NCBI RefSeq assembly: GCF_030384885.1
Contig: NZ_CP128615.1
Origin: Escherichia coli
Lineage (GTDB): Bacteria; Pseudomonadota; Gammaproteobacteria; Enterobacterales; Enterobacteriaceae
Strand: one strand, 5' to 3'
Length of the DNA stretch: 64,000 nucleotides
Part shown: piece by piece, positions 1-64,000 of the stretch
Position numbering within the stretch: the first letter of the stretch is position 1
How the letters are laid out: the number at the start of each line of letters is the position of its first letter
Notes under the pieces: generated by a model
Seen by the model: only the letters and a program-made list of their open reading frames with translations
The model's database searches: none
What the model was told of the DNA's origin: nothing
Made by a program: the position numbers and the translations under genes

Positions 1-1149
1 TTTCCCTATGAATACTATTCCGTGCGGTTCAGCACCTTCTCCGGGGGGCATTTTGCCGGCTTCAGACGCTATCTGCGCCATCTGCTGTTAGACAGTGCAC
101 GCATCGATAACGAGCACGCCGCACAGGAATATACGCGCACAGTTTACAGCGTCAATGTGCCGGTAGCCGATCGGTACCGGCTTGAAAACAGTTACCGGCA
201 ACAGAAAATGCACTTCTGCACCCGGCATCTGTCAGCCATAAACGACACGCTGGATACGTATCAGTTTGGCGTGCGTTCCGGTGCTAAATCAGGTCTTGAG
301 GCGAATCTGGACATTACCGAGGACGGTATTTCCATTCGTCACCGTGGAAAAGGAAGGCAGTGCTTCATCAAAACAGAGTTTGCACTGCAGCGGCATCAGC
401 AGCAGGGAGAGCTCCACGCACTGTTGCTTGAGGAGCCGGAGAATCATCTCAGCCATGTCAGTATGAAGAGGCTGGTTAATCAGCTTGCAACTGAACGGCA
501 GACGCAGGTGTTTATTGCCACACACAGCAGCCATATCTCATCCCGCCTCGATCTGCGTAAGGCAATCCTCCTCGGGTCTGCCCGACCGGTACTGATGAAT
601 GAACTTTCCGCTGAGACTGCCGCCTTCTTCATGAAAGCACCGGACAATAATGTGCTGGAATTTGCGCTGGCCAGACGTGTGCTGCTCGTGGAGGGGGATG
701 CTGAGTTTATTCTGATCGAGGCCTTTTATCGCCGCCTGTATGGCAGGTCGCCGGAGGATGACGGGGTTCACATCATCGCTATCGGCGGAACGAGTTTCCG
801 TCGTTATCTTGAACTGGCCCGTCTTCTGGAAAATCGCGTCGCGGCCCTTCGTGATAATGACGGCAACTATCAGCAAAACTGCGATGAACGCTATGCTGAC
901 GTGCTTTGTTCCCGCTCCCGGGTATTTGCTGATCGCGATAACACCCGATCCACATTTGAAATCTGCCTGTATCAGGATAACGCTGGTCTGTGTGATGCGC
1001 TTTTCCGCGGAACACGCCGGACACTCACGGTGCAGGAATACATGCTGGCCAATAAGGCAGAAGCAGCATTCCGGCTGTTACAGCTGCACGCCGAAGAGCT
1101 GACAGTACCTGATTATATTCAGGAGGCACTGGCATGGATAAGAGAGTGA
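1..1149 (+). CDS. OLD-family ATP-dependent endonuclease (ABC-ATPase C-terminal part plus Toprim domain), 5'-partial at window edge; Gabija GajA-like
   Basis: Frame is open from base 1 (track ORF 22-1149). Translation has ATPase C-terminal motifs (LLLEEPENHLS, FIATHSSH) followed by Toprim signatures (LLVEGDAEFILIE, RDNDGNY). Stop overlaps the start of the next gene. Confidence 0.6.
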   Translation, partial: FPYEYYSVRFSTFSGGHFAGFRRYLRHLLLDSARIDNEHAAQEYTRTVYSVNVPVADRYRLENSYRQQKMHFCTRHLSAINDTLDTYQFGVRSGAKSGLEANLDITEDGISIRHRGKGRQCFIKTEFALQRHQQQGELHALLLEEPENHLSHVSMKRLVNQLATERQTQVFIATHSSHISSRLDLRKAILLGSARPVLMNELSAETAAFFMKAPDNNVLEFALARRVLLVEGDAEFILIEAFYRRLYGRSPEDDGVHIIAIGGTSFRRYLELARLLENRVAALRDNDGNYQQNCDERYADVLCSRSRVFADRDNTRSTFEICLYQDNAGLCDALFRGTRRTLTVQEYMLANKAEAAFRLLQLHAEELTVPDYIQEALAWIRE

Positions 1150-2156
1150 TATTTGCGGTTGCCGGCTCGGGCAAGACCACGCTGCTGATACAGCGGTTGA
1201 GTGAGGACCGGCGGACGCTGATCCTGACCTTCACCGTGAATAATGAAGCGCATCTCCGGGCGCAGATTATCAGACGTTTTGGCTTTATCCCGGACGGGAT
1301 CAGGGTGATGACCTGGTTTGAGTTTCTGCACGGTTTTTGCTTCAGGCCTTTCCTGCAGGAGCAGCTGGCATCGCGTGGGCTGAGCTTCGACCAGCCCCCA
1401 CCCAGAATACCGCGCACGAATGCCCGGCATTATCAGGATCCCGCCGGACGGCTGTATCACCGGAGGCTCGCACACTTACTCACAGCCCGGGGGCTGCTGC
1501 CAGATATCCGTACCCGGCTTGCCCGTTACTACGATGAACTGCTTGTCGATGAAGTCCAGGACTTTGCCGGACATGACTTTAATTTTCTGCTGGAGCTCTG
1601 CCGCGCGGAAATCACTGTGCTCTGTTGCGGCGATTTTTATCAACATACCTTTGATACAAGCCATGACGGCAACGTTAATTCAACGCTGCACGATGACATT
1701 ACGCGATATGAGGCCCGCTTCGACGCAGCAGGTTTCACGGTTGACCGGGACACGCTCAACCGGACATGGCGTTGCTCAGCTTCAGTGTGCGAGTTTATCA
1801 CCGGACAACTGAACATCCGTATCGCTGCCCATGGGATACATGCCACCCTGATTGAAACGATCACAGATGCAGAGCGCACAGCCACCCTGCACGCCGATAA
1901 TACGGTGATTAAGCTCTTCTATCGTGAACATCACCGTTACGGCTGCTATTCCATGAACTGGGGCGTCAGTAAAGGGCTCGACCACTTTCAGGATGTCTGC
2001 ATTGTGATGGGATCTTCCCACTGGAAGCTTCTGACCCGTCAGGAACTGGCAGCCCTTCCACCGTCGTCCCGTAACAGGCTGTACGTGGCATGCTCACGGG
2101 CGCGCGGCAACATTTATTTTGTTCCCGAAATTCATCTGCGCCGATTCCGGAACTGA
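1134..2156 (+). CDS. UvrD-like superfamily 1 helicase core protein (short, 340 aa), GajB-like partner of the OLD nuclease
   Basis: Walker A AVAGSGKTT, motif II LLVDEVQDF, GDFYQ, C-terminal LYVACSRARGNIYFV; start overlaps upstream OLD gene by 16 bp (operon). Confidence 0.55.
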   Translation: MDKRVIFAVAGSGKTTLLIQRLSEDRRTLILTFTVNNEAHLRAQIIRRFGFIPDGIRVMTWFEFLHGFCFRPFLQEQLASRGLSFDQPPPRIPRTNARHYQDPAGRLYHRRLAHLLTARGLLPDIRTRLARYYDELLVDEVQDFAGHDFNFLLELCRAEITVLCCGDFYQHTFDTSHDGNVNSTLHDDITRYEARFDAAGFTVDRDTLNRTWRCSASVCEFITGQLNIRIAAHGIHATLIETITDAERTATLHADNTVIKLFYREHHRYGCYSMNWGVSKGLDHFQDVCIVMGSSHWKLLTRQELAALPPSSRNRLYVACSRARGNIYFVPEIHLRRFRN

Positions 2157-2445
2157 GTCAGCTGCTTCTCAGTCGGGCACAATTCAGAAATAAAGCTGTA
2201 TGGCCAACGATGTCACTTCAGGCTGGAAAAGTGCGGATCCGGTTTTGCCTTTTTTCGGATCTGAGCGGGAAAAGTGAGAAACCAACATAGGTGTAACATA
2301 TCCATATGCCGGGCATCTGCATAGGCAAAGCATACGCATATACCTACCATCTGCATATGTAACACCTATACAAGCCGGGCTTGCAGGCATATACTTCACC
2401 TATGCGGGAATACTCCCTGGCACACTCAGCATATGAGGAAAAACC

Positions 2446-2676
2446 ATGCGCACAGTTTCGATATTTAAAAACGGCAATAACCGCGCCATCCGTCTGCCCC
2501 GGGACCTGGATTTTGATGGCGTCAGCGAGCTGGAGATCGTCCGGGAAGGGGACAGCATCATTCTGCGTCCCGTCCGGCCGACCTGGGGCTCGTTCGCGCA
2601 GCTGGACAGGGCCGATCCGGACTTTATGGCGGAGCGTGAGGATGTGGTCAGCGATGAAGGACGCTTTGAGCCATGA
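2446..2676 (+). CDS. vapB: VapB/VagC antitoxin (AbrB/SpoVT-type)
   Basis: 76-aa protein MRTVSIFKNGNNRAIRLPRDLDFDG...; 4-bp overlap with downstream PIN toxin gene; palindrome-rich promoter region upstream (2280-2445). Confidence 0.9.
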   Translation: MRTVSIFKNGNNRAIRLPRDLDFDGVSELEIVREGDSIILRPVRPTWGSFAQLDRADPDFMAEREDVVSDEGRFEP

Positions 2677-3089
2677 AGAAAACCTGGATGCTCGACACCA
2701 ACATCTGCTCGTTCATCATGCGCGAGCAGCCGGCAGCGGTGCTGAAGCGCCTGGAGCAGGCGGTGCTGCGCGGTGATCGCATTGTGGTCTCGGCCGTGAC
2801 GTATGCCGAGATGCGCTTCGGCGCCACCGGCCCGAAGGCCTCGCCGCGCCATATTCAGCTGGTCGACGCGTTCTGCGCGCGCCTCGATGCCGTCCTGCCC
2901 TGGGACCGCGCCGCGGTGGACGCCACGACGGACATCCGGGTGGCGCTGCGCCTAGCCGGGACGCCGATCGGCCCGAATGACACGGCCATTGCCGGGCACG
3001 CCATCGCGGCGGGCGCCATCCTGGTGACGAACAATGTGAGAGAGTTTGCGCGGGTCCCGGGCCTGGTGCTGGAAGACTGGGTGAAATAA
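2673..3089 (+). CDS. vapC: VapC/VagD PIN-domain toxin
   Basis: 138-aa PIN protein MKKTWMLDTNICSFIM... with conserved acidic residues; coupled to vapB. Confidence 0.9.
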   Translation: MKKTWMLDTNICSFIMREQPAAVLKRLEQAVLRGDRIVVSAVTYAEMRFGATGPKASPRHIQLVDAFCARLDAVLPWDRAAVDATTDIRVALRLAGTPIGPNDTAIAGHAIAAGAILVTNNVREFARVPGLVLEDWVK

Positions 3090-3130
3090 TCCCGTAATAA
3101 TTTCCGTGACGGAGACGACAGACATGAATG

Positions 3131-3192
3131 GGCTTTGTTGAATAAATCGAACTTTTGCTGAGTTGAAGGATCAGATCACGCATCCTCCCGAC
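3131..3192 (+). mobile_element. IS903 left-end fragment (62 bp)
   Basis: Identical to the first 62 bp of the intact IS903 copy at 23487 (GGCTTTGTTGAATAAATCGAACTTTTGCTGAG...); ends abruptly at the start of the IS3-family element. Confidence 0.8.
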
Positions 3193-3292
3193 TGGATTTG
3201 CCCCTATATTTCCAGACACCTGTTATCACTTAATGGAGTGACCCCGAGCCCGTAGACAAATCTGCCCTATAGTTTGAGCATAGGAGGAGTCT

Positions 3293-3577
3293 ATGGGCAC
3301 ATCACGTTTTACCCCTGAATTTAAGGAAGAGGCCGTCCGCCAGATCACCGAGCGGGGCTATTCTATTGCTGAAGTATCTGAACGGCTCGGCGTGTCGGCG
3401 CACAGCCTATATAAATGGCTCCGGGCTGTTAAGCCTGACAACAGTGGACAGCAGGCACAGGATTTACTGGATGCCAGAACAGAAATTCTCAGGCTGAAAG
3501 CACAGCTTAAACGCACTGAGGAAGAGCGGGATATTCTGAAAAAGGCAGCGCGGTACTTTGCAAGGGAGCCCGACTGA
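3293..3577 (+). CDS. IS3-family transposase OrfA (HTH)
   Basis: MGTSRFTPEFKEEAVRQITERGYSIAEVSERLGVS... typical IS3 OrfA with leucine-zipper-like C-terminus. Confidence 0.85.
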   Translation: MGTSRFTPEFKEEAVRQITERGYSIAEVSERLGVSAHSLYKWLRAVKPDNSGQQAQDLLDARTEILRLKAQLKRTEEERDILKKAARYFAREPD

Positions 3578-3624
3578 AGTATCGCTTTATCAACGATCAC
3601 CGTGAAATCTGGTCGATCGTTACA

Positions 3625-4212
3625 ATGTGTCGGGTCCTTAAGGTTGCCCGTGCCGGATTTTATGTCTGGCTCCATAACCCTGTATCTGCCGGAGAAAAGG
3701 ATAACCAGCGACTGCTGGAACTCATCCGCGACTCCTATACGCTGAGTGGTGGAGTTTACGGTTATCGCAGGGTTCATGGCGATCTTCGCGAAATTGGCGA
3801 AGTGTGCAGCAGAAACCGGGTTGCCAAAATCATGAGGAAAAACAGGATTCAGGCTATACATGGTTATAAAGTGCCACGCGGGAGCCGGGGACGACCGTCA
3901 CTGATAGCGCCTAATCACGTGCGGCGTGAATTTACTGTAGTGAAGCCCAATCAGGTGTGGGTCACCGACATCACCTACATCCGCACCTGGCAGGGCTGGC
4001 TGTACCTGGCAGTGGTTATCGATCTTTTTGCCCGTAATGTGGTGGGCTGGTCGATGAAGCCGACACTGTCGCGCGAGCTGGCACTGGATGCGCTGCTGAT
4101 GGCGGTCTGGCGACGTAAACCTGAAGAAAACGTCATTGTGCACAGCGATAGTAATAATGCCGATGTCAGTCTTTACCACCACTTAGTTTGCCGTTTAACC
4201 AGATTGGTGTGA
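3625..4212 (+). pseudogene. IS3-family transposase OrfB, 5' part, disrupted after the HSD motif by an IS110-family insertion
   Basis: Translation matches IS3 OrfB up to VIVHSD (about 4149) then runs into unrelated sequence and stops. Confidence 0.75.
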
Positions 4213-5525
4213 TTACTGATGCAGTGAAGACCTTCCCGCATCCTGACTCACACAGCGATCGACCTTTTGTGTCCTGCCCTGGACCCGTCGGTTGCCGGAA
4301 GCGCCTTCATGCGAGGCATCTCCTCACCGATGCGCGTGACTCAAGAAGGGCCTGACGGCTTGTCTCGTTACTGTCCTGTCCGGGTTATCTGTCTGGAGAT
4401 TCAACTCTGTTTCCTCACAGGAGCTCTGTCATGGTTGATAAAGTTACCGAAGCTGCCGTTGTGGGTGGCGTGGATACACATAAAGATTTGCACGTTGCCG
4501 CTGTCGTAGATCAGAACAATAAAGTCCTTGGGACTCAGTATTTCTCCACAACACGACAAGGTTACCGGCAGATGCTGGCATGGATGACCTCGTTTGGGAC
4601 ATTAAAGCGAATTGGTGTTGAGTGCACAGGTACCTATGGTTCCGGTTTGCTTCGTTATTTTCAGAACGCCGGGTTAGAAGTTCTTGAGGTGACTGCTCCA
4701 GACCGGATGGAGCGACGCAAACGGGGTAAAAGTGACACAATTGATGCTGAATGTGCCGCTCATGCAGCATTCTCAGGCATCAGGACAGTTACTCCCAAAA
4801 CGCGTGATGGCATGATTGAGTCCCTGCGGGTATTAAAAACTTGCCGAAAAACAGCAATATCAGCCCGCAGAGTCGCTCTCCAGATTATCCATTCAAATAT
4901 TATCTCTGCCCCGGATGAATTACGTGAACAGCTCAGAAATATGACGCGCATGCAGCTCATCAGGACCCTGGGTTCCTGGAGACCTGATGCCAGTGAATAC
5001 CGCAATGTAACCAACGTTTATCGCATTTCATTAAAGTCCCTTGCCCGACGCTATCTCGAGTTACATGACGAAATCGCTGATCTGGATGTCATGATTGCGG
5101 CAATTGTCGACGAGTTGGCACCTGAGCTGATTAAACGTAATGCTATCGGATACGAAAGCGCTTCACAGTTGCTGATCACTGCCGGAGACAATCCTCAACG
5201 GTTAAGATCAGAATCAGGATTTGCGGCACTGTGTGGTGTCAGCCCGGTCCCCGTTTCTTCTGGAAAAACGAACCGTTACCGACTTAATCGTGGTGGAGAT
5301 CGTGCTGCAAATAGTGCACTTCACATCATCGCCATCGGACGCTTACGAACTGACGCAAAAACAAAGGAATATGTCGCCAGGCGTGTAGCCGAAGGACATA
5401 CAAAAATGGAAGCGATACGCTGTCTAAAGCGATATATCTCCCGCGAAGTTTACACGTTACTGCGCAATCAAAACAGGCGGATCAACAGTATCCCGATAAC
5501 AGCTTGACTCTTAGAAGGGCGTCCA
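4150..5525 (+). mobile_element. IS110-family insertion sequence nested inside the IS3-family orfB
   Basis: About 1.38 kb insert between HSD and QGSQY codons of the IS3 orfB; encodes an IS110-type transposase; no obvious terminal inverted repeats, as usual for this family. Boundaries approximate. Confidence 0.6.
4431..5507 (+). CDS. IS110-family transposase
   Basis: 358 aa, N-terminus MVDKVTEAAVVGGVDTHKDLHVAAVVD... (DEDD-type RuvC-like fold family signature). Confidence 0.85.
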   Translation: MVDKVTEAAVVGGVDTHKDLHVAAVVDQNNKVLGTQYFSTTRQGYRQMLAWMTSFGTLKRIGVECTGTYGSGLLRYFQNAGLEVLEVTAPDRMERRKRGKSDTIDAECAAHAAFSGIRTVTPKTRDGMIESLRVLKTCRKTAISARRVALQIIHSNIISAPDELREQLRNMTRMQLIRTLGSWRPDASEYRNVTNVYRISLKSLARRYLELHDEIADLDVMIAAIVDELAPELIKRNAIGYESASQLLITAGDNPQRLRSESGFAALCGVSPVPVSSGKTNRYRLNRGGDRAANSALHIIAIGRLRTDAKTKEYVARRVAEGHTKMEAIRCLKRYISREVYTLLRNQNRRINSIPITA

Positions 5526-5589
5526 GGGCAGTCAGTATGGCAGTGATGACTGGCAGCGGTTCTGCCGGGCCAATAATCTGGTACCGAGC

Positions 5590-5802
5590 ATGAGCCGTCG
5601 CGGCAACTGCTGGGATAATGCAGTGGCAGAATCGTTCTTCAGTTCACTCAAAAAAGAGCGCATCAGGAAGCGGATATACAAAACCCGGGACATGGCCCGG
5701 GCGGATATTTTCGATTATATTGAAGTGTTCTACAACCGGGCCCGGCGCCACAGTCATCTCGGCGGCGTCAGCCCGGAGGCCTTCGAAAAGGCCTCGCAGT
5801 GA
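5590..5802 (+). pseudogene. IS3-family transposase OrfB, 3' part (frame open from about 5527: GSQY...SMSRRGNCWDNAVAESFF)
   Basis: C-terminal DDE-region motifs of IS3 transposases resume immediately after the IS110 insert. Confidence 0.75.
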
Positions 5803-5909
5803 GGACAGAAACTGTCTACCGGAGCGTGGTCACTCCACATTTAAAGAAACGAGCTTTGGTAAACATACCTGTAATGACTCCATAAAATGGCGCGTCAAAC
5901 GACACCTAA

Positions 5910-7985
5910 TCAATTAACCCCAAGCGCCTTAAACACGGCATCGACGGGGTCTGCATAAAAGCTGATCTGGAATTTTGAGAACAACTCAGCAGGAACCGTT
6001 GGAATATCTGAGGCTGAGGCCATTGGGAGCAAAATACGCTTTGCGCCACTGTCCATAGCTAACTGAAGACTGCCTGCAAGATCTTGAACAGGATTGACGA
6101 CACCACCTAAAGTCATCTCACCCAAAACAACCATCTGCTCTTGAATCGGTCGGTTCATCAGAATTGAACAGAACGCAATTAATGCAGCGAGCGATGACTT
6201 TGTACTTGGCCCCGTATTGTGGAGCTCAACAACATGGAGGTGATACTCATGATCAGAAAACTTCGCCGACGCACTGATTCTATTCAGGTTACCTTTGAAA
6301 TAATCAAAGCCAACACGCACAGCTTCTTTCGCTGCGGTATTCGAACCAAGGCCAGACACTGAGTGTTTACCAGAACCAGCCATCATCTGGGTTTCATAGC
6401 GATATAACCCAAGCTGCCCAGTGCTTCCCTGAGTAACCAAGTGCACGACACCAGCGCGAGGTAAGCCCTCAGGAATTAGCTTGCTGCCACCTTGTTCCGG
6501 TACATTGATGAAGAATTCTTCTAATGAATCGTTATCGATGTAGCTAAAGTGCACATCAAAAAATTCCATTCCGCCAAGCTTTTTCAATTGCTCTTTGACT
6601 CTACGTCTAGTTTCCAGCGCATAGGTCAGGCAGGCTCTTACATCATCTTTTGTGTACTGTGCGTCGGGGTGTAGTAGCTTTAACAAGCCCGAAACAGTTC
6701 TGCGTACAGCAATTACATCACGCTGATTAAGGTTATTACCGAGTTTGAAGAACTTATCGATAGCATCCGCAAAACTTCTTTTGCGCATTTCACGCATGTA
6801 TTCAGCAAGATAGTCTGTGATTAATCCGTAACTATTGGTGAAAAACTCAGGACGCATCTTCGGTATTTCCCATCCAGGAATATAGGAATGGAAACGGTCA
6901 AAAAAAGCAGTGTCAATCATGGCTTCAGGAAAAGGTGCCAACAGATGACTGGTCTTCACCAGTGTCTCAACGCTTTGATTGATGTTACCGACGAATACCA
7001 TGGAAGCCTTCGCTTCGATTGAATCACGACCACGGGCAAAAGACCCTGACGCCATATAATCTTTCATTATTTGGACGCCGTCTTTGTCTTTAAAGTTAAT
7101 ACCCGCTACTTCATCAAAGGCGACAACATCCCACATTCCGACCAACCCAACTTGGCGCGAGCTCATGTTATAGAACAAGTTCGCCACAGTTGTTTGTCCG
7201 CCCGAGACAAGCAATGAGTTTGGTGAGCACTCCTTGTAGACATGGCTTTTACCTGTCCCTCTTGGTCCGAGCTCACAAACGTTGTAGTTGTTTTCAACGA
7301 ATGGGATCATACGAGTGATAAGATGCCATTTCACCCGATGCTCTAAGTTGGTTGGCTCCATACCCACGGAACGAAGCAACACATCCATCCACTGATCGGT
7401 ACTAAAATGTCTTCTGGTTGAAAACACCTCATCCATGTTCATGGACGGCATTTGTATCGGTTTTAAACTCATAATGGAGAAAGGTGATGTCTTCTGACCT
7501 TCCTCAAAGAAATACTGGACGGTAATAATGCACCAGATGCCGCCAGTTAATAATTTTTCGTTGTCTTGTACTATTTTGGTCGGTACAAGGGCATCCTTGA
7601 TACCCAGGTTCGACAACGCAGCTTCATAGACGTCTTTTTTCTGGTTGAGCTTAACGCTTACTTTGTCGATGATTTTAAACGTGCCGCGTTCACGGATCAG
7701 TGACTTCACTTTCTCCGCTTCATCTGGTCGGACATAGTTCTCAGCCAAGATTTTTTTTACATTATCAAGGCCTTGCATTACAACTTCGTCGTCATCGGAC
7801 GCACAATACATGCCTAGTAAATACTCAAGCACATAGACAGGGACGTTAGCGCCTTCTTTCAATTGCTTTGTCAGATCTTTTCGAACGACACGGCCTTTAA
7901 AATATTGGTTGAGCAATGCGTCTAAATCGGCGCTTTGCATCTGATTTTTTTCGTCTTTATGATCTTGTGAAAAATCAGTTGTCAT
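5910..7985 (-). CDS. brxL: BREX protein BrxL (Lon-like protease domain protein)
   Basis: 691 aa; last gene of a brxA-brxB-brxC-pglX-pglZ-brxL syntenic block; Walker-like GPRGTGKSH and C-terminal Lon-protease-like region. Confidence 0.85.
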   Translation of the reverse strand: MTTDFSQDHKDEKNQMQSADLDALLNQYFKGRVVRKDLTKQLKEGANVPVYVLEYLLGMYCASDDDEVVMQGLDNVKKILAENYVRPDEAEKVKSLIRERGTFKIIDKVSVKLNQKKDVYEAALSNLGIKDALVPTKIVQDNEKLLTGGIWCIITVQYFFEEGQKTSPFSIMSLKPIQMPSMNMDEVFSTRRHFSTDQWMDVLLRSVGMEPTNLEHRVKWHLITRMIPFVENNYNVCELGPRGTGKSHVYKECSPNSLLVSGGQTTVANLFYNMSSRQVGLVGMWDVVAFDEVAGINFKDKDGVQIMKDYMASGSFARGRDSIEAKASMVFVGNINQSVETLVKTSHLLAPFPEAMIDTAFFDRFHSYIPGWEIPKMRPEFFTNSYGLITDYLAEYMREMRKRSFADAIDKFFKLGNNLNQRDVIAVRRTVSGLLKLLHPDAQYTKDDVRACLTYALETRRRVKEQLKKLGGMEFFDVHFSYIDNDSLEEFFINVPEQGGSKLIPEGLPRAGVVHLVTQGSTGQLGLYRYETQMMAGSGKHSVSGLGSNTAAKEAVRVGFDYFKGNLNRISASAKFSDHEYHLHVVELHNTGPSTKSSLAALIAFCSILMNRPIQEQMVVLGEMTLGGVVNPVQDLAGSLQLAMDSGAKRILLPMASASDIPTVPAELFSKFQISFYADPVDAVFKALGVN

Positions 7986-8001
7986 GTTTCACCTCAGCGC
8001 C

Positions 8002-10674
8002 TTAGAAAAAATCATCTTGGAATGCCAAATCAATGGTTACCGCGTATTGGCTATAACGGGTTCTCATTTCCGCATTCTCAAGAACTAATGTGTATTGAGC
8101 GTTTCTATCGAACTGGGAGCCAATAAGCTTTAACCTAGCTTCGCGAGTACGTTCATCCATCACTTTACTCACGCTATCAAAGTTAATCGTTTCACGACTG
8201 GAGACTTCATTACCTTGTGCATCGACGATATAGACATCCAACAACCGTGCGACGAAACGCTCGCCTACAGGGTCTGTCTGAATAAATCTGACCTTGTCGA
8301 TATTGTTTACTAATTTGATGGGCTGAGTGGCTGCTACAACACCTACCGGTTGTTTCTCATGTTTTGCTGCTTGTTCTTTTTGTAGCTCTCGCACATGTAG
8401 TACCGGTACGCAGACTTCCTGTAGCATCGCTCCGCCATGCACAAACTTAGCACCACCAACGAAGTGGAAGCGTTGAGCCGCTTTTGGAAGCAGGAACTCG
8501 GTATCACTTGAGCCATGAGCCGTATCGTTAATTGAGCCTTTCCAACAGGCTTCATCTGAAGGCAAGTTATTACCAACGATATAACGTTTCTTGGCTTCTA
8601 TCGCTCCAGCAGGTTTGGTTTTCAACGAGGTTTTGTCAGCCGCTACAAGTGCTTTTTGTTGGAAGAGGAAGCCATGGTCAGCAGTGATCACAACTCGGCT
8701 GCCGTTTAGACGGTTGATGACCCGCCCAACGAGGTCTTTTAGCTCTTCAATGGCACTACGACAGGCTTCAAACGTTTTCTCTTCAGTTGCTGCCTTATCA
8801 CCAATCGCATCAATGGTATCGTGATAGATATAAACGACTTCTACGTCTCGAACCTTGTCACGCCCCTCCTGGTTACTCCAGCTCATCAGTTCCTTAGAAC
8901 TCACTGCCATACCACCTACTTTTTGTAGGATGGCGTTGCGGTTGTCTAGACCCTGTGAAGAAATACCATCCACATAAACAGCCGTGCCTTGCTCTGGCTG
9001 GTAACTGAGCGCCTTATGAGGCAATAATGCCGCCATCCCAAGTTGGGTATAACTCGGCAAAACGCCCAACTGCGTAGACACCTCAGCCTTAAATCGCTTC
9101 TCGTTGTTAATGATAGCGCCAAGCTCATTCGCAATTTCAAAACGCAGGGCATCAGAGATGATCACAAACACTCGTTTTGTCTGTTTCAGACTCAGTCGTG
9201 TGCGAACTTCTTTTTCATAGAAGTCATACTGGTGCGGTACGCCAGAAATCTGCCACTTTTCAAGTAATTTTTCATTGGCCAAGTGACGATCCCATGCAAG
9301 GCCAAGCTCATACAAGTACCAGTTGGTATAAATGCTTTCGACTTCGTCGTCGAGCTGACGCAGTATGTCTGCACCTTTACTCAATACAGAGTGCACATGC
9401 TCATTGAACAAACGGTAAGCCTGGTCAAAACGATAAATGTCTGTGGTATAGGCGTCGTACATTGCTTTCGCGTTATCAAAGTGGAACCCATCCACATAGC
9501 GATTTCGCAAGTGCATTAACTCTTCAGCGTTGCGGATAGCTTCATAAATTGCGAAGTATTCTTTGCGTGACAATGTCCAGTGGCTAGAAAGACGTCTTGA
9601 TAAGACCGTATCAAACTGAACCCGGTCTAGCGCTTTACTGCTATCGAGCAAATCACGAACTAAACCACGGATTATGGCCTGTTCCACAGCTTCGAACGTT
9701 TCGCATTCGATAAGCTCAACCGGATGGTACTGCCCAGCACGAGTCGAAATTTCCAACTGTTGGCTAAGCACCTTAGAGATGCTTTCGTAGTAAGCGGCGA
9801 AAGAGCGGCTGTCGCGCCAGCTCACCATAAACGCCAAGGCTGTCGCCCGGCCTGATGCGCTTTTTAGAACATTGTTAAGCAACCAATCGCGTTCAACACC
9901 TTCAATTTGGCTCCAGAATTCAGTACAGAATAATTTCAACACGAAGTCTGAGAAGGTTGGCTCTTCAACTGTATAGCCAAAACCCTCACTCAGATATGCC
10001 CAGAGTGAGGTCTCAAGATCAAACTTTCCTAGCTGGCTCCATAAAGGTTGACCAAGGCTTTCATCTTCGATATAAGCCGCATATTCGCGTAGTAACCCAA
10101 GCAGAATGTCCGACAAAGACGCAGAATCAGCTTTTACAACCACTGCCATCATCTTTCTGTCTAACGACAGTTCGTCTTCGTTCTCAGTCACCCACTTTTT
10201 TAAACCGGCTATGCGCTGTTTATTGGCAAAAAAGCTCTGGCGCTTACGAATGTGCGTGCGAAGCGCCATTTTCGGAATACCCAGCTCATTAAGCAGCATT
10301 GAGCTGTGATCAGCAAAAAACTGCTCGCTATACAAACGCACGTCTAGCAACCAATCGCGGTCAGGCTCTGGCTCAGCGCTTGGAAAATAGATAAGGAATT
10401 TAGCTTCACGCTCATCTACTTCAATGCGTTTTTTCACTGCCAATACAGACTCATTGCCCATATTGAGGATGGTCAAATCATTTGGAAGCACCCGTGCAGT
10501 TTTATCCGCCGATTTATCGTCTGTTTCTTTTGCAAGCCCTTCTTTTGCAATAGAGAGGGCGTTAGCTAAATGCTCAAGCTCTTCAGTAAAGCTTTGCTCT
10601 GGGTCGTACCAAAACACAATGCGGCTTTGTTCAAATTTGGCAGCAACGCCTTGTGCCAGTTCACTAATCTGCAT
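8002..10674 (-). CDS. pglZ: BREX protein PglZ (alkaline-phosphatase superfamily)
   Basis: 890 aa; position between pglX and brxL; size and composition match PglZ. Confidence 0.85.
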   Translation of the reverse strand: MQISELAQGVAAKFEQSRIVFWYDPEQSFTEELEHLANALSIAKEGLAKETDDKSADKTARVLPNDLTILNMGNESVLAVKKRIEVDEREAKFLIYFPSAEPEPDRDWLLDVRLYSEQFFADHSSMLLNELGIPKMALRTHIRKRQSFFANKQRIAGLKKWVTENEDELSLDRKMMAVVVKADSASLSDILLGLLREYAAYIEDESLGQPLWSQLGKFDLETSLWAYLSEGFGYTVEEPTFSDFVLKLFCTEFWSQIEGVERDWLLNNVLKSASGRATALAFMVSWRDSRSFAAYYESISKVLSQQLEISTRAGQYHPVELIECETFEAVEQAIIRGLVRDLLDSSKALDRVQFDTVLSRRLSSHWTLSRKEYFAIYEAIRNAEELMHLRNRYVDGFHFDNAKAMYDAYTTDIYRFDQAYRLFNEHVHSVLSKGADILRQLDDEVESIYTNWYLYELGLAWDRHLANEKLLEKWQISGVPHQYDFYEKEVRTRLSLKQTKRVFVIISDALRFEIANELGAIINNEKRFKAEVSTQLGVLPSYTQLGMAALLPHKALSYQPEQGTAVYVDGISSQGLDNRNAILQKVGGMAVSSKELMSWSNQEGRDKVRDVEVVYIYHDTIDAIGDKAATEEKTFEACRSAIEELKDLVGRVINRLNGSRVVITADHGFLFQQKALVAADKTSLKTKPAGAIEAKKRYIVGNNLPSDEACWKGSINDTAHGSSDTEFLLPKAAQRFHFVGGAKFVHGGAMLQEVCVPVLHVRELQKEQAAKHEKQPVGVVAATQPIKLVNNIDKVRFIQTDPVGERFVARLLDVYIVDAQGNEVSSRETINFDSVSKVMDERTREARLKLIGSQFDRNAQYTLVLENAEMRTRYSQYAVTIDLAFQDDFF

Positions 10675-13600
10675 TAGTTAACCTCCGGGGCCGAACCGGT
10701 AATGGCCTTAACATCAGCCAACAGATCACCAAACTTGCCGTAATTCACTTTCACGCCATCATCCAAATCCAGTGAAATACGCATATCAGCGTAGTGTTTT
10801 AGCTTGTCATCAAACTCGCGTAGTTCAACCTGTTTCTTGATTAAGGCATCCAACTCTTTCTTGAAGCGGTTCGCTTCACTGGTCGAGTCTGCCGTTTCAA
10901 TCTGCTTCTCAAGCTGCTCTGCATAAGCATCGTATTTGCCGAGTAACGGGGTGACATACTCGGTACGCATACGCGAAAGCGTGCCCTCGTTGTAACGGTG
11001 CAGGTAAACCAGGCACTCAAAAGCCTTCTGTTTGCCTGAGCTAAACAACCAATAAATAGGACGTTTTTTGTATGTCTTCAGGTGGTCTTTGTAGAATTGA
11101 GTCGATAAATAGCGGCGGATCGTCTCAAGAGCTGATTCTGATTTTTTGGGCTTTATGGCATTTAAGCACAGAGACTCTGCAACAAAATCGAGATTTTCTT
11201 GTAAGTGTTCTTCACCCCAAACAACTTGGACAAACTCGCGGAAACGATTGGTTGCGTCGTCCTTGAACCATTCTTGGTCGGTTAGGGGAATGATGCCATT
11301 TTCGTCGGCAGCAAAAGATTGATAAGCACCTTCGGCAACGAGTTTATCAAACCCATAATTACAAGCATGAGCGTAGACTAAGCCTTCACGATCAAGAGAG
11401 TAACGCCCCATCATGCAACCAATGGAGTAACTAATGAGTTCACAGGTTGTATCAGATTTTAACTTACTTAAATCAGTAGAATTTTCATATCGAAAAGCAG
11501 GGTTAGCAAATAATGATAGTGTTGAAATATCTATTGAAACCGGCACCGAAATTCCAAAATCATTGCATATTAAAGAATTAACTTCACTTTCCAAATTGGC
11601 TTGTTCATTAACTAGATTTAACTTCACTTCATTTAGAACCTGATAAGATTCAGCAATTTTGGCACGTTTTATTTTACACAGAGGCGAACATTCAAAGTTC
11701 CATGACGTTTCGTACATATCCCAATCAACCTTTGCGTTGGAAATTAAATCGCTCACCTTTTCAAACAATGCTTCTTTGTCAGCCTTATTGAAAATTGCCG
11801 GCAATGAGGCTATTTGACTCGTTTCATAGTTAAGCGTTGGCGAAATGATTTTTAACTGTTCCAGCACTACAGATGAGTTTAACTGAGCCAATAAGGCATA
11901 TTCTTCAATTCGAGAATTAAGAAATACTGATGCACCTGCAACGTCAAATATCGCTCCTTCAGGCTGCCATCTGAACGATGGAATTCCACTCGAAATTTTT
12001 GACCAAGTTACTGAGCTACGAAAATAAAATGCACCATTTTTCACAGTTCTAGTAGGAGACCCATACAAACTTTTAGCGTATGCAAATACCTCTTCACCTG
12101 CATTTTCCCAATTAATTACGTATTCCTGATTGCCATACCATTTTCTATATGAACCGCCTTTATTATATGGAAACCATTTGAATCCTGAGGATTCAGCTTC
12201 ATCTTTAGAACTAGAGTCATACATTGAGGTGTTTACTGGAACTTCATGCCATAGCCTTAAGAATCTATTATTATCACTTGTTTGACACCCAACTCTAGTT
12301 TTAGCAACTGACGATATTGGCGCGTCCATAAATGTATTTAATATTTCCTTGGCAACCCAATAAGCAATCGGACTCCCAGGAATCTTTTTGAAATCATCCT
12401 GAGCTGTCGCTGCAAATTCATTCTCTCTATTGAGCAATGCTTTTTGCTTTTCTTCTTCATTGCCATCTATCAGCCTATAAAAGGTAGGTTGATAATGATT
12501 GATGTGCTTATTTTGAATAATCCAGGCAGTAGTCTGTACAACCTCGCCACTAATCTGACTAAAAGCGCGTGCACCGAGGTGAGCCATAGTAATAAATGTA
12601 TGGTCTTCCAATAAATTGTTTCTTAGTTGCTCATAACTCGACAAGAACATCCACGATTGCATATTGATTTGAGCATTAAATCCATATTGAGAAAGCAATT
12701 TAAATGCTCGCTCCATAAAAATGGCAAACAAGTCTGATTTACTATTTGGGTATTGTTTCTTAGCAAACTCTTTCAAATCTGCATTCATTCCTTTTGCTCC
12801 CATATAGGGAGGATTAGCAATCACAGCATCGTAACGAATAGATAAAACCAAAGCCTGGTGAACAAACTCAATCAATTGCTTCGCTGCCAGCTTCTGCATT
12901 GAGTCGCCTGACTCTTGTAGCTCTACTAGCGTGCTCAGGAGCTCTTTTAGCTGTTCATGGTCATCGCTTGGTACATCAATCAATGAACCAAAGGTCTTGG
13001 CTTGAGTAAATCTTGCCAACGTTCGCTTCAGCAGTTGGTAGCGGTTGTCTGCATTGAACGAGCTTAAATCTTGCTCTTCGTCAGAGAACAGTCCTTGTGA
13101 TGTGCCGCTTTGCCAACTTCCCGATAGGTTGAGTGCTTTCCATAAGGTCGGCAGATCAATATGGTTACTTTCCTGCAATGACAGTACATTGAGTCGCACG
13201 TTACGGGTAAAAATACGCTTGTCGTCATCTCTCGCCATCATCATCAGGGCAAAGCCAGATAGCTGTGCTGCACGATCATCTATGTCCAAGCCGAAGAGGT
13301 TGTTCTCCAGGATCATCTTTGGAATGTCACGAGAGCGGAAACCACGTTCTTCGTAGATGGCTTTTAGTACGTTGTAAGCTTCAATCAGTATGTGGCCCGA
13401 GCCACAAGCGGGATCGAGTACTTTGATGGTTTCAGGTTCAATCGATTCTGGCGTAATAGCCTTTAGCTGTTGGTTAACTTCGTCAGATTGCTGCGCAGGC
13501 TCAATGTAGTATTCCATCTGGCTTTTAATGGCAGAGTCTGGGTAGGTTTGCAGCCATTGACGACCGACTGAGTTTTGTACCAGGTACTTTACAATCCAGT

Positions 13601-14342
13601 TAGGTGTAAATAGCTGAGTAGCGGCAGGAATGTCTTCACTTTTGACTACTTTTCCGATGACCTGATCTTTCTTTTCAGAAATGTAGAATTGGTAAAGCCA
13701 ACCAATCACTTCGACTTGTTGCCAGTCCTCTTCAGGGATGCCGTCTACCAATCCACGCAGAATGGAGTCGGTACGCATTAGGTTGTCTGGTAGCAGAAGC
13801 TCTGTTTCATCGTCCAATGCGTCAAATAAGAAAGGCATCGCTTCATGTAGCTTATGGCACTGGCCTAACAGCAGTTCACGATACAGCTCTTCGTCTTTGT
13901 TGCCCGCAAGCTTGAGTTCAACAATGCGAGCTCTATCTAATCCGAGTTCATCCGCAGCGTCTTGGGCATGGTCGATAATTTCAAAGCCTTTAGGGTTGTC
14001 TGGGTGCGACAAAACACGAAAACCGTGGCCTAGATAGTCATGGATTTCCATATAGCGAATAGCACACAGACGGTTGAACCAGGTATAAGCTACTTGTTCA
14101 ATAAGTTGTGCATACCCAAGTTTCTGGCTTCTGGCTACTATGCGTTTTCTGGGCTCGGCCAGTTTACCGTCAAAACTGTTACCAGCGATTTGAAGCACAG
14201 AACCTTGTAGATTCGCTTCTGCAATTTGTAGCTCGCCCTTTTTATTCGCGGTGATACCAAAGGTATTTAATCGTTTAGCTACCGCATCCATAAATTCGCG
14301 GCGCGCTTTTGGTGCGTATTTTTTAATGTTGTTCGTATTCAT
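10674..14342 (-). CDS. pglX: BREX N6-adenine DNA methyltransferase PglX
   Basis: 1222 aa; contains the amino-methyltransferase motif IV NPPY (VIANPPYMGAKGMN) and an AdoMet-binding-like LDPACGSGHIL motif. Confidence 0.9.
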   Translation of the reverse strand: MNTNNIKKYAPKARREFMDAVAKRLNTFGITANKKGELQIAEANLQGSVLQIAGNSFDGKLAEPRKRIVARSQKLGYAQLIEQVAYTWFNRLCAIRYMEIHDYLGHGFRVLSHPDNPKGFEIIDHAQDAADELGLDRARIVELKLAGNKDEELYRELLLGQCHKLHEAMPFLFDALDDETELLLPDNLMRTDSILRGLVDGIPEEDWQQVEVIGWLYQFYISEKKDQVIGKVVKSEDIPAATQLFTPNWIVKYLVQNSVGRQWLQTYPDSAIKSQMEYYIEPAQQSDEVNQQLKAITPESIEPETIKVLDPACGSGHILIEAYNVLKAIYEERGFRSRDIPKMILENNLFGLDIDDRAAQLSGFALMMMARDDDKRIFTRNVRLNVLSLQESNHIDLPTLWKALNLSGSWQSGTSQGLFSDEEQDLSSFNADNRYQLLKRTLARFTQAKTFGSLIDVPSDDHEQLKELLSTLVELQESGDSMQKLAAKQLIEFVHQALVLSIRYDAVIANPPYMGAKGMNADLKEFAKKQYPNSKSDLFAIFMERAFKLLSQYGFNAQINMQSWMFLSSYEQLRNNLLEDHTFITMAHLGARAFSQISGEVVQTTAWIIQNKHINHYQPTFYRLIDGNEEEKQKALLNRENEFAATAQDDFKKIPGSPIAYWVAKEILNTFMDAPISSVAKTRVGCQTSDNNRFLRLWHEVPVNTSMYDSSSKDEAESSGFKWFPYNKGGSYRKWYGNQEYVINWENAGEEVFAYAKSLYGSPTRTVKNGAFYFRSSVTWSKISSGIPSFRWQPEGAIFDVAGASVFLNSRIEEYALLAQLNSSVVLEQLKIISPTLNYETSQIASLPAIFNKADKEALFEKVSDLISNAKVDWDMYETSWNFECSPLCKIKRAKIAESYQVLNEVKLNLVNEQANLESEVNSLICNDFGISVPVSIDISTLSLFANPAFRYENSTDLSKLKSDTTCELISYSIGCMMGRYSLDREGLVYAHACNYGFDKLVAEGAYQSFAADENGIIPLTDQEWFKDDATNRFREFVQVVWGEEHLQENLDFVAESLCLNAIKPKKSESALETIRRYLSTQFYKDHLKTYKKRPIYWLFSSGKQKAFECLVYLHRYNEGTLSRMRTEYVTPLLGKYDAYAEQLEKQIETADSTSEANRFKKELDALIKKQVELREFDDKLKHYADMRISLDLDDGVKVNYGKFGDLLADVKAITGSAPEVN

Positions 14343-14357
14343 ATGATCTTGCGCCTC

Positions 14358-16121
14358 TTATTCTGTCTCTACGCTGTTTGCGGGTTGTAATGCGGTTCTA
14401 ATGCGGGCAAGCAGTGTTTCCTGACGCTCGCGGTAAAAGTCCATAAACTGGTTTAGTTGTTCAGGTAATGATGTTATGGCTTGCGATTGCAGATGTGCTT
14501 GTCTTGCATTCACATCAGGCCACTGCTGCGCATACCATTCATGGGGCATTTTTTGCCGCTTCTGGTTGTTGATTGTCCCTTCCAACAGTTGAAGGTTTGG
14601 CAGCTTGTTAGATGCCTCGATGAGTTCATCTAGCTGTTCAGCTGGGACACCAACTTTTGCAAGCTTGTTACGCGTAAACAAACCTTTGGGGTAAATGTGG
14701 TCCACATGAAAGTGTCGTGAAAAATCGAATCCTGGGAACAACAAAGTCAACAAGGCAAAGGTACGCGGATTACCATAATCCAACTGCGCTAGTTCACTAA
14801 TTTCCTCTGGGTCAAAGCGCAACGATTTACCACGCTGTTGCATGGTCGCTTCAATTTTCGCTAGCGGGAAACCCGTATCACCCGATTGTTTAATGTCTGA
14901 GCGAAGCATAGTAAGCAGGGTATCCAAACCACTTCCCCAGATGCCTGACGCTTTCAACAACGACCTAATGAGCCAGTTTCTGATGCATTCTCTATCGACC
15001 GCATATTCAACCCTAGAAAGGTAGCTTGCCGTTAACTTTCGGTGGTGCAGGTAATAGGCTAACGGGAGGATGGCACTTGTTGCTCTGAGGTTTTGTGCAT
15101 TAAAACCAAAACTTGCCAGCAACTGCATTGAGAGCAATAACGCATCACGAATTGGCGTCCAGTTCTTTTCGAGAATCGCCATATTTTCCTTGTTAAAGTT
15201 CTCAACCTTAAAGCCCACGCTACCGATGTCAGAGAGCATTAAGCCTGCTTTTAAAACGAGATCTTTTGATACGTTGAATCCATCACCAACACGGTTCATC
15301 TCATCCACTAAGGCATGAATTTCTTCACGGGCATCTAACGAGCTCCACTGCGCTACGGCTATTGAAAGTAGTAAGTCTGAGTAGGACAAAGTAGTGCCGC
15401 CGCTATTCATGCGGATAAAGATATTCAGAACACGTTCAAGGCTCTGATCACTTTCTTCGTAAAACGAAATCTTATCTTTGTCATGGATAGTTCGATACAA
15501 GTGACGAAGAGTTGAGCGAGCCTCTTTGCGTTGCTCCGAGCTCAACCTAGCATCATCAGCAACTTCATCGATAAGTGCATCTTCTTCCTCTTCCATGATC
15601 CGGCCTACACGGAACCAGTATTGTTCAGATGCATCCAAAGAGGCTTTATCGTCGGTTAGGAACTCAAAGTCATACATCGACCCAGTTTCTAAGTCGGGCT
15701 GGCTTAACAGATTTAAGTGAAGCCTGCGCACTGGGAAGGCGTCATCATTGCTCCACCATTTACCTGTCAGCTTCCACGCAAATGAGCCGCGTAGGCCGAT
15801 GTTCAAAGCGGTAATCCGCTGCTGTCCATCTAGGACGGCAATGAACTCACGCTCTGGTAACTGAGTGACATTTTCACAATGGTAGTTATCTCGCTCATGG
15901 TAATGCTGCATGAACTGATAAAACTGATAGCTATGCCGGTTCTCTGGTTTTATCTTCCAGAATAGAAAGGTCCCAAACGGGTAACCTTGCAACAGGCTAT
16001 CAAATAGACGACAGATCTGTTCTGGTCGCCATACAAACTCTCGCTGGATGGCCGGTAACAGGTATTCCTGCTCAGCAACCTTGTCGAGTAATGATCTTAT
16101 TGTTCCACCCGCTTGATACAT
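14358..16121 (-). CDS. brxU: GmrSD-family type IV restriction endonuclease (DUF262 plus DUF1524), BrxU-like, embedded in the BREX locus
   Basis: 587 aa; N-terminal DUF262 motifs (LPAIQREFVW, DGQQR), C-terminal DUF1524 His-Me finger motif (HVDHIYPK); sits between brxC and pglX. Confidence 0.75.
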   Translation of the reverse strand: MYQAGGTIRSLLDKVAEQEYLLPAIQREFVWRPEQICRLFDSLLQGYPFGTFLFWKIKPENRHSYQFYQFMQHYHERDNYHCENVTQLPEREFIAVLDGQQRITALNIGLRGSFAWKLTGKWWSNDDAFPVRRLHLNLLSQPDLETGSMYDFEFLTDDKASLDASEQYWFRVGRIMEEEEDALIDEVADDARLSSEQRKEARSTLRHLYRTIHDKDKISFYEESDQSLERVLNIFIRMNSGGTTLSYSDLLLSIAVAQWSSLDAREEIHALVDEMNRVGDGFNVSKDLVLKAGLMLSDIGSVGFKVENFNKENMAILEKNWTPIRDALLLSMQLLASFGFNAQNLRATSAILPLAYYLHHRKLTASYLSRVEYAVDRECIRNWLIRSLLKASGIWGSGLDTLLTMLRSDIKQSGDTGFPLAKIEATMQQRGKSLRFDPEEISELAQLDYGNPRTFALLTLLFPGFDFSRHFHVDHIYPKGLFTRNKLAKVGVPAEQLDELIEASNKLPNLQLLEGTINNQKRQKMPHEWYAQQWPDVNARQAHLQSQAITSLPEQLNQFMDFYRERQETLLARIRTALQPANSVETE

Positions 16122-16137
16122 AGTTATCCGTTGCCTC

Positions 16138-19100
16138 TTACTTAATTCTTACTCGGTCGCCAGCTTTGACCGCAGCAATCAGCTGCTCTCTTAAAGCGGC
16201 AAGATAGGCATCAACTTCGGCTTCACTTTCAATGAATCCGGTTGTTACTGACTTAGCCATGGCATCGGTTGAGTTAATCGTTACGGTACGTTTTGCAACC
16301 GGCTGTGGCTGCACTGGTTCAGAGGCTGGCTCAGGTGCTGGAGCTGCTTTACCGGCTTTCGCTGCTTCCTCTTCGCGTGTCTGCTGTTCGAGTTCACGAC
16401 GTCTTTGCTCAGCTTCAGCTTTTTTGCGTTGATCTTCGATAAAGCCATTCAGCAACTCATAGGCTTCGTCCTCGTAACCTTCCGCTTCAGTTTGCTCACT
16501 GATAATTTGTGGTATTGAAGAGGTCGCTTCAATACGCTGTCTGCACATTTGTAACGGGCGCAGTGCTTGGTTCTGTAATTCAGACGGTGCATGAGCTTCA
16601 GCTAGCGCTTCTTTTACACGTCCGATGCGCAGATCAACACGCTCTAAGGCATGAGTGCGTTTTTCTTCAACCAATGTTGAGTTAATTTTTGCCACCTGCT
16701 CGATAAGCGGATTAATGTGGCGCAGCTGCTCATACGGCGAGGGCATATTGTAAATGCGTTCTAATTCAGTGAGCGCTTTTAATGCTTCACTGTCTTTTTC
16801 TAACGCAGGTCTATTGGCCTTAAACTTCTCGTTCAATGCGCCAGCAAGGGCTTGCCAAGTTTGAAATTGGCTATTGTAGAAGTCATCAAGATCCTCAAAG
16901 TCCTCAGCAAACTCTTCAAGGGCATCAGCGTTTTCTAAGAATCGGGTGATAAGAGCGAAGCTTGAAGTTTGCTCAAGAATACCCGCGACCAATGCAAGAC
17001 CATCGTCAATTTGAGATTTACCTGGGAAATGGCCTGTCTGTGACTTGGTTCTGAATGATTTAAGCTCTTCATTCCAAGCCAGTAATTCATCGCGCACTAA
17101 TTCGTAGAGCTCCTTTTCACCAGAGCCGGTAAAGGTTTTTGAAAAGATCTCTTTAACAAGACCAGCAGCCTTTTTGATTTGGCGCTCGTCATGTTGCCTG
17201 ATTTTATGTACACGGATCTCACCGCGTTTACGCACGCTGGTAAACGGCTCGTAAGCTTTTTTCAACGCCAGATCTGTGCCCTGGGTACTAAAAGATAACT
17301 TTCCAGCCAAGCCCAGCCTTGCAGTGAGCAATAAGATTTCATTGTCTGGCCAGCCATACGGGCGCTTGCCGAAGTGGGCAACGATGTCACGTAAGTAAAC
17401 AGGCTCATTACGCTCGACTTTTAGCGTTACGTACTGCTCAACCTCACGCGTAGCTTCTGGGTTACATTCATCCGCTTGAAGATCCAGTCCAATCTGAGCA
17501 ATATCATCAGCAACAAGTACGGCCTGTAGCTCACGCAAAACTTCACCAGGCGTCGCCTTGAGCATGTTCAATTTAGCGAAGGTGTTTTCGATAACGTATT
17601 TGTATGCTTCTTCGACGATGGCACTTGGCGTTGCTGATTTCTTCGGTAGTTTTGTGCCGATAGCGTAAACGTCAGCCTCTGCAAACAAAGCTTCAAAATC
17701 CGTTCTTAAGCGTTTTTCACGCTCAATATTTTCCATCTGCTTTTCGCGGAGAAGGTGTTCTTGCTCTGGTCGCTGTCCTGAATTTTGTTTTAAGAATCGG
17801 TCAGTTTTTATAAAGGTTGTCAGGTCATCCCAAAGACGTTTATGTTCGCCCAGCTTGACGAGCACGCACCCATCAGCCTCAAGCGTATGATTGATGCAGG
17901 CTTGATCGTGGGAGTAATTTTCAAAGTGCGAATCCAAAGGTGAAATGACTTTAATGACTAGATCTTCCAGCGTGGTGCCATCTTTTGGATGACCATTGCA
18001 AAAACGGCTCACCGCAAAGTCTTGCTTATTAATCGGGTATCGATAGGCACGATTACCTTTCAAAATACCGTCAAATACGATTGCTGAAAGCTTGTTAGAG
18101 ACCTCTGACATTTCAACGTCAGTGTGGCGGATCTCGTTTTCAATCTCTTTTTCTTCGTTGGTCAGGAAGATAAATTCATCACCATTACGCGCAATCAGCA
18201 ATTGGCGTTCAAGACGATTCAAGCTCTCTTCAATTTGTTTACGCAGCGCAATTTTATCTGCATCGATTCGATCAATTGACAGCGTCACAAGGTTGTCTAG
18301 TGTGCTTTTGACAACGTCCACATAACGGATCAAGAAAAGAGTTTTTAGAATCTTGCCATCGAATTCTGTTAAGGAATCCAACTCACAGGCTTGGTCAATC
18401 GTTCGCTTAACCGCTGGCTCCAAAAAGCTTTCAATCGGTGCATAGAAACTGTAAAACGGGATTAACACATCAAGGCCAGAGTCCTTCATCTGTTTTGCAG
18501 CTGATTGGAAAGCATCAAGTAATGAACGCTCACCCATGGCTAAGTGCTTACCCGTCGCGCCTTTTGTTCGAATTGACTCAAACACTTTTTGAACCAGCGT
18601 GTAGTGGTAAGGCACAAACGGATAGTTGTCCACGAAAGACGGAGCGTCGGTGTAGCCCTTTAGAGACGCAGTTGTCGTTTTATCAAATGTCAGCTGGTTA
18701 CGAAGAATGTCGCCCTTTTCAGCAAACACATCGATGAGGTGTGTACGAGCTTCTTCCGTTTTGGACAACAAACGCTTTTGAATAACTTCCGAGGTATTCG
18801 AGCTCGACAGCTGCAAGCGGGTACTAAAACGCCCTTGAATTTTAGAGAAGTCCTCGCCATCGCGCTTATCCATACCACCAATGGCAGCATCAATGTCTGC
18901 CTGAGAGGTAACAACGACCCAAGCTCTGCCACCACAATATGTGCCAAGATCTTCAGTAATGGTCTGAAGCTTCAACATCATTTGTGTGTTCTTACCGATA
19001 AACTGACCGACTTCATCGACTAAGAAAAGAAGGTTACGATCTCCAGTTCGATCTAAGTATTCATTAACCCACTTACAGAAGTTTCGGATATCTAGCGGGA

Positions 19101-19815
19101 AATTGTTTTCAACCTGTTCAACCCACGCTTTGGCAGACTCTAATGATTGCTCACTGGCATGAGCGAGTGCTTCTGAAAGTTCGTCTCGATAGAAGTCATA
19201 GGCGTCACGCTCCTTTTCCCAAGTTGATTGAGTCAACTCAGCAAATTTGTCCTTGAAAGACATGTATTGATTACGCTTATCAAGCTCGCGTTCTAAATGC
19301 GCAATGTGAGGAAAATCAGCGCAGTATCCTACACGCTCATTAAAGACTTTGAGGAAGACCTTAAGAATGGCATTTTCTCGGTCATCCGTATTGGCTCGTG
19401 AATCGATGTTAAAAAGAATAACATCAGTGTCTTTGGTAACAGCGTTTTGGATATCGGCCAACAGCATGGCATCGTTGATTTTGTCTTTAAAAAACTCAAA
19501 TGCTTGACGGCCTTGGCCATCCTTTTCGACAGACTTATTTTCGAGGAGGTAAGACAAAATTTTCAGGAAGTGAGACTTACCCGAACCAAAGAAGCCAGAG
19601 ATCCACACACCAATTTTTCCTGACATTGATGCGCCACTTTGCGTCACAGATGGAACGTAAGCCTCAAAGAAAGCGCGAAAATGTCGATCTAGCTCTCGGG
19701 TTACAACATACTCATCAAGTTCGACATACACACTGTCATTGTCTTTCTGTTCCGCTTTAACAACGCCGTTAATATCACGCGTCAACTTCTTGGAAAAAAT
19801 CTGTTCAATTTTCAT
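16138..19815 (-). CDS. brxC: BREX ATPase BrxC/PglY
   Basis: 1225 aa; Walker A GFFGSGKSHFLK near N-terminus; position after brxB. Confidence 0.85.
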   Translation of the reverse strand: MKIEQIFSKKLTRDINGVVKAEQKDNDSVYVELDEYVVTRELDRHFRAFFEAYVPSVTQSGASMSGKIGVWISGFFGSGKSHFLKILSYLLENKSVEKDGQGRQAFEFFKDKINDAMLLADIQNAVTKDTDVILFNIDSRANTDDRENAILKVFLKVFNERVGYCADFPHIAHLERELDKRNQYMSFKDKFAELTQSTWEKERDAYDFYRDELSEALAHASEQSLESAKAWVEQVENNFPLDIRNFCKWVNEYLDRTGDRNLLFLVDEVGQFIGKNTQMMLKLQTITEDLGTYCGGRAWVVVTSQADIDAAIGGMDKRDGEDFSKIQGRFSTRLQLSSSNTSEVIQKRLLSKTEEARTHLIDVFAEKGDILRNQLTFDKTTTASLKGYTDAPSFVDNYPFVPYHYTLVQKVFESIRTKGATGKHLAMGERSLLDAFQSAAKQMKDSGLDVLIPFYSFYAPIESFLEPAVKRTIDQACELDSLTEFDGKILKTLFLIRYVDVVKSTLDNLVTLSIDRIDADKIALRKQIEESLNRLERQLLIARNGDEFIFLTNEEKEIENEIRHTDVEMSEVSNKLSAIVFDGILKGNRAYRYPINKQDFAVSRFCNGHPKDGTTLEDLVIKVISPLDSHFENYSHDQACINHTLEADGCVLVKLGEHKRLWDDLTTFIKTDRFLKQNSGQRPEQEHLLREKQMENIEREKRLRTDFEALFAEADVYAIGTKLPKKSATPSAIVEEAYKYVIENTFAKLNMLKATPGEVLRELQAVLVADDIAQIGLDLQADECNPEATREVEQYVTLKVERNEPVYLRDIVAHFGKRPYGWPDNEILLLTARLGLAGKLSFSTQGTDLALKKAYEPFTSVRKRGEIRVHKIRQHDERQIKKAAGLVKEIFSKTFTGSGEKELYELVRDELLAWNEELKSFRTKSQTGHFPGKSQIDDGLALVAGILEQTSSFALITRFLENADALEEFAEDFEDLDDFYNSQFQTWQALAGALNEKFKANRPALEKDSEALKALTELERIYNMPSPYEQLRHINPLIEQVAKINSTLVEEKRTHALERVDLRIGRVKEALAEAHAPSELQNQALRPLQMCRQRIEATSSIPQIISEQTEAEGYEDEAYELLNGFIEDQRKKAEAEQRRRELEQQTREEEAAKAGKAAPAPEPASEPVQPQPVAKRTVTINSTDAMAKSVTTGFIESEAEVDAYLAALREQLIAAVKAGDRVRIK

Positions 19816-19833
19816 TCGGGAGGCTCCCTGCTC

Positions 19834-20427
19834 TTAATTTTTTTTACCGTCTTCAGGCACAAGCTTGAAGGCGCGATAGTAGTTTTTAGATTCGATCATG
19901 CCGAAAGGATGCAAATCCCTTCCGCTATATTCACCCGGATAGAAAAGCACTAATGGCGTGCTACCCATAACGTCTTGCAGAGCACTAAGTAACTCATGTC
20001 CTCGGATAAGAGGCCACGCACTGCCTAAGCCTGACAGCAACACAAACTCAAGTTCTGATGGCTTATATTTGTCCGCGATATACCTTGCCACTTTCTCTTG
20101 GCTCAGAGGCCCGGCTAGTGTTTTTCGAAGGCCATCAACACCGACTTGCAATTCACGCTGGCAAGCTCGGTCGAAAAGGCCTCGCTCCTCAAGCATATCT
20201 ATCAAGACTTCAAAAATATTGAGATGGACAAAGCGGTAACCACGCTTGTTGAGTTTTTCGTCAACGTGCTTAATGTGCTCTCGTACAAGCAGTTCATACT
20301 TGGCTGGATAGTCAAATACCCAAAATCCAATTTCATTGCCCAAGCCATCGTTTTTCAAAAACTTAGGGCTTTCAATTCGTTCCAGTATCAGATCAAGCCT
20401 GGTCTGAAGAGCCTTCATATTGTGCAC
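19834..20427 (-). CDS. brxB: BREX protein BrxB (DUF1788)
   Basis: 197 aa; overlaps brxA by 13 bp; size and position as in type 1 BREX. Confidence 0.8.
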   Translation of the reverse strand: MHNMKALQTRLDLILERIESPKFLKNDGLGNEIGFWVFDYPAKYELLVREHIKHVDEKLNKRGYRFVHLNIFEVLIDMLEERGLFDRACQRELQVGVDGLRKTLAGPLSQEKVARYIADKYKPSELEFVLLSGLGSAWPLIRGHELLSALQDVMGSTPLVLFYPGEYSGRDLHPFGMIESKNYYRAFKLVPEDGKKN

Positions 20428-21014
20428 TCCATTACCTCAATCAAATCTTCCCGGCCCAGACGAACTAACCAGTCTTTAACTTCTGGCATTAGGTAAACAG
20501 GTTGTATTTTCTTTGTCCTGCTATCACTCAGGTAGCCACTATCAACCAGTGCCTTAATTGCGTTGTTACCCATTTTTTTGACAGTTGAGTCAGAAAAACC
20601 GCCAAGCTCAGCATATGCCCGCACTCTCGTGTCATAAAACTCAGACCATGCATCAGCGGTTAAAGAGGGTTTATAGGTGCGACGAGCTTCGGCTAAGGTA
20701 AGTCGCATAAAATAAGCGACAACCGGAGAATGAATGAGTAATGACATCATCAGCATTTGGACATAGGCACGTTCACTCGCGGCTAAAAGATCAGTCATAA
20801 ACTCATCACCCAGGCCTTCAATACGCCAACGGATTGTTCTGGCATAACGAATAGCCGTCTGACCGGATTTTTTCTGAAGAACATTTTGCTCAACGATCAG
20901 CGACTTCCACTCATCTTCTGGAAGTTTTTTCAATAGCGATTCTGCGATTATTCTAGATTCAGTTATCAATAAACTGCCTCCGATAAGATCGCCTAAATAT
21001 TCTTTTATATTCAT
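20415..21014 (-). CDS. brxA: BREX protein BrxA (DUF1819)
   Basis: 199 aa; first structural gene of the BREX block. Confidence 0.8.
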   Translation of the reverse strand: MNIKEYLGDLIGGSLLITESRIIAESLLKKLPEDEWKSLIVEQNVLQKKSGQTAIRYARTIRWRIEGLGDEFMTDLLAASERAYVQMLMMSLLIHSPVVAYFMRLTLAEARRTYKPSLTADAWSEFYDTRVRAYAELGGFSDSTVKKMGNNAIKALVDSGYLSDSRTKKIQPVYLMPEVKDWLVRLGREDLIEVMECTI

Positions 21015-21023
21015 AAATTCATC

Positions 21024-21950
21024 TCACGATTCGCTATATCCAGGAGCGAGTGCAGCATTGTCAACGCCGTATAGTGCTTCTGGATTTTTAAGTGCTAAAT
21101 GGAACTCTCGCCCATTGCTCTTACAATTCTTTGAACAATCGATATTCCATAAACGCAGTAAATATCCAGCGAACGCAGCTCTTATCTCTACACGCAACCT
21201 ATTGTTTTCCATTGCGTAGTCCATCGATACAGCTTCTGGATGTGCTAGTTTTGGATGAGGTATCAGCTCTAGCTCAACGATTCGGTTCCATTGCTTATCC
21301 CACTGAAGAGTCTCAACTTCGTCGTTAACCTCATCCTCTAACAACTCAACTTCACTTATTCTGGTTAAAACAAAATCCCTAAATTCTCTAAGCTTTCTAT
21401 CGAATGCTCGGACATGCCATCTCAAGCCATTGTCAATCAGGGTATGAGGAACTATTTGCCTGCTCCCATGACCACTCGACAATGAGGTGTACTCAATATT
21501 AATCACAGCGCGCTTATGTATGGCTTCACTAATAGCCGCTACAACTTCCAATTTCGGCTTATTGAGATGGAATGGTGCTTCACAAGCCATAGGTGGCCTG
21601 GCCTTGCCAAGAAAGCCATCACCGAACCCTTGGCTTATCGTCGCAAGAGTTCGAACAACGTCATAATCAAACAACGGCTGGAATGCGCTCGTCTTCAAGT
21701 GCACTCTGCGCTTTTCGTCATACATAACGTTGTTAGGAGCCAACTCTTTGTACCGCGCAAAATCTTGTGTTGCCACAGACGGCGCTACGCTAAATCGCTC
21801 GGTTAAATAACTACGCCCAGCTTCACCTTTAAATAACAAAGTGAAATCAATATGAGCGAGTCGTTCTCTCTGTGCTTGGCTAAGCTCTTCAAGTCCAGTG
21901 TTGTCTTGCACTGTCAGCCTCTCAATCCATCTGGGACAAGCCCTAATCAT
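21024..21950 (-). CDS. brxR: WYL-domain transcriptional regulator BrxR (wHTH-WYL)
   Basis: 308 aa; N-terminal winged-HTH-like segment and WYL-like core (QIVPHTLIDNGLRWHVRAFD); directly upstream of brxA. True start may be an internal Met. Confidence 0.7.
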   Translation of the reverse strand: MIRACPRWIERLTVQDNTGLEELSQAQRERLAHIDFTLLFKGEAGRSYLTERFSVAPSVATQDFARYKELAPNNVMYDEKRRVHLKTSAFQPLFDYDVVRTLATISQGFGDGFLGKARPPMACEAPFHLNKPKLEVVAAISEAIHKRAVINIEYTSLSSGHGSRQIVPHTLIDNGLRWHVRAFDRKLREFRDFVLTRISEVELLEDEVNDEVETLQWDKQWNRIVELELIPHPKLAHPEAVSMDYAMENNRLRVEIRAAFAGYLLRLWNIDCSKNCKSNGREFHLALKNPEALYGVDNAALAPGYSES

Positions 21951-22269
21951 TTAAAACTAGGAAGCCATCGATTGAATGCCATCAAGCAACCTACTTTTTT
22001 TCATTAGGTATCATAGTATCAACAAGTCGTCTTGTTGGCTATAAAAATTGGCTTGACGTTGTTCGAATGTTTCTTTTCTGGCCTTGATAGAAGCTCACGC
22101 TGGAATGCCAACTGACGCAATTCATTCTCTCGAACACGCCTAGCAACTTCTGCCTGGGCTGGTAGCTGATCTTGACCCTCCATCTCCGAACAGCTTTTGT
22201 ATCTTAAGTTAACGATGTCCGCTGCCGCCGGTATTCCCTCGGGGAGTGATATCCCAGCGCGCTGTGCGG

Positions 22270-22545
22270 GTGGCTTCCATTTCCATCAGATGTCCTTCCT
22301 GCTCCGCTACTGAAGGCGTGGTGCGTAACGGCAAAAGCACTGCCGGACATCAGCGCTATCTCTGCTCTCACTGCCGTAAAACATGGCAACTACAGTTCAC
22401 TTACACCGCCTCTCAGCCCGGTACGCACCAGAAAATCATTGATATGGCCATGAATGGCGTTGGATGCCGGGCAACCGCCCGCATTATGGGCGTTGGCCTC
22501 AACACGATTTTACGTCACTTAAAAAACTCAGACCGCAGTCGGTAA
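22270..22545 (+). CDS. insA: IS1 InsA
   Basis: [43 protein letters not shown]...; track ORF 22246 start extends beyond the IS1 fragment and is not used. Confidence 0.85.
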
Positions 22546-22967
22546 CCTCACGCATACAACCGGGCAGTGACGTCATTGTTTGCGCGGAAATGGACGAACA
22601 GTGGGGTTATGTCGGCGCTAAATCACGCCAGCGCTGGTTGTTTTACGCGTATGACAGGATACGGAGGACGGTTGTGGCGCACGTATTCGGTGAACGCACG
22701 TTGTCCACGCTGGAGCGTCTTCTGGGCCTGCTGTCGGCCTTTGAGGTCGTGGTATGGATGACGGATGGCTGGCCGCTTTATGAATCACGCCTGAAGGGAG
22801 AACTGCACGTTATCAGCAAGCGATATAAGCAGCGCATTGAGCGGCATAACCTGAATCTGAGGCAGCATCTGTCAAGGCTGGGCAGGAAGTCACTGTCGTT
22901 CTCAAAATCGGTGGCGCTGCATGACAAAGTCATCGGGCATTATCTGAACATAAAACACTATCAGTAA
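22464..22967 (+). CDS. insB: IS1 InsB (expressed as InsAB' by frameshifting)
   Basis: 167 aa [27 protein letters not shown]... Confidence 0.85.
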
Positions 22968-23174
22968 GTTGGAGTCATTACCTTCTTTGCCGCCGGACAT
23001 TGTCCGGCGCAACACCAAACCGGTCTGGCGGGCTGAGCCAATCCCGCAGGCAAATTCAGCCCTTACCGGATGGCTCAGCCCCCTACTCATTGGAATTGGA
23101 TATTCAACTTTCAGGGGCTACTGCGCCAGACTTCAGTCTTTAAAGTGATTGACTTAGCGCCTGGCACACTCAAT

Positions 23175-23486
23175 TTATTTAGGTAGCGGGCCTAATTGCA
23201 CCCCATCAGGATAATACTTCCAGCCATCGCGAATTTTGACATTTTCATCCCACGGAAGTTTGTATTCGCCATTGGCAAGATCGCGCACCCAGGTCAGGTA
23301 ATTCTCGCGTTCGCCTCCCGGTTTGCCGACATAGCCCCGGCAGCCAAGGTTGAAAATATTGTTTTCCAACGCCCAGTTTTCACGCGCTTTATCCACCAGG
23401 CGCGGGAACAGCTCTGCGGTAACAATTTCCCATGGGTTGCGGTGCCCCTGCTGAATGACGTTACCGTCATAATTGCAGACCGTACC
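23175..23486 (-). pseudogene. C-terminal fragment of an unidentified gene, truncated by IS903
   Basis: Open frame runs from the IS903 boundary (23486) to stop at 23175; no N-terminus. Confidence 0.3.
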
Positions 23487-24543
23487 GGCTTTGTTGAATA
23501 AATCGAACTTTTGCTGAGTTGAAGGATCAGATCACGCATCCTCCCGACAACACAGACCATTCCGTGGCAAAGCAAAAGTTCAGAATCACCAACTGGTCCA
23601 CCTACAACAAAGCTCTCATCAACCGTGGCTCCCTCACTTTCTGGCTGGATGATGGGGCGATTCAGGCCTGGTATGAGTCGGCAACGCCTTCATCACGGGG
23701 AAGGCCCCAGCGCTATTCTGACCTTGCCATCACGACTGTGCTGGTCATTAAACGCGTATTCAGGCTGACCCTGCGCGCTGCGCAGGGCTTTATTGATTCC
23801 ATTTTTACACTGATGAATGTTCCGTTGCGCTGCCCGGATTACAGCTGTGTCAGCAGGCGGGCAAAGTCGGTTAACGTCAGTTTCAAAACGTTCACCCGGG
23901 GTGAAATCGCGCATCTGGTGATTGATTCCACCGGGCTGAAGGTCTTTGGTGAAGGCGAGTGGAAAGTCAAAAAGCATGGCCAGGAACGCCGTCGTATATG
24001 GCGAAAGTTGCATCTGGCAGTTGACAGCAACACACATGAAATCATCTGTGCAGACCTGTCGCTGAACAATGTGACGGACTCAGAAGCCTTCCCGGGTCTT
24101 ATCCGGCAGACTCACAGAAAAATCAGGGCAGCATCGGCAGACGGCGCTTACGACACCCGGCTCTGTCACGATGAACTGCGGCGTAAGAAAATCAGCGCGC
24201 TTATCCCTCCCCGAAAAGGTGCGGGTTACTGGCCCGGTGAATATGCAGACCGTAACCGTGCAGTGGCTAATCAGCGAATGACCGGGAGTAATGCGCGGTG
24301 GAAATGGACAACAGATTACAACCGTCGCTCGATAGCGGAAACGGCGATGTACCGGGTAAAACAGCTGTTCGGGGGTTCACTGACGCTGCGTGACTACGAT
24401 GGTCAGGTTGCGGAGGCTATGGCCCTGGTACGAGCGCTGAACAAAATGACGAAAGCAGGTATGCCTGAAAGCGTGCGTATTGCCTGAAAACACAACCCGC
24501 TACGGGGGAGACTTACCCGAAATCTGATTTATTCAACAAAGCC
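23487..24543 (+). mobile_element. IS903 (IS5 family), intact 1057-bp copy, no target-site duplication
   Basis: Terminal inverted repeats GGCTTTGTTGAATAAATC at both ends; flanking 9-mers differ (gaccgtacc vs agatggaat). Confidence 0.9.
23519..24487 (+). CDS. IS903 transposase
   Basis: 322 aa [45 protein letters not shown]... Confidence 0.9.
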
Positions 24544-24625
24544 AGATGGAATAGCCCCGCTCGGTGATTTGGCGGACAGCTTCTTCCTTAAATTCAGGGG
24601 TAAAACGTGGTGTGCCCATAGACTA
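24544..24625 (-). mobile_element. 82-bp remnant of an IS3-family element (orfA start region)
   Basis: Minus strand encodes MGTPRFTPEFKEEAVRQITERGYSI, near-identical to the orfA start at 3293; cut on both sides by IS903 and the IS407-like element. Confidence 0.5.
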
Positions 24626-25208
24626 TGACCTGCTCCCCGTTGATTAGTACACCCCGATGTTAGTAATGTCTTCATAAGCCACATGAGGACATCCCCATGA
24701 AGAAGCGTTTTTCCGACGAACAGATCATCAGTATTCTCCGCGAAGCCGAAGCTGGGGTACCCGCCCGTGAACTCTGCCGCAAGCATGCCATTTCCGATGC
24801 CACGTTTTACACCTGGCGTAAGAAGTATGGCGGTATGGAGGTGCCTGAAGTTAAGCGCCTGAAGTCGCTTGAGGAAGAGAACGCCAGACTCAAGAAGCTG
24901 CTTGCCGAAGCCATGCTGGATAAAGAGGCGCTTCAGGTGGCTCTTGGGCGAAAGTACTGACGACAGACCAGAAGCGGGAAGCCGTGATGCTGATGTGTGA
25001 TGCGACCGGTCTGTCGCAACGTCGTGCCTGCAGGCTTACAGGTTTGTCCCTGTCGACCTGCCGCTATGAGGCTCACCGTCCGGCTGCTGATGCGCATTTA
25101 TCAGGGCGCATCACTGAGCTGGCACTGGAGCGCAGGCGTTTTGGCTACCGTCGTATTTGGCAATTGCTGCGCCGTGAAGGGCTTCATGTTAATCATAAGC
25201 GCGTGTAG
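24626..25208 (+). mobile_element. IS3-family (IS407-group-like) element, 3'-truncated within orfB
   Basis: Begins TGACCTGCTCCCCGTTGATTAGTACACCCCGATG; orfA 24697-24960 and first 74 codons of orfB (24984-25208) only. Confidence 0.6.
24697..24960 (+). CDS. IS3-family (IS407-group) transposase OrfA
   Basis: MKKRFSDEQIISILREAEAGVPARELCRKHAISDATFYTWRKKYGG... Confidence 0.8.
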   Translation: MKKRFSDEQIISILREAEAGVPARELCRKHAISDATFYTWRKKYGGMEVPEVKRLKSLEEENARLKKLLAEAMLDKEALQVALGRKY

Positions 25209-25457
25209 TGATGCGGACTACGACGTGCGTTTGGTCCAGGACTGCTGCTACGACCCGGATCGGGATGCCCACGAAGCTCTGTTGCGTTCCGGGTTCGGCG
25301 GACGTGTACAGGTCGTGTAATTTTCGGGCCTCGCATGATCGCGGCCATAGCCGCAGGTGGATTGGTGCGAGGCAGGGCCAGTCCAAGTCAGGGTGCGGTC
25401 ATCGCGGCGCCTGCAACTCTCAAAAACCCATCGCCGTAGCGGAGGTCTTGTAATCGC

Positions 25458-26342
25458 ATGTCATTACGCACGCCCGATTTATTGTTCACAGCGATAGCAC
25501 CTGCCATTTGGGGCAGCACCTACATTGTCACCACCCAATACCTGCCGAACTTCTCACCGATGACGGTCGCGATGCTGCGGGCGTTGCCGGCGGGTTTATT
25601 GCTCGTGATGATCGTCCGACAGATTCCAACGGGAATCTGGTGGATGCGCATCTTCATCCTCGGCGCACTTAATATTTCGCTATTCTGGAGCTTGTTGTTT
25701 ATTTCGGTCTACCGCCTGCCGGGCGGGGTCGCGGCGACGGTAGGCGCTGTGCAGCCGCTGATGGTCGTGTTCATCTCTGCCGCTCTGCTAGGTAGCCCGA
25801 TACGATTGATGGCGGTCCTGGGGGCTATTTGCGGAACTGCGGGCGTGGCGCTGTTGGTGTTGACACCAAACGCAGCGCTAGATCCTGTCGGCGTCGCAGC
25901 GGGCCTGGCGGGGGCGGTTTCCATGGCGTTCGGAACCGTGCTGACCCGCAAGTGGCAACCTCCCGTGCCTCTGCTCACCTTTACCGCCTGGCAACTGGCG
26001 GCCGGAGGACTTCTGCTCGTTCCAGTAGCTTTAGTGTTTGATCCGCCAATCCCGATGCCTACAGGAACCAATGTTCTCGGCCTGGCGTGGCTCGGCCTGA
26101 TCGGAGCGGGTTTAACCTACTTCCTTTGGTTCCGGGGGATCTCGCGACTCGAACCTACAGTTGTTTCCTTACTGGGCTTTCTCAGCCCGGGGACCGCCGT
26201 GTTGCTAGGATGGTTGTTCTTGGATCAGACGCTGAGTGCGCTTCAAATCATCGGCGTCCTGCTCGTGATCGGGAGTATCTGGCTGGGCCAACGTTCCAAC
26301 CGCACTCCTAGGGCGCGTATAGCTTGCCGGAAGTCGCCTTGA
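25458..26342 (+). CDS. pecM: EamA/DMT-family transporter PecM-like
   Basis: 294 aa, multiple transmembrane segments; located downstream of tetA as in Tn1721. Confidence 0.8.
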   Translation: MSLRTPDLLFTAIAPAIWGSTYIVTTQYLPNFSPMTVAMLRALPAGLLLVMIVRQIPTGIWWMRIFILGALNISLFWSLLFISVYRLPGGVAATVGAVQPLMVVFISAALLGSPIRLMAVLGAICGTAGVALLVLTPNAALDPVGVAAGLAGAVSMAFGTVLTRKWQPPVPLLTFTAWQLAAGGLLLVPVALVFDPPIPMPTGTNVLGLAWLGLIGAGLTYFLWFRGISRLEPTVVSLLGFLSPGTAVLLGWLFLDQTLSALQIIGVLLVIGSIWLGQRSNRTPRARIACRKSP

Positions 26343-26373
26343 CCCGCATGGCATAGGCCTATCGTTTCCACGA

Positions 26374-27573
26374 TCAGCGATCGGCTCGTTGCCCTGCGCC
26401 GCTCCAAAGCCCGCGACGCAGCGCCGGCAGGCAGAGCAAGTAGAGGGCAGCGCCTGCAATCCATGCCCACCCGTTCCACGTTGTTATAGAAGCCGCATAG
26501 ATCGCCGTGAAGAGGAGGGGTCCGACGATCGAGGTCAGGCTGGTGAGCGCCGCCAGTGAGCCTTGCAGCTGCCCCTGACGTTCCTCATCCACCTGCCTGG
26601 ACAACATTGCTTGCAGCGCCGGCATTCCGATGCCACCCGAAGCAAGCAGGACCATGATCGGGAACGCCATCCATCCCCGTGTCGCGAAGGCAAGCAGGAT
26701 GTAGCCTGTGCCGTCGGCAATCATTCCGAGCATGAGTGCCCGCCTTTCGCCGAGCCGGGCGGCTACAGGGCCGGTGATCATTGCCTGGGCGAGTGAATGC
26801 AGAATGCCAAATGCGGCAAGCGAAATGCCGATCGTGGTCGCGTCCCAGTGAAAGCGATCCTCGCCGAAAATGACCCAAAGCGCGGCCGGCACCTGTCCGA
26901 CAAGTTGCATGATGAAGAAGACCGCCATCAGGGCGGCGACGACGGTCATGCCCCGGGCCCACCGGAACGAAGCGAGCGGGTTGAGAGCCTCCCGGCGTAA
27001 CGGCCGGCGTTCGCCTTTGTGCGACTCCGGCAAAAGGAAACAGCCCGTCAGGAAATTGAGGCCGTTCAAGGCTGCCGCGGCGAAGAACGGAGCGTGGGGG
27101 GAGAAACCGCCCATCAGCCCACCGAGCACAGGTCCCGCGACCATCCCGAACCCGAAACAGGCGCTCATGAAGCCGAAGTGCCGCGCGCGCTCATCGCCAT
27201 CAGTGATATCGGCAATATAAGCGCCGGCTACCGCCCCAGTCGCCCCGGTGATGCCGGCCACGATCCGCCCGATATAGAGAACCCAAAGGAAAGGCGCCGT
27301 CGCCATGATGGCGTAGTCGACAGCAGCGCCGGCCAGCGAGACGAGCAAGACCGGCCGCCGCCCGAAACGATCCGACAGCGCGCCCAGCACAGGTGCGCAG
27401 GCAAATTGCATCAACGCATACAGCGCCAGCAGAATGCCATAGTGGGCGGTGACGTCGTTCGAGTGAACCAGATCGCGCAGGAGGCCCGGCAGCACCGGCA
27501 TAATCAGGCCGATGCCGACAGCGTCGAGCGCGACAGTGCTCAGAATTACGATCAGGGGTCTGTTGGGTTTCAC
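26374..27573 (-). CDS. tetA: Tetracycline efflux MFS transporter TetA, class A
   Basis: VKPNRPLIVILSTVALDAVGIGLIMPVLPGLLRDL...; GTG start at 27573 (399 aa); the track ORF extends 25 codons further upstream. Confidence 0.95.
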   Translation of the reverse strand: MKPNRPLIVILSTVALDAVGIGLIMPVLPGLLRDLVHSNDVTAHYGILLALYALMQFACAPVLGALSDRFGRRPVLLVSLAGAAVDYAIMATAPFLWVLYIGRIVAGITGATGAVAGAYIADITDGDERARHFGFMSACFGFGMVAGPVLGGLMGGFSPHAPFFAAAALNGLNFLTGCFLLPESHKGERRPLRREALNPLASFRWARGMTVVAALMAVFFIMQLVGQVPAALWVIFGEDRFHWDATTIGISLAAFGILHSLAQAMITGPVAARLGERRALMLGMIADGTGYILLAFATRGWMAFPIMVLLASGGIGMPALQAMLSRQVDEERQGQLQGSLAALTSLTSIVGPLLFTAIYAASITTWNGWAWIAGAALYLLCLPALRRGLWSGAGQRADR

Positions 27574-27619
27574 GTCTGGCCTCCGGACCAGCCTCCGCTG
27601 GTCCGATTGAACGCGCGGA

Positions 27620-27672
27620 TTCTTTATCACTGATAAGTTGGTGGACATATTATGTTTATCAGTGATAAAGTG
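27620..27672. promoter_or_regulatory. tetA/tetR divergent promoter with two tet operator palindromes
   Basis: TTTATCACTGATAAG and TTTATCAGTGATAAAG palindromes in the tetA-tetR intergenic region. Confidence 0.6.
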
Positions 27673-27678
27673 TCAAGC

Positions 27679-28329
27679 ATGACAAAGTTGCAGCCGAATA
27701 CAGTGATCCGTGCCGCCCTGGACCTGTTGAACGAGGTCGGCGTAGACGGTCTGACGACACGCAAACTGGCGGAACGGTTGGGGGTTCAGCAGCCGGCGCT
27801 TTACTGGCACTTCAGGAACAAGCGGGCGCTGCTCGACGCACTGGCCGAAGCCATGCTGGCGGAGAATCATACGCATTCGGTGCCGAGAGCCGACGACGAC
27901 TGGCGCTCATTTCTGATCGGGAATGCCCGCAGCTTCAGGCAGGCGCTGCTCGCCTACCGCGATGGCGCGCGCATCCATGCCGGCACGCGACCGGGCGCAC
28001 CGCAGATGGAAACGGCCGACGCGCAGCTTCGCTTCCTCTGCGAGGCGGGTTTTTCGGCCGGGGACGCCGTCAATGCGCTGATGACAATCAGCTACTTCAC
28101 TGTTGGGGCCGTGCTTGAGGAGCAGGCCGGCGACAGCGATGCCGGCGAGCGCGGCGGCACCGTTGAACAGGCTCCGCTCTCGCCGCTGTTGCGGGCCGCG
28201 ATAGACGCCTTCGACGAAGCCGGTCCGGACGCAGCGTTCGAGCAGGGACTCGCGGTGATTGTCGATGGATTGGCGAAAAGGAGGCTCGTTGTCAGGAACG
28301 TTGAAGGACCGAGAAAGGGTGACGATTGA
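27679..28329 (+). CDS. tetR: Tetracycline repressor TetR, class A
   Basis: MTKLQPNTVIRAALDLLNEVGVDGLTTRKLAERLGVQQPALYWHF...; 216 aa from the internal Met. Confidence 0.95.
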   Translation: MTKLQPNTVIRAALDLLNEVGVDGLTTRKLAERLGVQQPALYWHFRNKRALLDALAEAMLAENHTHSVPRADDDWRSFLIGNARSFRQALLAYRDGARIHAGTRPGAPQMETADAQLRFLCEAGFSAGDAVNALMTISYFTVGAVLEEQAGDSDAGERGGTVEQAPLSPLLRAAIDAFDEAGPDAAFEQGLAVIVDGLAKRRLVVRNVEGPRKGDD

Positions 28330-28627
28330 TCAGGACCGCTGCCGGAGCGCAACCCACTCACTACAGCAGAGCCATGTAGACAACATCCCCTCCCCCTTTC
28401 CACCGCGTCAGACGCCCGTAGCAGCCCGCTACGGGCTTTTTCATGCCCTGCCCTAGCGTCCAAGCCTCACGGCCGCGCTCGGCCTCTCTGGCGGCCTTCT
28501 GGCGCTCCTGCTGCGGCGTCCGCTCGTGGGCCGTGGCGCGGGTCCGCGCGCCGGCCTCGTGCGCCTGGCGCTCGCGGGCGAGGTCCAGGGCGGCCGTCTT
28601 CACGTTCTGCCTTGCGCAGATGAGATA

Positions 28628-28665
28628 GGGGAGCCCGCAGAATTCGGAAAAAATCGTACGCTAAG
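28628..28665. repeat. Tn1721 internal 38-bp inverted repeat (end of the Tn1722 core)
   Basis: GGGGAGCCCGCAGAATTCGGAAAAAATCGTACGCTAAG; tnpA stop lies inside it. Confidence 0.8.
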
Positions 28666-31627
28666 GTTTTCCGGGCATCCGTAAGGGCCGAAACTTCCCG
28701 TCTTCCAGTCTGCGGCTCTGCCGCCAGACGTAATCGCCGGTTAGGTTGATGTGCTCCCAGCCCAGCGGCGACAGGAATTGCAGCAGCTCGCCGTCCACCG
28801 GCTTGCCGGCCTCGACCAACCCCTGGGTGGCGCGTTCCAGGTACACCGTGTTCCACAGCACGATAGCCGCCGTCACCAGGTTGAGGCCGCTGGCCCGGTA
28901 GCGCTGCTGCTCGAAGCTCCGATCCCTGATTTCCCCAAGGCGGTTGAAGAACACCGCCCTGGCCAGCGAGTTGCGCGCCTCACCTTTGTTCAGGCCGGCA
29001 TGCACGCGGCGGCGCAGTTCAACACTTTGCAGCCAGTCCAGGATGAACAGCGTGCGCTCGATCCGGCCCAGCTCGCGCAGGGCCACGGCCAGTCCGTTCT
29101 GGCGCGGGTAGCTGCCGAGCTTGCGCAGCATCAGCGAGGCGGTGACGGTGCCCTGCTTGATCGAGCTGGCCAGGCGCAGGATGTCGTCCCAGTGGGCACG
29201 CACGTGCTTGATGTTCAGGGTGCCGCCGATCAGCGGGCGCAACGTCGGGTAGGCTTGCACGCCCTGCGGCACGTACAGCTTGGTTTCGCCGAGGTCGCGG
29301 ATGCGCGGCGCGAAGCGGAAGCCTAGCAGGTGCATCAGGGCAAAGACGTGATCGGTGAAGCCGGCCGTGTCGGTGTAGTGCTCCTCGATCCGCAGGTCGG
29401 ACTCGTGGTACAGCAGGCCGTCGAGCACATAGGTGGAATCGCGGACGCCGACATTCACCACGCGGGTGCTGAACGGCGCGTACTGGTCGGAGATATGGGT
29501 ATAGAACAGCCGTCCCGGCTCGCTACCGTACTTCGGGTTGACGTGCCCGGTGCTCTCGCCCCGGCCACCCGCGCGGAAGCGCTGGCCATCGGAGGATGAG
29601 GTCGTGCCGTCGCCCCAGTGGGCGGCAAAGGCGTGGCGATACTGGTGGTTGACCAGCTCGGCCAAGGCCGCCGAATAGGTTTCGTCGCGGATGTGCCAGG
29701 CTTGCAGCCAGGACAGCTTGGCGTAGGTCAGGCCGGGGCTCGACTCGGCCATCTTGGTCAGCCCGAGGTTGATCGCATCACCGAGGATTGCGGACAGCAG
29801 CAACGTCCTGTCTTTGGCCTCGGCCCCGTCCTTCAAGTGGGTGAAGTGGCGGCTGAAGCCCGTCCAGTCGTCCACGTCCATCAGCAGTTCGGTGATCTTG
29901 ATGCGCGGCAGTAACTGGCTGGTTTGGTCGATCAGCGCCTGCGCCCGATCCGGCACCGCCGCATCCAGCGGGGTGATTTTCAGCCCTGACTCGGTGAGGA
30001 TGGCATCGGGCAGCTCGTTGTCCTTGGCCAGGCGGGTGACGGTGGCCAACTGCTCGTCCAGCAGCTGCAAACGCTCTTCCAGGTACTGGTCGCTGTTCGG
30101 GTTGATCGCCAGGGGCAGGGCCTGCTCGCGCTTGAGTGCGGCGAACTTCTCGGCCGGCAGCAGGTAGTCGTCGAAGTCGCGGAACTGCCGCGAGCCCTTG
30201 ACCCAGATGTCGCCGGAGCGCAGGGCGTTCTTCAGCTCGGACAGGGCGCAGATTTCGTAGAATTTCCGGTCGAGGCCTTCCGGGGTGATCACCAGCGGCT
30301 TCCAGCGCGGCTTGATGAAGGCCGTGGGTGCATCGGCCGGCACCTTGCGCAGGTTGTCGGCGTTCATCTCACGCAGGGTCTGCACGGCTGCCAGCACGCC
30401 TTGCGCGGCCGGCGCGGCGCGCAGTTCCAGCACCTCCAGCAAGGCCGGCGTGTAACGGCGCAGGGTGGCGAAGTTCTCGCCGACCAGGTGCAGGTGGTCG
30501 AAGCCTTCCGGCCGGGCCAGCAGCTCGGCCTCGCTGACGCTCTCGGTGAACTCGTCCCAGGGAATCACCGCCTCGATGGCGGCATAGGGGTCGCTGCCGC
30601 TTTCCTTCGCTTCCAGCAGCGCCTGGCCGATCCTGGAGTACAGGCGCACCTTGTCGTTGATCGCCTTGCCCTGCTTCTGGAACTGCTGCTGATGCTTGTG
30701 CTTCGCGCCGCTGAACAGCTTGACCAGGATGCGGTCATGCAGATCGACCAGCTCATCGATCACGGTCGCGGTGCTCTCCAGCACCACGGCGGCCAGGGTC
30801 GCGTAGCGGCGCTGCGGCTCGAACTTACCGAGGTCTTTGGGCGTCATCTGCCCACCCTCGCGGGCCAGCTTGAGCAGGCGGTTCTGGTGGATGTGCCGGC
30901 CCAGGCCTTCGGGCAAGTCCACCAACTGAAATGTCTTCAGCCGCTCGATGTGTTCCAGCATGTGCCGAGAGTTGGGTTTCAGCGGTGCCTGGCGCAGCCA
31001 GGTCAACCAGGTGATGCTGCTGCCGGCCTTGAGCTTCAACAGCTCGTCCAGCTTGGCCCGATGCGAGTCCGTGAGTGGTTCGACCAGGGCGCGGTAGACC
31101 CGCCGATTGGCTCGCGCAATGGCTTCCGAGCAGGCCCGGTCAATCACGCTCAGCGCCGGCAGGATGCGTCGTTTCTGCCGTAGGCTCTCCAGGGCCTGAC
31201 CGGCCAGCAGCAAGCCTTTGTCGGTCTGCTGGGCCAGCTCGGTTAGCTCGCGCACCAGGGCGCGGAAGTCGGACAGGCCGAACGGGGCCAGTTGCAGGTA
31301 GGTGCGCAGTTCCTGGGCATGCTCGCGACGGGTCACGTCGCGCTCGCCGTACTTTGCCCAGCTCGCCGGCTCGGCCTGGACTTGCTTCGCCACCCACAGG
31401 ATGACCGGCTCGGGCAGCTCGCTGTCGGTTCCCAGCGCGTAACCGGGGTAGCGCAGCAGGCAGAGCTGCACGGCGAAGCCGAGGCGGTTGGCGTCGCCGC
31501 GTCGCTGGCGGATCAGCGACAGGTCGGAGTCGTTGAAGGTGTAGTAGCGGATCAGGTCATCCTGGCTTTCCGGCAGCGCAAGCAGGGTGTCCCGCTCCGT
31601 GGCCGAGAGGATCAAGCGACGCGGCAT
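28661..31627 (-). CDS. tnpA: Tn21-subgroup Tn3-family transposase TnpA (Tn1721)
   Basis: 988 aa [31 protein letters not shown]... ending ...LTGDYVWRQ... Confidence 0.9.
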
Positions 31628-31630
31628 GTG

Positions 31631-32191
31631 TCAGTCGTCCGTGCGGAGGTACTGGTAGAGGGTTTCCCGGCTGATGTTGAACTCGCGGGCAAGCTGCGCC
31701 TTGGGCTCGCCGGCCGTCGCTCGCTGCCGCAGGGTAGCAGCCTGCTCATCGGACAGGGCTTTCTTGCGGCCCCGGTACGCGCCACGCTGCTTGGCCAAGG
31801 CGATGCCCTCACGCTGCCGCTCGCGGATCAGGGCGCGCTCGAACTCAGCGAAGGCCCCCATCACCGACAGCATCAGGTTGGCCATCGGCGAGTCCTCGCC
31901 AGTGAACACCAGGCCCTCCTTCAGGAACTCGATGCGCACGCCGCGCTGAGTCAGCTTCTGTACCAAGCGACGCAGGTCATCGAGGTTGCGGGCCAGCCGA
32001 TCCATGCTGTGCACCACCACTGTATCGCCTTCGCGGACGAAGCTCAGCAGCGCTTCGAGCTGGGGGCGCTGGGTGTCCTTGCCCGATGCCTTGTCGGTGA
32101 ACACCTTGCTCACCTGGGTTTGTTCCAGCTGGCGTTCCGGGTTCTGGTCAAAGCTGCTGACCCGGACGTAGCCGATGCGGTGCCCCTGCAC
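31631..32191 (-). CDS. tnpR: Serine resolvase TnpR (Tn1721)
   Basis: 186 aa MQGHRIGYVRVSSFDQNPERQLEQ... with catalytic serine region and C-terminal HTH. Confidence 0.9.
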   Translation of the reverse strand: MQGHRIGYVRVSSFDQNPERQLEQTQVSKVFTDKASGKDTQRPQLEALLSFVREGDTVVVHSMDRLARNLDDLRRLVQKLTQRGVRIEFLKEGLVFTGEDSPMANLMLSVMGAFAEFERALIRERQREGIALAKQRGAYRGRKKALSDEQAATLRQRATAGEPKAQLAREFNISRETLYQYLRTDD

Positions 32192-32499
32192 GATGTCTCC
32201 TTGGTTGAAGGCGGCTTAAGTGCACTTTCTGTTCCGTTGTGCCTCAAAGCCCATTTCTGTCAGGCTGAAATCTATAACCTTCGCGGGCATGTGTCAAAAA
32301 ATGGGAAAGCAGACTCTATTCTGACGAAGCGGCGCGCCCTGCCTGACATCAAGTTAGGGTATAGCCTAGATTGACATGCGCGATGCAACCCTTAACTTGC
32401 TTGCACCTATCGTTTCCATGCTAGCTTTATCGTAACGCTCAAGAAATTGGGCTTAATGCCGAAAACAATAAAATAAAACAGCCAACCCTTGAGGTTCTT

Positions 32500-34077
32500 A
32501 TGCGCCAGAATTTACCAGTGACGGGTCGAAACTTAGAACTCCCAAAAGATGCCAATATTCTTTCGACTACCTCCCCTCAAAGCCATATCACGTACGTTAA
32601 TCCTGACTTCATTAAAATCAGTGGTTTCACTGAGGAAGAACTATTAGGCCAGCCTCACAACATCGTAAGACACCCAGATATGCCGCCTGCTGCATTTGAG
32701 CATATGTGGAGTACATTAAAATCTGGCCGCTCATGGATGGGGCTAGTAAAAAATCGCTGTAAAAATGGCGACCACTATTGGGTAAGTGCTTATGTAACGC
32801 CAATAGCTAAGAATGGTTCGATTGTTGAATACCAGTCTGTAAGGACCAAGCCTGAACCTGAGCAGGTTTTGGCTGCGGAAAAATTATATGCTCAATTGAG
32901 AAGCGGGAAGGCCGCGAGGCCGAAATTGGCTGCTAGCTTTTCCGTGAAAATACTCTTGCTCATATGGGGTAGTATTATATCAAGCGCAATGGCTGCCGGC
33001 ATGCTTACTGATACATCAATAAGCAGCTTATTGTTAGCCACTTTAATGTCAGGAAGCTTAAGCTCTGTTAGTGTTTTGGCTATTCTCTCTCCTCTTGGAA
33101 GACTGGTTGAAAGAGCCAGGAATATTTCCAATAACCCATTAAGTCAATCCCTCTACACTGGGCGCACCGATGAGTTTGGCCAAATAGAGTTTGCTTTACG
33201 AATGATGCAAGCTGAAACAGGCGCCATAGTAGGTCGCATAGGTGATGCATCAAATCGGCTTAGCGAACACACCCGAGGCCTACTAAAGGATATTGAGTCA
33301 AGCAATGTACTTACAGTTGAGCAGCAGGCAGAGACAGATCAAATAGCAACGGCAGTAAACCAAATGGTGGCAAGCATTCAAGAGGTTGCGAGCAATGCAC
33401 AGCATGCTGCAGATGCGGCCGGAAGAGCAGACACTGAGACGGCATCTGGCCAGCGTCTGGTAGCCCACACAAGCCAGTCAATCACTGCCCTTGAAGGTGA
33501 AATTAGGCAAGCCACTCAGGTTATTCATGAGCTTGAAGGTCAAAGTAACGAGATATCAAAAGTTCTTGACGTTATACGAGGGATCGCCGAGCAAACGAAT
33601 TTGTTGGCACTCAACGCAGCAATTGAGGCCGCGCGTGCTGGTGAGCAGGGGCGTGGTTTTGCTGTTGTCGCCGATGAGGTTCGCAGTCTTGCTGCTCGCA
33701 CACAGCAATCGACAACGGATATTCAAAGCATGATCAGCGCTCTACAAGAGCGAGCGCAATCCGCTGTTACAGTCATGGAGCAAAGTAGTCGGCAAGCGCA
33801 CACGAGTGTAGCTCACGCAGAGGAAGCAGCTACAGCTCTTGATGGAATTGGCCAACGCGTTAACGAAATTACCGACATGAACGCGCAAATAGCGACTGCG
33901 GTCGAGCAGCAGGGAGCAGTAAGTGAAGACATAAACCGCAGTATTATCAATATACGCGATGCTGCTGATACCAATGTACAGACCGGGCAGAATAATTTGC
34001 AAAGTGCGAAATCTGTCGCTCAGTTAACTAGCGCTCTGAGCGAACTGGCAAAACAGTTTTGGGAAAAACGAGGATAA
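32500..34077 (+). CDS. Methyl-accepting chemotaxis-like protein (Tn1721 orfI / mcp)
   Basis: 525 aa with PAS-like N-terminus, two hydrophobic segments and a C-terminal MCP signalling domain ([30 protein letters not shown]). Confidence 0.8.
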
Positions 34078-34228
34078 CGCTTTTCAGTATCTCGACAGGG
34101 ATAACTTACTTTACCATCGGTTATCCCTTTTAGCCGCACAAATTTTAGCCATGGCTTTTCAGGAAGTCAGGGCTATCAGAATGGCCTTAGAAAGCCTAGT
34201 CAAAGAGCTGTCACGAGAACACCGTTAG

Positions 34229-34266
34229 CTTAGCGTACGATTTTTTCCGAATTCTGCGGTTCCCCC
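34229..34266. repeat. Tn1721 outer 38-bp terminal inverted repeat
   Basis: Reverse complement of GGGGGAACCGCAGAATTCGGAAAAAATCGTACGCTAAG. Confidence 0.8.
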
Positions 34267-34300
34267 TTAATTTCAGTATCTGTTATTACAGTTGGGTATC

Positions 34301-34372
34301 GGTGATGCTGCCAACTTACTGATTTAGTGTATGATGGTGTTTTTGAGGTGCTCCAGTGGCTTCTGTTTCTAT
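34301..34372 (+). mobile_element. IS1 left-end fragment (first 72 bp)
   Basis: GGTGATGCTGCCAACTTACTGATTTAGTGTATGATGGTG... then abuts a Tn3-family inverted repeat. Confidence 0.85.
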
Positions 34373-34806
34373 GGGGTCAGTTTGGATATCGAAAATTATT
34401 GTACGTTAAGGTCGTTTTTTGACCTTTCTACTTTAGCTGGCCTCAGCCGACGAAACTTACCGGAGGCCGGTATTCTGTTGTTTTTCCAGATGTAATCGCC
34501 TGTCAGATTGATATGCTCCCAGCCTAACGGCGACAAATGTGACAGCAGTTGCTCGTTGATCTTCACCCCTTTACGCTTCAGGGCATCGACCGCTCTTTCC
34601 ATATACACTGTATTCCACAGCGAGATAGTTGCTGTCAGCAGCGTCAGTCCACTGGCGCGGTAGCTCTGATTTTCCGGTTTACGATCCCTGATTTCACCCA
34701 GACGGTGCAGGAATACCGCGCGCGCTAGAGAGAGCTCCCATCGCTGCGCGACGGGCCCCAACCGGAGAACCAAGTTAGTTACAGCATTCAGATGAAAATT
34801 CATCAT
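34373..34806 (-). pseudogene. Tn3-family transposon end: 38-bp IR (34373-34410) plus C-terminal fragment of TnpA
   Basis: IR GGGGTCAGTTTGGATATCGAAAATTATTGTACGTTAAG; ORF fragment ...[17 protein letters not shown]...[17 protein letters not shown] matches TnpA C-termini. Confidence 0.7.
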
Positions 34807-35250
34807 AAAACCGGCGCCGGTTTGCCAGCCAGGAGCCCCTCCCCACCACTGAAAAGCGCCGCCGCCCCCGGCCGAAGGCCGGGAGTAGTGTCGCTTTTAA
34901 TGATGGGTGTTGTAACTACTCTTCGTCATCTCTGTGAGTAGTGTCGCGGTAAGTTCTGGGATACACGCTCGTAAGCGGCCCTAACGGCCCGCTAACGCGG
35001 AGATACGCCCCGACTGCGGCTGTCGCCTTGCCGGGACCACTCCGACCGCGTACAGAGGCATCTGAGCCGTTTTTAGCGGGTATAGCTTTGCAGGGAAGGG
35101 GGTGGGTGAGGCAGAACCTGTCAAAACAGCAGCCGGCTGCGCCGGGCGACGGCGCCATTTACCCGCAGTACTCCATTCAACTTCAGCTGGCGCCTCCATG
35201 CCGCTGACGCGGCATTATCTATACTTTAAGTCTGGCCACTGGAGGTAACC

Positions 35251-35335
35251 ATGTGCGGACGTTTTTCTCAGTCTATGACGCGGGAAGAGTATCTTTCTCT
35301 CCTCGCCAATGAAGCCGATCGAAATATTGCCTACG
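35251..35335 (+). pseudogene. N-terminal fragment of an SRAP (YedK/HMCES-like) peptidase gene, truncated by IS903
   Basis: MCGRFSQSMTREEYLSLLANEADRNIAY; the MCGRF N-terminus is the SRAP hallmark; cut at the IS903 end. Confidence 0.5.
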
Positions 35336-35463
35336 GGCTTTGTTGAATAAATCAGATTTCGGGTAAGTCTCCCCCGTAGCGGGTTGTGTTTTCAGGCAAT
35401 ACGCACGCTTTCAGGCATACCTGCTTTCGTCATTTTGTTCAGCGCTCGTACCAGGGCCATAGC
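35336..35463 (-). mobile_element. IS903 right-end segment (part of an IS903 copy split by Tn5393)
   Basis: 128 bp identical to the last 128 bp of IS903 in reverse orientation; continues at 42169-43102. Confidence 0.85.
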
Positions 35464-35496
35464 GGGGTCGTTTGCGGGAGGGGGCGGAATCCTACG

Positions 35497-38382
35497 CTAA
35501 GGCTTTGGCCAGCGATATTCTCCGGTGAGATTGATGTGTTCCCATCCGAGCGGCGAAACATGGGCCAAGAGATCGGGCGATAGCAGCTTTCCATCGCGTT
35601 TCTGGTTTGCAACGACCTCGCCGAGCTTCATGGTGTTCCAGAAGATGATGATGGCGGCGAGCAGATTCATGCCGGCGATGCGGTAATGCTGGCCTTCGGC
35701 GGAACGGTCGCGGATTTCACCGCGGCGGTGGAAGCTGATTGCCCGCTTCAGCGCATGATGAGCTTCGCCTTTGTTGAGCCCGATCTGGGCACGCCGTTGG
35801 AGTTCGGCATCCAGAATCCAGTCGATCATGAACAGGGTGCGCTCGACGCGACCGACTTCCCGCAGGGCTGTCGCGAGCTCGTTCTGCCGCGGATAGGAGG
35901 CGAGTTTCCGCAGAATCTGGCTTGGCGCGACGGTCCCGGCAGCAATGGTGGCGGCGATGCGCAGGATGTCGGGCCAATTGCGCTCGATCATGGCTTGGTT
36001 GACCTTTCCGCCGATCAACGCTCGCAGGTGCGCCGGGGCGGCCGACGGATTGAACGCGTAGAGCCGTTTGGATGGCAGGTCGCGGATGCGCGGAGCGAAC
36101 CGGTAGCCGAGAATGGCACATGCGGCAAAGACGTGATCGGTGAAGCCGCCCGTGTCGGTGAACTGCTCGCGGATATGGCGTCCAGCATCGTTCATCAGCA
36201 GGCCATCGAGGATGTAAGGCGCTTCGCTTGCCGTTGCAGGAATCACCTGGGTTGCGAACGGCGCATATTGGTCGGAGACGTGGCTATAGGCTTTCAGGCC
36301 CGGGGTATTGCCATATTTCGCGTTGACCAGGTTCATGGCCTCACCTTGCTCTGTAGCGACGAAGAACTGTCCGTCGCTCGAAGCCGACGTGCCCATGCCC
36401 CAGAACCGGGCCATGGGTAACGCTGCCTGTGCCTCGACCACCATGGCCAGCGCCCGGTCATAGGCTTCGCCCTCGACATGCCACCGTCCAATGCGGATCA
36501 ATTCCCAGAAGGTGTGGGTGTTTGTCGCATCCGCCATTTTGCGCAAGCCGAGGTTGATCCCTTCCGCCAAGATAACGTTCATTAGCCCGATCCGGTCAGC
36601 GCAGGGTGCTCCTGTGCGCAGATGGGTGAACGCTTCGGTGAAGCCGGTCGCCGCATCCACCTCCAGCAGGAGATCGGTGATGCGCGTGGGCGGGATCTGC
36701 TTGTAGAGATCGAGCACCAGATCTTCGGCGCCTGTCGGCGCGGCGGCTTCGAGTTTCTCGATATGCAGAACGCCGTTTTCAATCGACCCGCCCGGGATCG
36801 TGCCTGCGCGAGCGGCACGGCCAAGCTCGCGCAACCGCATGTCGAGGCGAGCTTGCCGGTCTGCCAGCCATTCCTCCGGCCGCAATGGCACAGCGAGACG
36901 ACCGCCTTCCGCGATGGATTGTGCCGGAACGAGTGCGTGTTTCAGATCGCCATAGCGCCGGGACCTAGTAAGCCAGACATCTCCGGAGCGGAACGCATCG
37001 CGCAGATGGAACAGCACCGCGATCTCCCATAGGCGAGCGTCGCCAGCCCTCTGGGCCCGAAGGTGGCGATGCCATTTCGAGCTGGGCCGCAAGAAGCTGG
37101 TCATCGCGGCATCGTTCAAACCGGTACGAAGGGCCGTCACCGCTTCCAGAAGCGGCAGTGCAACGGGCGCAGCTCGCAGATCGAGCAGGCGCAACATGCG
37201 TGGAGCGTATCGGCGGAAGCGGTGATAACCGTCGAGCACATGATTGAGCGGATCGTCGGCCATGGTGGCGGTCAGCCTGGTTGCCATTGCAACAAGGGTT
37301 TTTAAGCCGTCCCACCCTGACCCACTCGCGATGACATCGCCCAGCGGCTGGCCATCATCCTGTGCATCGACCAGGGCGCCCCCGATCTCGGCGAAGGATT
37401 TCAGGGTGTCACGCACCACCCCCGCTTCGTCTGCGACCTTTGCATGGCAAATACGCTCCGAAGCACGGTAGAGACGGCCGACGATCCGGTCGTGGGTTTC
37501 GACCACTGCGTCGGCCAACATCGCCTGCCATTCCGAGACGCAAACAGCCAAGATCGCAAGCCGCCTGTCCTCCGGGAGATCGCGCATGCCGTCGGCATAA
37601 TACCGTTCACCCTGCCTGCGCAGACGAGTCACCCGATGGGCAGGAACGCCGGCAAGCAGATCCTCGGGGAGATCGATGCGTTGCAGATATTCGAGCCGGT
37701 CGAGCAGCCGGTTGGCCGACGAAGAGTTCGAGCCAGGCTCGAACTGGCGCAGCCACACAAAACGGGTCACCCGATCATCAGCCGTCTCCTCGAGCAATGC
37801 CAGCAACTGTTCTCGGATCGACATAGGCAGCCGACTGGCGATCCTCGTCTCGATGCGTCGCTCGGCATCGACGAGAGCCGCGGCACAAAGCCGCTCGATC
37901 GTGGATGTCGCGGGAAGGACAGTGCGGGTGCGTCGGCACTCGGCTACGAAGCGACGGGCGATATCCTCGTTCGACACCGCCATCTCGGCTTCTCGGAACA
38001 ACCATTCCTTCAGCTCGCTCGCACCACGTCCGGAGAAGGTGCGGAAGCCGTAGAGCCCCCGTAACTCGGCAAGATGCTCGTGCCGTGTTTCCTCGCGGGC
38101 AGCATAGTCTACGAGATCGTCGGCACCCAGGCCAAGCTGCGCTCCGATAAATTCGATGACCTCTGCAGGGATCAGTTCGCCTGGAGCCAGCACCCGGCCG
38201 GGATAGCGCAGGACACACAATTGCAGGGCGAAGCCGAACCTGTTGTGAGCGCGCCGACGCAGCCTGATATGCCCAAGGTCTTCATCACTCAGCGTATAGT
38301 GCTTGAGCAAATCCGTCTGTGAAGTCGGCAAGCGCAACAGCGCGTCTTTCTGCCGATCGGTTAGAGTGACGCGACGCGGCAT
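35497..38382 (-). CDS. tnpA: Tn3-family transposase TnpA (Tn5393)
   Basis: 961 aa MPRRVTLTDRQKDALLRLPTSQTDLLKHYTLSDEDLG... Confidence 0.9.
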   Translation of the reverse strand: MPRRVTLTDRQKDALLRLPTSQTDLLKHYTLSDEDLGHIRLRRRAHNRFGFALQLCVLRYPGRVLAPGELIPAEVIEFIGAQLGLGADDLVDYAAREETRHEHLAELRGLYGFRTFSGRGASELKEWLFREAEMAVSNEDIARRFVAECRRTRTVLPATSTIERLCAAALVDAERRIETRIASRLPMSIREQLLALLEETADDRVTRFVWLRQFEPGSNSSSANRLLDRLEYLQRIDLPEDLLAGVPAHRVTRLRRQGERYYADGMRDLPEDRRLAILAVCVSEWQAMLADAVVETHDRIVGRLYRASERICHAKVADEAGVVRDTLKSFAEIGGALVDAQDDGQPLGDVIASGSGWDGLKTLVAMATRLTATMADDPLNHVLDGYHRFRRYAPRMLRLLDLRAAPVALPLLEAVTALRTGLNDAAMTSFLRPSSKWHRHLRAQRAGDARLWEIAVLFHLRDAFRSGDVWLTRSRRYGDLKHALVPAQSIAEGGRLAVPLRPEEWLADRQARLDMRLRELGRAARAGTIPGGSIENGVLHIEKLEAAAPTGAEDLVLDLYKQIPPTRITDLLLEVDAATGFTEAFTHLRTGAPCADRIGLMNVILAEGINLGLRKMADATNTHTFWELIRIGRWHVEGEAYDRALAMVVEAQAALPMARFWGMGTSASSDGQFFVATEQGEAMNLVNAKYGNTPGLKAYSHVSDQYAPFATQVIPATASEAPYILDGLLMNDAGRHIREQFTDTGGFTDHVFAACAILGYRFAPRIRDLPSKRLYAFNPSAAPAHLRALIGGKVNQAMIERNWPDILRIAATIAAGTVAPSQILRKLASYPRQNELATALREVGRVERTLFMIDWILDAELQRRAQIGLNKGEAHHALKRAISFHRRGEIRDRSAEGQHYRIAGMNLLAAIIIFWNTMKLGEVVANQKRDGKLLSPDLLAHVSPLGWEHINLTGEYRWPKP

Positions 38383-38507
38383 ACATGTTCCTTTTTCAAA
38401 ATCTGATAGCGTTCAAGACGCTTTGTTTATGAAGCTGGTTGAGATACATTTCCAGAGGTCAATGCAATCGTGGCCGAAGCGCCGCCTCAAACCAACGTTT
38501 GTGATAC

Positions 38508-39122
38508 ATGCTGATCGGATATGCCCGCGTCTCCAAAGCCGATGGCTCGCAGTCTCTCGACCTGCAGCACGACGCCTTGCGCGCCGCAGGTGTCGAACGG
38601 GACAATATCTATGATGATCTTGCTTCCGGCGGTCGTGATGATCGCCCTGGCTTGACTGCCTGCCTCAAGTCATTGCGTGACGGCGATGTGCTGGTGGTCT
38701 GGAAGCTCGATCGCCTCGGACGATCGCTTGCCCATCTGGTCAACACGGTGAAGGAGCTGTCAGACCGCAAGATCGGCCTGCGGGTTCTGACTGGAAAGGG
38801 CGCTCAGATCGACACCACGACTGCGTCCGGTCGCATGGTGTTCGGAATCTTCGCCACCTTGGCCGAGTTCGAGCGGGATCTGATCCGAGAGCGCACCATG
38901 GCGGGTCTCGCCTCCGCGAGAGCGCGCGGTCGCAAGGGCGGACGAAAATTCGCGCTCACCAAAGCTCAGGTGCGTCTCGCGCAAGCCGCCATGGCCCAGC
39001 GCGATACTTCAGTTTCCGATCTCTGCAAGGAACTCGGCATCGAGCGCGTCACTCTCTACCGATATGTCGGTCCCAAAGGCGAGCTCAGAGACCATGGAAA
39101 GCATGTTCTCGGACTTACGTAG
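38508..39122 (+). CDS. tnpR: Serine resolvase TnpR (Tn5393)
   Basis: 204 aa MLIGYARVSKADGSQSLDLQHDALRAAGV... Confidence 0.9.
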   Translation: MLIGYARVSKADGSQSLDLQHDALRAAGVERDNIYDDLASGGRDDRPGLTACLKSLRDGDVLVVWKLDRLGRSLAHLVNTVKELSDRKIGLRVLTGKGAQIDTTTASGRMVFGIFATLAEFERDLIRERTMAGLASARARGRKGGRKFALTKAQVRLAQAAMAQRDTSVSDLCKELGIERVTLYRYVGPKGELRDHGKHVLGLT

Positions 39123-39165
39123 TGGACTTGCCTCGGTTTCGTTCCGGTCTTTTTGAGAGCATTAT

Positions 39166-39462
39166 TTGTTATCAAGGAGACCATATATGTCATTAAAGCA
39201 TAGTGATGAATTTAAGCGTGATGCAGTTCGCATAGCACTCACTAGTGGCTTAACACGCCGTCAAGTTGCGTCAGATTTAAGTATTGGGCTTTCCACGCTT
39301 GGGAAATGGATCGCATCAATTTCCGATGAAACTAAAATTCCTACCCAAGACACTGATCTTCTGCGTGAGAATGAACGTTTACGCAAAGAGAACCGTATCC
39401 TTCGGGAGGAGAGGGAGATATTAAAAAAGGCAGCAATATTTTTCGCAGTACAAAAGCTGTGA
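39166..39462 (+). CDS. IS1133 transposase OrfA
   Basis: ...MSLKHSDEFKRDAVRIALTSGLTRRQVASDLSIGLSTLGKWI... Confidence 0.8.
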   Translation: MLSRRPYMSLKHSDEFKRDAVRIALTSGLTRRQVASDLSIGLSTLGKWIASISDETKIPTQDTDLLRENERLRKENRILREEREILKKAAIFFAVQKL

Positions 39463-40316
39463 GATTTCAGTTTATTACGGATTACCGTGGCTCTCTCTCA
39501 CGTTCACGCATATGTCGTTTGATGGGCGTAACAGATCGTGGTTTACGTGCATGGAAACGCCGTCCTCCATCACTGCGCCAGCGTCGTGATCTTATACTTC
39601 TAGCGCATATACGTGAGCAGCATCGGTTGTGTTTGGGGAGCTATGGTAGGCCGCGTATGACAGAAGAGTTGAAAGCGCTGGGCCTGCAGGTTGGGCAGCG
39701 TCGGGTTGGACGTTTGATGCGCCAGAATAACATTACAGTTGTTCGAACGCGTAAATTCAAACGGACAACGGATAGTCATCATACCTTCAACATTGCACCG
39801 AACCTATTAAAACAAGACTTTAGCGCAAGCGCACCCAACCAGAAATGGGCAGGCGATATCACTTATGTTTGGACCAGAGAAGGATGGGTCTATCTTGCTG
39901 TTATCCTTGACCTGTATTCCCGTCGCGTGATTGGCTGGGCAACAGGTGATCGATTAAAGCAGGATCTTGCATTAAGGGCACTGAATATGGCGTTGGCTTT
40001 ACGCAAACCACCACCGGGTTGTATTCAACACACAGACCGTGGGAGCCAATATTGCGCTCATGAATATCAAAAGCTACTGCTCAAACATCAATTGCTGCCG
40101 TCCATGAGCGGGAAAGGCAATTGTTTTGATAACTCCGCAGTAGAAAGCTTCTTTAAATCATTAAAGGCTGAGTTGATTTGGCGCAGACACTGGCAAACAA
40201 GGCGAGATATTGAGATTGCAATCTTCGAATATATAAATGGCTTTTATAATCCACGCCGAAGACATTCAACACTCGGCTGGAAATCGCCGGTGGCATTTGA
40301 GAAAAAAGCCGCTTAA
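39459..40316 (+). CDS. IS1133 transposase OrfB (DDE)
   Basis: 285 aa with DDE-region motifs (WAGDITYVWT...DLYSRRVIGW...HTDRGSQY). Confidence 0.85.
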   Translation: MRFQFITDYRGSLSRSRICRLMGVTDRGLRAWKRRPPSLRQRRDLILLAHIREQHRLCLGSYGRPRMTEELKALGLQVGQRRVGRLMRQNNITVVRTRKFKRTTDSHHTFNIAPNLLKQDFSASAPNQKWAGDITYVWTREGWVYLAVILDLYSRRVIGWATGDRLKQDLALRALNMALALRKPPPGCIQHTDRGSQYCAHEYQKLLLKHQLLPSMSGKGNCFDNSAVESFFKSLKAELIWRRHWQTRRDIEIAIFEYINGFYNPRRRHSTLGWKSPVAFEKKAA

Positions 40317-40422
40317 AATGAGAGATAGACCGGAACACAACCGGTGCAAGTCCATAGCAACTCGTTTCTTTTCGCAGGTTGAGCCACCTCCGCGCTTCAT
40401 CAGAAAACTGAAGGAACCTCCA

Positions 40423-41226
40423 TTGAATCGAACTAATATTTTTTTTGGTGAATCGCATTCTGACTGGTTGCCTGTCAGAGGCGGAGAATCTGGTGATTTT
40501 GTTTTTCGACGTGGTGACGGGCATGCCTTCGCGAAAATCGCACCTGCTTCCCGCCGCGGTGAGCTCGCTGGAGAGCGTGACCGCCTCATTTGGCTCAAAG
40601 GTCGAGGTGTGGCTTGCCCCGAGGTGATCAACTGGCAGGAGGAACAGGAGGGTGCATGCTTGGTGATAACGGCAATTCCGGGAGTACCGGCGGCTGATCT
40701 GTCTGGAGCGGATTTGCTCAAAGCGTGGCCGTCAATGGGGCAGCAACTTGGCGCTGTTCACAGCCTATCGGTTGATCAATGTCCGTTTGAGCGCAGGCTG
40801 TCGCGAATGTTCGGACGCGCCGTTGATGTGGTGTCCCGCAATGCCGTCAATCCCGACTTCTTACCGGACGAGGACAAGAGTACGCCGCAGCTCGATCTTT
40901 TGGCTCGTGTCGAACGAGAGCTACCGGTGCGGCTCGACCAAGAGCGCACCGATATGGTTGTTTGCCATGGTGATCCCTGCATGCCGAACTTCATGGTGGA
41001 CCCTAAAACTCTTCAATGCACGGGTCTGATCGACCTTGGGCGGCTCGGAACAGCAGATCGCTATGCCGATTTGGCACTCATGATTGCTAACGCCGAAGAG
41101 AACTGGGCAGCGCCAGATGAAGCAGAGCGCGCCTTCGCTGTCCTATTCAATGTATTGGGGATCGAAGCCCCCGACCGCGAACGCCTTGCCTTCTATCTGC
41201 GATTGGACCCTCTGACTTGGGGTTGA
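40423..41226 (+). CDS. strA: Aminoglycoside 3''-phosphotransferase APH(3'')-Ib
   Basis: TTG start; NRTNIFFGESHSDWLPVRGGESGDFVFRRGDGHAFAKIAP...; 267 aa; stop overlaps strB start. Confidence 0.95.
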   Translation: MNRTNIFFGESHSDWLPVRGGESGDFVFRRGDGHAFAKIAPASRRGELAGERDRLIWLKGRGVACPEVINWQEEQEGACLVITAIPGVPAADLSGADLLKAWPSMGQQLGAVHSLSVDQCPFERRLSRMFGRAVDVVSRNAVNPDFLPDEDKSTPQLDLLARVERELPVRLDQERTDMVVCHGDPCMPNFMVDPKTLQCTGLIDLGRLGTADRYADLALMIANAEENWAAPDEAERAFAVLFNVLGIEAPDRERLAFYLRLDPLTWG

Positions 41227-42062
41227 TGTTCATGCCGCCTGTTTTTCCTGCTCATTGGCACGTTTCGCAACCTGTTCTCATTGCGGACACCTTTTCCAGC
41301 CTCGTTTGGAAAGTTTCATTGCCAGACGGGACTCCTGCAATCGTCAAGGGATTGAAACCTATAGAAGACATTGCTGATGAACTGCGCGGGGCCGACTATC
41401 TGGTATGGCGCAATGGGAGGGGAGCAGTCCGGTTGCTCGGTCGTGAGAACAATCTGATGTTGCTCGAATATGCCGGGGAGCGAATGCTCTCTCACATCGT
41501 TGCCGAGCACGGCGACTACCAGGCGACCGAAATTGCAGCGGAACTAATGGCGAAGCTGTATGCCGCATCTGAGGAACCCCTGCCTTCTGCCCTTCTCCCG
41601 ATCCGGGATCGCTTTGCAGCTTTGTTTCAGCGGGCGCGCGATGATCAAAACGCAGGTTGTCAAACTGACTACGTCCACGCGGCGATTATAGCCGATCAAA
41701 TGATGAGCAATGCCTCGGAACTGCGTGGGCTACATGGCGATCTGCATCATGAAAACATCATGTTCTCCAGTCGCGGCTGGCTGGTGATAGATCCCGTCGG
41801 TCTGGTCGGTGAAGTGGGCTTTGGCGCCGCCAATATGTTCTACGATCCGGCTGACAGAGACGACCTTTGTCTCGATCCTAGACGCATTGCACAGATGGCG
41901 GACGCATTCTCTCGTGCGCTGGACGTCGATCCGCGTCGCCTGCTCGACCAGGCGTACGCTTATGGGTGCCTTTCCGCAGCTTGGAACGCGGATGGAGAAG
42001 AGGAGCAACGCGATCTAGCTATCGCGGCCGCGATCAAGCAGGTGCGACAGACGTCATACTAG
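41226..42062 (+). CDS. strB: Aminoglycoside 6-phosphotransferase APH(6)-Id
   Basis: MFMPPVFPAHWHVSQPVLIADTFSSLVWKVSLPDGTPAIVKG...; 278 aa. Confidence 0.95.
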   Translation: MFMPPVFPAHWHVSQPVLIADTFSSLVWKVSLPDGTPAIVKGLKPIEDIADELRGADYLVWRNGRGAVRLLGRENNLMLLEYAGERMLSHIVAEHGDYQATEIAAELMAKLYAASEEPLPSALLPIRDRFAALFQRARDDQNAGCQTDYVHAAIIADQMMSNASELRGLHGDLHHENIMFSSRGWLVIDPVGLVGEVGFGAANMFYDPADRDDLCLDPRRIAQMADAFSRALDVDPRRLLDQAYAYGCLSAAWNADGEEEQRDLAIAAAIKQVRQTSY

Positions 42063-42131
42063 ATATCAAGCGACTTCTCCTATCCCCTGGGAACACATCA
42101 ATCTTACCGGAGAATATCGTTGGCCAAAGCC

Positions 42132-43070
42132 TTAGCGTAGGATTTCGCCCTCTCCCGCAAACGACCCCATAGCCTCCGCAACCTGACCATCGTAGTCACG
42201 CAGCGTCAGTGAACCCCCGAACAGCTGTTTTACCCGGTACATCGCCGTTTCCGCTATCGAGCGACGGTTGTAATCTGTTGTCCATTTCCACCGCGCATTA
42301 CTCCCGGTCATTCGCTGATTAGCCACTGCACGGTTACGGTCTGCATATTCACCGGGCCAGTAACCCGCACCTTTTCGGGGAGGGATAAGCGCGCTGATTT
42401 TCTTACGCCGCAGTTCATCGTGACAGAGCCGGGTGTCGTAAGCGCCGTCTGCCGATGCTGCCCTGATTTTTCTGTGAGTCTGCCGGATAAGACCCGGGAA
42501 GGCTTCTGAGTCCGTCACATTGTTCAGCGACAGGTCTGCACAGATGATTTCATGTGTGTTGCTGTCAACTGCCAGATGCAACTTTCGCCATATACGACGG
42601 CGTTCCTGGCCATGCTTTTTGACTTTCCACTCGCCTTCACCAAAGACCTTCAGCCCGGTGGAATCAATCACCAGATGCGCGATTTCACCCCGGGTGAACG
42701 TTTTGAAACTGACGTTAACCGACTTTGCCCGCCTGCTGACACAGCTGTAATCCGGGCAGCGTAGCGGAACGTTCATCAGAGAAAAAATGGAATCAATAAA
42801 GCCCTGCGCAGCGCGCAGGGTCAGCCTGAATACGCGTTTAATGACCAGCACAGTCGTGATGGCAAGGTCAGAATAGCGCTGAGGTCTGCCTCGTGAAGAA
42901 GGTGTTGCTGACTCATACCAGGCCTGAATAGCTTCATCATCCAGCCAGAAAGTTATGGAGCCACGGTTGATGAGGGCTTTATTGTAGGTGGGCCAGTTGG
43001 TTATTTTGAACTTTTGCTTTGCCACGGAACGGTCTGCGTTGTCGGGAAGATGCGTGATCTGATCCTTCAA
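42132..43070 (-). pseudogene. IS903 transposase, C-terminus replaced by Tn5393 insertion
   Basis: 312-aa ORF identical in most of its length to the other IS903 transposases but ending ...AEAMGSFAGEGEILR inside the Tn5393 IR. Confidence 0.8.
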
Positions 43071-43102
43071 CTCAGCAAAAGTTCGATTTATTCAACAAAG
43101 CC
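42169..43102 (-). mobile_element. IS903 left-end 934 bp (remainder of the IS903 copy split by Tn5393)
   Basis: Includes transposase ORF 42132-43070 whose last codons now read into the Tn5393 inverted repeat; terminal IR ends at 43102. Confidence 0.85.
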
Positions 43103-43406
43103 CATTCAGTCCTCAATTTGTGCATTTTTTAAACGAAAAAAGGGTGTCTAATACGGTGAAATCATAGTATTACCAAAGTAATAAATAAAAAGTTATTTAA
43201 ATCAGTAATTTAGATTTGATTTGTAATACCTGGGTAATACCGCAGCATGGCTAAATTTTGTTTTTTTTCTTTTAAATCAGTGCGATAGCGTGATTTATCA
43301 CGCTGCGTTAGGTGTATAGCAGGTTAAGGGATAAAAAATCATCTTTTTTTGGTAGGGCGATCTCCGTAGGTTAAGGGGCATTTGGCTAAAAAGCGTCCTA
43401 TTCTTT

Positions 43407-43430
43407 GATGGTCATGCTTGCATGACCATC
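43407..43430. promoter_or_regulatory. Perfect 11-bp-arm palindrome GATGGTCATGC-TT-GCATGACCATC (operator-like)
   Basis: Read directly from sequence; lies just upstream of an array of 11-bp direct repeats. Confidence 0.4.
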
Positions 43431-43440
43431 TGAGCAACCA

Positions 43441-43592
43441 AAAACTACAGATAAACTACAGATAAACTACAAAAAACGTTTTGCCTTAGTGTTGTAAGAC
43501 TACAAATAGACTACAATAAAACTACAAATAAACTACAAAAAACGTGACAGACTACAAATAGACTACAATAAAACTACAGATAAACTACAAAA
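43441..43592. repeat. Eleven 11-bp direct repeats (consensus about RACTACARWTA) in three clusters; centromere- or iteron-like
   Basis: aaactacagat x2, aaactacaaaa, gactacaaata, gactacaataa, aaactacaaata ... in helical phase (11-bp period). Confidence 0.7.
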
Positions 43593-43650
43593 CTCGATTG
43601 ACCCCTTCTTACGAGTGTTGTAGAGTCATTTTCATACAACGGAGGGGGTT

Positions 43651-43830
43651 ATGAATAAACCAGCAGATCTGAAACCCCGCAACTTATCGGCTGCTGTCAG
43701 ATTGCGCCTAAATGAAATCGAGAACTGGCTGGACAGAGGGCTAACGCGGCATGAAATTGCTGAAATCCTCGACAGCGAATACAGCTTTTCGGTAACAGCC
43801 AAAGGGCTTGAGATGGATGGCACTGTATAG
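43651..43830 (+). CDS. Small hypothetical DNA-binding-like protein (59 aa)
   Basis: GGAGGGGG RBS then MNKPADLKPRNLSAAVRLRLNEIENWLDRGLTRHEIAEILDSEYSF...; below the 60-aa cutoff of the ORF track. Confidence 0.35.
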   Translation: MNKPADLKPRNLSAAVRLRLNEIENWLDRGLTRHEIAEILDSEYSFSVTAKGLEMDGTV

Positions 43831-44124
43831 AACGCGGCAAAACCGAAAAAATGTATTGCACAATACGCATGATAAGAGTAGCGCGAAGGGTGCAGCGGAA
43901 AGTGTATTGCACAATACACAACCGTCTGAGCCTGAAGTGCAGGAAAGTAAAAAAGCAGAGAGTCCCGGCATTATTGATAAAGAATTCTTCAAGAAAATCG
44001 GTGAGAATTTCGACCCTAAGAAGTTCAACAAAAAATTCTGAGGTGATTTATGAAAGTAGCGGTAATTAATTACAGTGGCAGTGTTCGTAAAACCTTAATT
44101 TCATCTTACCTGTTAGCCCCGCGC

Positions 44125-45181
44125 GGCTTTGTTGAATAAATCAGATTTCGGGTAAGTCTCCCCCGTAGCGGGTTGTGTTTTCAGGCAATACGCACGCTTT
44201 CAGGCATACCTGCTTTCGTCATTTTGTTCAGCGCTCGTACCAGGGCCATAGCCTCTGCAACCTGACCATCGTAGTCACGCAGTGTCAGTGAACCTCCGAA
44301 CAGCTGTTTTACCCGGTACATCGCCGTTTCCGCTATCGAGCGACGGTTGTAATCTGTTGTCCATTTCCACCGCGCATTACTCCCGGTCAGCCGCTGATTC
44401 GCAACAGCACGGTTACGGTCTGCATATTCACCGGGCCAGTAACCCGCGCCTTTTCGGGGCGGGATAAGCGCGCTGATTTTCTTACGCCGCAGTTCATCGT
44501 GACAGAGTTGGGTGTCGTAAGCGCCGTCTGCCGATGCTGCCCTGATTTTTCTGTGAGTCTGCCGGATAAGACCCGGGAAGGCTTCTGAGTCCGTCACATT
44601 GTTCAGCGACAGGTTTGCACAGATGATTTCATGTGTGTTGCTGTCAACTGCCAGATGCAACTTTCGCCATATACGACGGCGTTCCTGGCCATGCTTTTTG
44701 ACTTTCCATTCGCCTTCACCAAAGACCTTCAGCCCGGTGGAATCAATCACCAGATGCGCGATTTCACCCCGGGTGAACGTTTTGAAACTGACATTAACCG
44801 ACTTTGCGCGCTTGCTGACACTGGTGTAATCCGGGCAGCGCAACGGAACATTCATCAGTGTAAAAATGGAATCAATAAAACCCTGTGCAGCCCGCAGGGT
44901 CAACCTGAACACGCGTTTAATGACCAGAACGGTGGTGATGGCGAGATCAGAATAGCGCTGAGGTCTTCCCCGTGATGAAGGCGTTGCCGACTCATACCAG
45001 GCCTGAATAGCTTCATCATCCAGCCAGAAAGTTATGGAGCCACGGTTGATGAGGGCTTTATTGTAGGTGGGCCAGTTGGTTATTTTGAACTTTTGCTTTG
45101 CCACGGAATGGTCTGCGTTGTCGGGAAGATGCGTGATCTGATCCTTCAACTCAGCAAAAGTTCGATTTATTCAACAAAGCC
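44125..45181 (-). mobile_element. IS903, intact copy, no target-site duplication
   Basis: Terminal IRs present; transposase 44181-45149; flanking 9-mers differ. Confidence 0.9.
44181..45149 (-). CDS. IS903 transposase
   Basis: 322 aa [33 protein letters not shown]... Confidence 0.9.
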   Translation of the reverse strand: MKDQITHLPDNADHSVAKQKFKITNWPTYNKALINRGSITFWLDDEAIQAWYESATPSSRGRPQRYSDLAITTVLVIKRVFRLTLRAAQGFIDSIFTLMNVPLRCPDYTSVSKRAKSVNVSFKTFTRGEIAHLVIDSTGLKVFGEGEWKVKKHGQERRRIWRKLHLAVDSNTHEIICANLSLNNVTDSEAFPGLIRQTHRKIRAASADGAYDTQLCHDELRRKKISALIPPRKGAGYWPGEYADRNRAVANQRLTGSNARWKWTTDYNRRSIAETAMYRVKQLFGGSLTLRDYDGQVAEAMALVRALNKMTKAGMPESVRIA

Positions 45182-45673
45182 GTCTGTGTTGTAAAATGGC
45201 GCCGAAAGCCCGGCGTAGCCGGTTGCCGGGCTATAAATTCTGCCACCCTACCCCCTGCCCTGATTAGCCTTAACTCGCGAACAGCAATGAAGAAGTCAAA
45301 GTAATCCCTTTTAACCCCGGTGAGCGGGCTTTACGGCGTTTACGACGTAAAGGGCGTGATTTCCGGGGCCTAAGCGGCGGCAGCTTGCTGCTGACGCTTA
45401 GGGGGATGTTCATCAACTATTTCAGCGACACCAGGGAACTTAACACGGTAGCTGCAAAGCCCTAATCCCGCTCACCGCCACGCAGCTGCCGTACGTCCCC
45501 CACGGGGGTGCGCAGTGCTGCGCGCGGGAACGGCGGCCCGTCTGCGGGACGCGGCGCCGTACTGCGCGTTAGCGGCCGCACGCGGCCGGTTACGGGGGAC
45601 ACTCCGCCATACGACCAGCGACCCGCTGAGCTGCACAATCCACAGATAACACAAGCTACATACATGTCGATAT

Positions 45674-46245
45674 GGGAATCGGCCCACCTTGCCGGGCGCC
45701 GGTGCCGTGTGGAAATCCGCCCACCTTGCCGCGCGCCGGTGCCGTGTGGGAATCCGCCCACCTTGCCGCGCGCCGGTGCCGTGTGGGAATCCGCCCACCT
45801 TGCCGGGCGCCGGTGCTGTGTGGAAATCCGCCCACCTTACCGGGCGCCGGTGCTGTGTGGAAATCCGCCCATCTTGCCGGGCGCCGGTGCCGTGTGGGAA
45901 TCCGCCCACCTTACCGGGCGCCGGTGCCGTGTGGGAATCCGCCCACCTTACCGGGCGCCGGTGCCGTGTGGGAATCCGCCCACCTTACCGGGCGCCGGTG
46001 CTGTGTGGAAATCCGCCCACCTTGCCGCGCGCCGGTGCCGTGTGGGAATCCGCCCACCTTGCCGCGCGCCGGTGCCGTGTGGGAATCCGCCCACCTTGCC
46101 GGGCGCCGGTGCTGTGTGGAAATCCGCCCACCTTACCGGGCGCCGGTGCTGTGTGGAAATCCGCCCATCTTGCCGGGCGCCGGTGCCGTGTGGGAATCCG
46201 CCCACCTTACCGGGCGCCGGTGCTGTGTGGAAATCCGCCCATCTT
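45674..46245. repeat. Tandem array of about 15.5 copies of a 37-bp repeat (GAATCCGCCCACCTTGCCGCGCGCCGGTGCCGTGTGG with point variants)
   Basis: Contiguous head-to-tail repeats without spacers; downstream of a truncated repA paralog, i.e. in the position of an incC/incA-type iteron array. Confidence 0.85.
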
Positions 46246-46292
46246 CATGACAAAAATTTGTCAAATGACAGGCTCATGTGTGCTGATTTATG

Positions 46293-46595
46293 TCAGACGG
46301 GATTTTGCTTATCAATTATTGAGAACAGAAATTTTCCTGAATCATCAATACTATACTTAGCAAGTAAAGGTGTTTTCTCATTTATCTGCTTGAGTGCAGG
46401 ATCAAGGAAAGATCGTTTCAACTCTGCCAAGTTCTTCTGCTGGGATTCCGGTAAGACGAAACGGTCATTTAACCAAGCATGAGTAGTAACCCATAAGCCT
46501 GAAGATTTGAATTGAGCAAGACTTTCATAAAGGCGGATCGTCCGGGGATTTCGAAGACTGCCACAATCGCGGAGCGAGTAGGTGGTGAACTGGTT
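46293..46595 (-). pseudogene. C-terminal fragment of a second Rep_3-family RepA, truncated by IS1
   Basis: Minus-strand translation ...YSLRDCGSLRNPRTIRLYESLAQFKSSGLWVTTHAWLNDRFVLPESQQ... aligns with the C-terminus of the intact RepA at 54177-55043. Confidence 0.6.
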
Positions 46596-46610
46596 GGTAA
46601 TGACTCCAAC

Positions 46611-47114
46611 TTACTGATAGTGTTTTATGTTCAGATAATGCCCGATGACTTTGTCATGCAGCGCCACCGATTTTGAGAACGACAGTGACTTCCTGCCCAG
46701 CCTTGCCAGATGCTGCCTCAGATTCTGGTTATGCCGCTCAATTCGCTGCGTATATCGCTTGCTGATAACGTGCAGTTCTCCCTTCAGGCGGGATTCATAA
46801 AGCGGCCAGCCATCCGTCATCCATACCACGACCTCAAAGGCCGACAGCAGGCCCGGAAGACGCTCCAGCGTGGCCAGAGTACGCTCACCAAAGACGCGTG
46901 CCACCACCGTCCTGCACATCCTGCCATAGGCGTAAAATAACCAGCGCTGACGTGATTTAGCCCCGACGTAGCCCCACTGTTCGTCCATTTCCGCGCAGAC
47001 AATGACGTCACTGCCCGGTTGTATGCGTGAGGTTACCGACTGCGGTCTGAGTTTTTTAAGTGACGTAAAATCGTGTTGAGGCCAACGCCCATAATGCGGG
47101 CGGTTGCCCGGCAT
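46611..47114 (-). CDS. insB: IS1 InsB
   Basis: 167 aa, 95 percent-range similarity to the other insB in the window. Confidence 0.85.
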
Positions 47115-47308
47115 CCAACGCCATTCATGGCCATATCAATGATTTTCTGGTGCGTACCGGGCTGAGAGGCGGTGTAAGTGAACTGTAGCTGCCATGTTTT
47201 ACGGCAGTGAGAGCAGAGATAGCGCTGATGTCCGGCAGTACTTTTACCGTTACGCACCACGCCTTCAGTAGCTGAGCAGGAGGGACAACTGATGGAGATG
47301 GAAGCCAC
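47033..47308 (-). CDS. insA: IS1 InsA
   Basis: [30 protein letters not shown]... Confidence 0.85.
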
Positions 47309-47379
47309 TGGAGCACCTCAAAGACACCATCGTACACTAAATCAGTAAGTTGGCACCATTATCCGGCAGGCGATCTGGA

Positions 47380-49300
47380 TTATCGTCACGCTGTTAAATA
47401 TGTCGCGGTAGGGATACCCGTTACCGGATACCCCCCGCACAGATCCCGGCGTGCGCGATTTACGCACCGGGCTCCTGCCTCGGGTGTCTGGCGGTGAACC
47501 GCTCCACAGGCCATGGATGAAGAACCCGAACCCTTGGTAGCCATGCGGCTGCCAGTTTGTTTGCTTTCGTCCAGGTCGTATCATCCTTCTGGCTCCTGCG
47601 CCTGAGCGCCCGGCGCCAGAGGTTTGTTACGTGTGTCCTGAACTTCTGCATGGTGGGGAAGTTGCCCGGTACCGAGTGATAGTTCAGGTATCCCTGAACC
47701 ACTCTCCTGAGCCATTTTCCCTGTTCGGGGATTGAGTAATGCCAGCGCCTTCGCAGACCGTCTTTGATGGCTTTCAGAGTTGCCGTCATCCGATCCCGGC
47801 GGGTCTTTCGTATCAGCATGAACCTGCCGTTGCGATCTTTCCCGCTGATGTGCGTGAACCCGAGGAAGTTGAACGTTTCTGGTTTGCCTTTTCCCCTGAT
47901 GGCACGGTTTTCGGCAGCGAAGCGGCCGAACTCCATCAGACGGGTTTTCTCCGGGTGAACCGTGAGTCCGAACTCCCTCAGTCTGCGCTGCATGGCTATA
48001 CGGAAGCGCCGGGCATCGTATCGTTTGTCGAACCCGATGACGATGTCATCGGCGTATCTGACCATTACCACATTGCCTGTGGCATAGCGACGTCGCCACT
48101 GATGCGCCCACAGATCGAAGACGTAGTGGAGGTATATGTTTGCCAGCAGCGGTGAGATGACCGCACCCTGTGGGGTGCCTTCCTCCGTTGCTCGCCATTG
48201 ACCCTCCTCCAACGTCCCGGCTGTGAGCCACTTACGTATGAGCCTGATTACGCTCCGGTCGCCGATCCGATGCTCTGTGAACCTGATCAGCCATTCGTGG
48301 CTCACCCTGTCGAAGAACTGACTGATGTCGGCATCCAGTACCCAGTTTACGTTAGTGCGTACCAGCCCTGTGGCCAGTGCGTCCAGTGCATCGTGCTGGC
48401 TTCGCCCGGGTCTGAACCCGTATGAGAACCCCATAAAGTCGTTTTCATAGACTGCGTTCAGGATTTTCACCAGCGCATACTGGACGATCTTGTCCTCCAG
48501 CGAGGCGATGCCGAGCGGGCGTTGTTTTCCATCCGCTTTTGGGATGTAGTGACGCCTGCCGGGCTGCGCCCTGTAGCTGCCCTAATGTAGCCTCCGGTGC
48601 AGATCTGTTATGTTGTTCTTCATGTTTCCGGCGTAGTCCATCCACCTGATGCCATCCACTCCGGCGGCCGCTTTCCTGCTCAGGGAGAGGAATGCGGCTT
48701 CCAGTGCTTCGACTGTCAGCAGGTGGAACAATGCTGTAAACCGTTCTTTCTTCCGCTGCTTCGCAGCTTCCCGCACGCGTGACAGCCTCTGTGACATGCT
48801 TTCCCGGCTCTGTGTCCGGCGCATGTGTGGCTGTTCCGCGTTCCCCTTGGCCCCGCTCCTTCGCTCCACTGACTCCGCTCCTTTCGGGTTGTTCGCCTGC
48901 TTCGCCGCTACTATGAGCGAGTCCGACTTCTCCTCTCCGTACATCACCGGCTATGACTCCTCGTCTTCCCGGTGCGGGCCGTCTCCGACACTGGCAGATG
49001 GTCAGAGGGGAGATCTCCCGGTTCCCGCGTAGAGATCGTATTGACATGCCAGGGTCTCAGACCCCGCCGGGTCCATGTGGCACTCGCAGTATCGCACCCT
49101 ATGATGTTGCCTTCCGTTAACAGTACAACGTCGGCACCCGGTAATTTAATATACATTTCGTGGCTCAATGGCTGGCCTGTCAACACCCCTGTCAACGCTT
49201 CGCCCCATACCTCGCGGTATGCAACGCATGACTCGGGGACCTTGTGGATTGCTGGTCCTTCAATGGTCGGGGACTTTCACCCCTTGATCTCTACCGGTCT
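47380..49300 (-). mobile_element. Group II intron (bacterial, ORF in domain IV), boundaries approximate
   Basis: Encodes an intron-type reverse transcriptase/maturase; domain-V-like hairpin GAGCCCGGTGCGTAAATCGCGCACGCCGGG near 47458-47490 just 3' of the ORF; a GTGCG 5'-consensus-like motif is seen but is too close to the ORF to be the certain 5' end. Confidence 0.55.
47460..48947 (-). pseudogene. Group II intron reverse transcriptase/maturase, split by a frameshift near 48470-48600
   Basis: N-terminal ORF 48582-48947 (domain 0: ...AAAGVDGIRWMDYAGN...) and C-terminal ORF 47460-48470 (RT motifs incl. VRYADD and maturase X-domain VQGYLNYH) are in different frames. Confidence 0.7.
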
Positions 49301-49311
49301 CCCGGTGAACA

Positions 49312-49327
49312 CTGTATGTATAACCAG
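49312..49327 (+). promoter_or_regulatory. LexA (SOS) box upstream of the umuD-like gene
   Basis: CTGTATGTATAACCAG, one mismatch from CTGT-N8-ACAG, about 25 bp upstream of the RBS. Confidence 0.5.
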
Positions 49328-49352
49328 TAAAATTAGAGTGTCAGGAGGAAAG

Positions 49353-49784
49353 ATGAAACTACAACTTTTCAGCACCGGGAAAGAACTCCCGCCACAGGCC
49401 CATCCATTGTTTGCCGATCTGGCCAGCTGCGGTTTTCCCAGCCCTGCTGCTGACTATGTCGAGTCCGATCTGGATCTCCATGATTACTGCATACGGCATC
49501 CGAGCGCGACGTACTACCTGCGTGCCAGCGGAGACAGCATGGCCGACGGCAGTCTGTACAATGGCGATCTGCTGGTTGTGGACAGTGCTGAAAAGCCGCG
49601 GCACGGCGATATCGTTGTCGCCAGCATGCAGGGGGAGTTTACGGTGAAACGGCTTCTGCTGACGCCGCGACTGACGCTGCAGCCCATGAATGCCTCCTGG
49701 TCGCCGATTTATCCTGATCCCGACGAGCTGGATATCTTTGGCGTCGTCACGCATATCATCCACCGCCCGAGGGAGATGTACTGA
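49353..49784 (+). CDS. umuD: UmuD/MucA/ImpA-family SOS mutagenesis protein (S24 peptidase)
   Basis: ...[20 protein letters not shown]...[22 protein letters not shown]...[10 protein letters not shown]; the 270-aa track ORF is an upstream read-through. Confidence 0.85.
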
Positions 49785-51055
49785 TGTTTGCCCTGGCCGA
49801 TGTGAACAGCTTCTATGCCAGCTGTGAACGTGTTTTCCGCCCGGATTTGAAAGGAAAGCCGATAGTCGTCCTGAGCAACAACGACGGGAATGTAATCGCT
49901 CGCAGTGCCGAGGCGAAGCCCTGGATCAAAATGGAAACTCCGTGGTTTCAGATAAAAAACGAAAGATACCCGGAAAAAATATATGCGTTTTCAAGTAACT
50001 ATGAACTTTATGCCTCGATGTTGGCGCGCGTGATGAACAGCCTGGAGGAACTGGCCCCCAGAGTGGAACAGTATTCAATTGATGAGATGTTCCTCGATTT
50101 GACCGGCGTGGAGCACTGTATGGAGCTTGAGGACTTCGGCCGGCAGCTGCGTCAGCACGTGTATGACTGTACCCACCTGACCATTGGCGTGGGCGCCGGA
50201 CCAACGAAGACCCTCGCAAAATCAGCCCAGTGGGCCTCAAAAGAGTGGAAACAGTTTCGTGGCGTACTTGCTCTGACCAGGGGAAATCCGCAGAGAACGC
50301 GGAAACTGCTTTCACTGCAGCCGGTTGAAGAAATCTGGGGGGTGGGTAACCGTATTGCACGCAAGCTGAATGTACTGGGCATTAAGACCGCGCTCGATCT
50401 CGCCCTGACGAACCCGGCCTTCATCCGCAAAAATTTTTCTGTGGTCCTTGAGCGAACGGTACGGGAACTGAACGGGGAAAGCTGCCTTTCGCTTGAGGAA
50501 GCCCCTCCGACGAAACAGCAAATTGTCTGCAGCCGCAGTTTTGGCGTGAAGATCACGGAGTACGAGTCACTCCGTCAGGCTATCTGTCAGCACGCAGAGC
50601 GGGCCTCTGAAAAACTGCGTAAAGAGCACCAGTATTGCCGGCATATTTCCGTTTTCATCAAAACGTCTCCGTTCGCCATTAAAGAGCCTTACTACGGCAA
50701 CGTGGCTACGGAAAAACTTCTTACACCCACTCAGGACACCAGGGACATCATTGCAGCCGCTACAACGGCTCTGGAGCGTATCTGGAGGGATGGGCACCGG
50801 TATGCCAAAGCCGGAGTTATGCTGAATGACTTCACCGGCTCCGGCGTTTCGCAGCTGCAGCTGTTCGACGAACGCCCGCCACGCCCTTACAGTGCTGAGC
50901 TGATGAAGGTTCTGGACGGGATCAACAACTCAGGGCTGGGTAAAGTATGGTTTGCGGGGCGGGGTATTGCCCCGGAATGGCAGATGAAACGGGAGATGCT
51001 TTCTCCTGCTTATACGACACGATGGTCAGATATTCCTTCAGCGAAACTGGCGTAA
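49784..51055 (+). CDS. umuC: UmuC/MucB/ImpB-family Y-family translesion DNA polymerase
   Basis: 423 aa [41 protein letters not shown]...; start overlaps umuD-like stop. Confidence 0.9.
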
Positions 51056-51059
51056 AACT

Positions 51060-51140
51060 TTGGCGATTTCACCTTGAAATTCTCAGCCTAAACTGCCTAA
51101 TTACAATAAGTTAGATGTGAAATCGCCATGGCGAAATTAT
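51060..51140. promoter_or_regulatory. P1-type partition site parS
   Basis: Heptamer ATTTCAC/GTGAAAT and hexamer TCGCCA/TGGCGA boxes flanking an AT-rich (IHF-like) core, immediately downstream of parB. Confidence 0.6.
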
Positions 51141-52114
51141 TGACTCAAATTTCTGTCAAGGACCTCGTTGATAGCCTTGTCCAGTTCATCCTGAATCACT
51201 TTTGACATACGGCTAAACTCATAAGTCAGCGTACGCCCTTTCACACGCTTACGCGCGAACTTGTCCTTTTCTTCAAAAGACCAGAGTGGGGAAACCACTG
51301 ACTTTTCCTTGGGAGATGGATCTATCAATGCCTGAGATGCCTGAGAAATCAGCTTCAGTATACTGGCTTTCTGTTCGTCTTCTGGTCGCTCGCCTTCACT
51401 CAAAATTGCATCGAGCTGAGCTGATACAGACTGAATGAGTTCTTCAGGCGTTAATCCCTTTTCACTGAGTTTTTCATTAACTTCTAAAAGAAGTTTATAG
51501 TCACTAAACGATAGCTCCGACTGAACCGGGAACAGAGAAATCAAGTCTTGCGGTACGGCCGCCGCCTGCAGCGCCCTGGTAACTTTAGCTTGAGATAACC
51601 CCTCCAGTTCAGCAATTTCCTTTTGATTAAATCCGGACTCTTTAAGAGCGATCAATCTCAGGCCAATCTCCCGAAGATTATGTTCTTTAGCTGTCTGGAT
51701 ATCTTTAGCCAGTTGGCGAGCTTCATCAGCTGATAAATGCTCTTCGGTAACCATTACATCAAGGCCTGTACGGACAAAAATTGCTGAGGCTCGCCGTCTT
51801 GAACCATCCAGTATCTCAATCCTTTCACTTTGCTTAATACCAATACAGGGAAAGAACTGCTGAAACTTAATCGTCTGGATAATGGATTTCAGGGATTCCC
51901 TGGTCAGTGCAAGTTGATCTCTTCCGTTGTTTTCCTGGTTTACGAAGGTCTTACTTTCAACTTCAGATGCAGGCACCCGAACAAACCTGAACGTTACCTT
52001 CCTGCCGGTTTTTAAGGTAAATACCTGGCTTCTACCGGTGTCCGTCATTTCCGCAATTGACGCCTGGGTATTTAACTGTCTGCCGATGGTTTTTCTTTTC
52101 TCATTCGACATCAC
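51137..52114 (-). CDS. parB: P1-type partition protein ParB
   Basis: 325 aa; ...EILDGSRRRAS...GLSQAKVTRALQAA...RFARKRVKGR... strongly resembles P1 ParB. Confidence 0.9.
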   Translation of the reverse strand: MMSNEKRKTIGRQLNTQASIAEMTDTGRSQVFTLKTGRKVTFRFVRVPASEVESKTFVNQENNGRDQLALTRESLKSIIQTIKFQQFFPCIGIKQSERIEILDGSRRRASAIFVRTGLDVMVTEEHLSADEARQLAKDIQTAKEHNLREIGLRLIALKESGFNQKEIAELEGLSQAKVTRALQAAAVPQDLISLFPVQSELSFSDYKLLLEVNEKLSEKGLTPEELIQSVSAQLDAILSEGERPEDEQKASILKLISQASQALIDPSPKEKSVVSPLWSFEEKDKFARKRVKGRTLTYEFSRMSKVIQDELDKAINEVLDRNLSQ

Positions 52115-53316
52115 ATACCTCCGTTAGTACGAATGAACTCGATGCGATCAAAGACTGCCTTCGCAAAGTCTTCCGCTGCTGATTTTGCGCTTTTTAGTGC
52201 CTCTGTACTTCCATCATAGGTTGCTGGATTTGCTGAAATAACTGTGTCAAAAGTCTCCCCACAACGTTCGAAACCATCCAGTCTTGGCAGAACCATGTCT
52301 AGCATATCGGCACCGAAAACCTCTTTGGCCTGACTATGGCAAATTTTGTGATCAGACTTGTTCAGGATCTTGGACATGAAGCCGACATTACCGATGAGAT
52401 TGCAGGTGTGCCCATCCATTTCGATGGAATCTATGAGGGCAGGGAGGCTGGCCACAAACTTCAGGGAAGAATGAAAATCAACCGTCGCCGGTGGAAGAGG
52501 GGTCAACATCAGGTCTGCCGCCCCAATGCAGTTTTTCAGGAACGCATCAAGGTGAGGACCACTATCAAGGAAAATAAAGTCGTAGTCATGCTGGAGCTTG
52601 TCGATAATGTTCTCTTTAAGCACCGCATGAATATTTTTCCCTGGCAGATGTTCTTCACACAATCCCTTCCAGCCTTCAGCAAGGAATGCATCGTCAATGG
52701 AAGCGGGGATTACATCAACACCAGGGATAATAGACGGTACTATAAAATCGGAAAGTAATTCTTCACGAGACACGTTCTGGAGCATGGCCTGAGCAGCCGT
52801 ATTTTCAACCAAGCCCACTGAATTCTCATGGCTCAGGAACATTGTCAGAGATGCCTGCGGATCGAAATCGATGGCCAGAATACGCAGGTCTTCGAACAGA
52901 AGCTGAGGATGAGCTCGAAAAGCATGTGATAATGAAGCGGTAGAAACTGTCTTGGAACCACCACCTTTAAGATTACATACAAAAATCGTAAAGGCTTTAT
53001 CGAAGCGATCCCTGTACTTCGGTACTTTACGATGGTTATACAGATCGATGACATTCTGAATCGTCATCGCGTATTTCATCGTATTACCAGAAGGTTTCTT
53101 TTTAAAAATGTAGCCACCGGCTTCCATTTCGGACACAGCATACTCAACACTGCCTTTACTGAGCTTAGGCAGCTTATACAGAGCGGCTTTGCTGTATTCC
53201 TGATAGAACTCGGTAAGCTTCAATTCCTCTTTTTGCTGTCGGATACTTTCGCTCAAAGATGTCAGAAGCTTACCTGCACGTGTAGCGACTTTCCGTAACT
53301 GCTCAATATTGTCCAT
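52111..53316 (-). CDS. parA: P1-type partition ATPase ParA (type Ia)
   Basis: 401 aa; Walker A-containing NLKGGGSKTVSTASLSHA and N-terminal DNA-binding extension as in P1 ParA. Confidence 0.9.
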   Translation of the reverse strand: MDNIEQLRKVATRAGKLLTSLSESIRQQKEELKLTEFYQEYSKAALYKLPKLSKGSVEYAVSEMEAGGYIFKKKPSGNTMKYAMTIQNVIDLYNHRKVPKYRDRFDKAFTIFVCNLKGGGSKTVSTASLSHAFRAHPQLLFEDLRILAIDFDPQASLTMFLSHENSVGLVENTAAQAMLQNVSREELLSDFIVPSIIPGVDVIPASIDDAFLAEGWKGLCEEHLPGKNIHAVLKENIIDKLQHDYDFIFLDSGPHLDAFLKNCIGAADLMLTPLPPATVDFHSSLKFVASLPALIDSIEMDGHTCNLIGNVGFMSKILNKSDHKICHSQAKEVFGADMLDMVLPRLDGFERCGETFDTVISANPATYDGSTEALKSAKSAAEDFAKAVFDRIEFIRTNGGM

Positions 53317-53707
53317 TTATCACCTCATGACGTTTTTTGTCATTTTGAACAAAAAGTGTCATGTTGCAAGAAAAAAATCATATTGTTTTGATTTCGCTCT
53401 CAACAGAAGGGGGATGAAGCTCGACGGGCGTGCTACTAAATCACACTGCAGCAACACGCAGACGCACTTTTGACCATCAACAGCAACTCATACAAAAGGG
53501 CTTTGAGAAAGGTATTCAACTTGCAAGACAGGAGAGTCATTCAGAAGGATTCTGATTTTAGTTACGACCAGTGCAATGCTGAGCCTTATGTATCAGCGCT
53601 CGCCGCAGCCATGTAACCGAGCGTAGCGAGCGAACTGGCGAGGAAGCGAAGAGGAACCGTTCCGGCAGATAGCTCTTACGCTCAGCACAAGAAGAGTTTT
53701 CCATCCT

Positions 53708-54125
53708 CTGTGGGAAACAGGTCAACTTTAATGGACGCTCCGGACTATGGGAAACAGGTCAACTTCGCGGACGGCCCGGACTATGGGAAACAGGTCAACT
53801 TCACGGGCGGCCGGGAGTGTGGGGAACAGGTCAACTTCGCGGACGGCCCGGATTATGGGAAACAGGTCAACTTCGCGGGCGGCCGGGACTGTGGGAAACA
53901 GGTCAACTTTGCAGACGGCCCGGACTGTGGGAAACAGGTCAACTTCGCGGGCGGCCGGGAGTGTGGGGAACAGGTCAACTTCGCGGACGGCCCGGACTAA
54001 GGGAAACAGGTCAGCTTCTCGGACGGCCCGGACTATGGGAAACAGGTCAACTTCTCGGACGGTCGGGAGTGTGGGAAACAGGTCAAGTTAGGCAAGCACT
54101 ATGGGAAACACAGCAAGTTCAGTAT
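53708..54125. repeat. Array of about 11 direct 36-bp repeats (TGGGAAACAGGTCAACTT core); iteron/copy-control locus downstream of repA
   Basis: Regular 36-bp period read directly; located between repA stop and parA start. Confidence 0.85.
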
Positions 54126-54176
54126 CCCCCCATATGTCAGCAACAAACTAAGGGGGGAGGAAATAAAAATTACAGA

Positions 54177-55043
54177 CTATTGTTTTTTATCAAGAAAATT
54201 AAACAGCAAGCGACCATCTTCTTCAGTGGTATATGTTACCTTTAATGGCGTCTTCTCATTAATTTTCTTCAGAGCAGGTTCCAGGAAGGTACGCTTCATT
54301 TCAGCAATATTGTTTTTCTGCGAGGCAGGGAGCATAAACCTTTCACATAACCAGTCATGTGTGGTGATCCAGACACCAGTGCTCCGGAACTGACACAGGC
54401 TTTCATAAAGCCGGATGACACGAACACTATTAAGCTGGCCACAGTCATAGAGAGAATAGGTAGTGAACTGGGAGGTTAAGCCGACCAGGAATGGCATGAC
54501 CTTGTAGTTAAATTCAATCTGCCAGGAACCCCGGCCTCGCTTCATTCCTGCTTCAGCCAGCCACGGACGTTTAACTTCTTCAAACTCACCTTCTTTTGGA
54601 TAAAAGGTAACCGTTGATTCGCCCAGAGCATTTACCCCAGCCTTCACATCACGACTGGCGACAGACGTAGCGACATTGAAGTATTTGACGTAATCGGAAA
54701 CGCTGATTTTGAAGAGCGGCAATACGTCAGAGTCATCTTCCTGGCTGTCATTAAAATAGGCCTGCATGAGGCATAACCACAGCACACGTTTTGCCTGAAG
54801 AGGCAGGTAATATGCAGCTTCGGTCAATTCGTTAGATTGCTTTATACTGGCGCGTTTTTTAAACGTTTTAGTAGCTGGCAAGAGTGCTTGAGTATCCATT
54901 TCAATGCCTATGGGTAAATTTTTACCCACCCATAATGACAGTGAAAACAGAAATTGCAAGCTATCGCGATACTTATCCACCGGAAAAATCTGCACTTTAT
55001 CCACAAGTGGATAATTGAGAACTGAACTTGACCTCTTTCCCAT
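54177..55043 (-). CDS. repA: Rep_3-family replication initiator RepA (RepE of F-like)
   Basis: 288 aa; ...IKQSNELTEAAYYLPLQAKRVLWLCL...VIRLYESLCQFR... parallels F RepE. Confidence 0.85.
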   Translation of the reverse strand: MGKRSSSVLNYPLVDKVQIFPVDKYRDSLQFLFSLSLWVGKNLPIGIEMDTQALLPATKTFKKRASIKQSNELTEAAYYLPLQAKRVLWLCLMQAYFNDSQEDDSDVLPLFKISVSDYVKYFNVATSVASRDVKAGVNALGESTVTFYPKEGEFEEVKRPWLAEAGMKRGRGSWQIEFNYKVMPFLVGLTSQFTTYSLYDCGQLNSVRVIRLYESLCQFRSTGVWITTHDWLCERFMLPASQKNNIAEMKRTFLEPALKKINEKTPLKVTYTTEEDGRLLFNFLDKKQ

Positions 55044-55260
55044 AGCTTGTTGATGCGTATCCCATAGCTTGTTGACACAAAACCCACTGATACGTGATTA
55101 ATTTCCCATATTATGTTTACCAGTTGCCCATACAGGCCCCCTCTCAGGCCGCACTGTACGCGGCTTTCAGGCTCCCTAAAAGATGTAAAATAAAGAAAAA
55201 GAATAAAAAAGTACTTTATAAAAATATGCCCGTGGATAAGTGGATAACCCCGAGGGGAGG
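55030..55260. promoter_or_regulatory. Probable replication origin: short repeats over the repA start, AT-rich stretch, two tandem DnaA boxes (55231-55249)
   Basis: CCCATAGCTTGTTGA x2, A/T-rich 55170-55230, GTGGATAAGTGGATAAC. Confidence 0.5.
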
Positions 55261-55772
55261 TGATTTTTCAGGCATTGAGCGTAAGCAGAATTTATAAGTT
55301 TTGTTCCCTGGTGCTTCCTCGCTCACTCGGGGCTTCGCCCTGTCGCTCGACTGCGGCGAGCACTGCTGGCTCGATCATATCCGTGGCCGGAAGATACTAC
55401 TCCTCCCCCGAGTCGCTCTCCAGAGCCGGCTACAGCGAGACAACCCGCACGAAGATTTCTATCGTCCCTGCAGACATATTCGAATCGTTTTTATTAACCC
55501 TGGCTTCCGTCGTGACAGAACACTACGTCCTGTAAAAGGGGGACTAAGGCCCCTGAATCACACACCTGAATAATGCGGAGTTTTACGATAATGTCATTGC
55601 TGGAAACTTTCCTGACCGCTTCTCAGGGGGCAACAATCCTGTTCCTTGCCATGCTGATCTACTGGCAAAAGCGATAAATCCAAGCGGGCTGGCCTTTGGC
55701 CAGCTTCGCTGTATAAGGGGAAAAATGCGGCATATCCAGACATTTCACTAGGCAATTTGAATTCAGATATCT

Positions 55773-56063
55773 ATGCTTGGGATCCGGTCAACAGGAGGTA
55801 ACAAGATGAAACTTGAAACTATACAGATAGATAATACCGTAAGGAGTGGTCTTAATTCTTTCACTGACGGGGTGATTATTCGTGATACAAAGGTATTGAT
55901 CACGCTCAATCTCCCGGATGGACAGAAAACCACTATTGAGGGGGAATGGCGGCATATGTCGGACGCCAACAGGTTGTCAGAACGTATTACGATGCTTCAG
56001 CATGCGATCTATGAGCAGTATGAGGAATACAGAGCAGATATTCCCGTCAGCTGGTCCAGATAA
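55773..56063 (+). CDS. Hypothetical protein (probable start at internal MKLETIQ, preceded by AGGAGG)
   Basis: ORF only; no recognisable motif. Confidence 0.3.
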   Translation: MLGIRSTGGNKMKLETIQIDNTVRSGLNSFTDGVIIRDTKVLITLNLPDGQKTTIEGEWRHMSDANRLSERITMLQHAIYEQYEEYRADIPVSWSR

Positions 56064-56120
56064 CGTCTGACAGACCTCCCCGGCGAGCAGGACGTTCGCC
56101 AGCATCATTCTCCTAAGTAC

Positions 56121-56899
56121 TTAAATATTCCCTTTCAGCATGGCTACCGCATCCGCTTCGGGCATCTGAAACTGAACTCGATGCCGCGCAGCAACATCAA
56201 GTGCGAACACCTTCGTATAGACTTCCGTCGAGCTAATCGATTTGTGGCCCATCAGGCTCTGCAAAACCTTCAGTGGTATGCCGGCATACAGCACATATGC
56301 ATCGCGTAGGAGTGGCGGAACGTATGCGGGGTGACCGGCACCGAGAATGTCACCCCGTCGACGGCGGCCGCTTCAACCGCTTCGCCAATCCAGGTCCGTA
56401 CTGTCCGGTCGGTGATGTCCCAGATGCGGGCTTTCTCTGTTCTGCCGGTACGCTTGTTGCGTCTTTCCAGCGGAATTTTCAGGGTGGCCACCATCATCTG
56501 CAGCTGGCTGACGTAGTGGTGATCGGAAAGCGGAACCAGACGATGAGCCTGGCTACCGGCGGGAGCTCGGCCGGCTGTCCTGGCCGCTTTTTCGGTGCGC
56601 TGCTTAAGCGTGGCCAGCTGCACGAACGGATACGGTGGCACCAGCGAAAAATCCCCCCGGGTCAGCGCCAGCGCCTCGTTGATACGTGCGCCGGTGTTCC
56701 AGAGGGTTGCCAGCAGCATCTTGCGGTGCAAATCGGGCACATAATGGAGCAGGGCGCTGACTTCCGGTGCCAGCAGGTATTTCGGTAGTTCATCTTGAAC
56801 GAGCGCCATCTGGCGCAGGGCCAGCGCGGCGGGATAGTCAATGGCCACCGGCATTTGCGCCGGCTGCTGCGGGTGAGAATATGATAAGAGGCCGCTCAT
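56121..56899 (-). pseudogene. Tyrosine site-specific recombinase (ResD/XerD-like resolvase), frameshifted
   Basis: N-terminal 209 codons (track 56270-56899) end at ...TFRHSYAMHM; the conserved C-terminus ...LYAGIPLKVLQSLMGHKSISSTEVYTKV... continues in another frame (2-bp shift near 56285). Confidence 0.7.
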
Positions 56900-57639
56900 T
56901 GGTTTGACATTCCATCAGGTATCACTAATTGATTCCACTCCCTGTTGCGGGTAGCTTCAGCAGCGCGCAGGGCTCTTTCGCGCCTCCAGACTTTACGAAA
57001 CACGGAAACTGCAGACCATTCATCATGACCTGTAAGACGTGTTTCGGGCATCCCGGTTGCCTTGCGCAGACGGACGGCAAGAATGACAGCGTTGATGCCC
57101 AAGCGCGTGAACTGATACTGCCGTTCCCTGAAATAGTCCTTATGCCAAGGAGGGTCGGAGTATTCGGCGGCATATGCAATTGCCCTGTGGGCCTCATCCT
57201 GGAGCACCGGCAGTTCACGGATGCGATACATAAGACGTGGCTCTAAAGTCCGCCAGTCACCGGAGACATCGATCAGATTCAGTTCAGGGTAATTCGTGAC
57301 AGCTTTTCTCTCAGGCTGGGGGGCATCATCATCCTGGCCGTCATCCGTCACAACCCGGAAACAACCCTCAGCATACCGTTCAAGCATGAATACCAACTCG
57401 GTGGCAATGTAATGCAGTTCCTTTTTCATTTTATCTTCTGACGCCTGTCTCTCACGCTTAAGCGTGAAATAATGTGTCAGCCAGATGCCAGTGAGTGTTA
57501 TACCCCCAGTAAGCAGGCCAGTGATAAGCCCGGTTGCCACGTTTCCCCAGATCCCCGCCCCTTGATTAATCAGCTGTACGGAAACCGGATGGGATGTCGC
57601 AGCAACTATACTCTCAGTTGCGGCCTGTATATCAGTCAT
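56896..57639 (-). CDS. Hypothetical membrane protein (247 aa)
   Basis: Predicted TM segment GIWGNVATGLITGLLTGGITLTGIWL; start overlaps the recombinase gene. Confidence 0.4.
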   Translation of the reverse strand: MTDIQAATESIVAATSHPVSVQLINQGAGIWGNVATGLITGLLTGGITLTGIWLTHYFTLKRERQASEDKMKKELHYIATELVFMLERYAEGCFRVVTDDGQDDDAPQPERKAVTNYPELNLIDVSGDWRTLEPRLMYRIRELPVLQDEAHRAIAYAAEYSDPPWHKDYFRERQYQFTRLGINAVILAVRLRKATGMPETRLTGHDEWSAVSVFRKVWRRERALRAAEATRNREWNQLVIPDGMSNQ

Positions 57640-57689
57640 TGATCATTTACCCCTTTATATTCCTGAGAAATCCCGCCCTCTGTCCGTAG

Positions 57690-58040
57690 TCAGCGGCCGG
57701 CAGCCAGCTCTTCAGCCAGTTTCACAAACCTTTTGTGCTCAGTCTGCAGGTAATGGCTGTAAATCCGGGCATCACGTTCTGTCAGTCCGGATGGATTGCC
57801 GGTGAAGTAACGTTGCAGCACCGCAATACAGTGATTGTAGGTATCGAGATCATATTCCCAGTTTCCCAGCTCACCGGCCGCATCCAGTTCCTGGCGAAAC
57901 TGCTCGTATTTACGGAGCAGAATGCCAAGACCTAATTCTGTTGCAGCATAAAGATTATTTTCTCCTGGCGCGGAAATCGCATTACGGATTTTTTCAAAAG
58001 CATAACTGAAATCATTTCTCTCATTGAATGCAGTAAACAT
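57690..58040 (-). CDS. Hypothetical protein (116 aa)
   Basis: ORF only; co-oriented with and 50 bp upstream of the membrane protein gene. Confidence 0.4.
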   Translation of the reverse strand: MFTAFNERNDFSYAFEKIRNAISAPGENNLYAATELGLGILLRKYEQFRQELDAAGELGNWEYDLDTYNHCIAVLQRYFTGNPSGLTERDARIYSHYLQTEHKRFVKLAEELAAGR

Positions 58041-58610
58041 GTCCTTTCCTCAGTTGAATAGTTAGCCGTGCAATTTTACCACACCTCAATCATCGTCAGA
58101 TGAGTGCCACTCTGTCGCGACAGTGACTTTCACGAGAGTGATTTTCACATACTAAAATAATAAGCAGCCATATAACAACGTAATTAAATTACCTGACGGC
58201 CGCTCTGGCCGGATCCGACTTTTATGTTATTCCACAGTTTCCGGAAGTGTACCACGCACACGGAATAACCACAGCGCCCTTTCAGGGTGGTGAGCGGCCG
58301 GTCACGGGGCAGGGGAGGGGCACAACATATATGGTCACTGACAGCTGGAAACACCGCTACATCTTGTGTTTCCGGGCCGCTGCGCGCCGGCGGGGCTGAA
58401 TCAGATCCGGAACTGGTGGTTTTCGGATCTGCGGTGGAGAAATGAGAAAACAGGATATGCGCAGCATATCCACATGCCACGCATCTGCATAGGGCAGACA
58501 TACGCATATGTCAGTCATCTGCATATGTTACACCTATACAGACCAGTCCGGCAGGCATATACTGCACATATGTACTCACACATCATGCATGATCAGCCGG
58601 AGGAACATCC

Positions 58611-58841
58611 ATGCGCACAGTTTCGATATTTAAAAACGGCAATAACCGCGCCATCCGTCTGCCCCGGGACCTGGATTTTGACGGCGTCAGCGAGCTGGAG
58701 ATCGTCCGGGAAGGGGACAGCATCATTCTGCGTCCCGTCCGGCCGACCTGGGGCTCGTTCGCGCAGCTGGACAGGGCCGATCCGGACTTTATGGCGGAGC
58801 GTGAGGATGTGGTCAGCGATGAAGGACGCTTTGAGCCATGA
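58611..58841 (+). CDS. vapB: VapB/VagC antitoxin, second copy
   Basis: Protein identical to the copy at 2446; promoter region related but diverged. Confidence 0.9.
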   Translation: MRTVSIFKNGNNRAIRLPRDLDFDGVSELEIVREGDSIILRPVRPTWGSFAQLDRADPDFMAEREDVVSDEGRFEP

Positions 58842-58931
58842 AGAAAACCTGGATGCTCGACACTAACATCTGCTCGTTCATCATGCGCGAGCAGCCGGCA
58901 GCGGTGCTGAAGCGCCTGGAGCAGGCGGTGC

Positions 58932-58932
<1 letters not shown>
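58838..58932 (+). pseudogene. vapC: vapC, truncated after about 31 codons by an IS21-family element
   Basis: MKKTWMLDTNICSFIMREQPAAVLKRLEQAVL then IS terminal sequence TGTCAACGCCACGATG. Confidence 0.85.
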
Positions 58933-60440
<1,508 letters not shown>

Positions 60441-60604
60441 AAAACTGTCAGCGCTGCGAGGACGAAGAAAGTATTACGGCTAAAGCCGTAATACCTCCCC
60501 ATCCAGCTTCAAGCTATGTAGAAACTTATGTGGGTAGAGCAGTCCCGACAGGGCAGTACCGCATTGACAGGCCGTCAGGGCCACTTACGAGCTTGTATGA
60601 CAAG

Positions 60605-60642
60605 GGGGGCCGTCTGGATATAGCGAATTATTGTACGGTAAG
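60605..60642. repeat. Tn3-family 38-bp inverted-repeat-like sequence
   Basis: GGGGGCCGTCTGGATATAGCGAATTATTGTACGGTAAG, 30 of 38 matches to the IR at 34373 and in the same orientation. Confidence 0.45.
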
Positions 60643-61764
60643 CCTTTTTTGAACAGCCTTACCTATTGCTATAGAGGGGAACTCCTACGTTATACGCCGC
60701 TTTCAGGGGATTCGACCTTAATGAGACAACTCAAATATGATCGACAACTTAAACGCGATAGTTGCTGATAAAATCAATCCATTACGCGTTTCAATTGATT
60801 AAATAATGCACTTAATGTACAAAAATTCCCGATCTCAAAACTGAACCCTAAAGATACCAGGCATCTCCCCCAGGAAGCGCCCTCATGCGTTTTCCTGTTC
60901 CGCCCCTGCCACCTACCTTCTGTTTCATACTTGTTGTATTATTGTTTTTGTTTTCAATCCCCAAGGAGACGTCGCTATATGACTGTGCGGGAGACAGAGG
61001 AAAACATTGAACAAATCTTCCCTGAGCTTTCGAACTTAATTGATATTATTAATAAATGGCTTTCCCATGGAAACATTGATCCTGAACTGGCACACTTCAT
61101 CATTTATCTTCTTGATTACCTAACCACCACACACAAAAGCATATAAAAATTTTCCTTGCACATCCATTTTTTTGCGAATATTATTATTCCTGCTGAATAT
61201 GATTCAATATCGCACGCTACTCATCCATCCCAGGATAATGAGTACATAGGTTGAAGTTTCAACACCCCCATTACGGGGGTGTTTTTTTTACCAATAAACA
61301 CAAATCACACCATCGCCATACTCTGTTTGCCAGACATCGATTGGTAAATATGCGTAACTCGCTATAATACAAAAAGAAAAATCAGAACCAGAAACCAGTT
61401 TCCAGATAAAAAACACCCTCCCGAAGGAGGGGACAGACACATTCATATTTCCCAAAACAGGAATTTTTATTTTTATGACGCATTAATGAAGTTACTTCAT
61501 CTCCAGTAGATTAACTTCATTTAAAGTGGCGATCAATCATATTTATTACGACTCTAAACTATTACAACAACCACAATAAGATATCACCTCAAATATAAAA
61601 GATAACTCTTACAAAAACGTTCCGAAAACAAAAAATACAGATAAACACCAATAAAAAACAGAAAACTCTTACACATTTAAAGATGGTAAAATAATATAGA
61701 ACTGTTAGTCTAATGGAGAAGGCGCATCTGATTCAGAGCAATCTATTGCGAAGAATCAGAGTAA

Positions 61765-61806
61765 CAGGGCCCCATGATATAATCATGGGGCCCTGTTGCT
61801 TTTACA
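61765..61806 (+). terminator. Strong intrinsic terminator-like hairpin
   Basis: 14-bp perfect stem CAGGGCCCCATGAT/ATCATGGGGCCCTG with 3-nt loop followed by TTGCTTTT. Confidence 0.45.
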
Positions 61807-62184
61807 GATGTAAAAACGACCAATCATTTAACATCTGTTATCGGCACCGCCCCGGACGGGTTCGGCGCAAATATGGTATGGTACCAGCCCGGCAATTCAC
61901 CTGCCGTGCAATCTGACGAAGCAGTACCGGCGTATGCAGATATATCGTCCAGACATATCTGCCGCATTCAGGCGGTGAGTAAAGCCTTCTCTCTCAAAAG
62001 AGGAGCAACAGTTATCCACAGATTCTGGGGATAACTGCGAAAAGAATATGTGCCAGGAAAGTCGGCTCCCGGGAAAAAGACCGCTGGCGGCGCAGCTGCT
62101 GGATACGAAAGCTGAGCTGAAAGGATCCCGGGAGGACGTCCGTAAACTTCAGTCCCTGGCCCGTCATGACGGGAAGGTGAAAAA

Positions 62185-62826
62185 GTGAATGCGGATACCT
62201 GGACCCGCCTGCAGGCCTTCCGACATGCTCTGGAGCTGACTTCCTGTGAGGCTTCTCTCACCGCCGGGTATGATCACCTGAAGGATTTCCCGGCCGGTTG
62301 CAGCGAGCTGGCCAGCCAGACGCTGACTGATTATCTGACGGAAGACGGCAGCAACCTGTACTCCTGTATTGTCGGTATGCAGTGGGATAATGGTCCTGGC
62401 AGATACGGCCACGTCATTGCCGCCCCTGCCAGGGACTATATCGACCTGACCCTTGATCAGTTTCCAGGCTATCATAACCGGATTGTGGCAGAGCCCGTTG
62501 AGTCCGGCGGACAGCTCGCGGCAGACCTCAACAGGGAGCCTGCCATCAGTACAGCTGATGGAATAGTGGCCAGCGCATCAGATAAGGTTAATTACATTAC
62601 TGAACAGAAAAATCGCCAGCCAATGGTGATCATTACAGAATGTTACAAGCTGATCAGAATAACGGCAAGATTTATACCAATGTGCCAGTCATCTCAACTC
62701 TTCCAGCACCAGGTATTCCCTCGCTTATTTATCATTTCAGACGTTGGCTCCTGCAGTTTGTCCAGGAACACCTTAGATCGTTTAGCTACTGACTGGAAGG
62801 TGACACTGTCCATCCTGTCGCTATAG
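62185..62826 (+). CDS. Hypothetical protein (GTG start), translationally coupled to a 46-codon upstream ORF (62049-62189)
   Basis: GTGA start/stop overlap; no recognised motifs; 3' part overlaps a convergent ORF so extent is uncertain. Confidence 0.3.
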   Translation: MNADTWTRLQAFRHALELTSCEASLTAGYDHLKDFPAGCSELASQTLTDYLTEDGSNLYSCIVGMQWDNGPGRYGHVIAAPARDYIDLTLDQFPGYHNRIVAEPVESGGQLAADLNREPAISTADGIVASASDKVNYITEQKNRQPMVIITECYKLIRITARFIPMCQSSQLFQHQVFPRLFIISDVGSCSLSRNTLDRLATDWKVTLSILSL

Positions 62827-64000
62827 GGCTTGATATAAACCTGGCAGGCAAGGGATCTGGTTAACTCCTTTCCTTCCATAAAGTGTTTGAAGATCCAGAG
62901 ATACGTATCCACAAGCTCCAGCCCTGTACTCTGTGTCCCCGACTGGAAGACCTGCGGTTCAGCTGGTATTTCCGTTACATCCATGACCGGTGTCTGCGCA
63001 GCAGTGCCTGTCATCAGGATCCTGTCACTCTTTCGACCGACAGCTTATGGCATACAGTTGGGCTCGTAAGATCCAGAGTCAATAACTGACAGGGTTTATT
63101 CTGTCATCCTCCGGCAACAAAGGCATATACGATATTCACTTATTTTGTCGGCCCAACGGCTTTTTACAGTAGCTCGTTTTGCCCAACTGATGCTACAGCT
63201 CTTTGGTTTGCTTCATCACGGATATCAGCTCCGACACAGGCACAGCTGACTGGTTGCAACGTCTGCACTTCTCTGGACCTGAAACGTCAATTATCAGGAT
63301 TCTGACGATTAGTCTTAAGACTGTCGGTAAATTAAGTGATGCCAGTTGTCAGGATATTCATGGAGCCAGTCTGCATGCGCCTCTGGCGTTGAGACAAACA
63401 TATGAAGTGTATTTCGGATATGACTGTACGCTCAGGAAGTACGGCAGATTCCGTCAAAAATTACCTGTAAAGACAGACTTCAGAAAAAACAGTGCTCGCC
63501 GCAGACCGGTGACCGGGCGAAGCCCGCGAACCGGCGAGGAAGCGCAATATATCTGTAGTTACAGTGAGCAGGTACGCCCTGAAGCCTTCATAATCGGTAG
63601 TGTATGCTGTTTTTCCGGAATGATTTATCCACATATCCAGAGGCCCGATCCAGTAAATAGATCCATGAATGATCAATAAAGGATCCATTAAAGATCCCCA
63701 TATCGCTACAAACCTTGTTACTCATGGGCCGGGACCACGATCACATAAGCTGTGGCATGTTACTGATAAACTGTAATATGCTAATGATAAGCTGTATTCA
63801 GTAATGCATATACTGAAGTAAGCTAATGACATAAACTATGGTCAGTACGCCAGACTCTGTTGTTAAATACAGACTGCAGGTTTTTCTTCAGTCAGTTAGC
63901 GGGGCTCTGACACACGATTTGCTGTTTATTCTTTTACTGTCCACAGGCAGGAGGCTTTCTGGAAAACGAAAATTCAGACATCAAAAAACTGTTCGGCGAG

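Follow-up and report, generated by a model that had tools for sequence, protein, structure and literature searches.

A complete Tn5393 carrying IS1133 nested within an IS903-group element on an Escherichia coli multiresistance plasmid

Introduction

The Tn5393 transposon of plasmid pEa34 from Erwinia amylovora was reportedly described by Chiou and Jones in 1993. This element is listed as GenBank M96392, and Tn5393 of E. amylovora is a 6.7-kb member of the Tn3 family that contains IS1133 (PMC10333595). In IS-free Tn5393, strA-strB are transcribed from the tnpR promoter located in res, on which TnpR acts as a repressor (PMC9330008); insertion elements increase resistance relative to the IS-free transposon (PMC10333595). 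IS1133 is absent from Tn5393c and from Tn5393a of Pseudomonas syringae plasmid pPSR1 (NC_005205.1). The elements IS903 and IS903B, of the IS5 family, are 1057 bp long, end in perfect 18-bp repeats (GGCTTTGTTGAATAAATC) and encode an IS5-family DDE transposase.

Here we analyse a stretch of 64,000 nucleotides from an E. coli plasmid (contig NZ_CP128615.1), hereafter the window, in which a Tn5393 lies inside an IS903-group element. Compared by description, this copy and Tn5393 of pEa34 are alike in their 6.7-kb size, their gene order (tnpA-res-tnpR-IS1133-strA-strB, with res putative in the window), their 81-bp inverted repeats, their 5-bp target duplications and the position of IS1133 between tnpR and strA. 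They differ in location: an enterobacterial IncR-type plasmid carries the copy in the window, within an IS903-group element. The region is the well-known Tn5393, with its usual IS1133 passenger, inside IS903 on a resistance plasmid; as hundreds of public plasmid sequences already contain its junctions, it is ordinary and already known.

Results and discussion

The Tn5393 backbone and its resistance genes

The transposon and the unit containing it comprise the following features.

35336-43102: IS903::Tn5393 unit, 7767 bp
35459-35463: left ATAGC target-site duplication, 5 bp
35464-42168, + strand: complete Tn5393 with IS1133, 6705 bp, delimited by length and ends
35464-35544, + strand: terminal inverted repeat, tnpA side, 81 bp, matching 42088-42168 at 77 of 81 positions
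35497-38382, - strand: tnpA, Tn3-family transposase, 961 aa, intact (NF033527, full-length, 1022 bits against a cutoff of 500)
38383-38507: tnpA-tnpR intergenic region, putative res site and divergent promoters (from its position between divergent genes; role from the literature)
38508-39122, + strand: tnpR, predicted serine resolvase, 204 aa, intact (serine-recombinase family matches)
40423-41226, + strand: strA, aph(3'')-Ib, 267 aa, TTG start, intact (NF032895, 637.7 bits against a cutoff of 600)
41226-42062, + strand: strB, aph(6)-Id, 278 aa, intact (NF012171, APH(6)-I family, 385.9 bits against a cutoff of 325)
42088-42168, - strand: terminal inverted repeat, strB side, 81 bp, pairing with 35464-35544
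42169-42173: right ATAGC target-site duplication, 5 bp

The original prediction of a strA-strB transposon bounded by 81-bp inverted repeats and flanked by ATAGC on both sides is borne out by the sequence, and the coordinates and lengths that it gave all proved correct. The terminal repeats start with GGGGTC, and their similarity ends at position 81. Assignment to Tn5393, a Tn3-family transposon with strA-strB, is established by the NCBIfam matches and by alignment to Tn5393a of pPSR1, a reference comparison that had been proposed as a check: 5466 of 5470 positions outside IS1133 are identical, and the four differences all fall in tnpA. The pPSR1 element is flanked by its own 5-bp duplication, TGAAT, instead of the ATAGC found here. 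The tnpR gene, which diverges from tnpA and in relatives bears the label recombinase family protein, is 100% identical at the DNA level to that of pPSR1, as are strA and strB. With IS1133 included, the 6705-bp transposon is 100% identical to that of pTRE-1611 (KX863570.1).

The passenger genes strA and strB adjoin the right inverted repeat, and the strB ATG overlaps the strA TGA stop codon by one base (41226). As judged from its genes, the module is predicted to confer streptomycin resistance through APH(3'')-Ib (strA) and APH(6)-Id (strB). The region is best annotated as a Tn5393 (with IS1133) that is complete and probably competent for transposition, lying within a disrupted IS903B-like element.

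The interrupted IS903-group element

Three IS903-group copies, designated A, B and C, are relevant here.

35336-35463, - strand: copy A, IRR-side arm, 128 bp, ending in the left ATAGC (18-bp inverted repeat at 35336-35353)
42169-43102, - strand: copy A, IRL-side arm, 934 bp including the duplicated ATAGC (18-bp repeat and reconstruction)
42132-43070, - strand: truncated copy A transposase frame, 286 native and 11 foreign residues (NF033579, model positions 1-279 of 289)
44125-45181, - strand: copy B, intact, in the same orientation as copy A; the uninterrupted comparison within the window
23487-24543, + strand: copy C, intact, inverted relative to copies A and B

Perfect 18-bp IS903 ends are present at 35336-35353 (+) and 43085-43102 (-), with an expectation of 0 in shuffled sequences. 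When Tn5393 and one ATAGC are removed, 35336-35463 joins 42174-43102 to form a 1057-bp IS903-group element whose full length matches uninterrupted copies in at least six public plasmids at 100% identity. This alignment, also suggested beforehand as a check, upholds the proposal that the flanking sequences are two parts of a single IS903. ATAGC occurs once at the matching position of intact copy B. Since the reconstruction with a single ATAGC is 100% identical to intact copies, ATAGC represents a genuine target-site duplication rather than a coincidental 5-mer. The intact copies identical to the reconstruction are annotated by PGAP as IS903B family; IS903-group, or IS903B-like, is consequently a more exact name than the IS903 used in the original prediction.

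Copy A differs from IS903 and IS903B in being interrupted 128 bp from one end and in lacking a 9-bp duplication. The C-terminal truncation of its transposase, likewise foreseen, amounts to 21 residues of the 307 present in the intact protein; these are replaced by GSFAGEGEILR, encoded in the Tn5393 inverted repeat. Copies B and C, which the original prediction did not mention, carry full-length transposase frames.

Instead of a 9-bp duplication, copy A is flanked by TTGCCTACG on the left and CATTCAGTC on the right. It follows that at least one outer flank is not original and that the history in this replicon involved more than two simple insertions. The absent duplication suggests that a rearrangement came later; it is no argument against placing copy A in the IS903 group. 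Displaced 9-bp duplications were not found among the flanks of copies A, B and C, even when inversion was allowed. A BLAST extension had equated the flank of an IS903 fragment at 3121-3130 with the flank at 43103-43111, but this candidate was dismissed, the sequences themselves being only partially similar. Copies A and B differ at 40 positions, none of them within the first 131 bp, which raised the idea of a hybrid IS903 with a left arm from another isoform. The idea was rejected: all three copies share the 128-bp end at 100% identity, and the joined arms match intact copies at 100%.

IS1133 and the expression of strA-strB

The following features belong to IS1133.

39123-40354, + strand: IS1133, IS3 family, 1232 bp, delimited by imperfect inverted repeats (TGGACTTGC...) and empty-site reconstruction
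39166-39462, + strand: orfA, 98 aa, intact (NF033516, N-terminal part)
39459-40316, + strand: orfB, 285 aa, DDE part, intact (NF033516, 337 bits, model positions 90-369)
40290-40319, + strand: candidate sigma-70-like hexamer pair GTGGCA-18-TAAAAT in the right end, facing strA (consensus scan)

The original prediction gave IS1133 a length of 1232 bp and a position directly after the tnpR stop codon, and both are exact. The tnpR TAG stop (39120-39122) was the target of the insertion: the first base of IS1133 follows it directly, and TAG recurs at 40355-40357 as a 3-bp duplication. Removal of IS1133 and one TAG restores a tnpR-strA junction that matches the IS-free Tn5393a of pPSR1 base for base, and over 180 bp the reconstructed empty site and IS-free Tn5393 variants show 100% identity (at least 80% of the query is covered in 428 records). 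An identical element is labelled IS1133 by PGAP in relatives. An AAAAAAG slippery motif, of the A6G frameshift type, lies within orfA at 39423-39429.

Following the literature proposal that the original prediction cited, transcription of strA-strB here would probably depend on an outward promoter in the right end of IS1133, because IS1133 separates these genes from the TnpR-repressed tnpR promoter. In the consensus scan, the promoter signal in this right end did not rise above chance (one site against 2.3 expected).

Distribution of the module among plasmids

Among PLSDB plasmid records, at least 196 contain the left junction and at least 127 contain the right one. Five aligned records have the two 40-bp junctions on one strand at a distance of exactly 6705 bp: pTRE-1611 (KX863570.1), MT136605.1, pYLMB52a (CP073944.1), pYUSHP29-1 (CP087281.1) and pKP037-1 (CP089871.1). 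These carry the same module at 99.99-100% identity, with IS1133 at the same site. In six of six further sampled plasmids, from Klebsiella, Salmonella, Citrobacter and Raoultella, the outer flank upstream of the left junction (34627/34727-35335) is kept, which indicates a single origin. Given this recurrence of the junctions, and their 6705-bp spacing in five records, the sequences indicate what would be one old insertion event, the product of which has since been disseminated among plasmids of the IncR, IncFII(K) and IncN types. Two records that appeared to represent module copies without IS1133 at the same IS903 site were rejected; the PLSDB gene table is incomplete for them, and the spacing shows that IS1133 is present. 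A search for the 30-nt left junction in GTDB representative genomes returned 0 matches, an uninformative result because species representatives rarely carry such plasmids.

In all four of the module records aligned across the right IS903 arm (KX863570.1, MT136605.1, CP073944.1 and CP087281.1), this arm is shortened, ending at 42232, at 42474 beside IS26, or at 42843, where a Tn1721 inverted repeat cuts it. In contrast, the arm in the window reaches its full end at 43102. The closest overall relative of the window is the IncR plasmid of E. coli AR_0011 (NZ_CP024857.1), with about 50 kb in common at 99.3-100% identity. It has both junctions and a complete right IS903 arm with the stbA-side flank; its Tn5393 is split within tnpR, with IS26 beside the break, and is partly inverted, and a group II intron is present in its IS1133. 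The unusual completeness of the module in the window, together with the missing IS903 duplication, are its only local peculiarities. The original prediction had mentioned neither this missing duplication nor the wide dissemination and prior sequencing of the module. In the open-access literature, an explicit published description of the IS903::Tn5393 junction was not found, only general statements, and the same holds for the IS1133 promoter.

Origin of the nested arrangement

We consider it about 95% probable that the region consists of three known mobile elements, nested on an IncR-type multiresistance plasmid, and that it arose by one insertion of Tn5393 into IS903. The IS903-group element (IS903B-like, 1057 bp) would have been resident in a small SRAP/YedK-like gene. 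Tn5393, with IS1133 already between tnpR and strA, would then have entered that element by transposition, at 128 bp from one of its ends. Strand transfer by TnpA with the family-typical 5-bp stagger, followed by resolution of the cointegrate by TnpR at res, would have yielded the ATAGC duplication. Such an insertion would cost the IS903 transposase frame its final 21 codons and leave the Tn5393 genes and IS1133 all intact. Later, the module would have been spread and cut up among enterobacterial plasmids by recombination, IS26, Tn1721 and other elements. The acquisition of IS1133 before the insertion into IS903 is inferred solely from the presence of IS1133 at the same site in every sampled copy of the module.

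The missing 9-bp duplication could also be accommodated if the insertion had happened elsewhere and the left and right arms had been rejoined by homologous recombination, either within Tn5393 or between IS903 copies. The three copies in the window offer substrates for such exchange, and the left arm, the same in all of them, is not assignable to one isoform. Right arm fates vary among relatives (the Tn1721 inverted repeat at 42843, the IS26-adjacent end at 42474 and the end at 42232), and in pAR_0011 the transposon has been split and partly inverted. We nevertheless regard this history as unlikely, as the joined arms match intact copies at 100% over 1057 bp and the two junctions share one IS903 position, where the 5-bp duplication is perfect; even with later recombination, the founding event would be a Tn5393 insertion into one IS903. 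A chimeric assembly joined through repeats is hardly credible. Three IS903 copies and Tn3-family ends do make the region rich in repeats, but the two junctions lie 6705 bp apart in five independently assembled plasmids and each is found in more than 100 records.

Because both 18-bp ends are kept and two intact IS903 copies lie on the same replicon, one may ask whether the 7.8-kb block could be doubly mobile, either as Tn5393 with a 5-bp duplication or as an oversized IS903 with a 9-bp duplication. In the latter case the whole 7767-bp unit would move in one piece on its IS903 ends, with transposase supplied in trans from the full-length frames of copies B or C. This is very improbable. The IS903 transposase acts mainly in cis, the unit has no flanking 9-bp duplication, its outer flank is unchanged in every sampled copy of the left junction, and a search of PLSDB and E. 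coli RefSeq records did not recover the complete unit in another context.

The locus has little importance beyond annotation. It is of modest value as a reference: the module, found in fragments in hundreds of plasmids of the IncR, IncFII(K) and IncN types and also in surroundings reported for tmexCD1-toprJ1, is most complete in this window. For lineage tracing, both junction sequences make handy markers. The same three elements also occur together on IncHI2 plasmids such as p2009_36_HI2 (NZ_MK461930.1), where the nesting is reversed: IS903B lies inside IS1133 within Tn5393, at a position equivalent to 39384-39393 of the window.

Structure of the IS903::Tn5393 module

The original prediction placed Tn5393 with IS1133 inside an IS903 copy at 35336-43102, with a 5-bp ATAGC duplication, and sequence reading together with a coordinate script bore out every number. 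The observation is confirmed and its interpretation supported.

Features of the module (coordinates, strand where assigned, description)
35336-35353 (+) and 43085-43102 (-): IS903 18-bp ends, GGCTTTGTTGAATAAATC (sequence reading and coordinate script)
35459-35463 and 42169-42173: ATAGC direct repeats, adjoining both Tn5393 ends on the outer side
35464-42168: Tn5393, 6705 bp, GGGGTCGTTTGCGG... to ...CCGCAAACGACCCC, between the two IS903 ends
35497-38382 (-): tnpA, Tn3-family transposase, 961 aa, 1022 bits
38508-39122: tnpR, serine recombinase
39123-40354: IS1133, exactly 1232 bp
39166-39462: IS1133 orfA, spanning the IS3-family model jointly with orfB
39459-40316: IS1133 orfB, spanning the IS3-family model jointly with orfA
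40423-41226: strA, APH(3'')-Ib, score exceeding the allele-specific cutoff
41226-42062: strB, APH(6)-I family
42132-43070 (-): truncated IS903 transposase frame, C-terminal end compared with an intact copy

The IS903 end motif occurs seven times in the window, with none expected by chance. The Tn5393 inverted repeats, predicted to be 81 bp long, agree at 77 of 81 positions, and the similarity breaks off directly after position 81. ATAGC is present on both sides as predicted, and only once in the intact IS903 copy B located 1 kb downstream (44125-45181; ...CCAGGGCCATAGCCTCTGC...). Joining 35336-35463 to 42174-43102 yields exactly 1057 bp. From end to end this sequence has 100% identity with uninterrupted elements, labelled 'IS903B family' by PGAP, of at least six plasmid records. 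Because of this identity, the Tn5393 flanks are the halves of one IS903-group element (copy A), and ATAGC is a true 5-bp target duplication of Tn5393. Tn3-family elements transpose replicatively via a cointegrate resolved at res by TnpR, and the anatomy of such an insertion is present here (inverted repeats, 5-bp duplication, intact tnpA and tnpR).

The copy A transposase is C-terminally truncated as claimed, 21 native residues being lost and 11 foreign ones gained relative to an intact copy. Between copies A and B there are 40 differing sites, none of them in the first 131 bp; a hybrid origin was rejected, since the 128-bp end is identical in copies A, B and C (the latter intact and inverted, 23487-24543), which makes that absence of differences uninformative. 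No 9-bp target duplication was found around copy A (TTGCCTACG vs CATTCAGTC), nor around copies B and C. Since copy A is without this duplication, at least one of its outer flanks has been replaced through IS903-associated rearrangement. Copy B splits a ParA-like gene (44051-44124, MKVAVINYSGSV...) after 25 codons, and a 62-bp IS903 end fragment lies at 3131-3192.

We aligned Tn5393 to Tn5393a of Pseudomonas syringae plasmid pPSR1, the reference listed in a review (PMC10333595). Once IS1133 and one TAG are removed, the window copy is 5470 bp, equal in length to Tn5393a, with four differences (two GC/CG swaps); Tn5393a on pPSR1 has its own 5-bp duplication, TGAAT.

IS1133 and strA-strB expression

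IS1133 has the predicted length and position, its first base following the tnpR stop TAG (39120-39122); TAG recurs at 40355-40357. The rebuilt 180-bp empty site (at least 80% covered in 428 records) matches, with 100% identity, IS-free forms of Tn5393 from P. syringae, Aeromonas salmonicida, Corynebacterium striatum and others, which confirms a 3-bp TAG target duplication taking in the tnpR stop codon. A slippery motif, AAAAAAG, lies at 39423-39429 in IS1133.

Chiou and Jones reportedly proposed that IS1133 supplies a promoter for strA-strB. A consensus promoter scan returned a single candidate, GTGGCA-18-TAAAAT at 40290-40319, which precedes the strA TTG start by about 100 bp; the scan gave no signal above chance (1 match vs 2.3 expected), and this lone candidate does not count as evidence for an IS1133 promoter. 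In IS-free Tn5393, strA-strB is driven by the tnpR promoter, which TnpR represses (PMC9330008), and higher resistance is reported from forms with an insertion element (PMC10333595). An in-frame ATG in the right end of IS1133 lengthens the strA frame by 62 codons (40237-41226) without an intervening stop; it is probably unused, because annotation places the start at the TTG (40423).

Spread and integrity of the module

The left junction of Tn5393 with IS903 (120-bp probe) is fully or almost fully covered in at least 196 PLSDB records, and the right junction probe in at least 127. Five aligned records contain both 40-bp junctions in exact form, on one strand and with a spacing of 6705 bp.

Records with both junctions
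MT136605.1: Raoultella
KX863570.1: pTRE-1611, uncultured
CP073944.1: E. coli, poultry, Cuba
CP087281.1: Leclercia, pig feed, China
CP089871.1: Klebsiella, milk

Another six records with the left junction (Klebsiella, Salmonella, Citrobacter and Raoultella; IncR, IncFII(K) and IncN-R plasmids) all share a flank of 600-700 bp beyond the IS903 end. Because the junction spacing is constant in five records and the outer flank is common to six more, the module goes back to a single ancestral insertion that was then disseminated, and not to recurrent insertion or to a unit moved on IS903 ends. All components and exact junctions are already in public data; no paper spelling out the junction was found in the literature searched, and this missing description does not make the module new biology.

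The uninterrupted 35336-43102 block was found in no PLSDB or E. coli RefSeq record. Among relatives, the right IS903 arm ends at 42232, at 42474 (IS26 next) or at 42843 (Tn1721 inverted repeat); in MT136605.1 and CP087281.1 the 38-bp inverted repeat that ends the upstream Tn1721-like module at 34266 is found, in inverted orientation, against copy A (about 42843). In the closest overall relative of the window, E. coli AR_0011 plasmid NZ_CP024857.1, Tn5393 is broken in tnpR next to an IS26 copy and is partly inverted, and its IS1133 contains a group II intron. Because the right arm is cut or Tn5393 split in relatives and the whole block is in no record, the window has the module in its least damaged form. 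At least 19 other plasmids have the right arm complete and at 100% identity, together with the flank on the stbA side. Nesting is reversed in IncHI2 plasmids (NZ_MK461930.1, 7906-8962), where IS903B lies within IS1133 within Tn5393, overlapping by 9-10 bp at the window-equivalent 39384-39393.

Neighbouring features

Directly upstream lies a Tn1721-like tetracycline-resistance module (25208-34266: pecM, tet(A), tetR, tnpA, tnpR, PAS/MCP gene), whose 38-bp inverted repeat ends at 34266; no partner repeat was seen at the 25207 side. At 34301-34730, 74 bp of an IS1 end precede a Tn3-family inverted repeat (GGGGTC...) and a 3' portion (136 aa) of a Tn3-family tnpA, an arrangement that resembles the delta-IS1/delta-TnEc1 'locus B' of IncR plasmid pST1023 (PMC9412624). 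The IS903 end cuts into a small SRAP/YedK-like gene, whose first part lies at 35252-35335 (MCGRFSQSMTREEYLSLLANEADRNIAY); all relatives sampled have this flank at the left junction, and in two of them it neighbours IncFII(K) repA.

Downstream, compared with NZ_CP024857.1, stbA (43651-44041) has the 4 bp GATG duplicated in tandem (about 43812-43819), and the resulting frameshift cuts the protein short at 66 aa. An 11-bp repeat (AAACTACAGAT-like) precedes stbA in about 14 copies at 43440-43600. Two 37-bp tandem repeat arrays occupy 45525-46356 and 53708-54086, the former matching IncN repA-remnant iterons of the 'N region' common in IncR plasmids (PMC9412624), and an IS1 end begins at 46596. The block at about 3975-25207 is 99.99% identical to NZ_CP024857.1, where its counterpart carries annotations of a type 1 BREX defence system (brxC, pglX, pglZ, brxL, DUF262 and WYL genes) and of IS110, IS1 and IS3-family elements.

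What the first reader, a model, noticed from the sequence alone, without database searches (positions are those of the whole stretch)
43407..44124. Palindrome plus eleven 11-bp direct repeats, a small putative DNA-binding gene and paired operator-like palindromes
A perfect 24-bp palindrome is followed by eleven helically phased 11-bp repeats in three clusters. Next come a 59-aa ORF with an RBS and, downstream of it, two copies of TGTATTGCACAATAC. This is the layout of a plasmid centromere or iteron control region with its binding protein. The next ORF (MKVAVINYSGSV...) is cut after 25 codons by IS903, so the module is probably broken.
Basis: seen in the sequence. Interest (0 to 1): 0.5.

Follow-up and report, generated by a model that had tools for sequence, protein, structure and literature searches.

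The report
Broken IncN plasmid oriT–stbA remnant
This is a well-known piece of IncN resistance plasmids (the transfer origin, the 11-bp repeat array bound by the StbA stability protein, and the start of the stb operon), stranded between two IS903 copies and with stbA itself frameshifted, so it is ordinary; the only new point is that the two "operator-like" palindromes lie inside the stbA reading frame and appear to be selected as DNA sites.

Summary
The sequence features are real. Window 43103-44124 is a 1,026-bp IncN fragment between two IS903 copies, and more than 1,100 sequenced plasmids carry it. It holds:
- the whole oriT, whose nick region matches the pKM101 oriT oligonucleotide;
- a conserved inverted repeat;
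- eleven 11-bp ACTACA repeats (3+4+4) ending at a sigma-70 promoter;
- stbA;
- the first 25 codons of stbB.

The "59-aa gene" is not a gene of its own. It is the 128-aa stbA cut by a 4-bp GATG duplication (43812-43815), which none of 1,145 plasmid or 302 E. coli records carries. The cut falls inside the predicted recognition helix. The two TGTATTGCACAATAC palindromes lie inside intact stbA (codons VLHNT), not downstream of it.

The closest studied system is R388 StbA/stbS: an HTH protein on 11-bp-phased repeats beside oriT that represses its own promoter, positions the plasmid and restrains conjugation. The ParR/ParG and iteron readings are not supported.

The side finding: the palindromes keep identical codons across lineages whose neighbouring codons have diverged. 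One lineage shows a symmetric double change. The motif recurs just upstream of a SprT-like gene in three lineages. This suggests an undescribed operator embedded in the coding sequence.

The parts
43085..43102 (.). Terminal inverted repeat of the left IS903 copy; boundary of the IncN fragment
   Evidence: Sequence gatttattcaacaaagcc. The transposase ORF 42132-43070 lies on the minus strand. Homologous records annotate it as an IS5-family/IS903B transposase.
43103..43650 (+). Complete IncN traK-stbA intergenic region (oriT). It begins exactly at the complement (CAT) of the traK start codon.
   Evidence: Alignments with R46 and with an intact IncN plasmid. In L004 traK lies at 5270-5686 on the minus strand.
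43167..43241 (.). GTATTAC / TAATACC repeat units on the traK side of nic. These are putative sites for the relaxosome accessory protein (TraK, the TrwA counterpart); this is an inference.
   Evidence: Inverted pair I1. TAATACC occurs twice, 11 bp apart. Conserved in R46, and analogous TAATAC units occur in L011.
43287..43304 (+). nic-proximal recognition hairpin AGCGTGAT-TT-ATCACGCT for the MOBF relaxase
   Evidence: Matches the pKM101 oriT35/oriT57 oligonucleotides used for TraI binding and structure, with 1 difference inside the hairpin. Coordinates.
43305..43326 (+). nic region GCGTTAGGTGT/ATAGCAGGTTA. The nick falls between 43315 and 43316 on the + strand, so the repeats and stbA enter a recipient first.
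   Evidence: The pKM101 pre-nic oligonucleotides end in ...GCGTTAGGTGT and the post-nic oligonucleotide starts ATAGCAGG. Position found.
43407..43430 (.). Inverted repeat with 11-bp arms and a 2-nt spacer. It is a conserved architectural element of the oriT and its function is unknown.
   Evidence: The core TCATGCTTGCATGA is invariant and the outer arm positions covary in R46, IncN3 and pMB9877_2. R388 has a 10-bp-arm inverted repeat at the same distance from nic: 91 nt there, 92 nt here.
43442..43592 (+). stbS-like array of eleven 11-bp direct repeats (core ACTACA) in clusters of 3+4+4; inferred binding sites of StbA
   Evidence: Intact relatives have 12 repeats, 4+4+4. The repeat core tracks the StbA N-domain type. 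The R388 equivalent is shown to bind StbA.
43598..43626 (+). Putative stbA promoter TTGACC-17-TAGAGT, abutting the last repeat. An inverted repeat-core copy (TTGTAG) overlaps the -10 hexamer.
   Evidence: It is a consensus match only, 9 of 12 positions. The position is equivalent to R388 PstbA within the stbDRs.
43651..44041 (+). stbA pseudogene. The intact form is 128 aa (WP_001039464); here it is frameshifted.
   Evidence: NCBIfam StbA_2, E = 7.8e-61 for the repaired protein. Homology of the N-domain to the R388 StbA HTH domain.
43651..43830 (+). The 59-aa ORF: 55 native StbA residues plus 4 out-of-frame residues
   Evidence: It matches only profile positions 1-50 of 123 in StbA_2.
43812..43815 (+). 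4-bp tandem duplication (GATG) that causes the frameshift
   Evidence: Absent from all 1,145 PLSDB records and all 302 E. coli records that match this stretch; the best identity is 95.6%, i.e. 87 of 91 positions.
43852..43866 (.). Palindrome copy 1, TGTATTGCACAATAC, inside stbA (codons VLHNT, residues 67-71 of the intact protein)
43903..43918 (.). Palindrome copy 2, TGTATTGCACAATACA, inside stbA (residues 84-88), 51 bp after copy 1
44050..44124 (+). First 25 codons of stbB (ParA-like ATPase), cut by IS903. The P-loop reads GSVRKT instead of GSVGKT.
   Evidence: NCBIfam StbB, profile positions 1-25 of 233, E = 1.5e-8. Alignment with intact stbB.
44125..44142 (.). Terminal inverted repeat of the right IS903 copy
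   Evidence: Sequence GGCTTTGTTGAATAAATC. Transposase ORF 44181-45149 on the minus strand.

Best explanation
Window 43103-44124 is a stranded piece of an IncN conjugative plasmid backbone. It now sits between two directly oriented IS903 copies in the resistance region of a plasmid whose closest relatives include IncR-typed plasmids. In order, it carries:
- the origin of transfer (putative accessory-protein sites, relaxase hairpin, nic);
- a conserved inverted repeat;
- the stbS-type array of eleven 11-bp direct repeats;
- the stbA promoter;
- stbA;
- the first 25 codons of stbB.

In intact plasmids the N-terminal helix-turn-helix domain of StbA binds the phased repeats on one face of the DNA. 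The complex represses the stb promoter, positions the plasmid on the nucleoid for segregation and restrains conjugation. StbB, the ParA-like ATPase, counteracts the restraint on conjugation. These functions are shown for R388 and inferred here.

In this window the trans-acting half is dead. A private 4-bp duplication truncates StbA after residue 55, in the middle of the predicted recognition helix. stbB and stbC are removed by IS903. What can still work are the cis sites. The oriT could be nicked and mobilised by a co-resident IncN helper. The repeat array could bind or titrate StbA of the same specificity type supplied in trans.
For: Identity of the fragment:
- It matches 1,875 plasmid records; 1,129 of them cover at least 80% of it. 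The feature under the match is annotated stbA.
- The repaired protein hits NCBIfam StbA_2 (equivalog) at E = 7.8e-61. The 25-aa ORF hits StbB positions 1-25.
- Intact conjugative IncN plasmids (MOBF, MPF_T) carry traI-traJ-traK, then this intergenic region, then stbA-stbB-stbC.

oriT:
- The window carries the pKM101 oriT57 sequence used for TraI binding and nicking, with a few differences upstream of nic. The pre-nic and post-nic oligonucleotides place nic at GGTGT/ATAGC.

Homology to R388 StbA:
- A profile of IncN StbAs has PDB 7pc1 (StbA 1-75) as its top hit, E = 0.0035.
- hhalign against R388 StbA gives 77% probability, E = 2e-5, over residues 11-63, which cover all three helices.

Same anatomy in R388:
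- nic, then an inverted repeat 91 nt further on, then two sets of five repeats with 11-bp period, then stbA and stbB.
- Binding of StbA to those repeats and their roles in stability and conjugation are experimental results.

Protein and site specificity covary:
- Type-A N-domains (window, L004, L010, L011) go with ACTACA repeats.
- Type-B N-domains (R46, IncN3) go with TACATCA/TACACCA repeats.
- Meanwhile nic, the StbA C-terminus and stbB stay about 93-95% identical.

Decay in this window:
- The frameshift is absent from every other record.
- It falls before the invariant LYRxR of helix alpha-3, which R388 work identifies as the recognition helix.
Against: - No experiment has shown that this StbA variant binds the ACTACA repeats. 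The link rests on homology, position and covariation across only three or four lineages.
- The sequence similarity to R388 StbA is weak (29% identity over 52 columns; single-sequence PDB search found nothing).
- The promoter is a consensus match only, and such matches are not enriched in this region.
- The 4-bp duplication could be an assembly error, in which case stbA would be intact here.
- Whether the stranded oriT is actually used for mobilisation is not known.
Confidence: 0.9

Rival explanations
1. An autonomous small-regulator module. The 59-aa protein is a functional DNA-binding protein that acts on the upstream repeats and on the two downstream palindromes as its operators.
For: The ORF has a good ribosome-binding site and start codon. 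[quoted passage not shown] The R388 StbA(1-75) fragment alone binds DNA and represses.
Against: - The ORF ends at residue 55 plus 4 frameshifted residues. It loses the C-terminal two-thirds of the recognition helix, including the invariant L57, Y58, R59, R61 and R64.
- The truncation is caused by a 4-bp duplication seen in no other of about 1,450 records.
- In all relatives the palindromes are inside the coding sequence.
- The palindrome variant does not track the StbA N-domain type.
Confidence: 0.03
2. A type Ib or type II plasmid partition centromere, with a ParG- or ParR-like ribbon-helix-helix adaptor and a ParA or ParM motor.
For: Two or three clusters of 11-bp-phased repeats flanking a promoter resemble parC of R1 and the pB171 and pSK41 centromeres. 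The R388 authors make the same comparison. The downstream gene is a ParA-superfamily ATPase.
Against: - There is no Pfam or NCBIfam match to ParR, ParG or RHH families.
- The fold inferred by homology is a tri-helical HTH related to PadR, not RHH.
- In R388 the ATPase StbB is dispensable for stability and is needed for conjugation instead.
- The locus is part of oriT and the leading region.
Confidence: 0.04
3. An iteron array that controls replication initiation or copy number.
For: The region holds multiple short direct repeats in clusters, and other IncN replication remnants lie nearby in the window.
Against: - In intact IncN plasmids the array lies between traK and stbA, more than 11 kb from repA.
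- IncN iterons are the 37-bp repeats next to repA. These are present separately in the window at 45673-46245.
- No rep gene adjoins the 11-bp array.
Confidence: 0.02

Closest known systems
R388 (IncW) stbS/stbDR-StbA-StbB-StbC system adjacent to oriT (Guynet et al. 2011, PMC3098194; Quebre et al. 2022, bioRxiv 10.1101/2022.04.29.490116; PDB 7PC1)
   Same: - The order is the same: nic, an inverted repeat about 91 nt further on, clustered direct repeats with 11-bp period around the promoter, stbA, then stbB.
- The N-terminal HTH domain is homologous.
[quoted passage not shown]
- stbB has a deviant Walker A motif.
   Different: - The repeat sequence differs: ACTACA core here, TTGCATCAT in R388.
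- There are 11-12 units in three clusters here, 2 x 5 in R388.
- IncN StbA carries 1-4 copies of a 15-17-aa repeat with an embedded DNA palindrome. No counterpart of that motif was seen in the R388 stbA sequence.
- In this window stbA is frameshifted and stbB/stbC are lost.
oriT and stbABC of archetypal IncN plasmids R46/pKM101/pCU1. From memory, not read here: Coupland et al. 1987 described 11-bp direct repeats in the R46 oriT. Paterson et al. 1999 is cited for the role of stb in stability.
   Same: - The backbone position is the same and nic is near-identical.
- The inverted-repeat core TCATGCTTGCATGA is the same.
- The StbA C-terminus and the stbB start are about 93% identical, and the palindromes are identical.
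   Different: The segment from the inverted repeat to the first palindrome, which holds the repeats and the StbA N-domain, is a different allele. R46 repeats have a TACATCA core and its N-domain has a different sequence, although it is homologous. This looks like a swapped specificity cassette. NCBI models this variant separately as StbA_2.
parC/ParR of plasmid R1 and the pB171 and pSK41 ParR centromeres
   Same: Short repeats phased one helical turn apart, in clusters around the operon promoter. They are bound cooperatively by a small autorepressor that also forms the segregation complex (analogy drawn).
   Different: The protein fold is different (HTH versus RHH). There is no actin-like or dedicated ParA motor requirement. 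The array is integrated into oriT and linked to control of conjugation.

Membership tests
Stb (StbA/stbS) system of MOBF11-type conjugative plasmids | StbA protein with an N-terminal tri-helical HTH domain homologous to R388 StbA(1-75) | tested here: met
   For the repaired 128-aa sequence: NCBIfam StbA_2, E = 7.8e-61. The IncN StbA profile has 7pc1_A as top hit, E = 0.0035. hhalign against R388 StbA gives probability 77%, E = 2e-5. The similarity is weak but consistent.
Stb (StbA/stbS) system of MOBF11-type conjugative plasmids | An intact, expressible stbA reading frame | tested here: not met
   A 4-bp duplication at 43812-43815 gives a 59-aa product that lacks most of helix alpha-3. The locus is a pseudogene remnant of a family member, not a working member.
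Stb (StbA/stbS) system of MOBF11-type conjugative plasmids | An array of direct repeats with about 11-bp periodicity immediately upstream of and overlapping the stbA promoter | tested here: met
   Eleven units at 43442-43592. The promoter-like site at 43598-43626 abuts the last unit.
Stb (StbA/stbS) system of MOBF11-type conjugative plasmids | Location beside oriT nic, on the leading side, divergent from the relaxosome operon | tested here: met
   nic lies at 43315/43316 on the + strand, 126 bp upstream of the array. traK-traJ-traI are present in intact relatives. In the window they are deleted up to the traK start codon.
Stb (StbA/stbS) system of MOBF11-type conjugative plasmids | Downstream stbB (ParA-like, deviant Walker A) and stbC | tested here: not met
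   Only stbB codons 1-25 remain, and the P-loop reads GSVRKT instead of GSVGKT. stbC is absent. Both genes are present in intact relatives.
Stb (StbA/stbS) system of MOBF11-type conjugative plasmids | Specific binding of StbA to the repeats, and effects on stability, conjugation and transcription that depend on the repeats | not testable with these tools
   Shown for R388 only. Here it is supported indirectly by covariation between N-domain type and repeat core.
MOBF (IncN/IncW) origin of transfer | Relaxase recognition hairpin followed by the conserved GGTGT/ATAGC nic sequence | tested here: met
   43287-43326 matches the pKM101 TraI substrates oriT35, oriT22 and oriT57. The hairpin here is perfect.
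ParR/ParG-type (RHH) partition adaptor with centromere | Ribbon-helix-helix adaptor protein family membership | tested here: not met
   There are no ParR, ParG or RHH hits in Pfam or NCBIfam at E <= 1. Homology points to an HTH fold instead.
Iteron-type replication control region | Repeats adjacent to and bound by the replicon's Rep protein | tested here: not met
   In R46 the array is more than 11 kb from repA. The IncN iterons are the 37-bp repeats at R46 32528-32749, found in the window at 45673-46245.

The most novel reading that the evidence does not exclude
The TGTATTGCACAATACA palindromes are operator sites embedded in the stbA coding sequence. They would be bound by an unidentified dimeric factor, probably plasmid-encoded. 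The same factor would control the SprT-like metalloprotease gene of IncN plasmids, and the sites bracket stbB-stbC.

Evidence that the DNA, not the peptide, is under selection:
- Every copy in four lineages uses the same codons, GTA TTG CAC AAT ACA. Neighbouring conserved residues share a codon only about 40% of the time (15/15 versus 18/45 for IncN3 against L010).
- In pMB9877_2 all three stbA copies carry a symmetric double change, GGATTGCACAATCC. This changes the peptide to GLHNP. The same variant sits twice upstream of the SprT-like gene.
- The motif lies just upstream of the ribosome-binding site of the SprT-like gene in R46 and IncN3.
- It also lies 2 nt after the stop codon of the ORF that follows stbC, in the opposite orientation.
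- All copies within one plasmid are essentially the same. That favours a shared trans-acting factor over independent hairpins, which would in any case be weak (-1.5 kcal/mol).

No paper in the searchable library contains the motif.
Probability: 0.55. Interest if true: 0.45.

Novelty: already known. Interest (0 to 1): 0.22.

Why it matters
For the finding as given, the value is mainly annotation.
- What looks like a small regulator with operators is a decayed IncN oriT-stbS-stbA remnant that travels with IS903 in more than a thousand resistance plasmids.
- Its surviving cis sites have practical consequences. An intact IncN oriT could make an otherwise non-conjugative plasmid mobilisable by IncN helpers. 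An orphan StbA-binding array could titrate StbA of a co-resident IncN plasmid, which might affect that plasmid's stability and raise its transfer. Both consequences are inferences.

Two by-products are of more general interest.
- The repeat array and the StbA DNA-binding domain appear to be exchanged together as a specificity cassette between otherwise near-identical IncN backbones.
- A palindromic motif is kept at the DNA level inside the part of the reading frame that encodes the poorly conserved C-terminal half of StbA. It is shared with the control region of a SprT-like protease gene. If real, this is a small unrecognised regulon in a clinically important plasmid family, and a clear case of a coding sequence constrained by an overlapping operator.

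Tried and rejected
- Pfam scans of the 59-aa, 128-aa and 25-aa proteins gave only sub-threshold noise such as Clr5 and Ldl_recept_b.
- A single-sequence PDB search gave only a spurious bS20 hit. The profile search was needed to reach 7PC1.
- Paterson et al. 1999 (PMC93686) is not held, so the original R46/pKM101 stb and oriT descriptions could not be read. Statements about Coupland 1987 are from memory.
- The pCU1 and pKM101 relaxase papers do not print the oriT sequence in the main text. A supplement did.
- R388 under accession BR000038 is not in the collection. It was reached through tblastn.
- The genome-contig scan for two ATTGCACAAT cores 20-50 nt apart returned chance matches as far as judged from the listed taxa (not inspected). 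Only the Kluyvera cryocrescens contig, the one hit examined, was a true stbA, and it is the same allele.
- A literature search for the palindrome sequence found no papers.
- Candidate binders of the palindrome that I considered and set aside:
  - StbC has a C-terminal transmembrane helix and no DNA-binding signature.
  - ArdK binds direct repeats at the -35 box in CUP elements, and the palindrome is absent from those regions.
  - LexA does not fit, because the motif is TGT-N10-ACA, not CTGT-N8-ACAG (from my own knowledge).
  - The StbA N-domain does not fit, because the palindrome variant does not track the N-domain type.
  - The RHH-like ORF after stbC is absent from pMB9877_2, which still has the sites.
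- A terminator role for the 43407 inverted repeat was rejected because no T-run follows it on either strand.
Full report
**1. What is in the sequence**

- 43407-43430 is an inverted repeat with 11-bp arms that are perfectly complementary, around a 2-nt spacer TT. That makes 22 of 24 positions, not a strictly perfect palindrome.
- It is followed by eleven 11-bp units with the core ACTACA: 43442-43474 (3 units), 43497-43540 (4) and 43549-43592 (4). A strict degenerate pattern finds 10 of them, against 0.5 expected in the whole 64-kb window.
- A sigma-70-like site, TTGACC-17-TAGAGT (43598-43626), abuts the last unit.
- GGAGG (43641-43645) precedes an ATG at 43651, which opens a 59-aa ORF.
- GTATTGCACAATAC occurs at 43853 and 43904.
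- An ORF starting MKVAVINYSGSV at 44050 runs into the IS903 terminal repeat at 44125.

**2. What it is**

The segment 43103-44124 lies between two IS903 copies in the same orientation. It matches 1,875 plasmid records, and 1,129 of them cover at least 80% of it. The best hits are 99.6% identical, and the annotated feature under the match is "plasmid stabilization protein StbA".

In those records stbA is 387 bp, or 128 aa. The only difference from the window is a 4-bp tandem duplication, GATG, at 43812-43815. So the 59-aa ORF is StbA residues 1-55 plus four out-of-frame residues. The remainder of stbA continues in the +1 frame to 44041.

No other record carries the duplication. This was checked against 1,145 PLSDB records and 302 complete E. 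coli records that match this stretch. The duplication is not in a homopolymer, so it is more likely a real slippage mutation than a typical read error. I cannot prove that.

NCBIfam assigns the repaired protein to StbA_2 (equivalog, E = 7.8e-61). The 59-aa product matches only profile positions 1-50 of 123. The 25-aa ORF matches the N-terminus of StbB. Pfam has nothing.

Intact conjugative IncN plasmids show the full locus. R46 and NZ_CP104375 are examples; the latter has the same stbA allele. The order is relaxase, coupling protein and traK on one strand, then this intergenic region, then stbA-stbB-stbC on the other strand. The window fragment starts exactly at the complement of the traK start codon. 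The entire traK-stbA intergenic region is therefore retained.

**3. It is the origin of transfer**

The oligonucleotides used to study the pKM101 relaxase TraI are oriT57, oriT35 (which ends at the nick) and oriT22 (which starts after it). They align to window 43281-43337 with only a few differences. One of these makes the recognition hairpin AGCGTGAT-TT-ATCACGCT perfect in the window. That places nic between 43315 and 43316 on the + strand.

The relaxase stays on the 5' end and transfer is 5' to 3'. This is established knowledge for MOBF systems. So the repeats, stbA and stbB are the first DNA to enter a recipient. This agrees with the description of stb operons as leading-region genes.

**4. 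How it most likely works**

The nearest experimentally studied system is R388. There, StbA binds two sets of five 9-bp repeats spaced by 2 bp, giving an 11-bp period, around its own promoter. The repeats are needed in cis, and StbA in trans, both for plasmid stability and for restraint of conjugation. StbB, a ParA-like ATPase, is required for conjugation but not for stability. StbA represses PstbA about 50-fold, and represses other promoters too.

The N-terminal 75 residues of R388 StbA form a tri-helical HTH in which alpha-3 (residues 57-69) is the recognition helix. The C-terminal half is disordered and is needed for positioning.

I read the R388 locus directly, and it has the same anatomy as the window. 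The nic hairpin is followed 91 nt later by an inverted repeat with 10-bp arms. Then come the repeat sets with 11-bp spacing, then stbA and stbB. In the window the inverted repeat starts 92 nt after nic.

Homology of the proteins is weak but reproducible. A profile of seven IncN StbAs has PDB 7pc1 (StbA) as its top hit, E = 0.0035. hhalign against full-length R388 StbA gives 77% probability, E = 2e-5, over the three helices.

The strongest internal evidence that the repeats are the StbA sites is covariation. Between the window allele and R46, several parts are about 93-95% identical: the nic region, the core of the inverted repeat, the StbA C-terminus and stbB. The stretch from the inverted repeat to the first palindrome is effectively unalignable.
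- N-domains of the window type (L004, L010, L011, Kluyvera L062) always sit behind ACTACA repeats.
- R46 and IncN3 N-domains sit behind TACATCA/TACACCA repeats.
- R388 sits behind TTGCATCAT.

The DNA-binding domain and its sites therefore look like a cassette that is exchanged as a unit.

Status of each claim:
- Shown here: identity, anatomy, homology, covariation.
- Inferred from R388: binding, autorepression, segregation, control of conjugation.

**5. State of the module in this window**

It is broken in three ways.
- The frameshift falls after M55. By alignment this is inside alpha-3 and before the invariant L57, Y58, R59, R61 and R64. DNA binding by the 59-aa product is unlikely.
- stbB stops at codon 25. 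Its P-loop already reads GSVRKT rather than GSVGKT. This substitution is shared by the identical IS903-flanked copy compared.
- stbC and the whole relaxosome operon are absent.

The array has 11 units here, against 12 (4+4+4) in intact relatives.

The closest matches to the surrounding 20 kb include IncR-typed plasmids. Features annotated under those matches include ParA/ParB-family partition genes, so the host plasmid probably does not depend on this remnant for partition. What plausibly remains active are the cis sites, namely oriT and the StbA-binding array.

**6. The palindromes**

They lie inside intact stbA, as codons GTA TTG CAC AAT ACA (VLHNT). They sit within a 15-17-aa repeat whose copy number varies from 1 to 4 among IncN StbAs.

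Four observations indicate selection on the DNA rather than only on the peptide.
- *Codons are frozen.* For pairs of diverged lineages, identical residues outside the motif use the same codon only about 40% of the time. Inside the motif the figure is 100%. For IncN3 against L010 the counts are 18/45 versus 15/15. For R46 against IncN3 they are 37/70 versus 10/10.
- *A symmetric double change.* In pMB9877_2 (IncN, NZ_CP103467) all three copies read GGATTGCACAATCC. This keeps the dyad but changes the peptide to GLHNP.
- *The motif also occurs outside genes.*
  - It lies directly upstream of the ribosome-binding site of a SprT-like metalloprotease gene in R46 (TGTATTGCACAATACA).
  - It does so in IncN3 too (TGTATTGCGCAATACA, just after a -10-like TATATT).
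  - In pMB9877_2 there are two copies of that plasmid's own variant upstream of the gene.
  - It also lies 2 nt after the stop codon of the ORF downstream of stbC, in inverted orientation, in R46, L004, L007 and L010.
- *Copies within one plasmid are essentially the same.* The 2-nt centre is constant in all stbA copies. As hairpins they would be negligible (-1.5 kcal/mol, z = -0.1).

Together this favours a shared sequence-specific dimeric binder. I could not identify it.
- StbC is a membrane-anchored coiled-coil-like protein.
- ArdK recognises direct repeats at -35 boxes.
- The StbA N-domain type does not track the palindrome variant.
- The RHH-like ORF after stbC is missing from pMB9877_2.

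The motif string is not in any searchable paper. In the window the two copies are orphan sites, because their partner sites and the SprT-like gene are gone.

The high-identity part of the R46/window alignment resumes exactly at the first palindrome. The palindromes may therefore also have served as a recombination joint for the cassette swap. This last point is speculation.

**7. The 24-bp inverted repeat**

Its core TCATGCTTGCATGA is invariant among IncN lineages. The outer arm positions differ and are compensated on both sides:
- window: GATGG...CCATC;
- R46 and IncN3: (G)GTAT...ATAC(C);
- pMB9877_2: ACTT...AAGT.

It forms a stable hairpin as single-stranded DNA. R388 has an unrelated sequence with the same geometry at the same distance from nic. 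It is not a terminator, because no T-run follows it.

The inverted repeat is a conserved oriT element of unknown role. It could be a hairpin on the incoming T-strand or a site for a dimeric protein. I leave this open.

**8. Verdict**

The particulars are wrong. The gene is a frameshifted stbA. The palindromes are intragenic. The family is Stb, not ParR/ParG. The context is oriT, not replication control.

The system is already known, and this instance is a decayed remnant. Interest is low, apart from the embedded-operator lead.

Noticed in passing
window 43852-43866 and 43903-43918; also L002 (R46) 30003-30018 and 22547-22562; L012 8033, 8066, 8114, 9509, 9537; L135 3391-3406: The palindrome TGTATTGCACAATACA embedded in stbA keeps identical codons across diverged lineages. 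One lineage shows a symmetric compensatory variant (GGATTGCACAATCC). The motif recurs just upstream of the ribosome-binding site of a SprT-like protease gene and just after the ORF downstream of stbC. It is a likely undescribed operator, and the binder is unknown.
   Followed up: partly
window 43407-43430; compare L002, L007, L011 and L013 1249-1271: The oriT inverted repeat has an invariant core and outer arm positions that change in a compensated way between IncN lineages. R388 has a different inverted repeat at the same distance (91-92 nt) from nic. Its function is unknown.
   Followed up: partly
window 43431-43851 versus L002 (R46) about 20360-20730: The structure is mosaic. The repeats plus the StbA N-terminal domain are a divergent allele inside an otherwise 93-95% identical IncN backbone. 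This looks like exchange of a DNA-binding-domain and binding-site specificity cassette. The right-hand boundary falls at the first palindrome.
   Followed up: partly
window 45673-46245 and 46293-46430: A 37-bp tandem repeat of 15.5 copies matches the IncN iterons next to repA in R46 (32528-32749). It is followed by what looks like the 3' end of a Rep gene on the minus strand, just before an IS1-type ORF. This is a second IncN remnant, on the other side of the right IS903 copy.
   Followed up: partly
window 44086-44088: The stbB remnant has Arg instead of Gly in the Walker A motif (GSVRKT versus GSVGKT in intact plasmids). An IS903-flanked copy in another plasmid is identical here, so this substitution is older than the private stbA frameshift.
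   Followed up: no
window 43167-43241: GTATTAC/TAATACC units lie on the traK side of nic, two of them 11 bp apart. They are conserved in R46, and analogous TAATAC units occur in pMB9877_2. They are plausibly sites for the TraK (TrwA-like) accessory protein.
   Followed up: no
window 43475-43500 versus 43593-43626: The spacer between repeat clusters 1 and 2 (CGTTTTGCCTTAGTGTTGTAAGAC) resembles a shortened copy of the promoter segment (CGATTGACC...GAGTGTTGTAGAGT). This suggests that the array grew by duplication of a unit made of repeats plus promoter.
   Followed up: no
window 40237-43102: The streptomycin resistance genes aph(3'')-Ib and aph(6)-Id lie directly upstream. Next comes the left IS903 copy, whose transposase ORF has a different C-terminal end from the right copy (312 versus 322 aa), so the left copy is altered at its far end. 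No 9-bp target duplication flanks the IncN fragment.
   Followed up: no
L004 7925-8269 (and R46 22202-22546): The 114-aa ORF after stbC has an N-terminal basic stretch followed by a short strand-helix pattern that looks like a ribbon-helix-helix. It has no Pfam hit. The palindrome sits 2 nt after its stop codon.
   Followed up: no

Follow-up and report, generated by a model that had tools for sequence, protein, structure and literature searches.

Plasmid F carries incC-type iteron arrays that act in copy-number control and incompatibility. The closest described counterparts of the locus analysed here are found on IncR plasmids, where the feature is already known: it is described in the literature as "region N" and is common and widespread in this plasmid group. 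On the IncR plasmid pST1023, region N lies just upstream of retA and contains IS903B, an IncN repA remnant, 37-bp iterons and IS1X3 (PMC9412624). The same study found region N in 74 IncR sequences, called its iterons the RepA-binding site and gave the IncR iterons as 36 bp × 10.4 (PMC9412624), and further IncR plasmids with the same relic have been reported (PMC11047700). Comparable material occurs on F33 plasmids as delta-repA / iteron I / CUP6 modules, for which 30-31 37-bp units are tabulated (PMC6052338). With reference to Papp & Iyer 1995 and Krishnan & Iyer 1990, that paper assigns to the iterons a role in replication and in the control of copy number (PMC6052338), and two of these papers attribute the binding of RepA to the 37-bp repeats to Papp & Iyer 1995 (PMC9412624, PMC6052338). 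In addition, IncR:IncN1 multi-replicon plasmids have been described in which an IS1X3-bounded cryptic region lies next to the IncR backbone and a complete IncN1 replicon is also present (PMC6353027).

We analysed a 64,000-nucleotide stretch of Escherichia coli DNA (contig NZ_CP128615.1), here called the window, in which a long array of 37-bp repeats lies beside a truncated initiator gene. This locus very probably derives from an IncN1 (R46/pCU1-type) replication module and persists within an IncR multiresistance plasmid as a relic, a non-replicating passenger whose array would be a latent target for IncN1 RepA. The relic, its boundaries and the replication genes of the host plasmid are laid out as follows.

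44125-45181, minus strand: IS903B of the IS5 family, which bounds region N on the left, with terminal inverted repeats at 44125 and 45164-45181.
45182-45451, no strand: about 270 bp of non-coding IncFII(K)-type DNA that separate IS903B from the CUP element.
45452-45672, no strand: IncN CUP (conserved upstream repeat) element, adjoining the iterons.
45673-46245, no strand: IncN1 iteron array of 15 full 37-bp units and an 18-bp partial unit, consensus TGGGAATCCGCCCACCTTGCCGGGCGCCGGTGCCGTG.
46246-46292, no strand: spacer of 47 bp that separates the stop codon of repA from the iterons; the same arrangement is found in intact IncN1 plasmids (contiguous alignment with R46 and L004).
46293-46595, minus strand: IncN1 repA 3' remnant, codons 140-239 plus the stop codon, encoding WH2 in full and the end of WH1.
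46596-47363, minus strand: IS1 (IS1X3 isoform), 768 bp, with matching terminal inverted repeats and the insA and insB open reading frames.
47364-49277, minus strand: group II intron of the IncR backbone with retA; its 3' end abuts IS1.
53711-54086, no strand: IncR iterons, 36 bp × 10.4 (Tandem Repeats Finder), the working counterpart of the orphan array.
54177-55043, minus strand: intact IncR initiator gene repB, an open reading frame of 288 aa with Pfam Rep3_N and Rep3_C domains.

The frame of the repA remnant consists of 100 open codons (46296-46595) followed by a stop codon at 46293-46295. Its translation matched Pfam Rep3_C (WH2) over the complete domain with E = 8.5e-10, Rep3_N (WH1) over its final 25 residues with E = 0.0036, and the NCBIfam RepE model with E = 1.9e-15. 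An earlier note on this DNA had read the fragment as the C-terminal 100 residues of a Rep_3 initiator encoded on the minus strand, and these matches bear that reading out. The full-length IncN1 RepA contains both Rep_3 domains (Rep3_N, E = 1.4e-29; Rep3_C, E = 4.3e-9; Pfam) and is a full-length homologue of the F-plasmid RepE, with a match to the RepE structure 1REP at E = 1.5e-29. The gene therefore belongs to the Rep_3 family with its two winged-helix domains, but it is not a complete translatable gene in the window, where only codons 140-239 are left. The 5' 58% of repA (the first 139 codons) and everything upstream have been lost from the relic. Other pieces of IncN1 repA (its 5' half) or of its upstream region were absent from the 64-kb window, and the missing 5' part was not found beside other IS1 copies in the window, as the idea of an IS1-mediated inversion would have it. 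No ATG, GTG or TTG start codon for the remnant occurs before 46430, and the frame meets a stop codon five codons inside IS1 when it is followed upstream of the junction. Because there is no early start codon and a stop lies just inside IS1, the remnant should yield no meaningful protein. The window contains no cognate initiator for the array, in line with the earlier description of an orphan array from a degraded second replicon.

We used Tandem Repeats Finder to define the array, which had been counted as about 15 contiguous 37-bp repeats. The program resolved 15.5 copies arranged head to tail, with 93% matches, 0 indels and a score of 957, and this is the top-scoring tandem repeat of the 64-kb window, far above chance expectation. 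The originally proposed span of 45674-46595 does take in the array, the 47-bp spacer and the gene fragment, except that the array starts at 45673. The units are contiguous without spacers, which rules out a CRISPR-like array. When cut into units, the array reads ABCDEFGGHBCDEFHI, and the block BCDEF is repeated 8 units (296 bp) further on. This pattern indicates that the array was enlarged by higher-order duplication, a signature of unequal recombination. The unit variants of the orphan array and of working arrays are lineage-specific and all near-consensus, and the lineage is too young for decay to show. A scan of 45150-46700 found no promoter or terminator.

The assignment to IncN1 rests on close and collinear matches to intact plasmids, in the first place to R46, which serves as the reference for IncN1. 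Positions 46006-46598 of the window, which cover the repA 3' end, the spacer and iterons, align with R46 32157-32749 at 96.8% nucleotide identity over 593 bp (blastn). The encoded fragment is identical at 99/100 amino acids to RepA residues 140-239 of R46 and of L004. The 37-bp units are 92-97% identical to the R46 iterons at 32510-32749, and the array is collinear with this segment and with L004 4351-5109. In L004, an intact IncN1 plasmid, the order is repA, spacer, 20.5 units and CUP, and a 93.3% HSP between L004 and the window spans the array and the CUP element at the equivalent position. The CUP element of the window matches R46 at four sites with 82-84% identity (23442, 24783, 25993 and, in reverse, 32983), and it corresponds to "CUP6" (PMC6052338). 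The locus thus has an IncN1-type repA, 37-bp iterons directly downstream of it and then CUP, as in the IncN1 replicon.

On the left, the IncN-derived DNA ends at approximately 45452-45472. The adjoining sequence (45182-45472) is 95% identical to a stretch located about 760 bp downstream of the IncFII repA gene in pKPC2_095132, and the 270-bp IncFII(K)-like stretch occurs in 2,464 records of PLSDB (72,556 plasmids), mostly from Klebsiella. About 20 bp of this stretch coincide with the beginning of the CUP element, an overlap that may mark a recombination point. The IS903B element that closes the region has a 322-aa transposase reading frame (44181-45149), which is named IS903B transposase in the pEFER annotation. 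Left of IS903B, at 43103-44124, there is further IncN-like debris. One stretch of it is oriT-like and shares 80% identity with R46 19991-20312, and 11-bp repeats of the form ACTACAnATAA occupy 43442-43591. Relative to OW849432, a 4-bp insertion (GATG, 43812-43815) shifts the frame of a stbA homologue at 43652-44040, and a stbB-like gene that starts at 44051 is cut by IS903B at 44125.

On the right, IS1 abuts codon 140 of repA, so the gene is indeed truncated by the IS1 at 46596, as had been claimed. The element at the junction is annotated as IS1X3 in pEFER and many other records. The 9 bp that flank it on the two sides are unequal (GAACTGGTT versus CGGCAGGCG), and there is no target-site duplication. 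This absence indicates that the junction arose from IS1-mediated deletion or recombination rather than from simple insertion. IS1 bridges two unrelated sequences, the repA remnant and the IncR backbone. Within the backbone intron, the Rfam model group-II-D1D4-6 matched at 49052-49277, and no match to intron domain V/VI (Rfam) was found in the 96 bp between the retA stop codon and IS1. Because these domains are missing beside IS1, the 3' end of the intron was seemingly removed by the same IS1 that cuts repA. Compared with OW849432, the retA reading frame (47460-48947, minus strand) also has a nonsense change at window position 48584, where codon 122 reads TAG instead of CAG. The insB reading frame of IS1 (window 46596-46615) is in frame with the repA remnant, separated from it only by a TAA stop and five codons; this shared frame is probably a coincidence.

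The plasmid that carries the relic has its own intact replication module. Positions 42838-56702 of the window are collinear at 99.92% with the IncR-typed K. pneumoniae plasmid OW849432, the repB DNA is 100% identical in IncR-typed plasmids, and the neighbours of repB are parAB, umuDC and the retA group II intron. Carrier plasmids are typed as IncR only (MOB-suite). Judged by its sequence, the host is an IncR multiresistance plasmid of Enterobacteriaceae. IS903B, the remnant, the iterons, IS1X3 and retA are all present in order and are linked to the IncR backbone (repB, parAB, umuCD), which makes the locus a member of region N. The array of 36-bp repeats that had been noted after the intact Rep gene is there, and it comes after repB in the same orientation as the array after the remnant. 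Two 22-bp repeats lie directly upstream of repB (55028-55086), and on the opposite strand they include an iteron-like TGGGATAGGGGTCAA motif; these repeats are probably an autoregulatory operator of repB.

The earlier note had also called the truncated gene a paralog of the intact one at 54177. Alignment of the fragment with the intact Rep (54177-55043) gave 59/97 identities (61%) with E = 6e-46, a significant similarity that is matched by the Pfam and NCBIfam hits to Rep_3 proteins. The relationship is therefore real, but the fragment is not an internal duplicate. IncR RepB and IncN1 RepA are 58% identical overall and belong to two plasmid groups, which indicates that they are homologues from different plasmids rather than duplicates made within the host plasmid. 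The fragment is instead foreign DNA of IncN1 origin (99/100 aa to R46).

Other parts of the window contain a complete type 1 BREX locus at approximately 8200-24200, with brxL, pglZ, pglX, a DUF262 gene, brxC, DUF1788 and DUF1819 genes and a WYL regulator. E. coli plasmid NZ_CP024857.1 matches the BREX region at 100% identity. Beside the locus are a group II intron and an IS110 element, and vapBC is found at approximately 2.4-3.1 kb. Rfam searches gave two further matches above the gathering score, both on the plus strand: the UptR small RNA at 61192-61283 (123 bits) and the IS1222 ribosomal frameshift element at 24927-25044 (152 bits).

We determined how widely the relic is distributed using a 650-bp query across repA::IS1, of which at least 80% had to be covered. 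The junction is present in 664 PLSDB records, compared with 1,602 records for IncR repB and 999 for the 5' half of IncN1 repA. Junction carriers include pEFER of E. fergusonii ATCC 35469. The number of array units among carriers is 9, 16 or 24.3, the last value being taken from PMC9412624.

These data lead us to propose that the relic comprises the last 100 repA codons, the 37-bp iterons and CUP, bounded by IS1X3 on one side and by the IncFII(K)-like stretch and IS903B on the other. The relic would make no initiator and would not fire by itself, and replication of the host plasmid would depend only on IncR repB and the 36-bp iterons. Because its iterons are intact and near-consensus, the array should still bind IncN1 RepA, and it probably does so. 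If IncN1 RepA were supplied in trans, the array would be expected to bind it and to become a titration or handcuffing sink, which would amount to a latent IncN1 incompatibility determinant; such behaviour is established for iteron arrays as a class. The earlier suggestion of Rep titration or incompatibility is a reasonable one for iteron arrays, and by analogy the array could serve as a latent IncN1 incompatibility or titration locus. No literature test of titration or incompatibility was found for the IncN remnant in the papers that we read. In the multi-replicon plasmids noted above, a complete IncN1 replicon sits beside an IS1X3-bounded cryptic region (PMC6353027), so strong cis interference or incompatibility is not obvious. 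Otherwise the array would be carried passively, its number of units drifting through unequal recombination.

One observation could run counter to a pure passenger. The relic is present in about 40% of IncR repB-bearing records, which could reflect selection rather than hitch-hiking. We therefore considered whether the orphan array has been retained because it is functional, either as a sink that destabilises IncN1 competitors or as an extra control locus that is cross-recognised by the IncR initiator, and we regard retention for function as unlikely. In the first of these forms, the array would be kept as a weapon that soaks up or handcuffs the RepA of an incoming or resident IncN1 plasmid and thereby displaces the competitor. 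The iterons are undegraded: they match one another at 93% and share 92-97% identity with those of a functional plasmid. Among PLSDB records, 664 have the relic and 1,602 have IncR repB. Iteron-bearing segments serve to displace related replicons, according to one report (PMC11983097). However, all carriers are >99% identical around the junction, which indicates recent spread, and common descent with hitch-hiking explains this distribution. The unit number is not constant among carriers, and plasmids with both IncR and IncN1 replicons exist (PMC6353027). Together, these observations make a role against IncN1 plasmids quite unlikely.

It is very unlikely that the remnant is a dormant origin, switched on by RepA provided in trans from a co-resident IncN1 plasmid to give a helper-dependent second replication route. 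There is a precedent in a defective FIB replicon that is activated by Rep from another plasmid, as described in the same report (PMC11983097), and nothing is missing from the array, the spacer or the CUP side of the replicon. Yet everything upstream of repA codon 140 has been lost, including the region upstream of the gene.

The second form of functional retention, in which IncR RepB cross-recognises the IncN1 iterons and the array becomes an additional site of copy-number control comparable to incC of plasmid F, draws on the likeness of the two systems. RepB and IncN1 RepA are 58% identical overall and 61% identical in the C-terminal DNA-binding part. Their iteron consensuses agree at 22/37 positions; the first 18 bp (TGGGAAnCnGnnCAnCTT) account for 13 of these, and 0 of 2,000 shuffles reached the score of this match. 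The five differing positions of the 18-bp core are nearly invariant within each array, though, which suggests that specificity is set there. IncN and IncR are separate groups in replicon typing, and some plasmids carry both replicons (PMC6353027). Finally, most IncR repB-bearing records are without the junction, so the array is not needed. For these reasons we hold cross-recognition to be highly improbable. Open reading frames of 192-324 aa do cross the array on both strands, but a repetitive protein can be dismissed. Since 37 is not divisible by 3, each open reading frame through the array cycles through all three frames from unit to unit. Both strands have several open frames, which is what a GC-rich repeat without stop codons should show, and the same DNA is a non-coding, unannotated iteron region in IncN1 plasmids.

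We therefore favor the reading of an IncN1 relic carried as a passenger. The relic is a useful lineage marker for IncR resistance plasmids, the same IS1 junction being found in 664 PLSDB records, and replicon typing by partial IncN hits should not count it as a second working replicon. If the array does titrate IncN1 RepA, it would represent a natural decoy of one plasmid against another, of modest interest for plasmid competition and curing strategies. Its importance beyond correct annotation is slight.

Among known systems, the incC iterons of plasmid F (RepE family) resemble the relic in being direct repeats downstream of a Rep_3 initiator gene. Their units are only about 19-22 bp in length, whereas those of the relic are 37 bp and far more numerous, and the initiator gene of the relic is destroyed. 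In the F33 modules (PMC6052338), too, IncN1 replication DNA with an incomplete repA and a long run of 37-bp units rides as a passenger on a plasmid from a different group. They differ in that IS26 truncates the 5' end of repA, the arrays have 30-31 units and the host replicon is IncFII. The basic IncN1 replicon of R46, pKM101 and pCU1 shares the repA 3' end, the spacer, the 37-bp iterons and the neighbouring CUP element with the relic, which, unlike the R46/pCU1-type replicon, is without the first 139 repA codons and the upstream region. The unit number is 15.5 in the relic, 6.5 in the R46 record and 20.5 in L004, and the far side of CUP is occupied by resP in the IncN1 replicon versus IncFII(K)-like DNA and IS903B here. 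Region N of other plasmids differs from the present locus only in unit number (15.5 here, 24.3 in pST1023 and 9 in p101EVA-1) and in a few point differences. In pST1023, pEFER and others, region N has the same parts in the same order, and pEFER and hundreds of other records match the junction at 99-100% identity.

What the first reader, a model, noticed from the sequence alone, without database searches (positions are those of the whole stretch)
47364..49330. Group II intron with a frameshifted reverse transcriptase wedged between IS1 and the umuDC-like promoter
A minus-strand intron-encoded protein with RT motifs (VRYADD) and a maturase X-domain is split into two frames. A domain-V-like hairpin follows the ORF. 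The element abuts the IS1 end on one side and lies within about 100 bp of the LexA box on the other. Exact intron ends could not be fixed by eye. The frameshift may mean the intron is immobile, or it may be a sequencing error.
Basis: partly seen in the sequence, partly recalled or inferred. Interest (0 to 1): 0.55.

Follow-up and report, generated by a model that had tools for sequence, protein, structure and literature searches.

The report
Decayed intron docked at LexA box
This is a dead copy of an already catalogued mobile group II intron (S.ma.I1 / Kl.pn.I5). It sits directly against the LexA (SOS repressor) binding site of a plasmid umuDC-like operon, and its intact relatives insert almost only at LexA sites, which I could not find reported.

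Summary
The intron is real and complete: window 47402-49310, minus strand, 1909 nt. Rfam RF02005 scores 186.6 bits. EBS1 and EBS2 are identified. Domains V and VI are supported by covariation.

The "frameshift" is wrong. The copy has exactly the length of intact copies and has no indel. The ORF is broken by one in-frame CAG>TAG change (codon 122, 48584-48582). It is not a sequencing error, because 196 plasmid records carry the same allele. The 5' splice-site consensus is also mutated (GUGCG to GUUCA), so this copy is almost certainly immobile.

The element matches the catalogued intron S.ma.I1 / Se.ma.I1 / Kl.pn.I5, known as "retA" in the IncR plasmid backbone.

The position next to the LexA box is not chance. 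Intron nucleotide 1 follows the box directly (TACTGGTTATACATACAGT|G). Across 101 distinct insertion sites of intact relatives, 94 are CTGT-N8-ACAG boxes with at most one mismatch. These lie upstream of umuD homologues, dinI, tum, sbmC, imuA, tisB and a colicin gene. EBS2 and EBS1 pair with the box spacer and right half-site.

In the window the intron lies antisense to umuD. Its mutated 5' end forms a -35-like hexamer for that operon, which may be exaptation. I found no paper that describes LexA-box homing.

The parts
47402..49310 (-). Complete but decayed group II intron (1909 nt). It matches the intron catalogued as S.ma.I1 / Se.ma.I1 / Kl.pn.I5.
   Evidence: It has the same length as intact copies L002, L003, L026 and L208, with no indel and 6 private substitutions. 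The ends were defined by copies at other loci and by an empty site.
49306..49310 (-). Mutated 5' splice-site consensus: GUUCA instead of GUGCG (G3>U at 49308, G5>A at 49306).
   Evidence: Among about 850 plasmid records with this site, 382 carry this allele, 23 carry a further G1>U, and the rest are mostly intact.
49052..49277 (-). Ribozyme core region covered by Rfam RF02005 (intron positions 34-259). It contains EBS2 and EBS1.
   Evidence: 186.6 bits, gathering score 49.
49149..49156 (-). EBS2 (AUGUAUAU) in an internal loop. It pairs 7/7 with exon positions -12..-6 (UAUACAU).
   Evidence: It co-varies with the exon across lineages (Burkholderia AUGGAUA with TATCCAT; L027, L005, L046, L034).
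49119..49124 (-). EBS1 (ACUGUU) in a hairpin loop. It pairs with IBS1 (U/A)ACAGU, which is the right half of the LexA box.
   Evidence: EBS1-IBS1 pairing averages 5.67/6 in 12 lineages against 2.54/6 for mismatched partners.
47460..48947 (-). Intron-encoded RT/maturase reading frame (495 codons plus stop), now a pseudogene.
   Evidence: Differences from the intact protein: Q122*, R232S, S246L.
48582..48584 (-). In-frame TAG (CAG>TAG, codon 122).
   Evidence: The allele is in 196 plasmid records, against 3314 with one mismatch in the same 61-mer.
48045..48056 (-). YADD catalytic motif of the RT (within VRYADD).
47442..47474 (-). Domain V (33 nt) with an AGC triad and an AC bulge. The ORF stop TAA (47462-47460) lies in its loop. 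The triad G faces A in every family member.
   Evidence: Covariation in 11 distinct relatives.
47404..47439 (-). Domain VI hairpin (GUAA loop) with a bulged branch-point A at 47409, 7 nt before the 3' end.
   Evidence: 99% of cells paired, 7 pairs with compensatory changes.
49311..49329 (.). LexA (SOS) box of the umuD-like operon, which is also the end of the intron's 5' exon. Minus strand TACTGGTTATACATACAGT; plus-strand core CTGTATGTATAACCAG.
   Evidence: The same box is occupied by intact introns in L058, L062, L114, L127 and L208.
49306..49333 (+). Promoter-like site TGAACA-16 nt-TAAAAT reading into umuD. Its -35 hexamer is built from the mutated intron 5' end.
   Evidence: 9/12 matches. 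The intact allele L208 gives none. The G1>U allele L209 gives GTGAAA-17-TAAAAT.
47364..47401 (-). Remnant of the 3' exon (38 nt), cut off by IS1.
   Evidence: The same remnant and IS1 junction occur in L059 and L209.
46596..47363 (-). IS1X3 element flanking the 3' exon remnant. The sequences on its two sides do not form a matching target duplication.
49353..51055 (+). umuD-like (49353-49784) and umuC-like (49784-51055) genes controlled by the box. The intron is antisense to them.
   Evidence: The homologous UmuD-like protein from L090, which differs from the window's at one residue, scores 144.8 bits on NF007621.

Best explanation
The window holds a full-length but dead copy of the catalogued IIB-type, endonuclease-less group II intron S.ma.I1 / Kl.pn.I5. 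It sits at the kind of site its lineage homes to, namely a LexA operator.

How active relatives work. They reverse-splice into DNA immediately after ...CTGT-N8-ACAGT. EBS2 pairs with the AT-rich spacer (-12..-6). EBS1 pairs with the right half-site (-6..-1). The U next to EBS1 probably pairs with the A at +1. The IEP then makes the cDNA. Because the box is a palindrome, either orientation is possible.

This copy. It went in antisense to the plasmid umuD-like gene, so it cannot be spliced from that mRNA, and it displaced the DNA upstream of the operator. It then decayed. Two substitutions destroyed the GUGCG 5' end, a nonsense mutation (Q122*) and two missense changes hit the RT, and IS1 cut the 3' exon. 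It now persists as inert IncR backbone ('retA').

Shown: the anatomy, the ends, the lesions, the population frequency, the LexA-box association and the EBS/IBS covariation. Inferred: the retrohoming mechanism, the lack of activity, and any role of LexA or the SOS response.
For: - Anatomy and ends.
- No indel, and a single in-frame stop. PGAP labels it 'internal stop'.
- Allele frequencies.
- Identity with the named intron: the Kl.pn.I5 reference copy is on the K. pneumoniae plasmid pK245 (PMC3522654). Synonyms are Se.ma.I1 (PMC6764390) and S.ma.I1, described as 'group IIB' and 1910 nt (PMC5517477 and PMC4147364).
- LexA-box homing: searches used intron sequence only. They gave 101 distinct 5' flanks, of which 76 are perfect and 94 have at most one mismatch to CTGT-N8-ACAG.
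- The adjacent genes are UmuD homologues, DinI, a Tum-like protein, SbmC and ImuA. Chromosomal umuDC and tisB sites also occur.
- Enrichment over unoccupied sites that are EBS-compatible: 76/101 against 7/161, Fisher p = 3e-35.
- An empty site shows the uninterrupted box.
Against: - Rfam's general DV/DVI model (RF00029) does not hit the window copy.
- Pfam GIIM (maturase) is not detected. Only TIGR04416 covers that region.
- No experiment shows that the intact allele splices or moves, or that this copy is inactive.
- Distinct 25-nt flanks are not all independent insertion events. Several are orthologous prophage or plasmid sites.
- Seven of 101 sites lack the left half-site, so the full box is not strictly required.
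- Selection after insertion could inflate the enrichment, since intergenic operator sites are tolerated.
- I matched the element to the name Kl.pn.I5 / S.ma.I1 through the literature (host plasmid, length, hosts). I did not align it to the database sequence.
Confidence: 0.85

Rival explanations
1. One reading: the intron RT is frameshifted, and the lesion may be a sequencing error in this record.
For: the ORF listing shows two ORF pieces and an overlapping 200-aa ORF in another frame. By eye this can look like a frame change.
Against: Both pieces are in one frame. The copy is 1909 nt, like intact copies, with no indel. There is a single TAG at codon 122. The same allele is in 196 plasmid records, and the whole region is 100% identical in many independent assemblies.
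Confidence: 0.02
2. The substitutions at the intron's 5' end were selected because they rebuild a -35 element for the umuDC-like operon, whose upstream promoter DNA the antisense insertion displaced. On this view the intron's first nucleotides have been exapted as promoter, at the cost of the 5' splice site. This adds to the best explanation rather than replacing it.
For: Two of 6 private substitutions fall in the first 5 of 1909 nt (binomial p = 1e-4). A sub-lineage (L209) adds a third at position 1. Read on the umuD strand at 17-nt spacing from TAAAAT, the hexamer goes GCGCAC (intact), then GTGAAC (window), then GTGAAA (L209). Every change moves toward TTGACA. The promoter scan finds a site in the window and in L209 but none with the intact 5' end. 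The empty site has TTTATA at the equivalent position.
Against: The hexamers are weak (4/6). The real -10 of this operon is unknown. Other candidates exist: TATAAC inside the box, or TATACT spanning the insertion point in the empty site. Under those, the changed bases fall in a spacer or in a destroyed -10. Clustered errors could instead come from error-prone completion of retrohoming at the 5' junction, or from selection to silence the intron. About half of the plasmids with this site keep the intact 5' end.
Confidence: 0.3
3. LexA-box association follows entirely from EBS2/EBS1 base pairing with an AT-rich spacer plus ACAGT, together with purifying selection against insertions elsewhere. The palindrome, the left half-site and LexA itself play no part in recognition.
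For: All occupied sites have at least 5/7 IBS2 pairing. Seven of 101 sites lack CTGT yet are occupied. Among unoccupied sites with at least 6/7 IBS2 pairing, 17% are already LexA boxes.
Against: EBS-compatible sites that are not LexA boxes outnumber LexA-type ones 154 to 7 (at least 5/7) or 24 to 5 (at least 6/7) in 1.5 Mb of background. Occupied sites are 75% perfect boxes and 93% within one mismatch. Positions -17..-14 lie outside the EBS footprint and are 86-96% conserved.
Confidence: 0.3
4. The interrupted RT gene ('retA') is a domesticated plasmid backbone gene. On this view the 336-aa downstream ORF is still functional, or the RNA is still mobilised in trans by an intact copy elsewhere in the cell.
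For: The element is conserved at 100% identity across many IncR-type plasmids. A 336-aa ORF with RT motifs remains. Intact copies are common in the same hosts.
Against: All three coding changes relative to intact copies are nonsense or missense, which fits relaxed constraint. The 336-aa piece lacks the N-terminal RT0 region and has no obvious start context. The GUUCA 5' end removes the consensus needed for splicing even if the IEP is supplied in trans. The high identity reflects recent clonal spread. Sister plasmids carry the intact intron at the same site.
Confidence: 0.05

Closest known systems
S.ma.I1 / Se.ma.I1 / Kl.pn.I5 (Zimmerly group II intron database; reference copy on K. pneumoniae IncR plasmid pK245; 'retA' in IncR backbone descriptions)
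   Same: Same hosts, same plasmid family and same length (1909-1910 nt), and described as IIB. It is reported in intergenic sites with conserved IBS, on plasmids and chromosomes of Klebsiella (PMC3522654, PMC5517477, PMC4147364, PMC6764390). The window copy is a decayed allele of it.
   Different: The window allele carries Q122*, GUUCA at the 5' end and an IS1-truncated 3' exon. The papers I could read do not link the homing site to LexA or SOS boxes. PMC3522654 has no occurrence of 'SOS' or 'umu' and reported no free homing sites in K. pneumoniae MGH.
RmInt1 of Sinorhizobium meliloti (endonuclease-less IIB intron, class D)
   Same: Both are compact (about 1.9 kb). In both the IEP has RT and maturase but no En domain, and recognition uses EBS1 and EBS2. 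By analogy, mobility is expected to rely on replication-fork DNA rather than on second-strand cleavage. That point rests on established knowledge of RmInt1 and was not tested here.
   Different: RmInt1 homes to a site inside an insertion sequence (ISRm2011-2). This lineage homes to a transcription-factor operator present many times per genome and shared across Beta- and Gammaproteobacteria, plasmids and phages. I did not compare the two sequences.
Group IIC introns (terminator-hairpin and attC-targeting)
   Same: They target a short palindromic DNA motif that recurs many times per genome and lies outside coding sequence. They insert just 3' of the motif. Their IEPs also lack the En domain.
   Different: IIC introns lack EBS2 and read a stem-loop plus 3-4 nt of IBS1. 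This intron has a co-varying EBS2 and a 6-nt EBS1, an AGC rather than CGC triad, and a sequence-defined target.
Bacterial class E/F introns (IIE/IIF; PMC3753933)
   Same: The non-coding RNA is small (about 421 nt here; 450-700 nt quoted for IIE/IIF). EBS1 and EBS2 lie in domain Id. Relatives sharing the 5' 19-mer occur in Chlorobi and Geobacter, genera that supplied IIE/IIF examples.
   Different: I did not test class membership. No reference IEP or RNA of classes A-F was available for a phylogeny.

Membership tests
Group II intron (ribozyme plus IEP retroelement) | Ribozyme core matching a curated covariance model | tested here: met
   RF02005 scores 186.6 bits against a gathering score of 49, over the full model 1-225.
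Group II intron (ribozyme plus IEP retroelement) | 5' boundary consensus GUGYG | tested here: not met
   The window has GUUCA (49310-49306). Intact relatives have GUGCG. Lineage membership stands; the functional consensus is lost.
Group II intron (ribozyme plus IEP retroelement) | Domain V (AGC triad, 2-nt bulge), and domain VI with a bulged A 7-8 nt from the 3' end | tested here: met
   Covariation over 11 distinct relatives: 95% of cells paired, 12 compensatory pairs, 0/500 shuffles, slid controls at most 48%. The branch A is 7 nt from the end. The general Rfam model RF00029 misses it but hits relative L038.
Group II intron (ribozyme plus IEP retroelement) | EBS1/EBS2 complementary to the 5' exon | tested here: met
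   In the window, EBS2 pairs 7/7 and EBS1 5/6. Across lineages, true pairs average 5.67/6 against 2.54/6 for cross pairs.
Group II intron (ribozyme plus IEP retroelement) | Intact RT/maturase ORF in domain IV | tested here: not met
   The family match is clear for the intact allele (TIGR04416 376 bits against a cut-off of 300; RVT_1). The window ORF has Q122*.
Named intron S.ma.I1 / Kl.pn.I5 | Sequence identity to the database reference copy (pK245 / R471a) | tested here: inconclusive
   I matched it by literature description only: IncR plasmid pK245, 1910 nt, Klebsiella plasmids and chromosome, 'IIB'. The reference sequence itself was not aligned.
   1909 nt against 1909 nt with no gap. One frame of 496 codons with a single internal stop.
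Group IIC introns | No EBS2; target is a stem-loop plus a short IBS1 | tested here: not met
   A co-varying EBS2 is present. EBS1 is 6 nt.
Endonuclease-less (En-minus) mobile introns | IEP lacks the HNH/En domain | tested here: met
   Pfam finds only RVT_1 and no HNH. The protein ends 44 aa after the TIGR04416 match.
Endonuclease-less (En-minus) mobile introns | Retrohoming primed at replication forks | not testable with these tools
   Inference from RmInt1 and IIC biology only.
LexA (SOS) box of Beta- and Gammaproteobacteria | CTGT-N8-ACAG palindrome with an AT-rich spacer, upstream of an SOS gene | tested here: met
   The window has CTGTATGTATAACCAG (one mismatch), 26 nt before the umuD-like ATG. 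The neighbours of other occupied boxes are UmuD, DinI, SbmC and ImuA. LexA binding itself was not tested.

The most novel reading that the evidence does not exclude
S.ma.I1 / Kl.pn.I5 and its Burkholderia relatives form a group II intron lineage that uses the LexA operator itself as its homing site. This would be a target class alongside genes or IS elements, terminators and attC sites.

The preference goes beyond EBS-IBS pairing. It could reflect the left half-site, the palindrome, or LexA or fork context.

Three consequences would follow. First, sense-oriented copies are transcribed from SOS promoters, so intron RNP production, and therefore mobility, would be induced by DNA damage. Second, the intron reaches dozens of conserved sites per genome, on chromosomes, plasmids and prophages of two proteobacterial classes. 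Third, antisense copies rewire SOS promoters, as in this window, where the intron's own 5' end appears to have been converted into a -35 element for umuDC.

The stated probability covers the specificity being real, going beyond pairing, and not having been described before.
Probability: 0.4. Interest if true: 0.7.

Novelty: already known. Interest (0 to 1): 0.45.

Why it matters
As a sequence feature this is ordinary: a dead copy of a catalogued intron carried in a common resistance-plasmid backbone.

Three points are still useful.

1. Annotation. The lesion is a nonsense mutation plus a ruined 5' splice site, not a frameshift, and the intron ends are now exact.

2. The intron family is very common. 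It occurs in at least 3512 of 72,556 plasmid records. It appears to home to LexA operators, which would tie a retroelement's spread and expression to the SOS response. It would also put it next to mutagenesis (umuDC, imuA), toxin (tisB, colicin) and prophage-induction (tum) genes. If confirmed, this gives a natural, programmable-looking example of operator targeting. It also gives a direct way to test whether DNA damage drives group II intron mobility.

3. The window allele may show a mobile ribozyme's terminus being recycled into a promoter element.

Tried and rejected
- 5' truncation. RF02005 starts only 33 nt from the LexA box, so I first suspected that domain I was missing. Comparison with copies at other loci showed that the intron really starts at 49310 and is simply compact.

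- 3' truncation by IS1. Homology to other copies ends at 47402, with a proper DV/DVI, and 38 nt of exon remain before IS1.

- Rfam RF00029 as a DV/DVI detector. It gave no hit at E<=1 in the window and only one hit among 12 relatives. I replaced it with a covariation count.

- First background estimate for LexA enrichment. It was biased, because the reverse strand of each occupied palindrome counted as an 'unoccupied' box. I repeated it with junction regions masked.

- The assumption that all 3449 plasmid hits at 99% identity or more carry the dead allele. Targeted 61- and 65-mers showed 196 with TAG and 382 with the mutated 5' end.

- Literature. 'group II intron' with 'LexA' found 24 papers, none relevant. 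Adding 'SOS box' found 0, and 'R471a' with 'group II intron' found 0. Dai & Zimmerly 2002 is not held. I recall Kulaeva et al. 1998, Mutat Res 397:247, on insertion elements in the promoter of the R471a mucAB-like genes, but I could not check it.

- Class assignment (A-F, CL, ML). I did not attempt it, for lack of reference sequences.
Full report
WHAT IS THERE. The interval contains a genuine group II intron on the minus strand. Rfam RF02005 (group-II-D1D4-6) matches 49052-49277(-) over its whole length at 186.6 bits (gathering score 49). The long minus-strand reading frame carries VRYADD. Its intact homologue scores 376 bits on NCBIfam TIGR04416 (group II intron RT/maturase, cut-off 300) and matches Pfam RVT_1. 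No HNH domain and no Pfam GIIM hit are found. The nearest solved structures are group II intron RTs, led by GsI-IIC RT (6ar1) at E = 8e-43.

ENDS. Megablast against E. coli genomes showed that copies at unrelated loci share query positions 6 to about 1912 only. I read three of them: L002 in the tisB/istR region, L003 upstream of chromosomal umuDC, and L004 in a prophage-like region. All give ...CTGT-N8-ACAGT|GTGCGCCGGG...CCCTACCGCGAC|A/G.... In the window the same element runs from 49310 (GTTCACCGGG...) to 47402 (...CCCTACCGCGAC), 1909 nt in all. Every intact copy examined has exactly this length, and there is no gap in the alignment. An uninterrupted box in a related plasmid (L210) confirms the insertion point. 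My first two suspicions, a 5' truncation and a 3' truncation by IS1, were therefore wrong. The intron is simply compact, with 363 nt before the ORF and 58 nt after its stop.

THE ORF LESION IS NOT A FRAMESHIFT. The two ORF pieces (48947-48582 and 48470-47460) are in one frame. Translating 48947-47460 gives 495 codons with one internal stop at codon 122 (TAG at 48584-48582; CAG in intact copies). Against the intact protein the differences are Q122*, R232S and S246L. PGAP annotates an identical copy as an ltrA pseudogene with an 'internal stop'. The allele is not a sequencing artefact. A 61-mer centred on the TAG is matched at 99% or better in 196 plasmid records, while 3314 records differ at one base in that 61-mer. 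The whole 2.1-kb region is 100% identical in many independent assemblies.

A SECOND LESION. The first five nucleotides are GUUCA instead of GUGCG (G3>U at 49308, G5>A at 49306). About 850 plasmid records hold this same umuD site. Of these, 382 carry this 5' allele, 23 carry a further G1>U (L209), and most of the rest are intact. An IncR plasmid with a fully intact intron at the identical site is L208. With the nonsense codon and the lost 5' consensus, the window copy is very probably unable to splice or move. This is an inference and was not tested.

DOMAINS V AND VI. Rfam RF00029 gives no hit in the window even at E<=1. Among 12 relatives it passes its gathering score only in L038, at the homologous 3' end. 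I aligned the last 73 nt of 11 distinct family members and tested a DV + DVI structure. 95% of cells are paired, 12 pairs carry compensatory changes, 0 of 500 shuffles reach this, and slid controls reach at most 48%.

- DV is 47474-47442 (33 nt, AGC triad, AC bulge). The triad G faces an A in every member. The ORF stop codon lies in the DV loop.
- DVI is 47439-47404, with a bulged A at 47409, 7 nt from the 3' end.

IDENTITY. Leclercq & Cordaux 2012 (PMC3522654) list Kl.pn.I5. [quoted passage not shown] PMC6764390 gives Se.ma.I1 as a synonym. PMC5517477 calls S.ma.I1 a 'group IIB retro-transposable intron', and PMC4147364 lists it at 1910 nt. The window region (rep, parAB, umuCD-like genes, intron) is the IncR backbone: L209 is typed IncR and L208 IncFIA+IncR. 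I matched the name by these descriptions, not by aligning the database sequence.

THE LEXA BOX IS THE HOMING SITE. In the window the intron's first base follows TACTGGTTATACATACAGT. On the other strand this is CTGTATGTATAACCAG, 26 nt before the umuD-like ATG. To test whether this is general, I searched public collections with intron-internal sequence only. I used the 5' 19-mer in 100,044 species genomes and a 33-mer in metagenomes and viral contigs.

- Close relatives gave 101 distinct 25-nt 5' flanks. Of these, 76 match CTGT-N8-ACAG perfectly, 18 have one mismatch and 7 are worse.
- Hosts include E. coli, Klebsiella, Pluralibacter, Burkholderia and Paraburkholderia, as well as plasmids and prophages.
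- Where a neighbouring gene could be read, it is an SOS gene: UmuD homologues (several types), DinI, a Tum-like protein with a DinI domain, SbmC and ImuA. Chromosomal umuDC and tisB sites also occur, and I recognised a colicin-type protein by eye.
- More distant introns that share the 5' 19-mer sit in quite different exons, so the specificity belongs to one sub-lineage.
- Both orientations relative to the regulated gene occur, as expected for a palindromic target.

HOW THE SITE IS READ. The hairpin loop GUACUGUU (EBS1 = ACUGUU, 49124-49119) is complementary to (A/U)ACAGU, the right half-site. The internal loop AUGUAUAU (EBS2, 49156-49149) is complementary to the spacer (TATACAT in the window, 7/7).

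- The assignment is supported by covariation. Across 12 lineages with different exons, EBS1-IBS1 pairing averages 5.67/6, against 2.54/6 for non-cognate pairs.
- Burkholderia copies have EBS1 ACUGUA and EBS2 AUGGAUA, and they sit at TATCCA-TACAGT boxes.
- The +1 exon base is A in 32 of 34 sites. It could pair with the U that precedes EBS1. This is an inference.

Pairing covers -13..+1 only, yet -17..-14 (CTGT) is 86-96% conserved. I took 1.5 Mb of background with junction regions masked. Among unoccupied ACAGT sites with at least 5/7 IBS2 pairing, 7 were LexA-type and 154 were not. At 6/7 or better the split was 5 to 24. Occupied sites are 76 of 101 perfect boxes (Fisher p = 3e-35 and 2e-8).

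So something beyond EBS pairing favours complete boxes. It could be IEP contacts, the palindrome or hairpin, LexA or replication context, or selection after insertion. I cannot tell which. The seven occupied sites without CTGT show that a complete box is not an absolute requirement. Caveats: distinct flanks are not all independent events, and the background comes from the same kinds of loci.

THE WINDOW COPY IN CONTEXT. The intron is antisense to the umuD-like and umuC-like genes (49353-51055, + strand). It therefore cannot be removed from their mRNA, and it replaces whatever lay upstream of the operator.

Two of its six private substitutions fall in the first 5 nt (chance p = 1e-4), and the L209 sub-lineage adds a third at position 1. 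Read on the umuD strand, the hexamer 17 nt upstream of TAAAAT changes from GCGCAC (intact) to GTGAAC (window) to GTGAAA (L209). Each change moves toward TTGACA.

The consensus scan reports TGAACA-16-TAAAAT in the window, GTGAAA-17-TAAAAT in L209, and nothing for the intact allele. This suggests the intron terminus was recruited as a -35 element. The evidence is weak, for three reasons. The operon's true -10 is unknown and the empty site offers alternatives. The hexamers match only 4/6. A mutational explanation at the retrohoming junction is also possible.

On the other side only 38 nt of 3' exon remain before IS1X3 (46596-47363). The sequences flanking IS1 do not form a target duplication. The same remnant and IS1 junction occur in L209, and also in L059, which has a different umuD-like 5' exon. 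L208 has another 3' exon. The region is therefore a mosaic, possibly formed by recombination within intron copies.

COMPARISON AND NOVELTY. The object is an already catalogued intron, and its presence in IncR plasmids is well known. Mechanistically it resembles endonuclease-less IIB introns such as RmInt1. It resembles IIC introns only in choosing a recurrent palindromic, non-coding motif, and it fails the IIC definition because it has a co-varying EBS2.

I could not find any statement that this lineage homes to LexA operators. 'Group II intron' with 'LexA' returns 24 papers in the 8-million-paper library, and none of them is on this subject. The one paper that analysed Kl.pn.I5 homing sites never mentions SOS, LexA or umu. 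Subscription-journal papers could not be read. One of them, which I recall but could not check, is a 1998 Mutation Research paper on insertion elements in the R471a mucAB-like promoter. Priority is therefore uncertain.

VERDICT. The element is ordinary and known. The by-product, LexA-box homing and possible promoter exaptation, deserves follow-up.

Noticed in passing
L172 (IMG/VR UViG_2880021599_000003) 6088-11865: At least three full intron copies and the start of a fourth lie in perfect head-to-tail tandem. The spacing is 1909 nt and the junction is GCGAC|GTGCG, with no exon between copies. The array starts at a LexA box. Copy 1 differs from copies 2 and 3 at 6 positions, so this is not a trivial collapsed-repeat artefact. 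It could come from integration of intron circles or from unequal recombination, or it could be an assembly error.
   Followed up: partly
window 45673-46245: A tandem array of 15.5 copies of a 37-bp unit (93% matches) lies next to a truncated replication-initiator gene on the far side of IS1. It looks like iterons of a second, disrupted replicon.
   Followed up: partly
window 46596-47363, and L059, L209: IS1X3 has no matching target-site duplication on its two sides. The same 3'-exon/IS1 junction is found behind a different umuD-like gene in L059, while IncR plasmid L208 has another 3' exon. The intron seems to act as a portable block of homology that shuffles plasmid backbones.
   Followed up: partly
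plasmid collection: The intron's 61-mer occurs in 3512 of 72,556 plasmid records (about 5%), mostly Klebsiella. Most of these lack the TAG, so apparently intact copies are very common on resistance plasmids.
   Followed up: partly
L013, L059, L063, L079, L080, L084, L085, L090, L096, L105, L115, L127, L145, against L003, L050, L184: At plasmid-type umuD-like genes the intron is mostly antisense (13 distinct flanks). At prophage dinI, tum and 79-aa genes, and at chromosomal umuDC, it is mostly sense. Many loci lack the 3' side, so this count is biased.
   Followed up: no
L026 (Arthrobacter mobilis assembly), L022 (uncultured Prevotella): These contigs carry an enterobacterial-type intron next to a colicin-like gene or an enterobacterial LexA box. 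They are probably contaminant plasmid contigs in those assemblies.
   Followed up: no
window 24927-25044 and 61192-61283: Rfam also reports an IS1222 ribosomal frameshift element (152 bits) and the UptR sRNA (123 bits) elsewhere in the window.
   Followed up: no
window 63857-63872: This is the only perfect CTGT-N8-ACAG in the window (CTGTTGTTAAATACAG). It is unoccupied. Its 3' end is ACAGG/ACAGA rather than ACAGT, and its IBS2 fit was not checked. It may be another LexA box.
   Followed up: no
PMC4147364, table of ncRNAs: Two chromosomal S.ma.I1 copies are listed among RNAs up-regulated in a K. pneumoniae strain after spaceflight. This is an anecdotal hint, compatible with stress or SOS-linked expression, and nothing more.
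   Followed up: no
L168, L169, L171, L157, L197, L147, L004, L210: A family of proteins of about 79 aa (MLRQSDINQAFRES... / MPRNSDIEMAWRQA...), with no NCBIfam match, sits directly downstream of LexA boxes in prophages and plasmids. In L210 it lies upstream of an S24 peptidase (UmuD-like) gene. It looks like an uncharacterised SOS-regulated gene family.
   Followed up: partly
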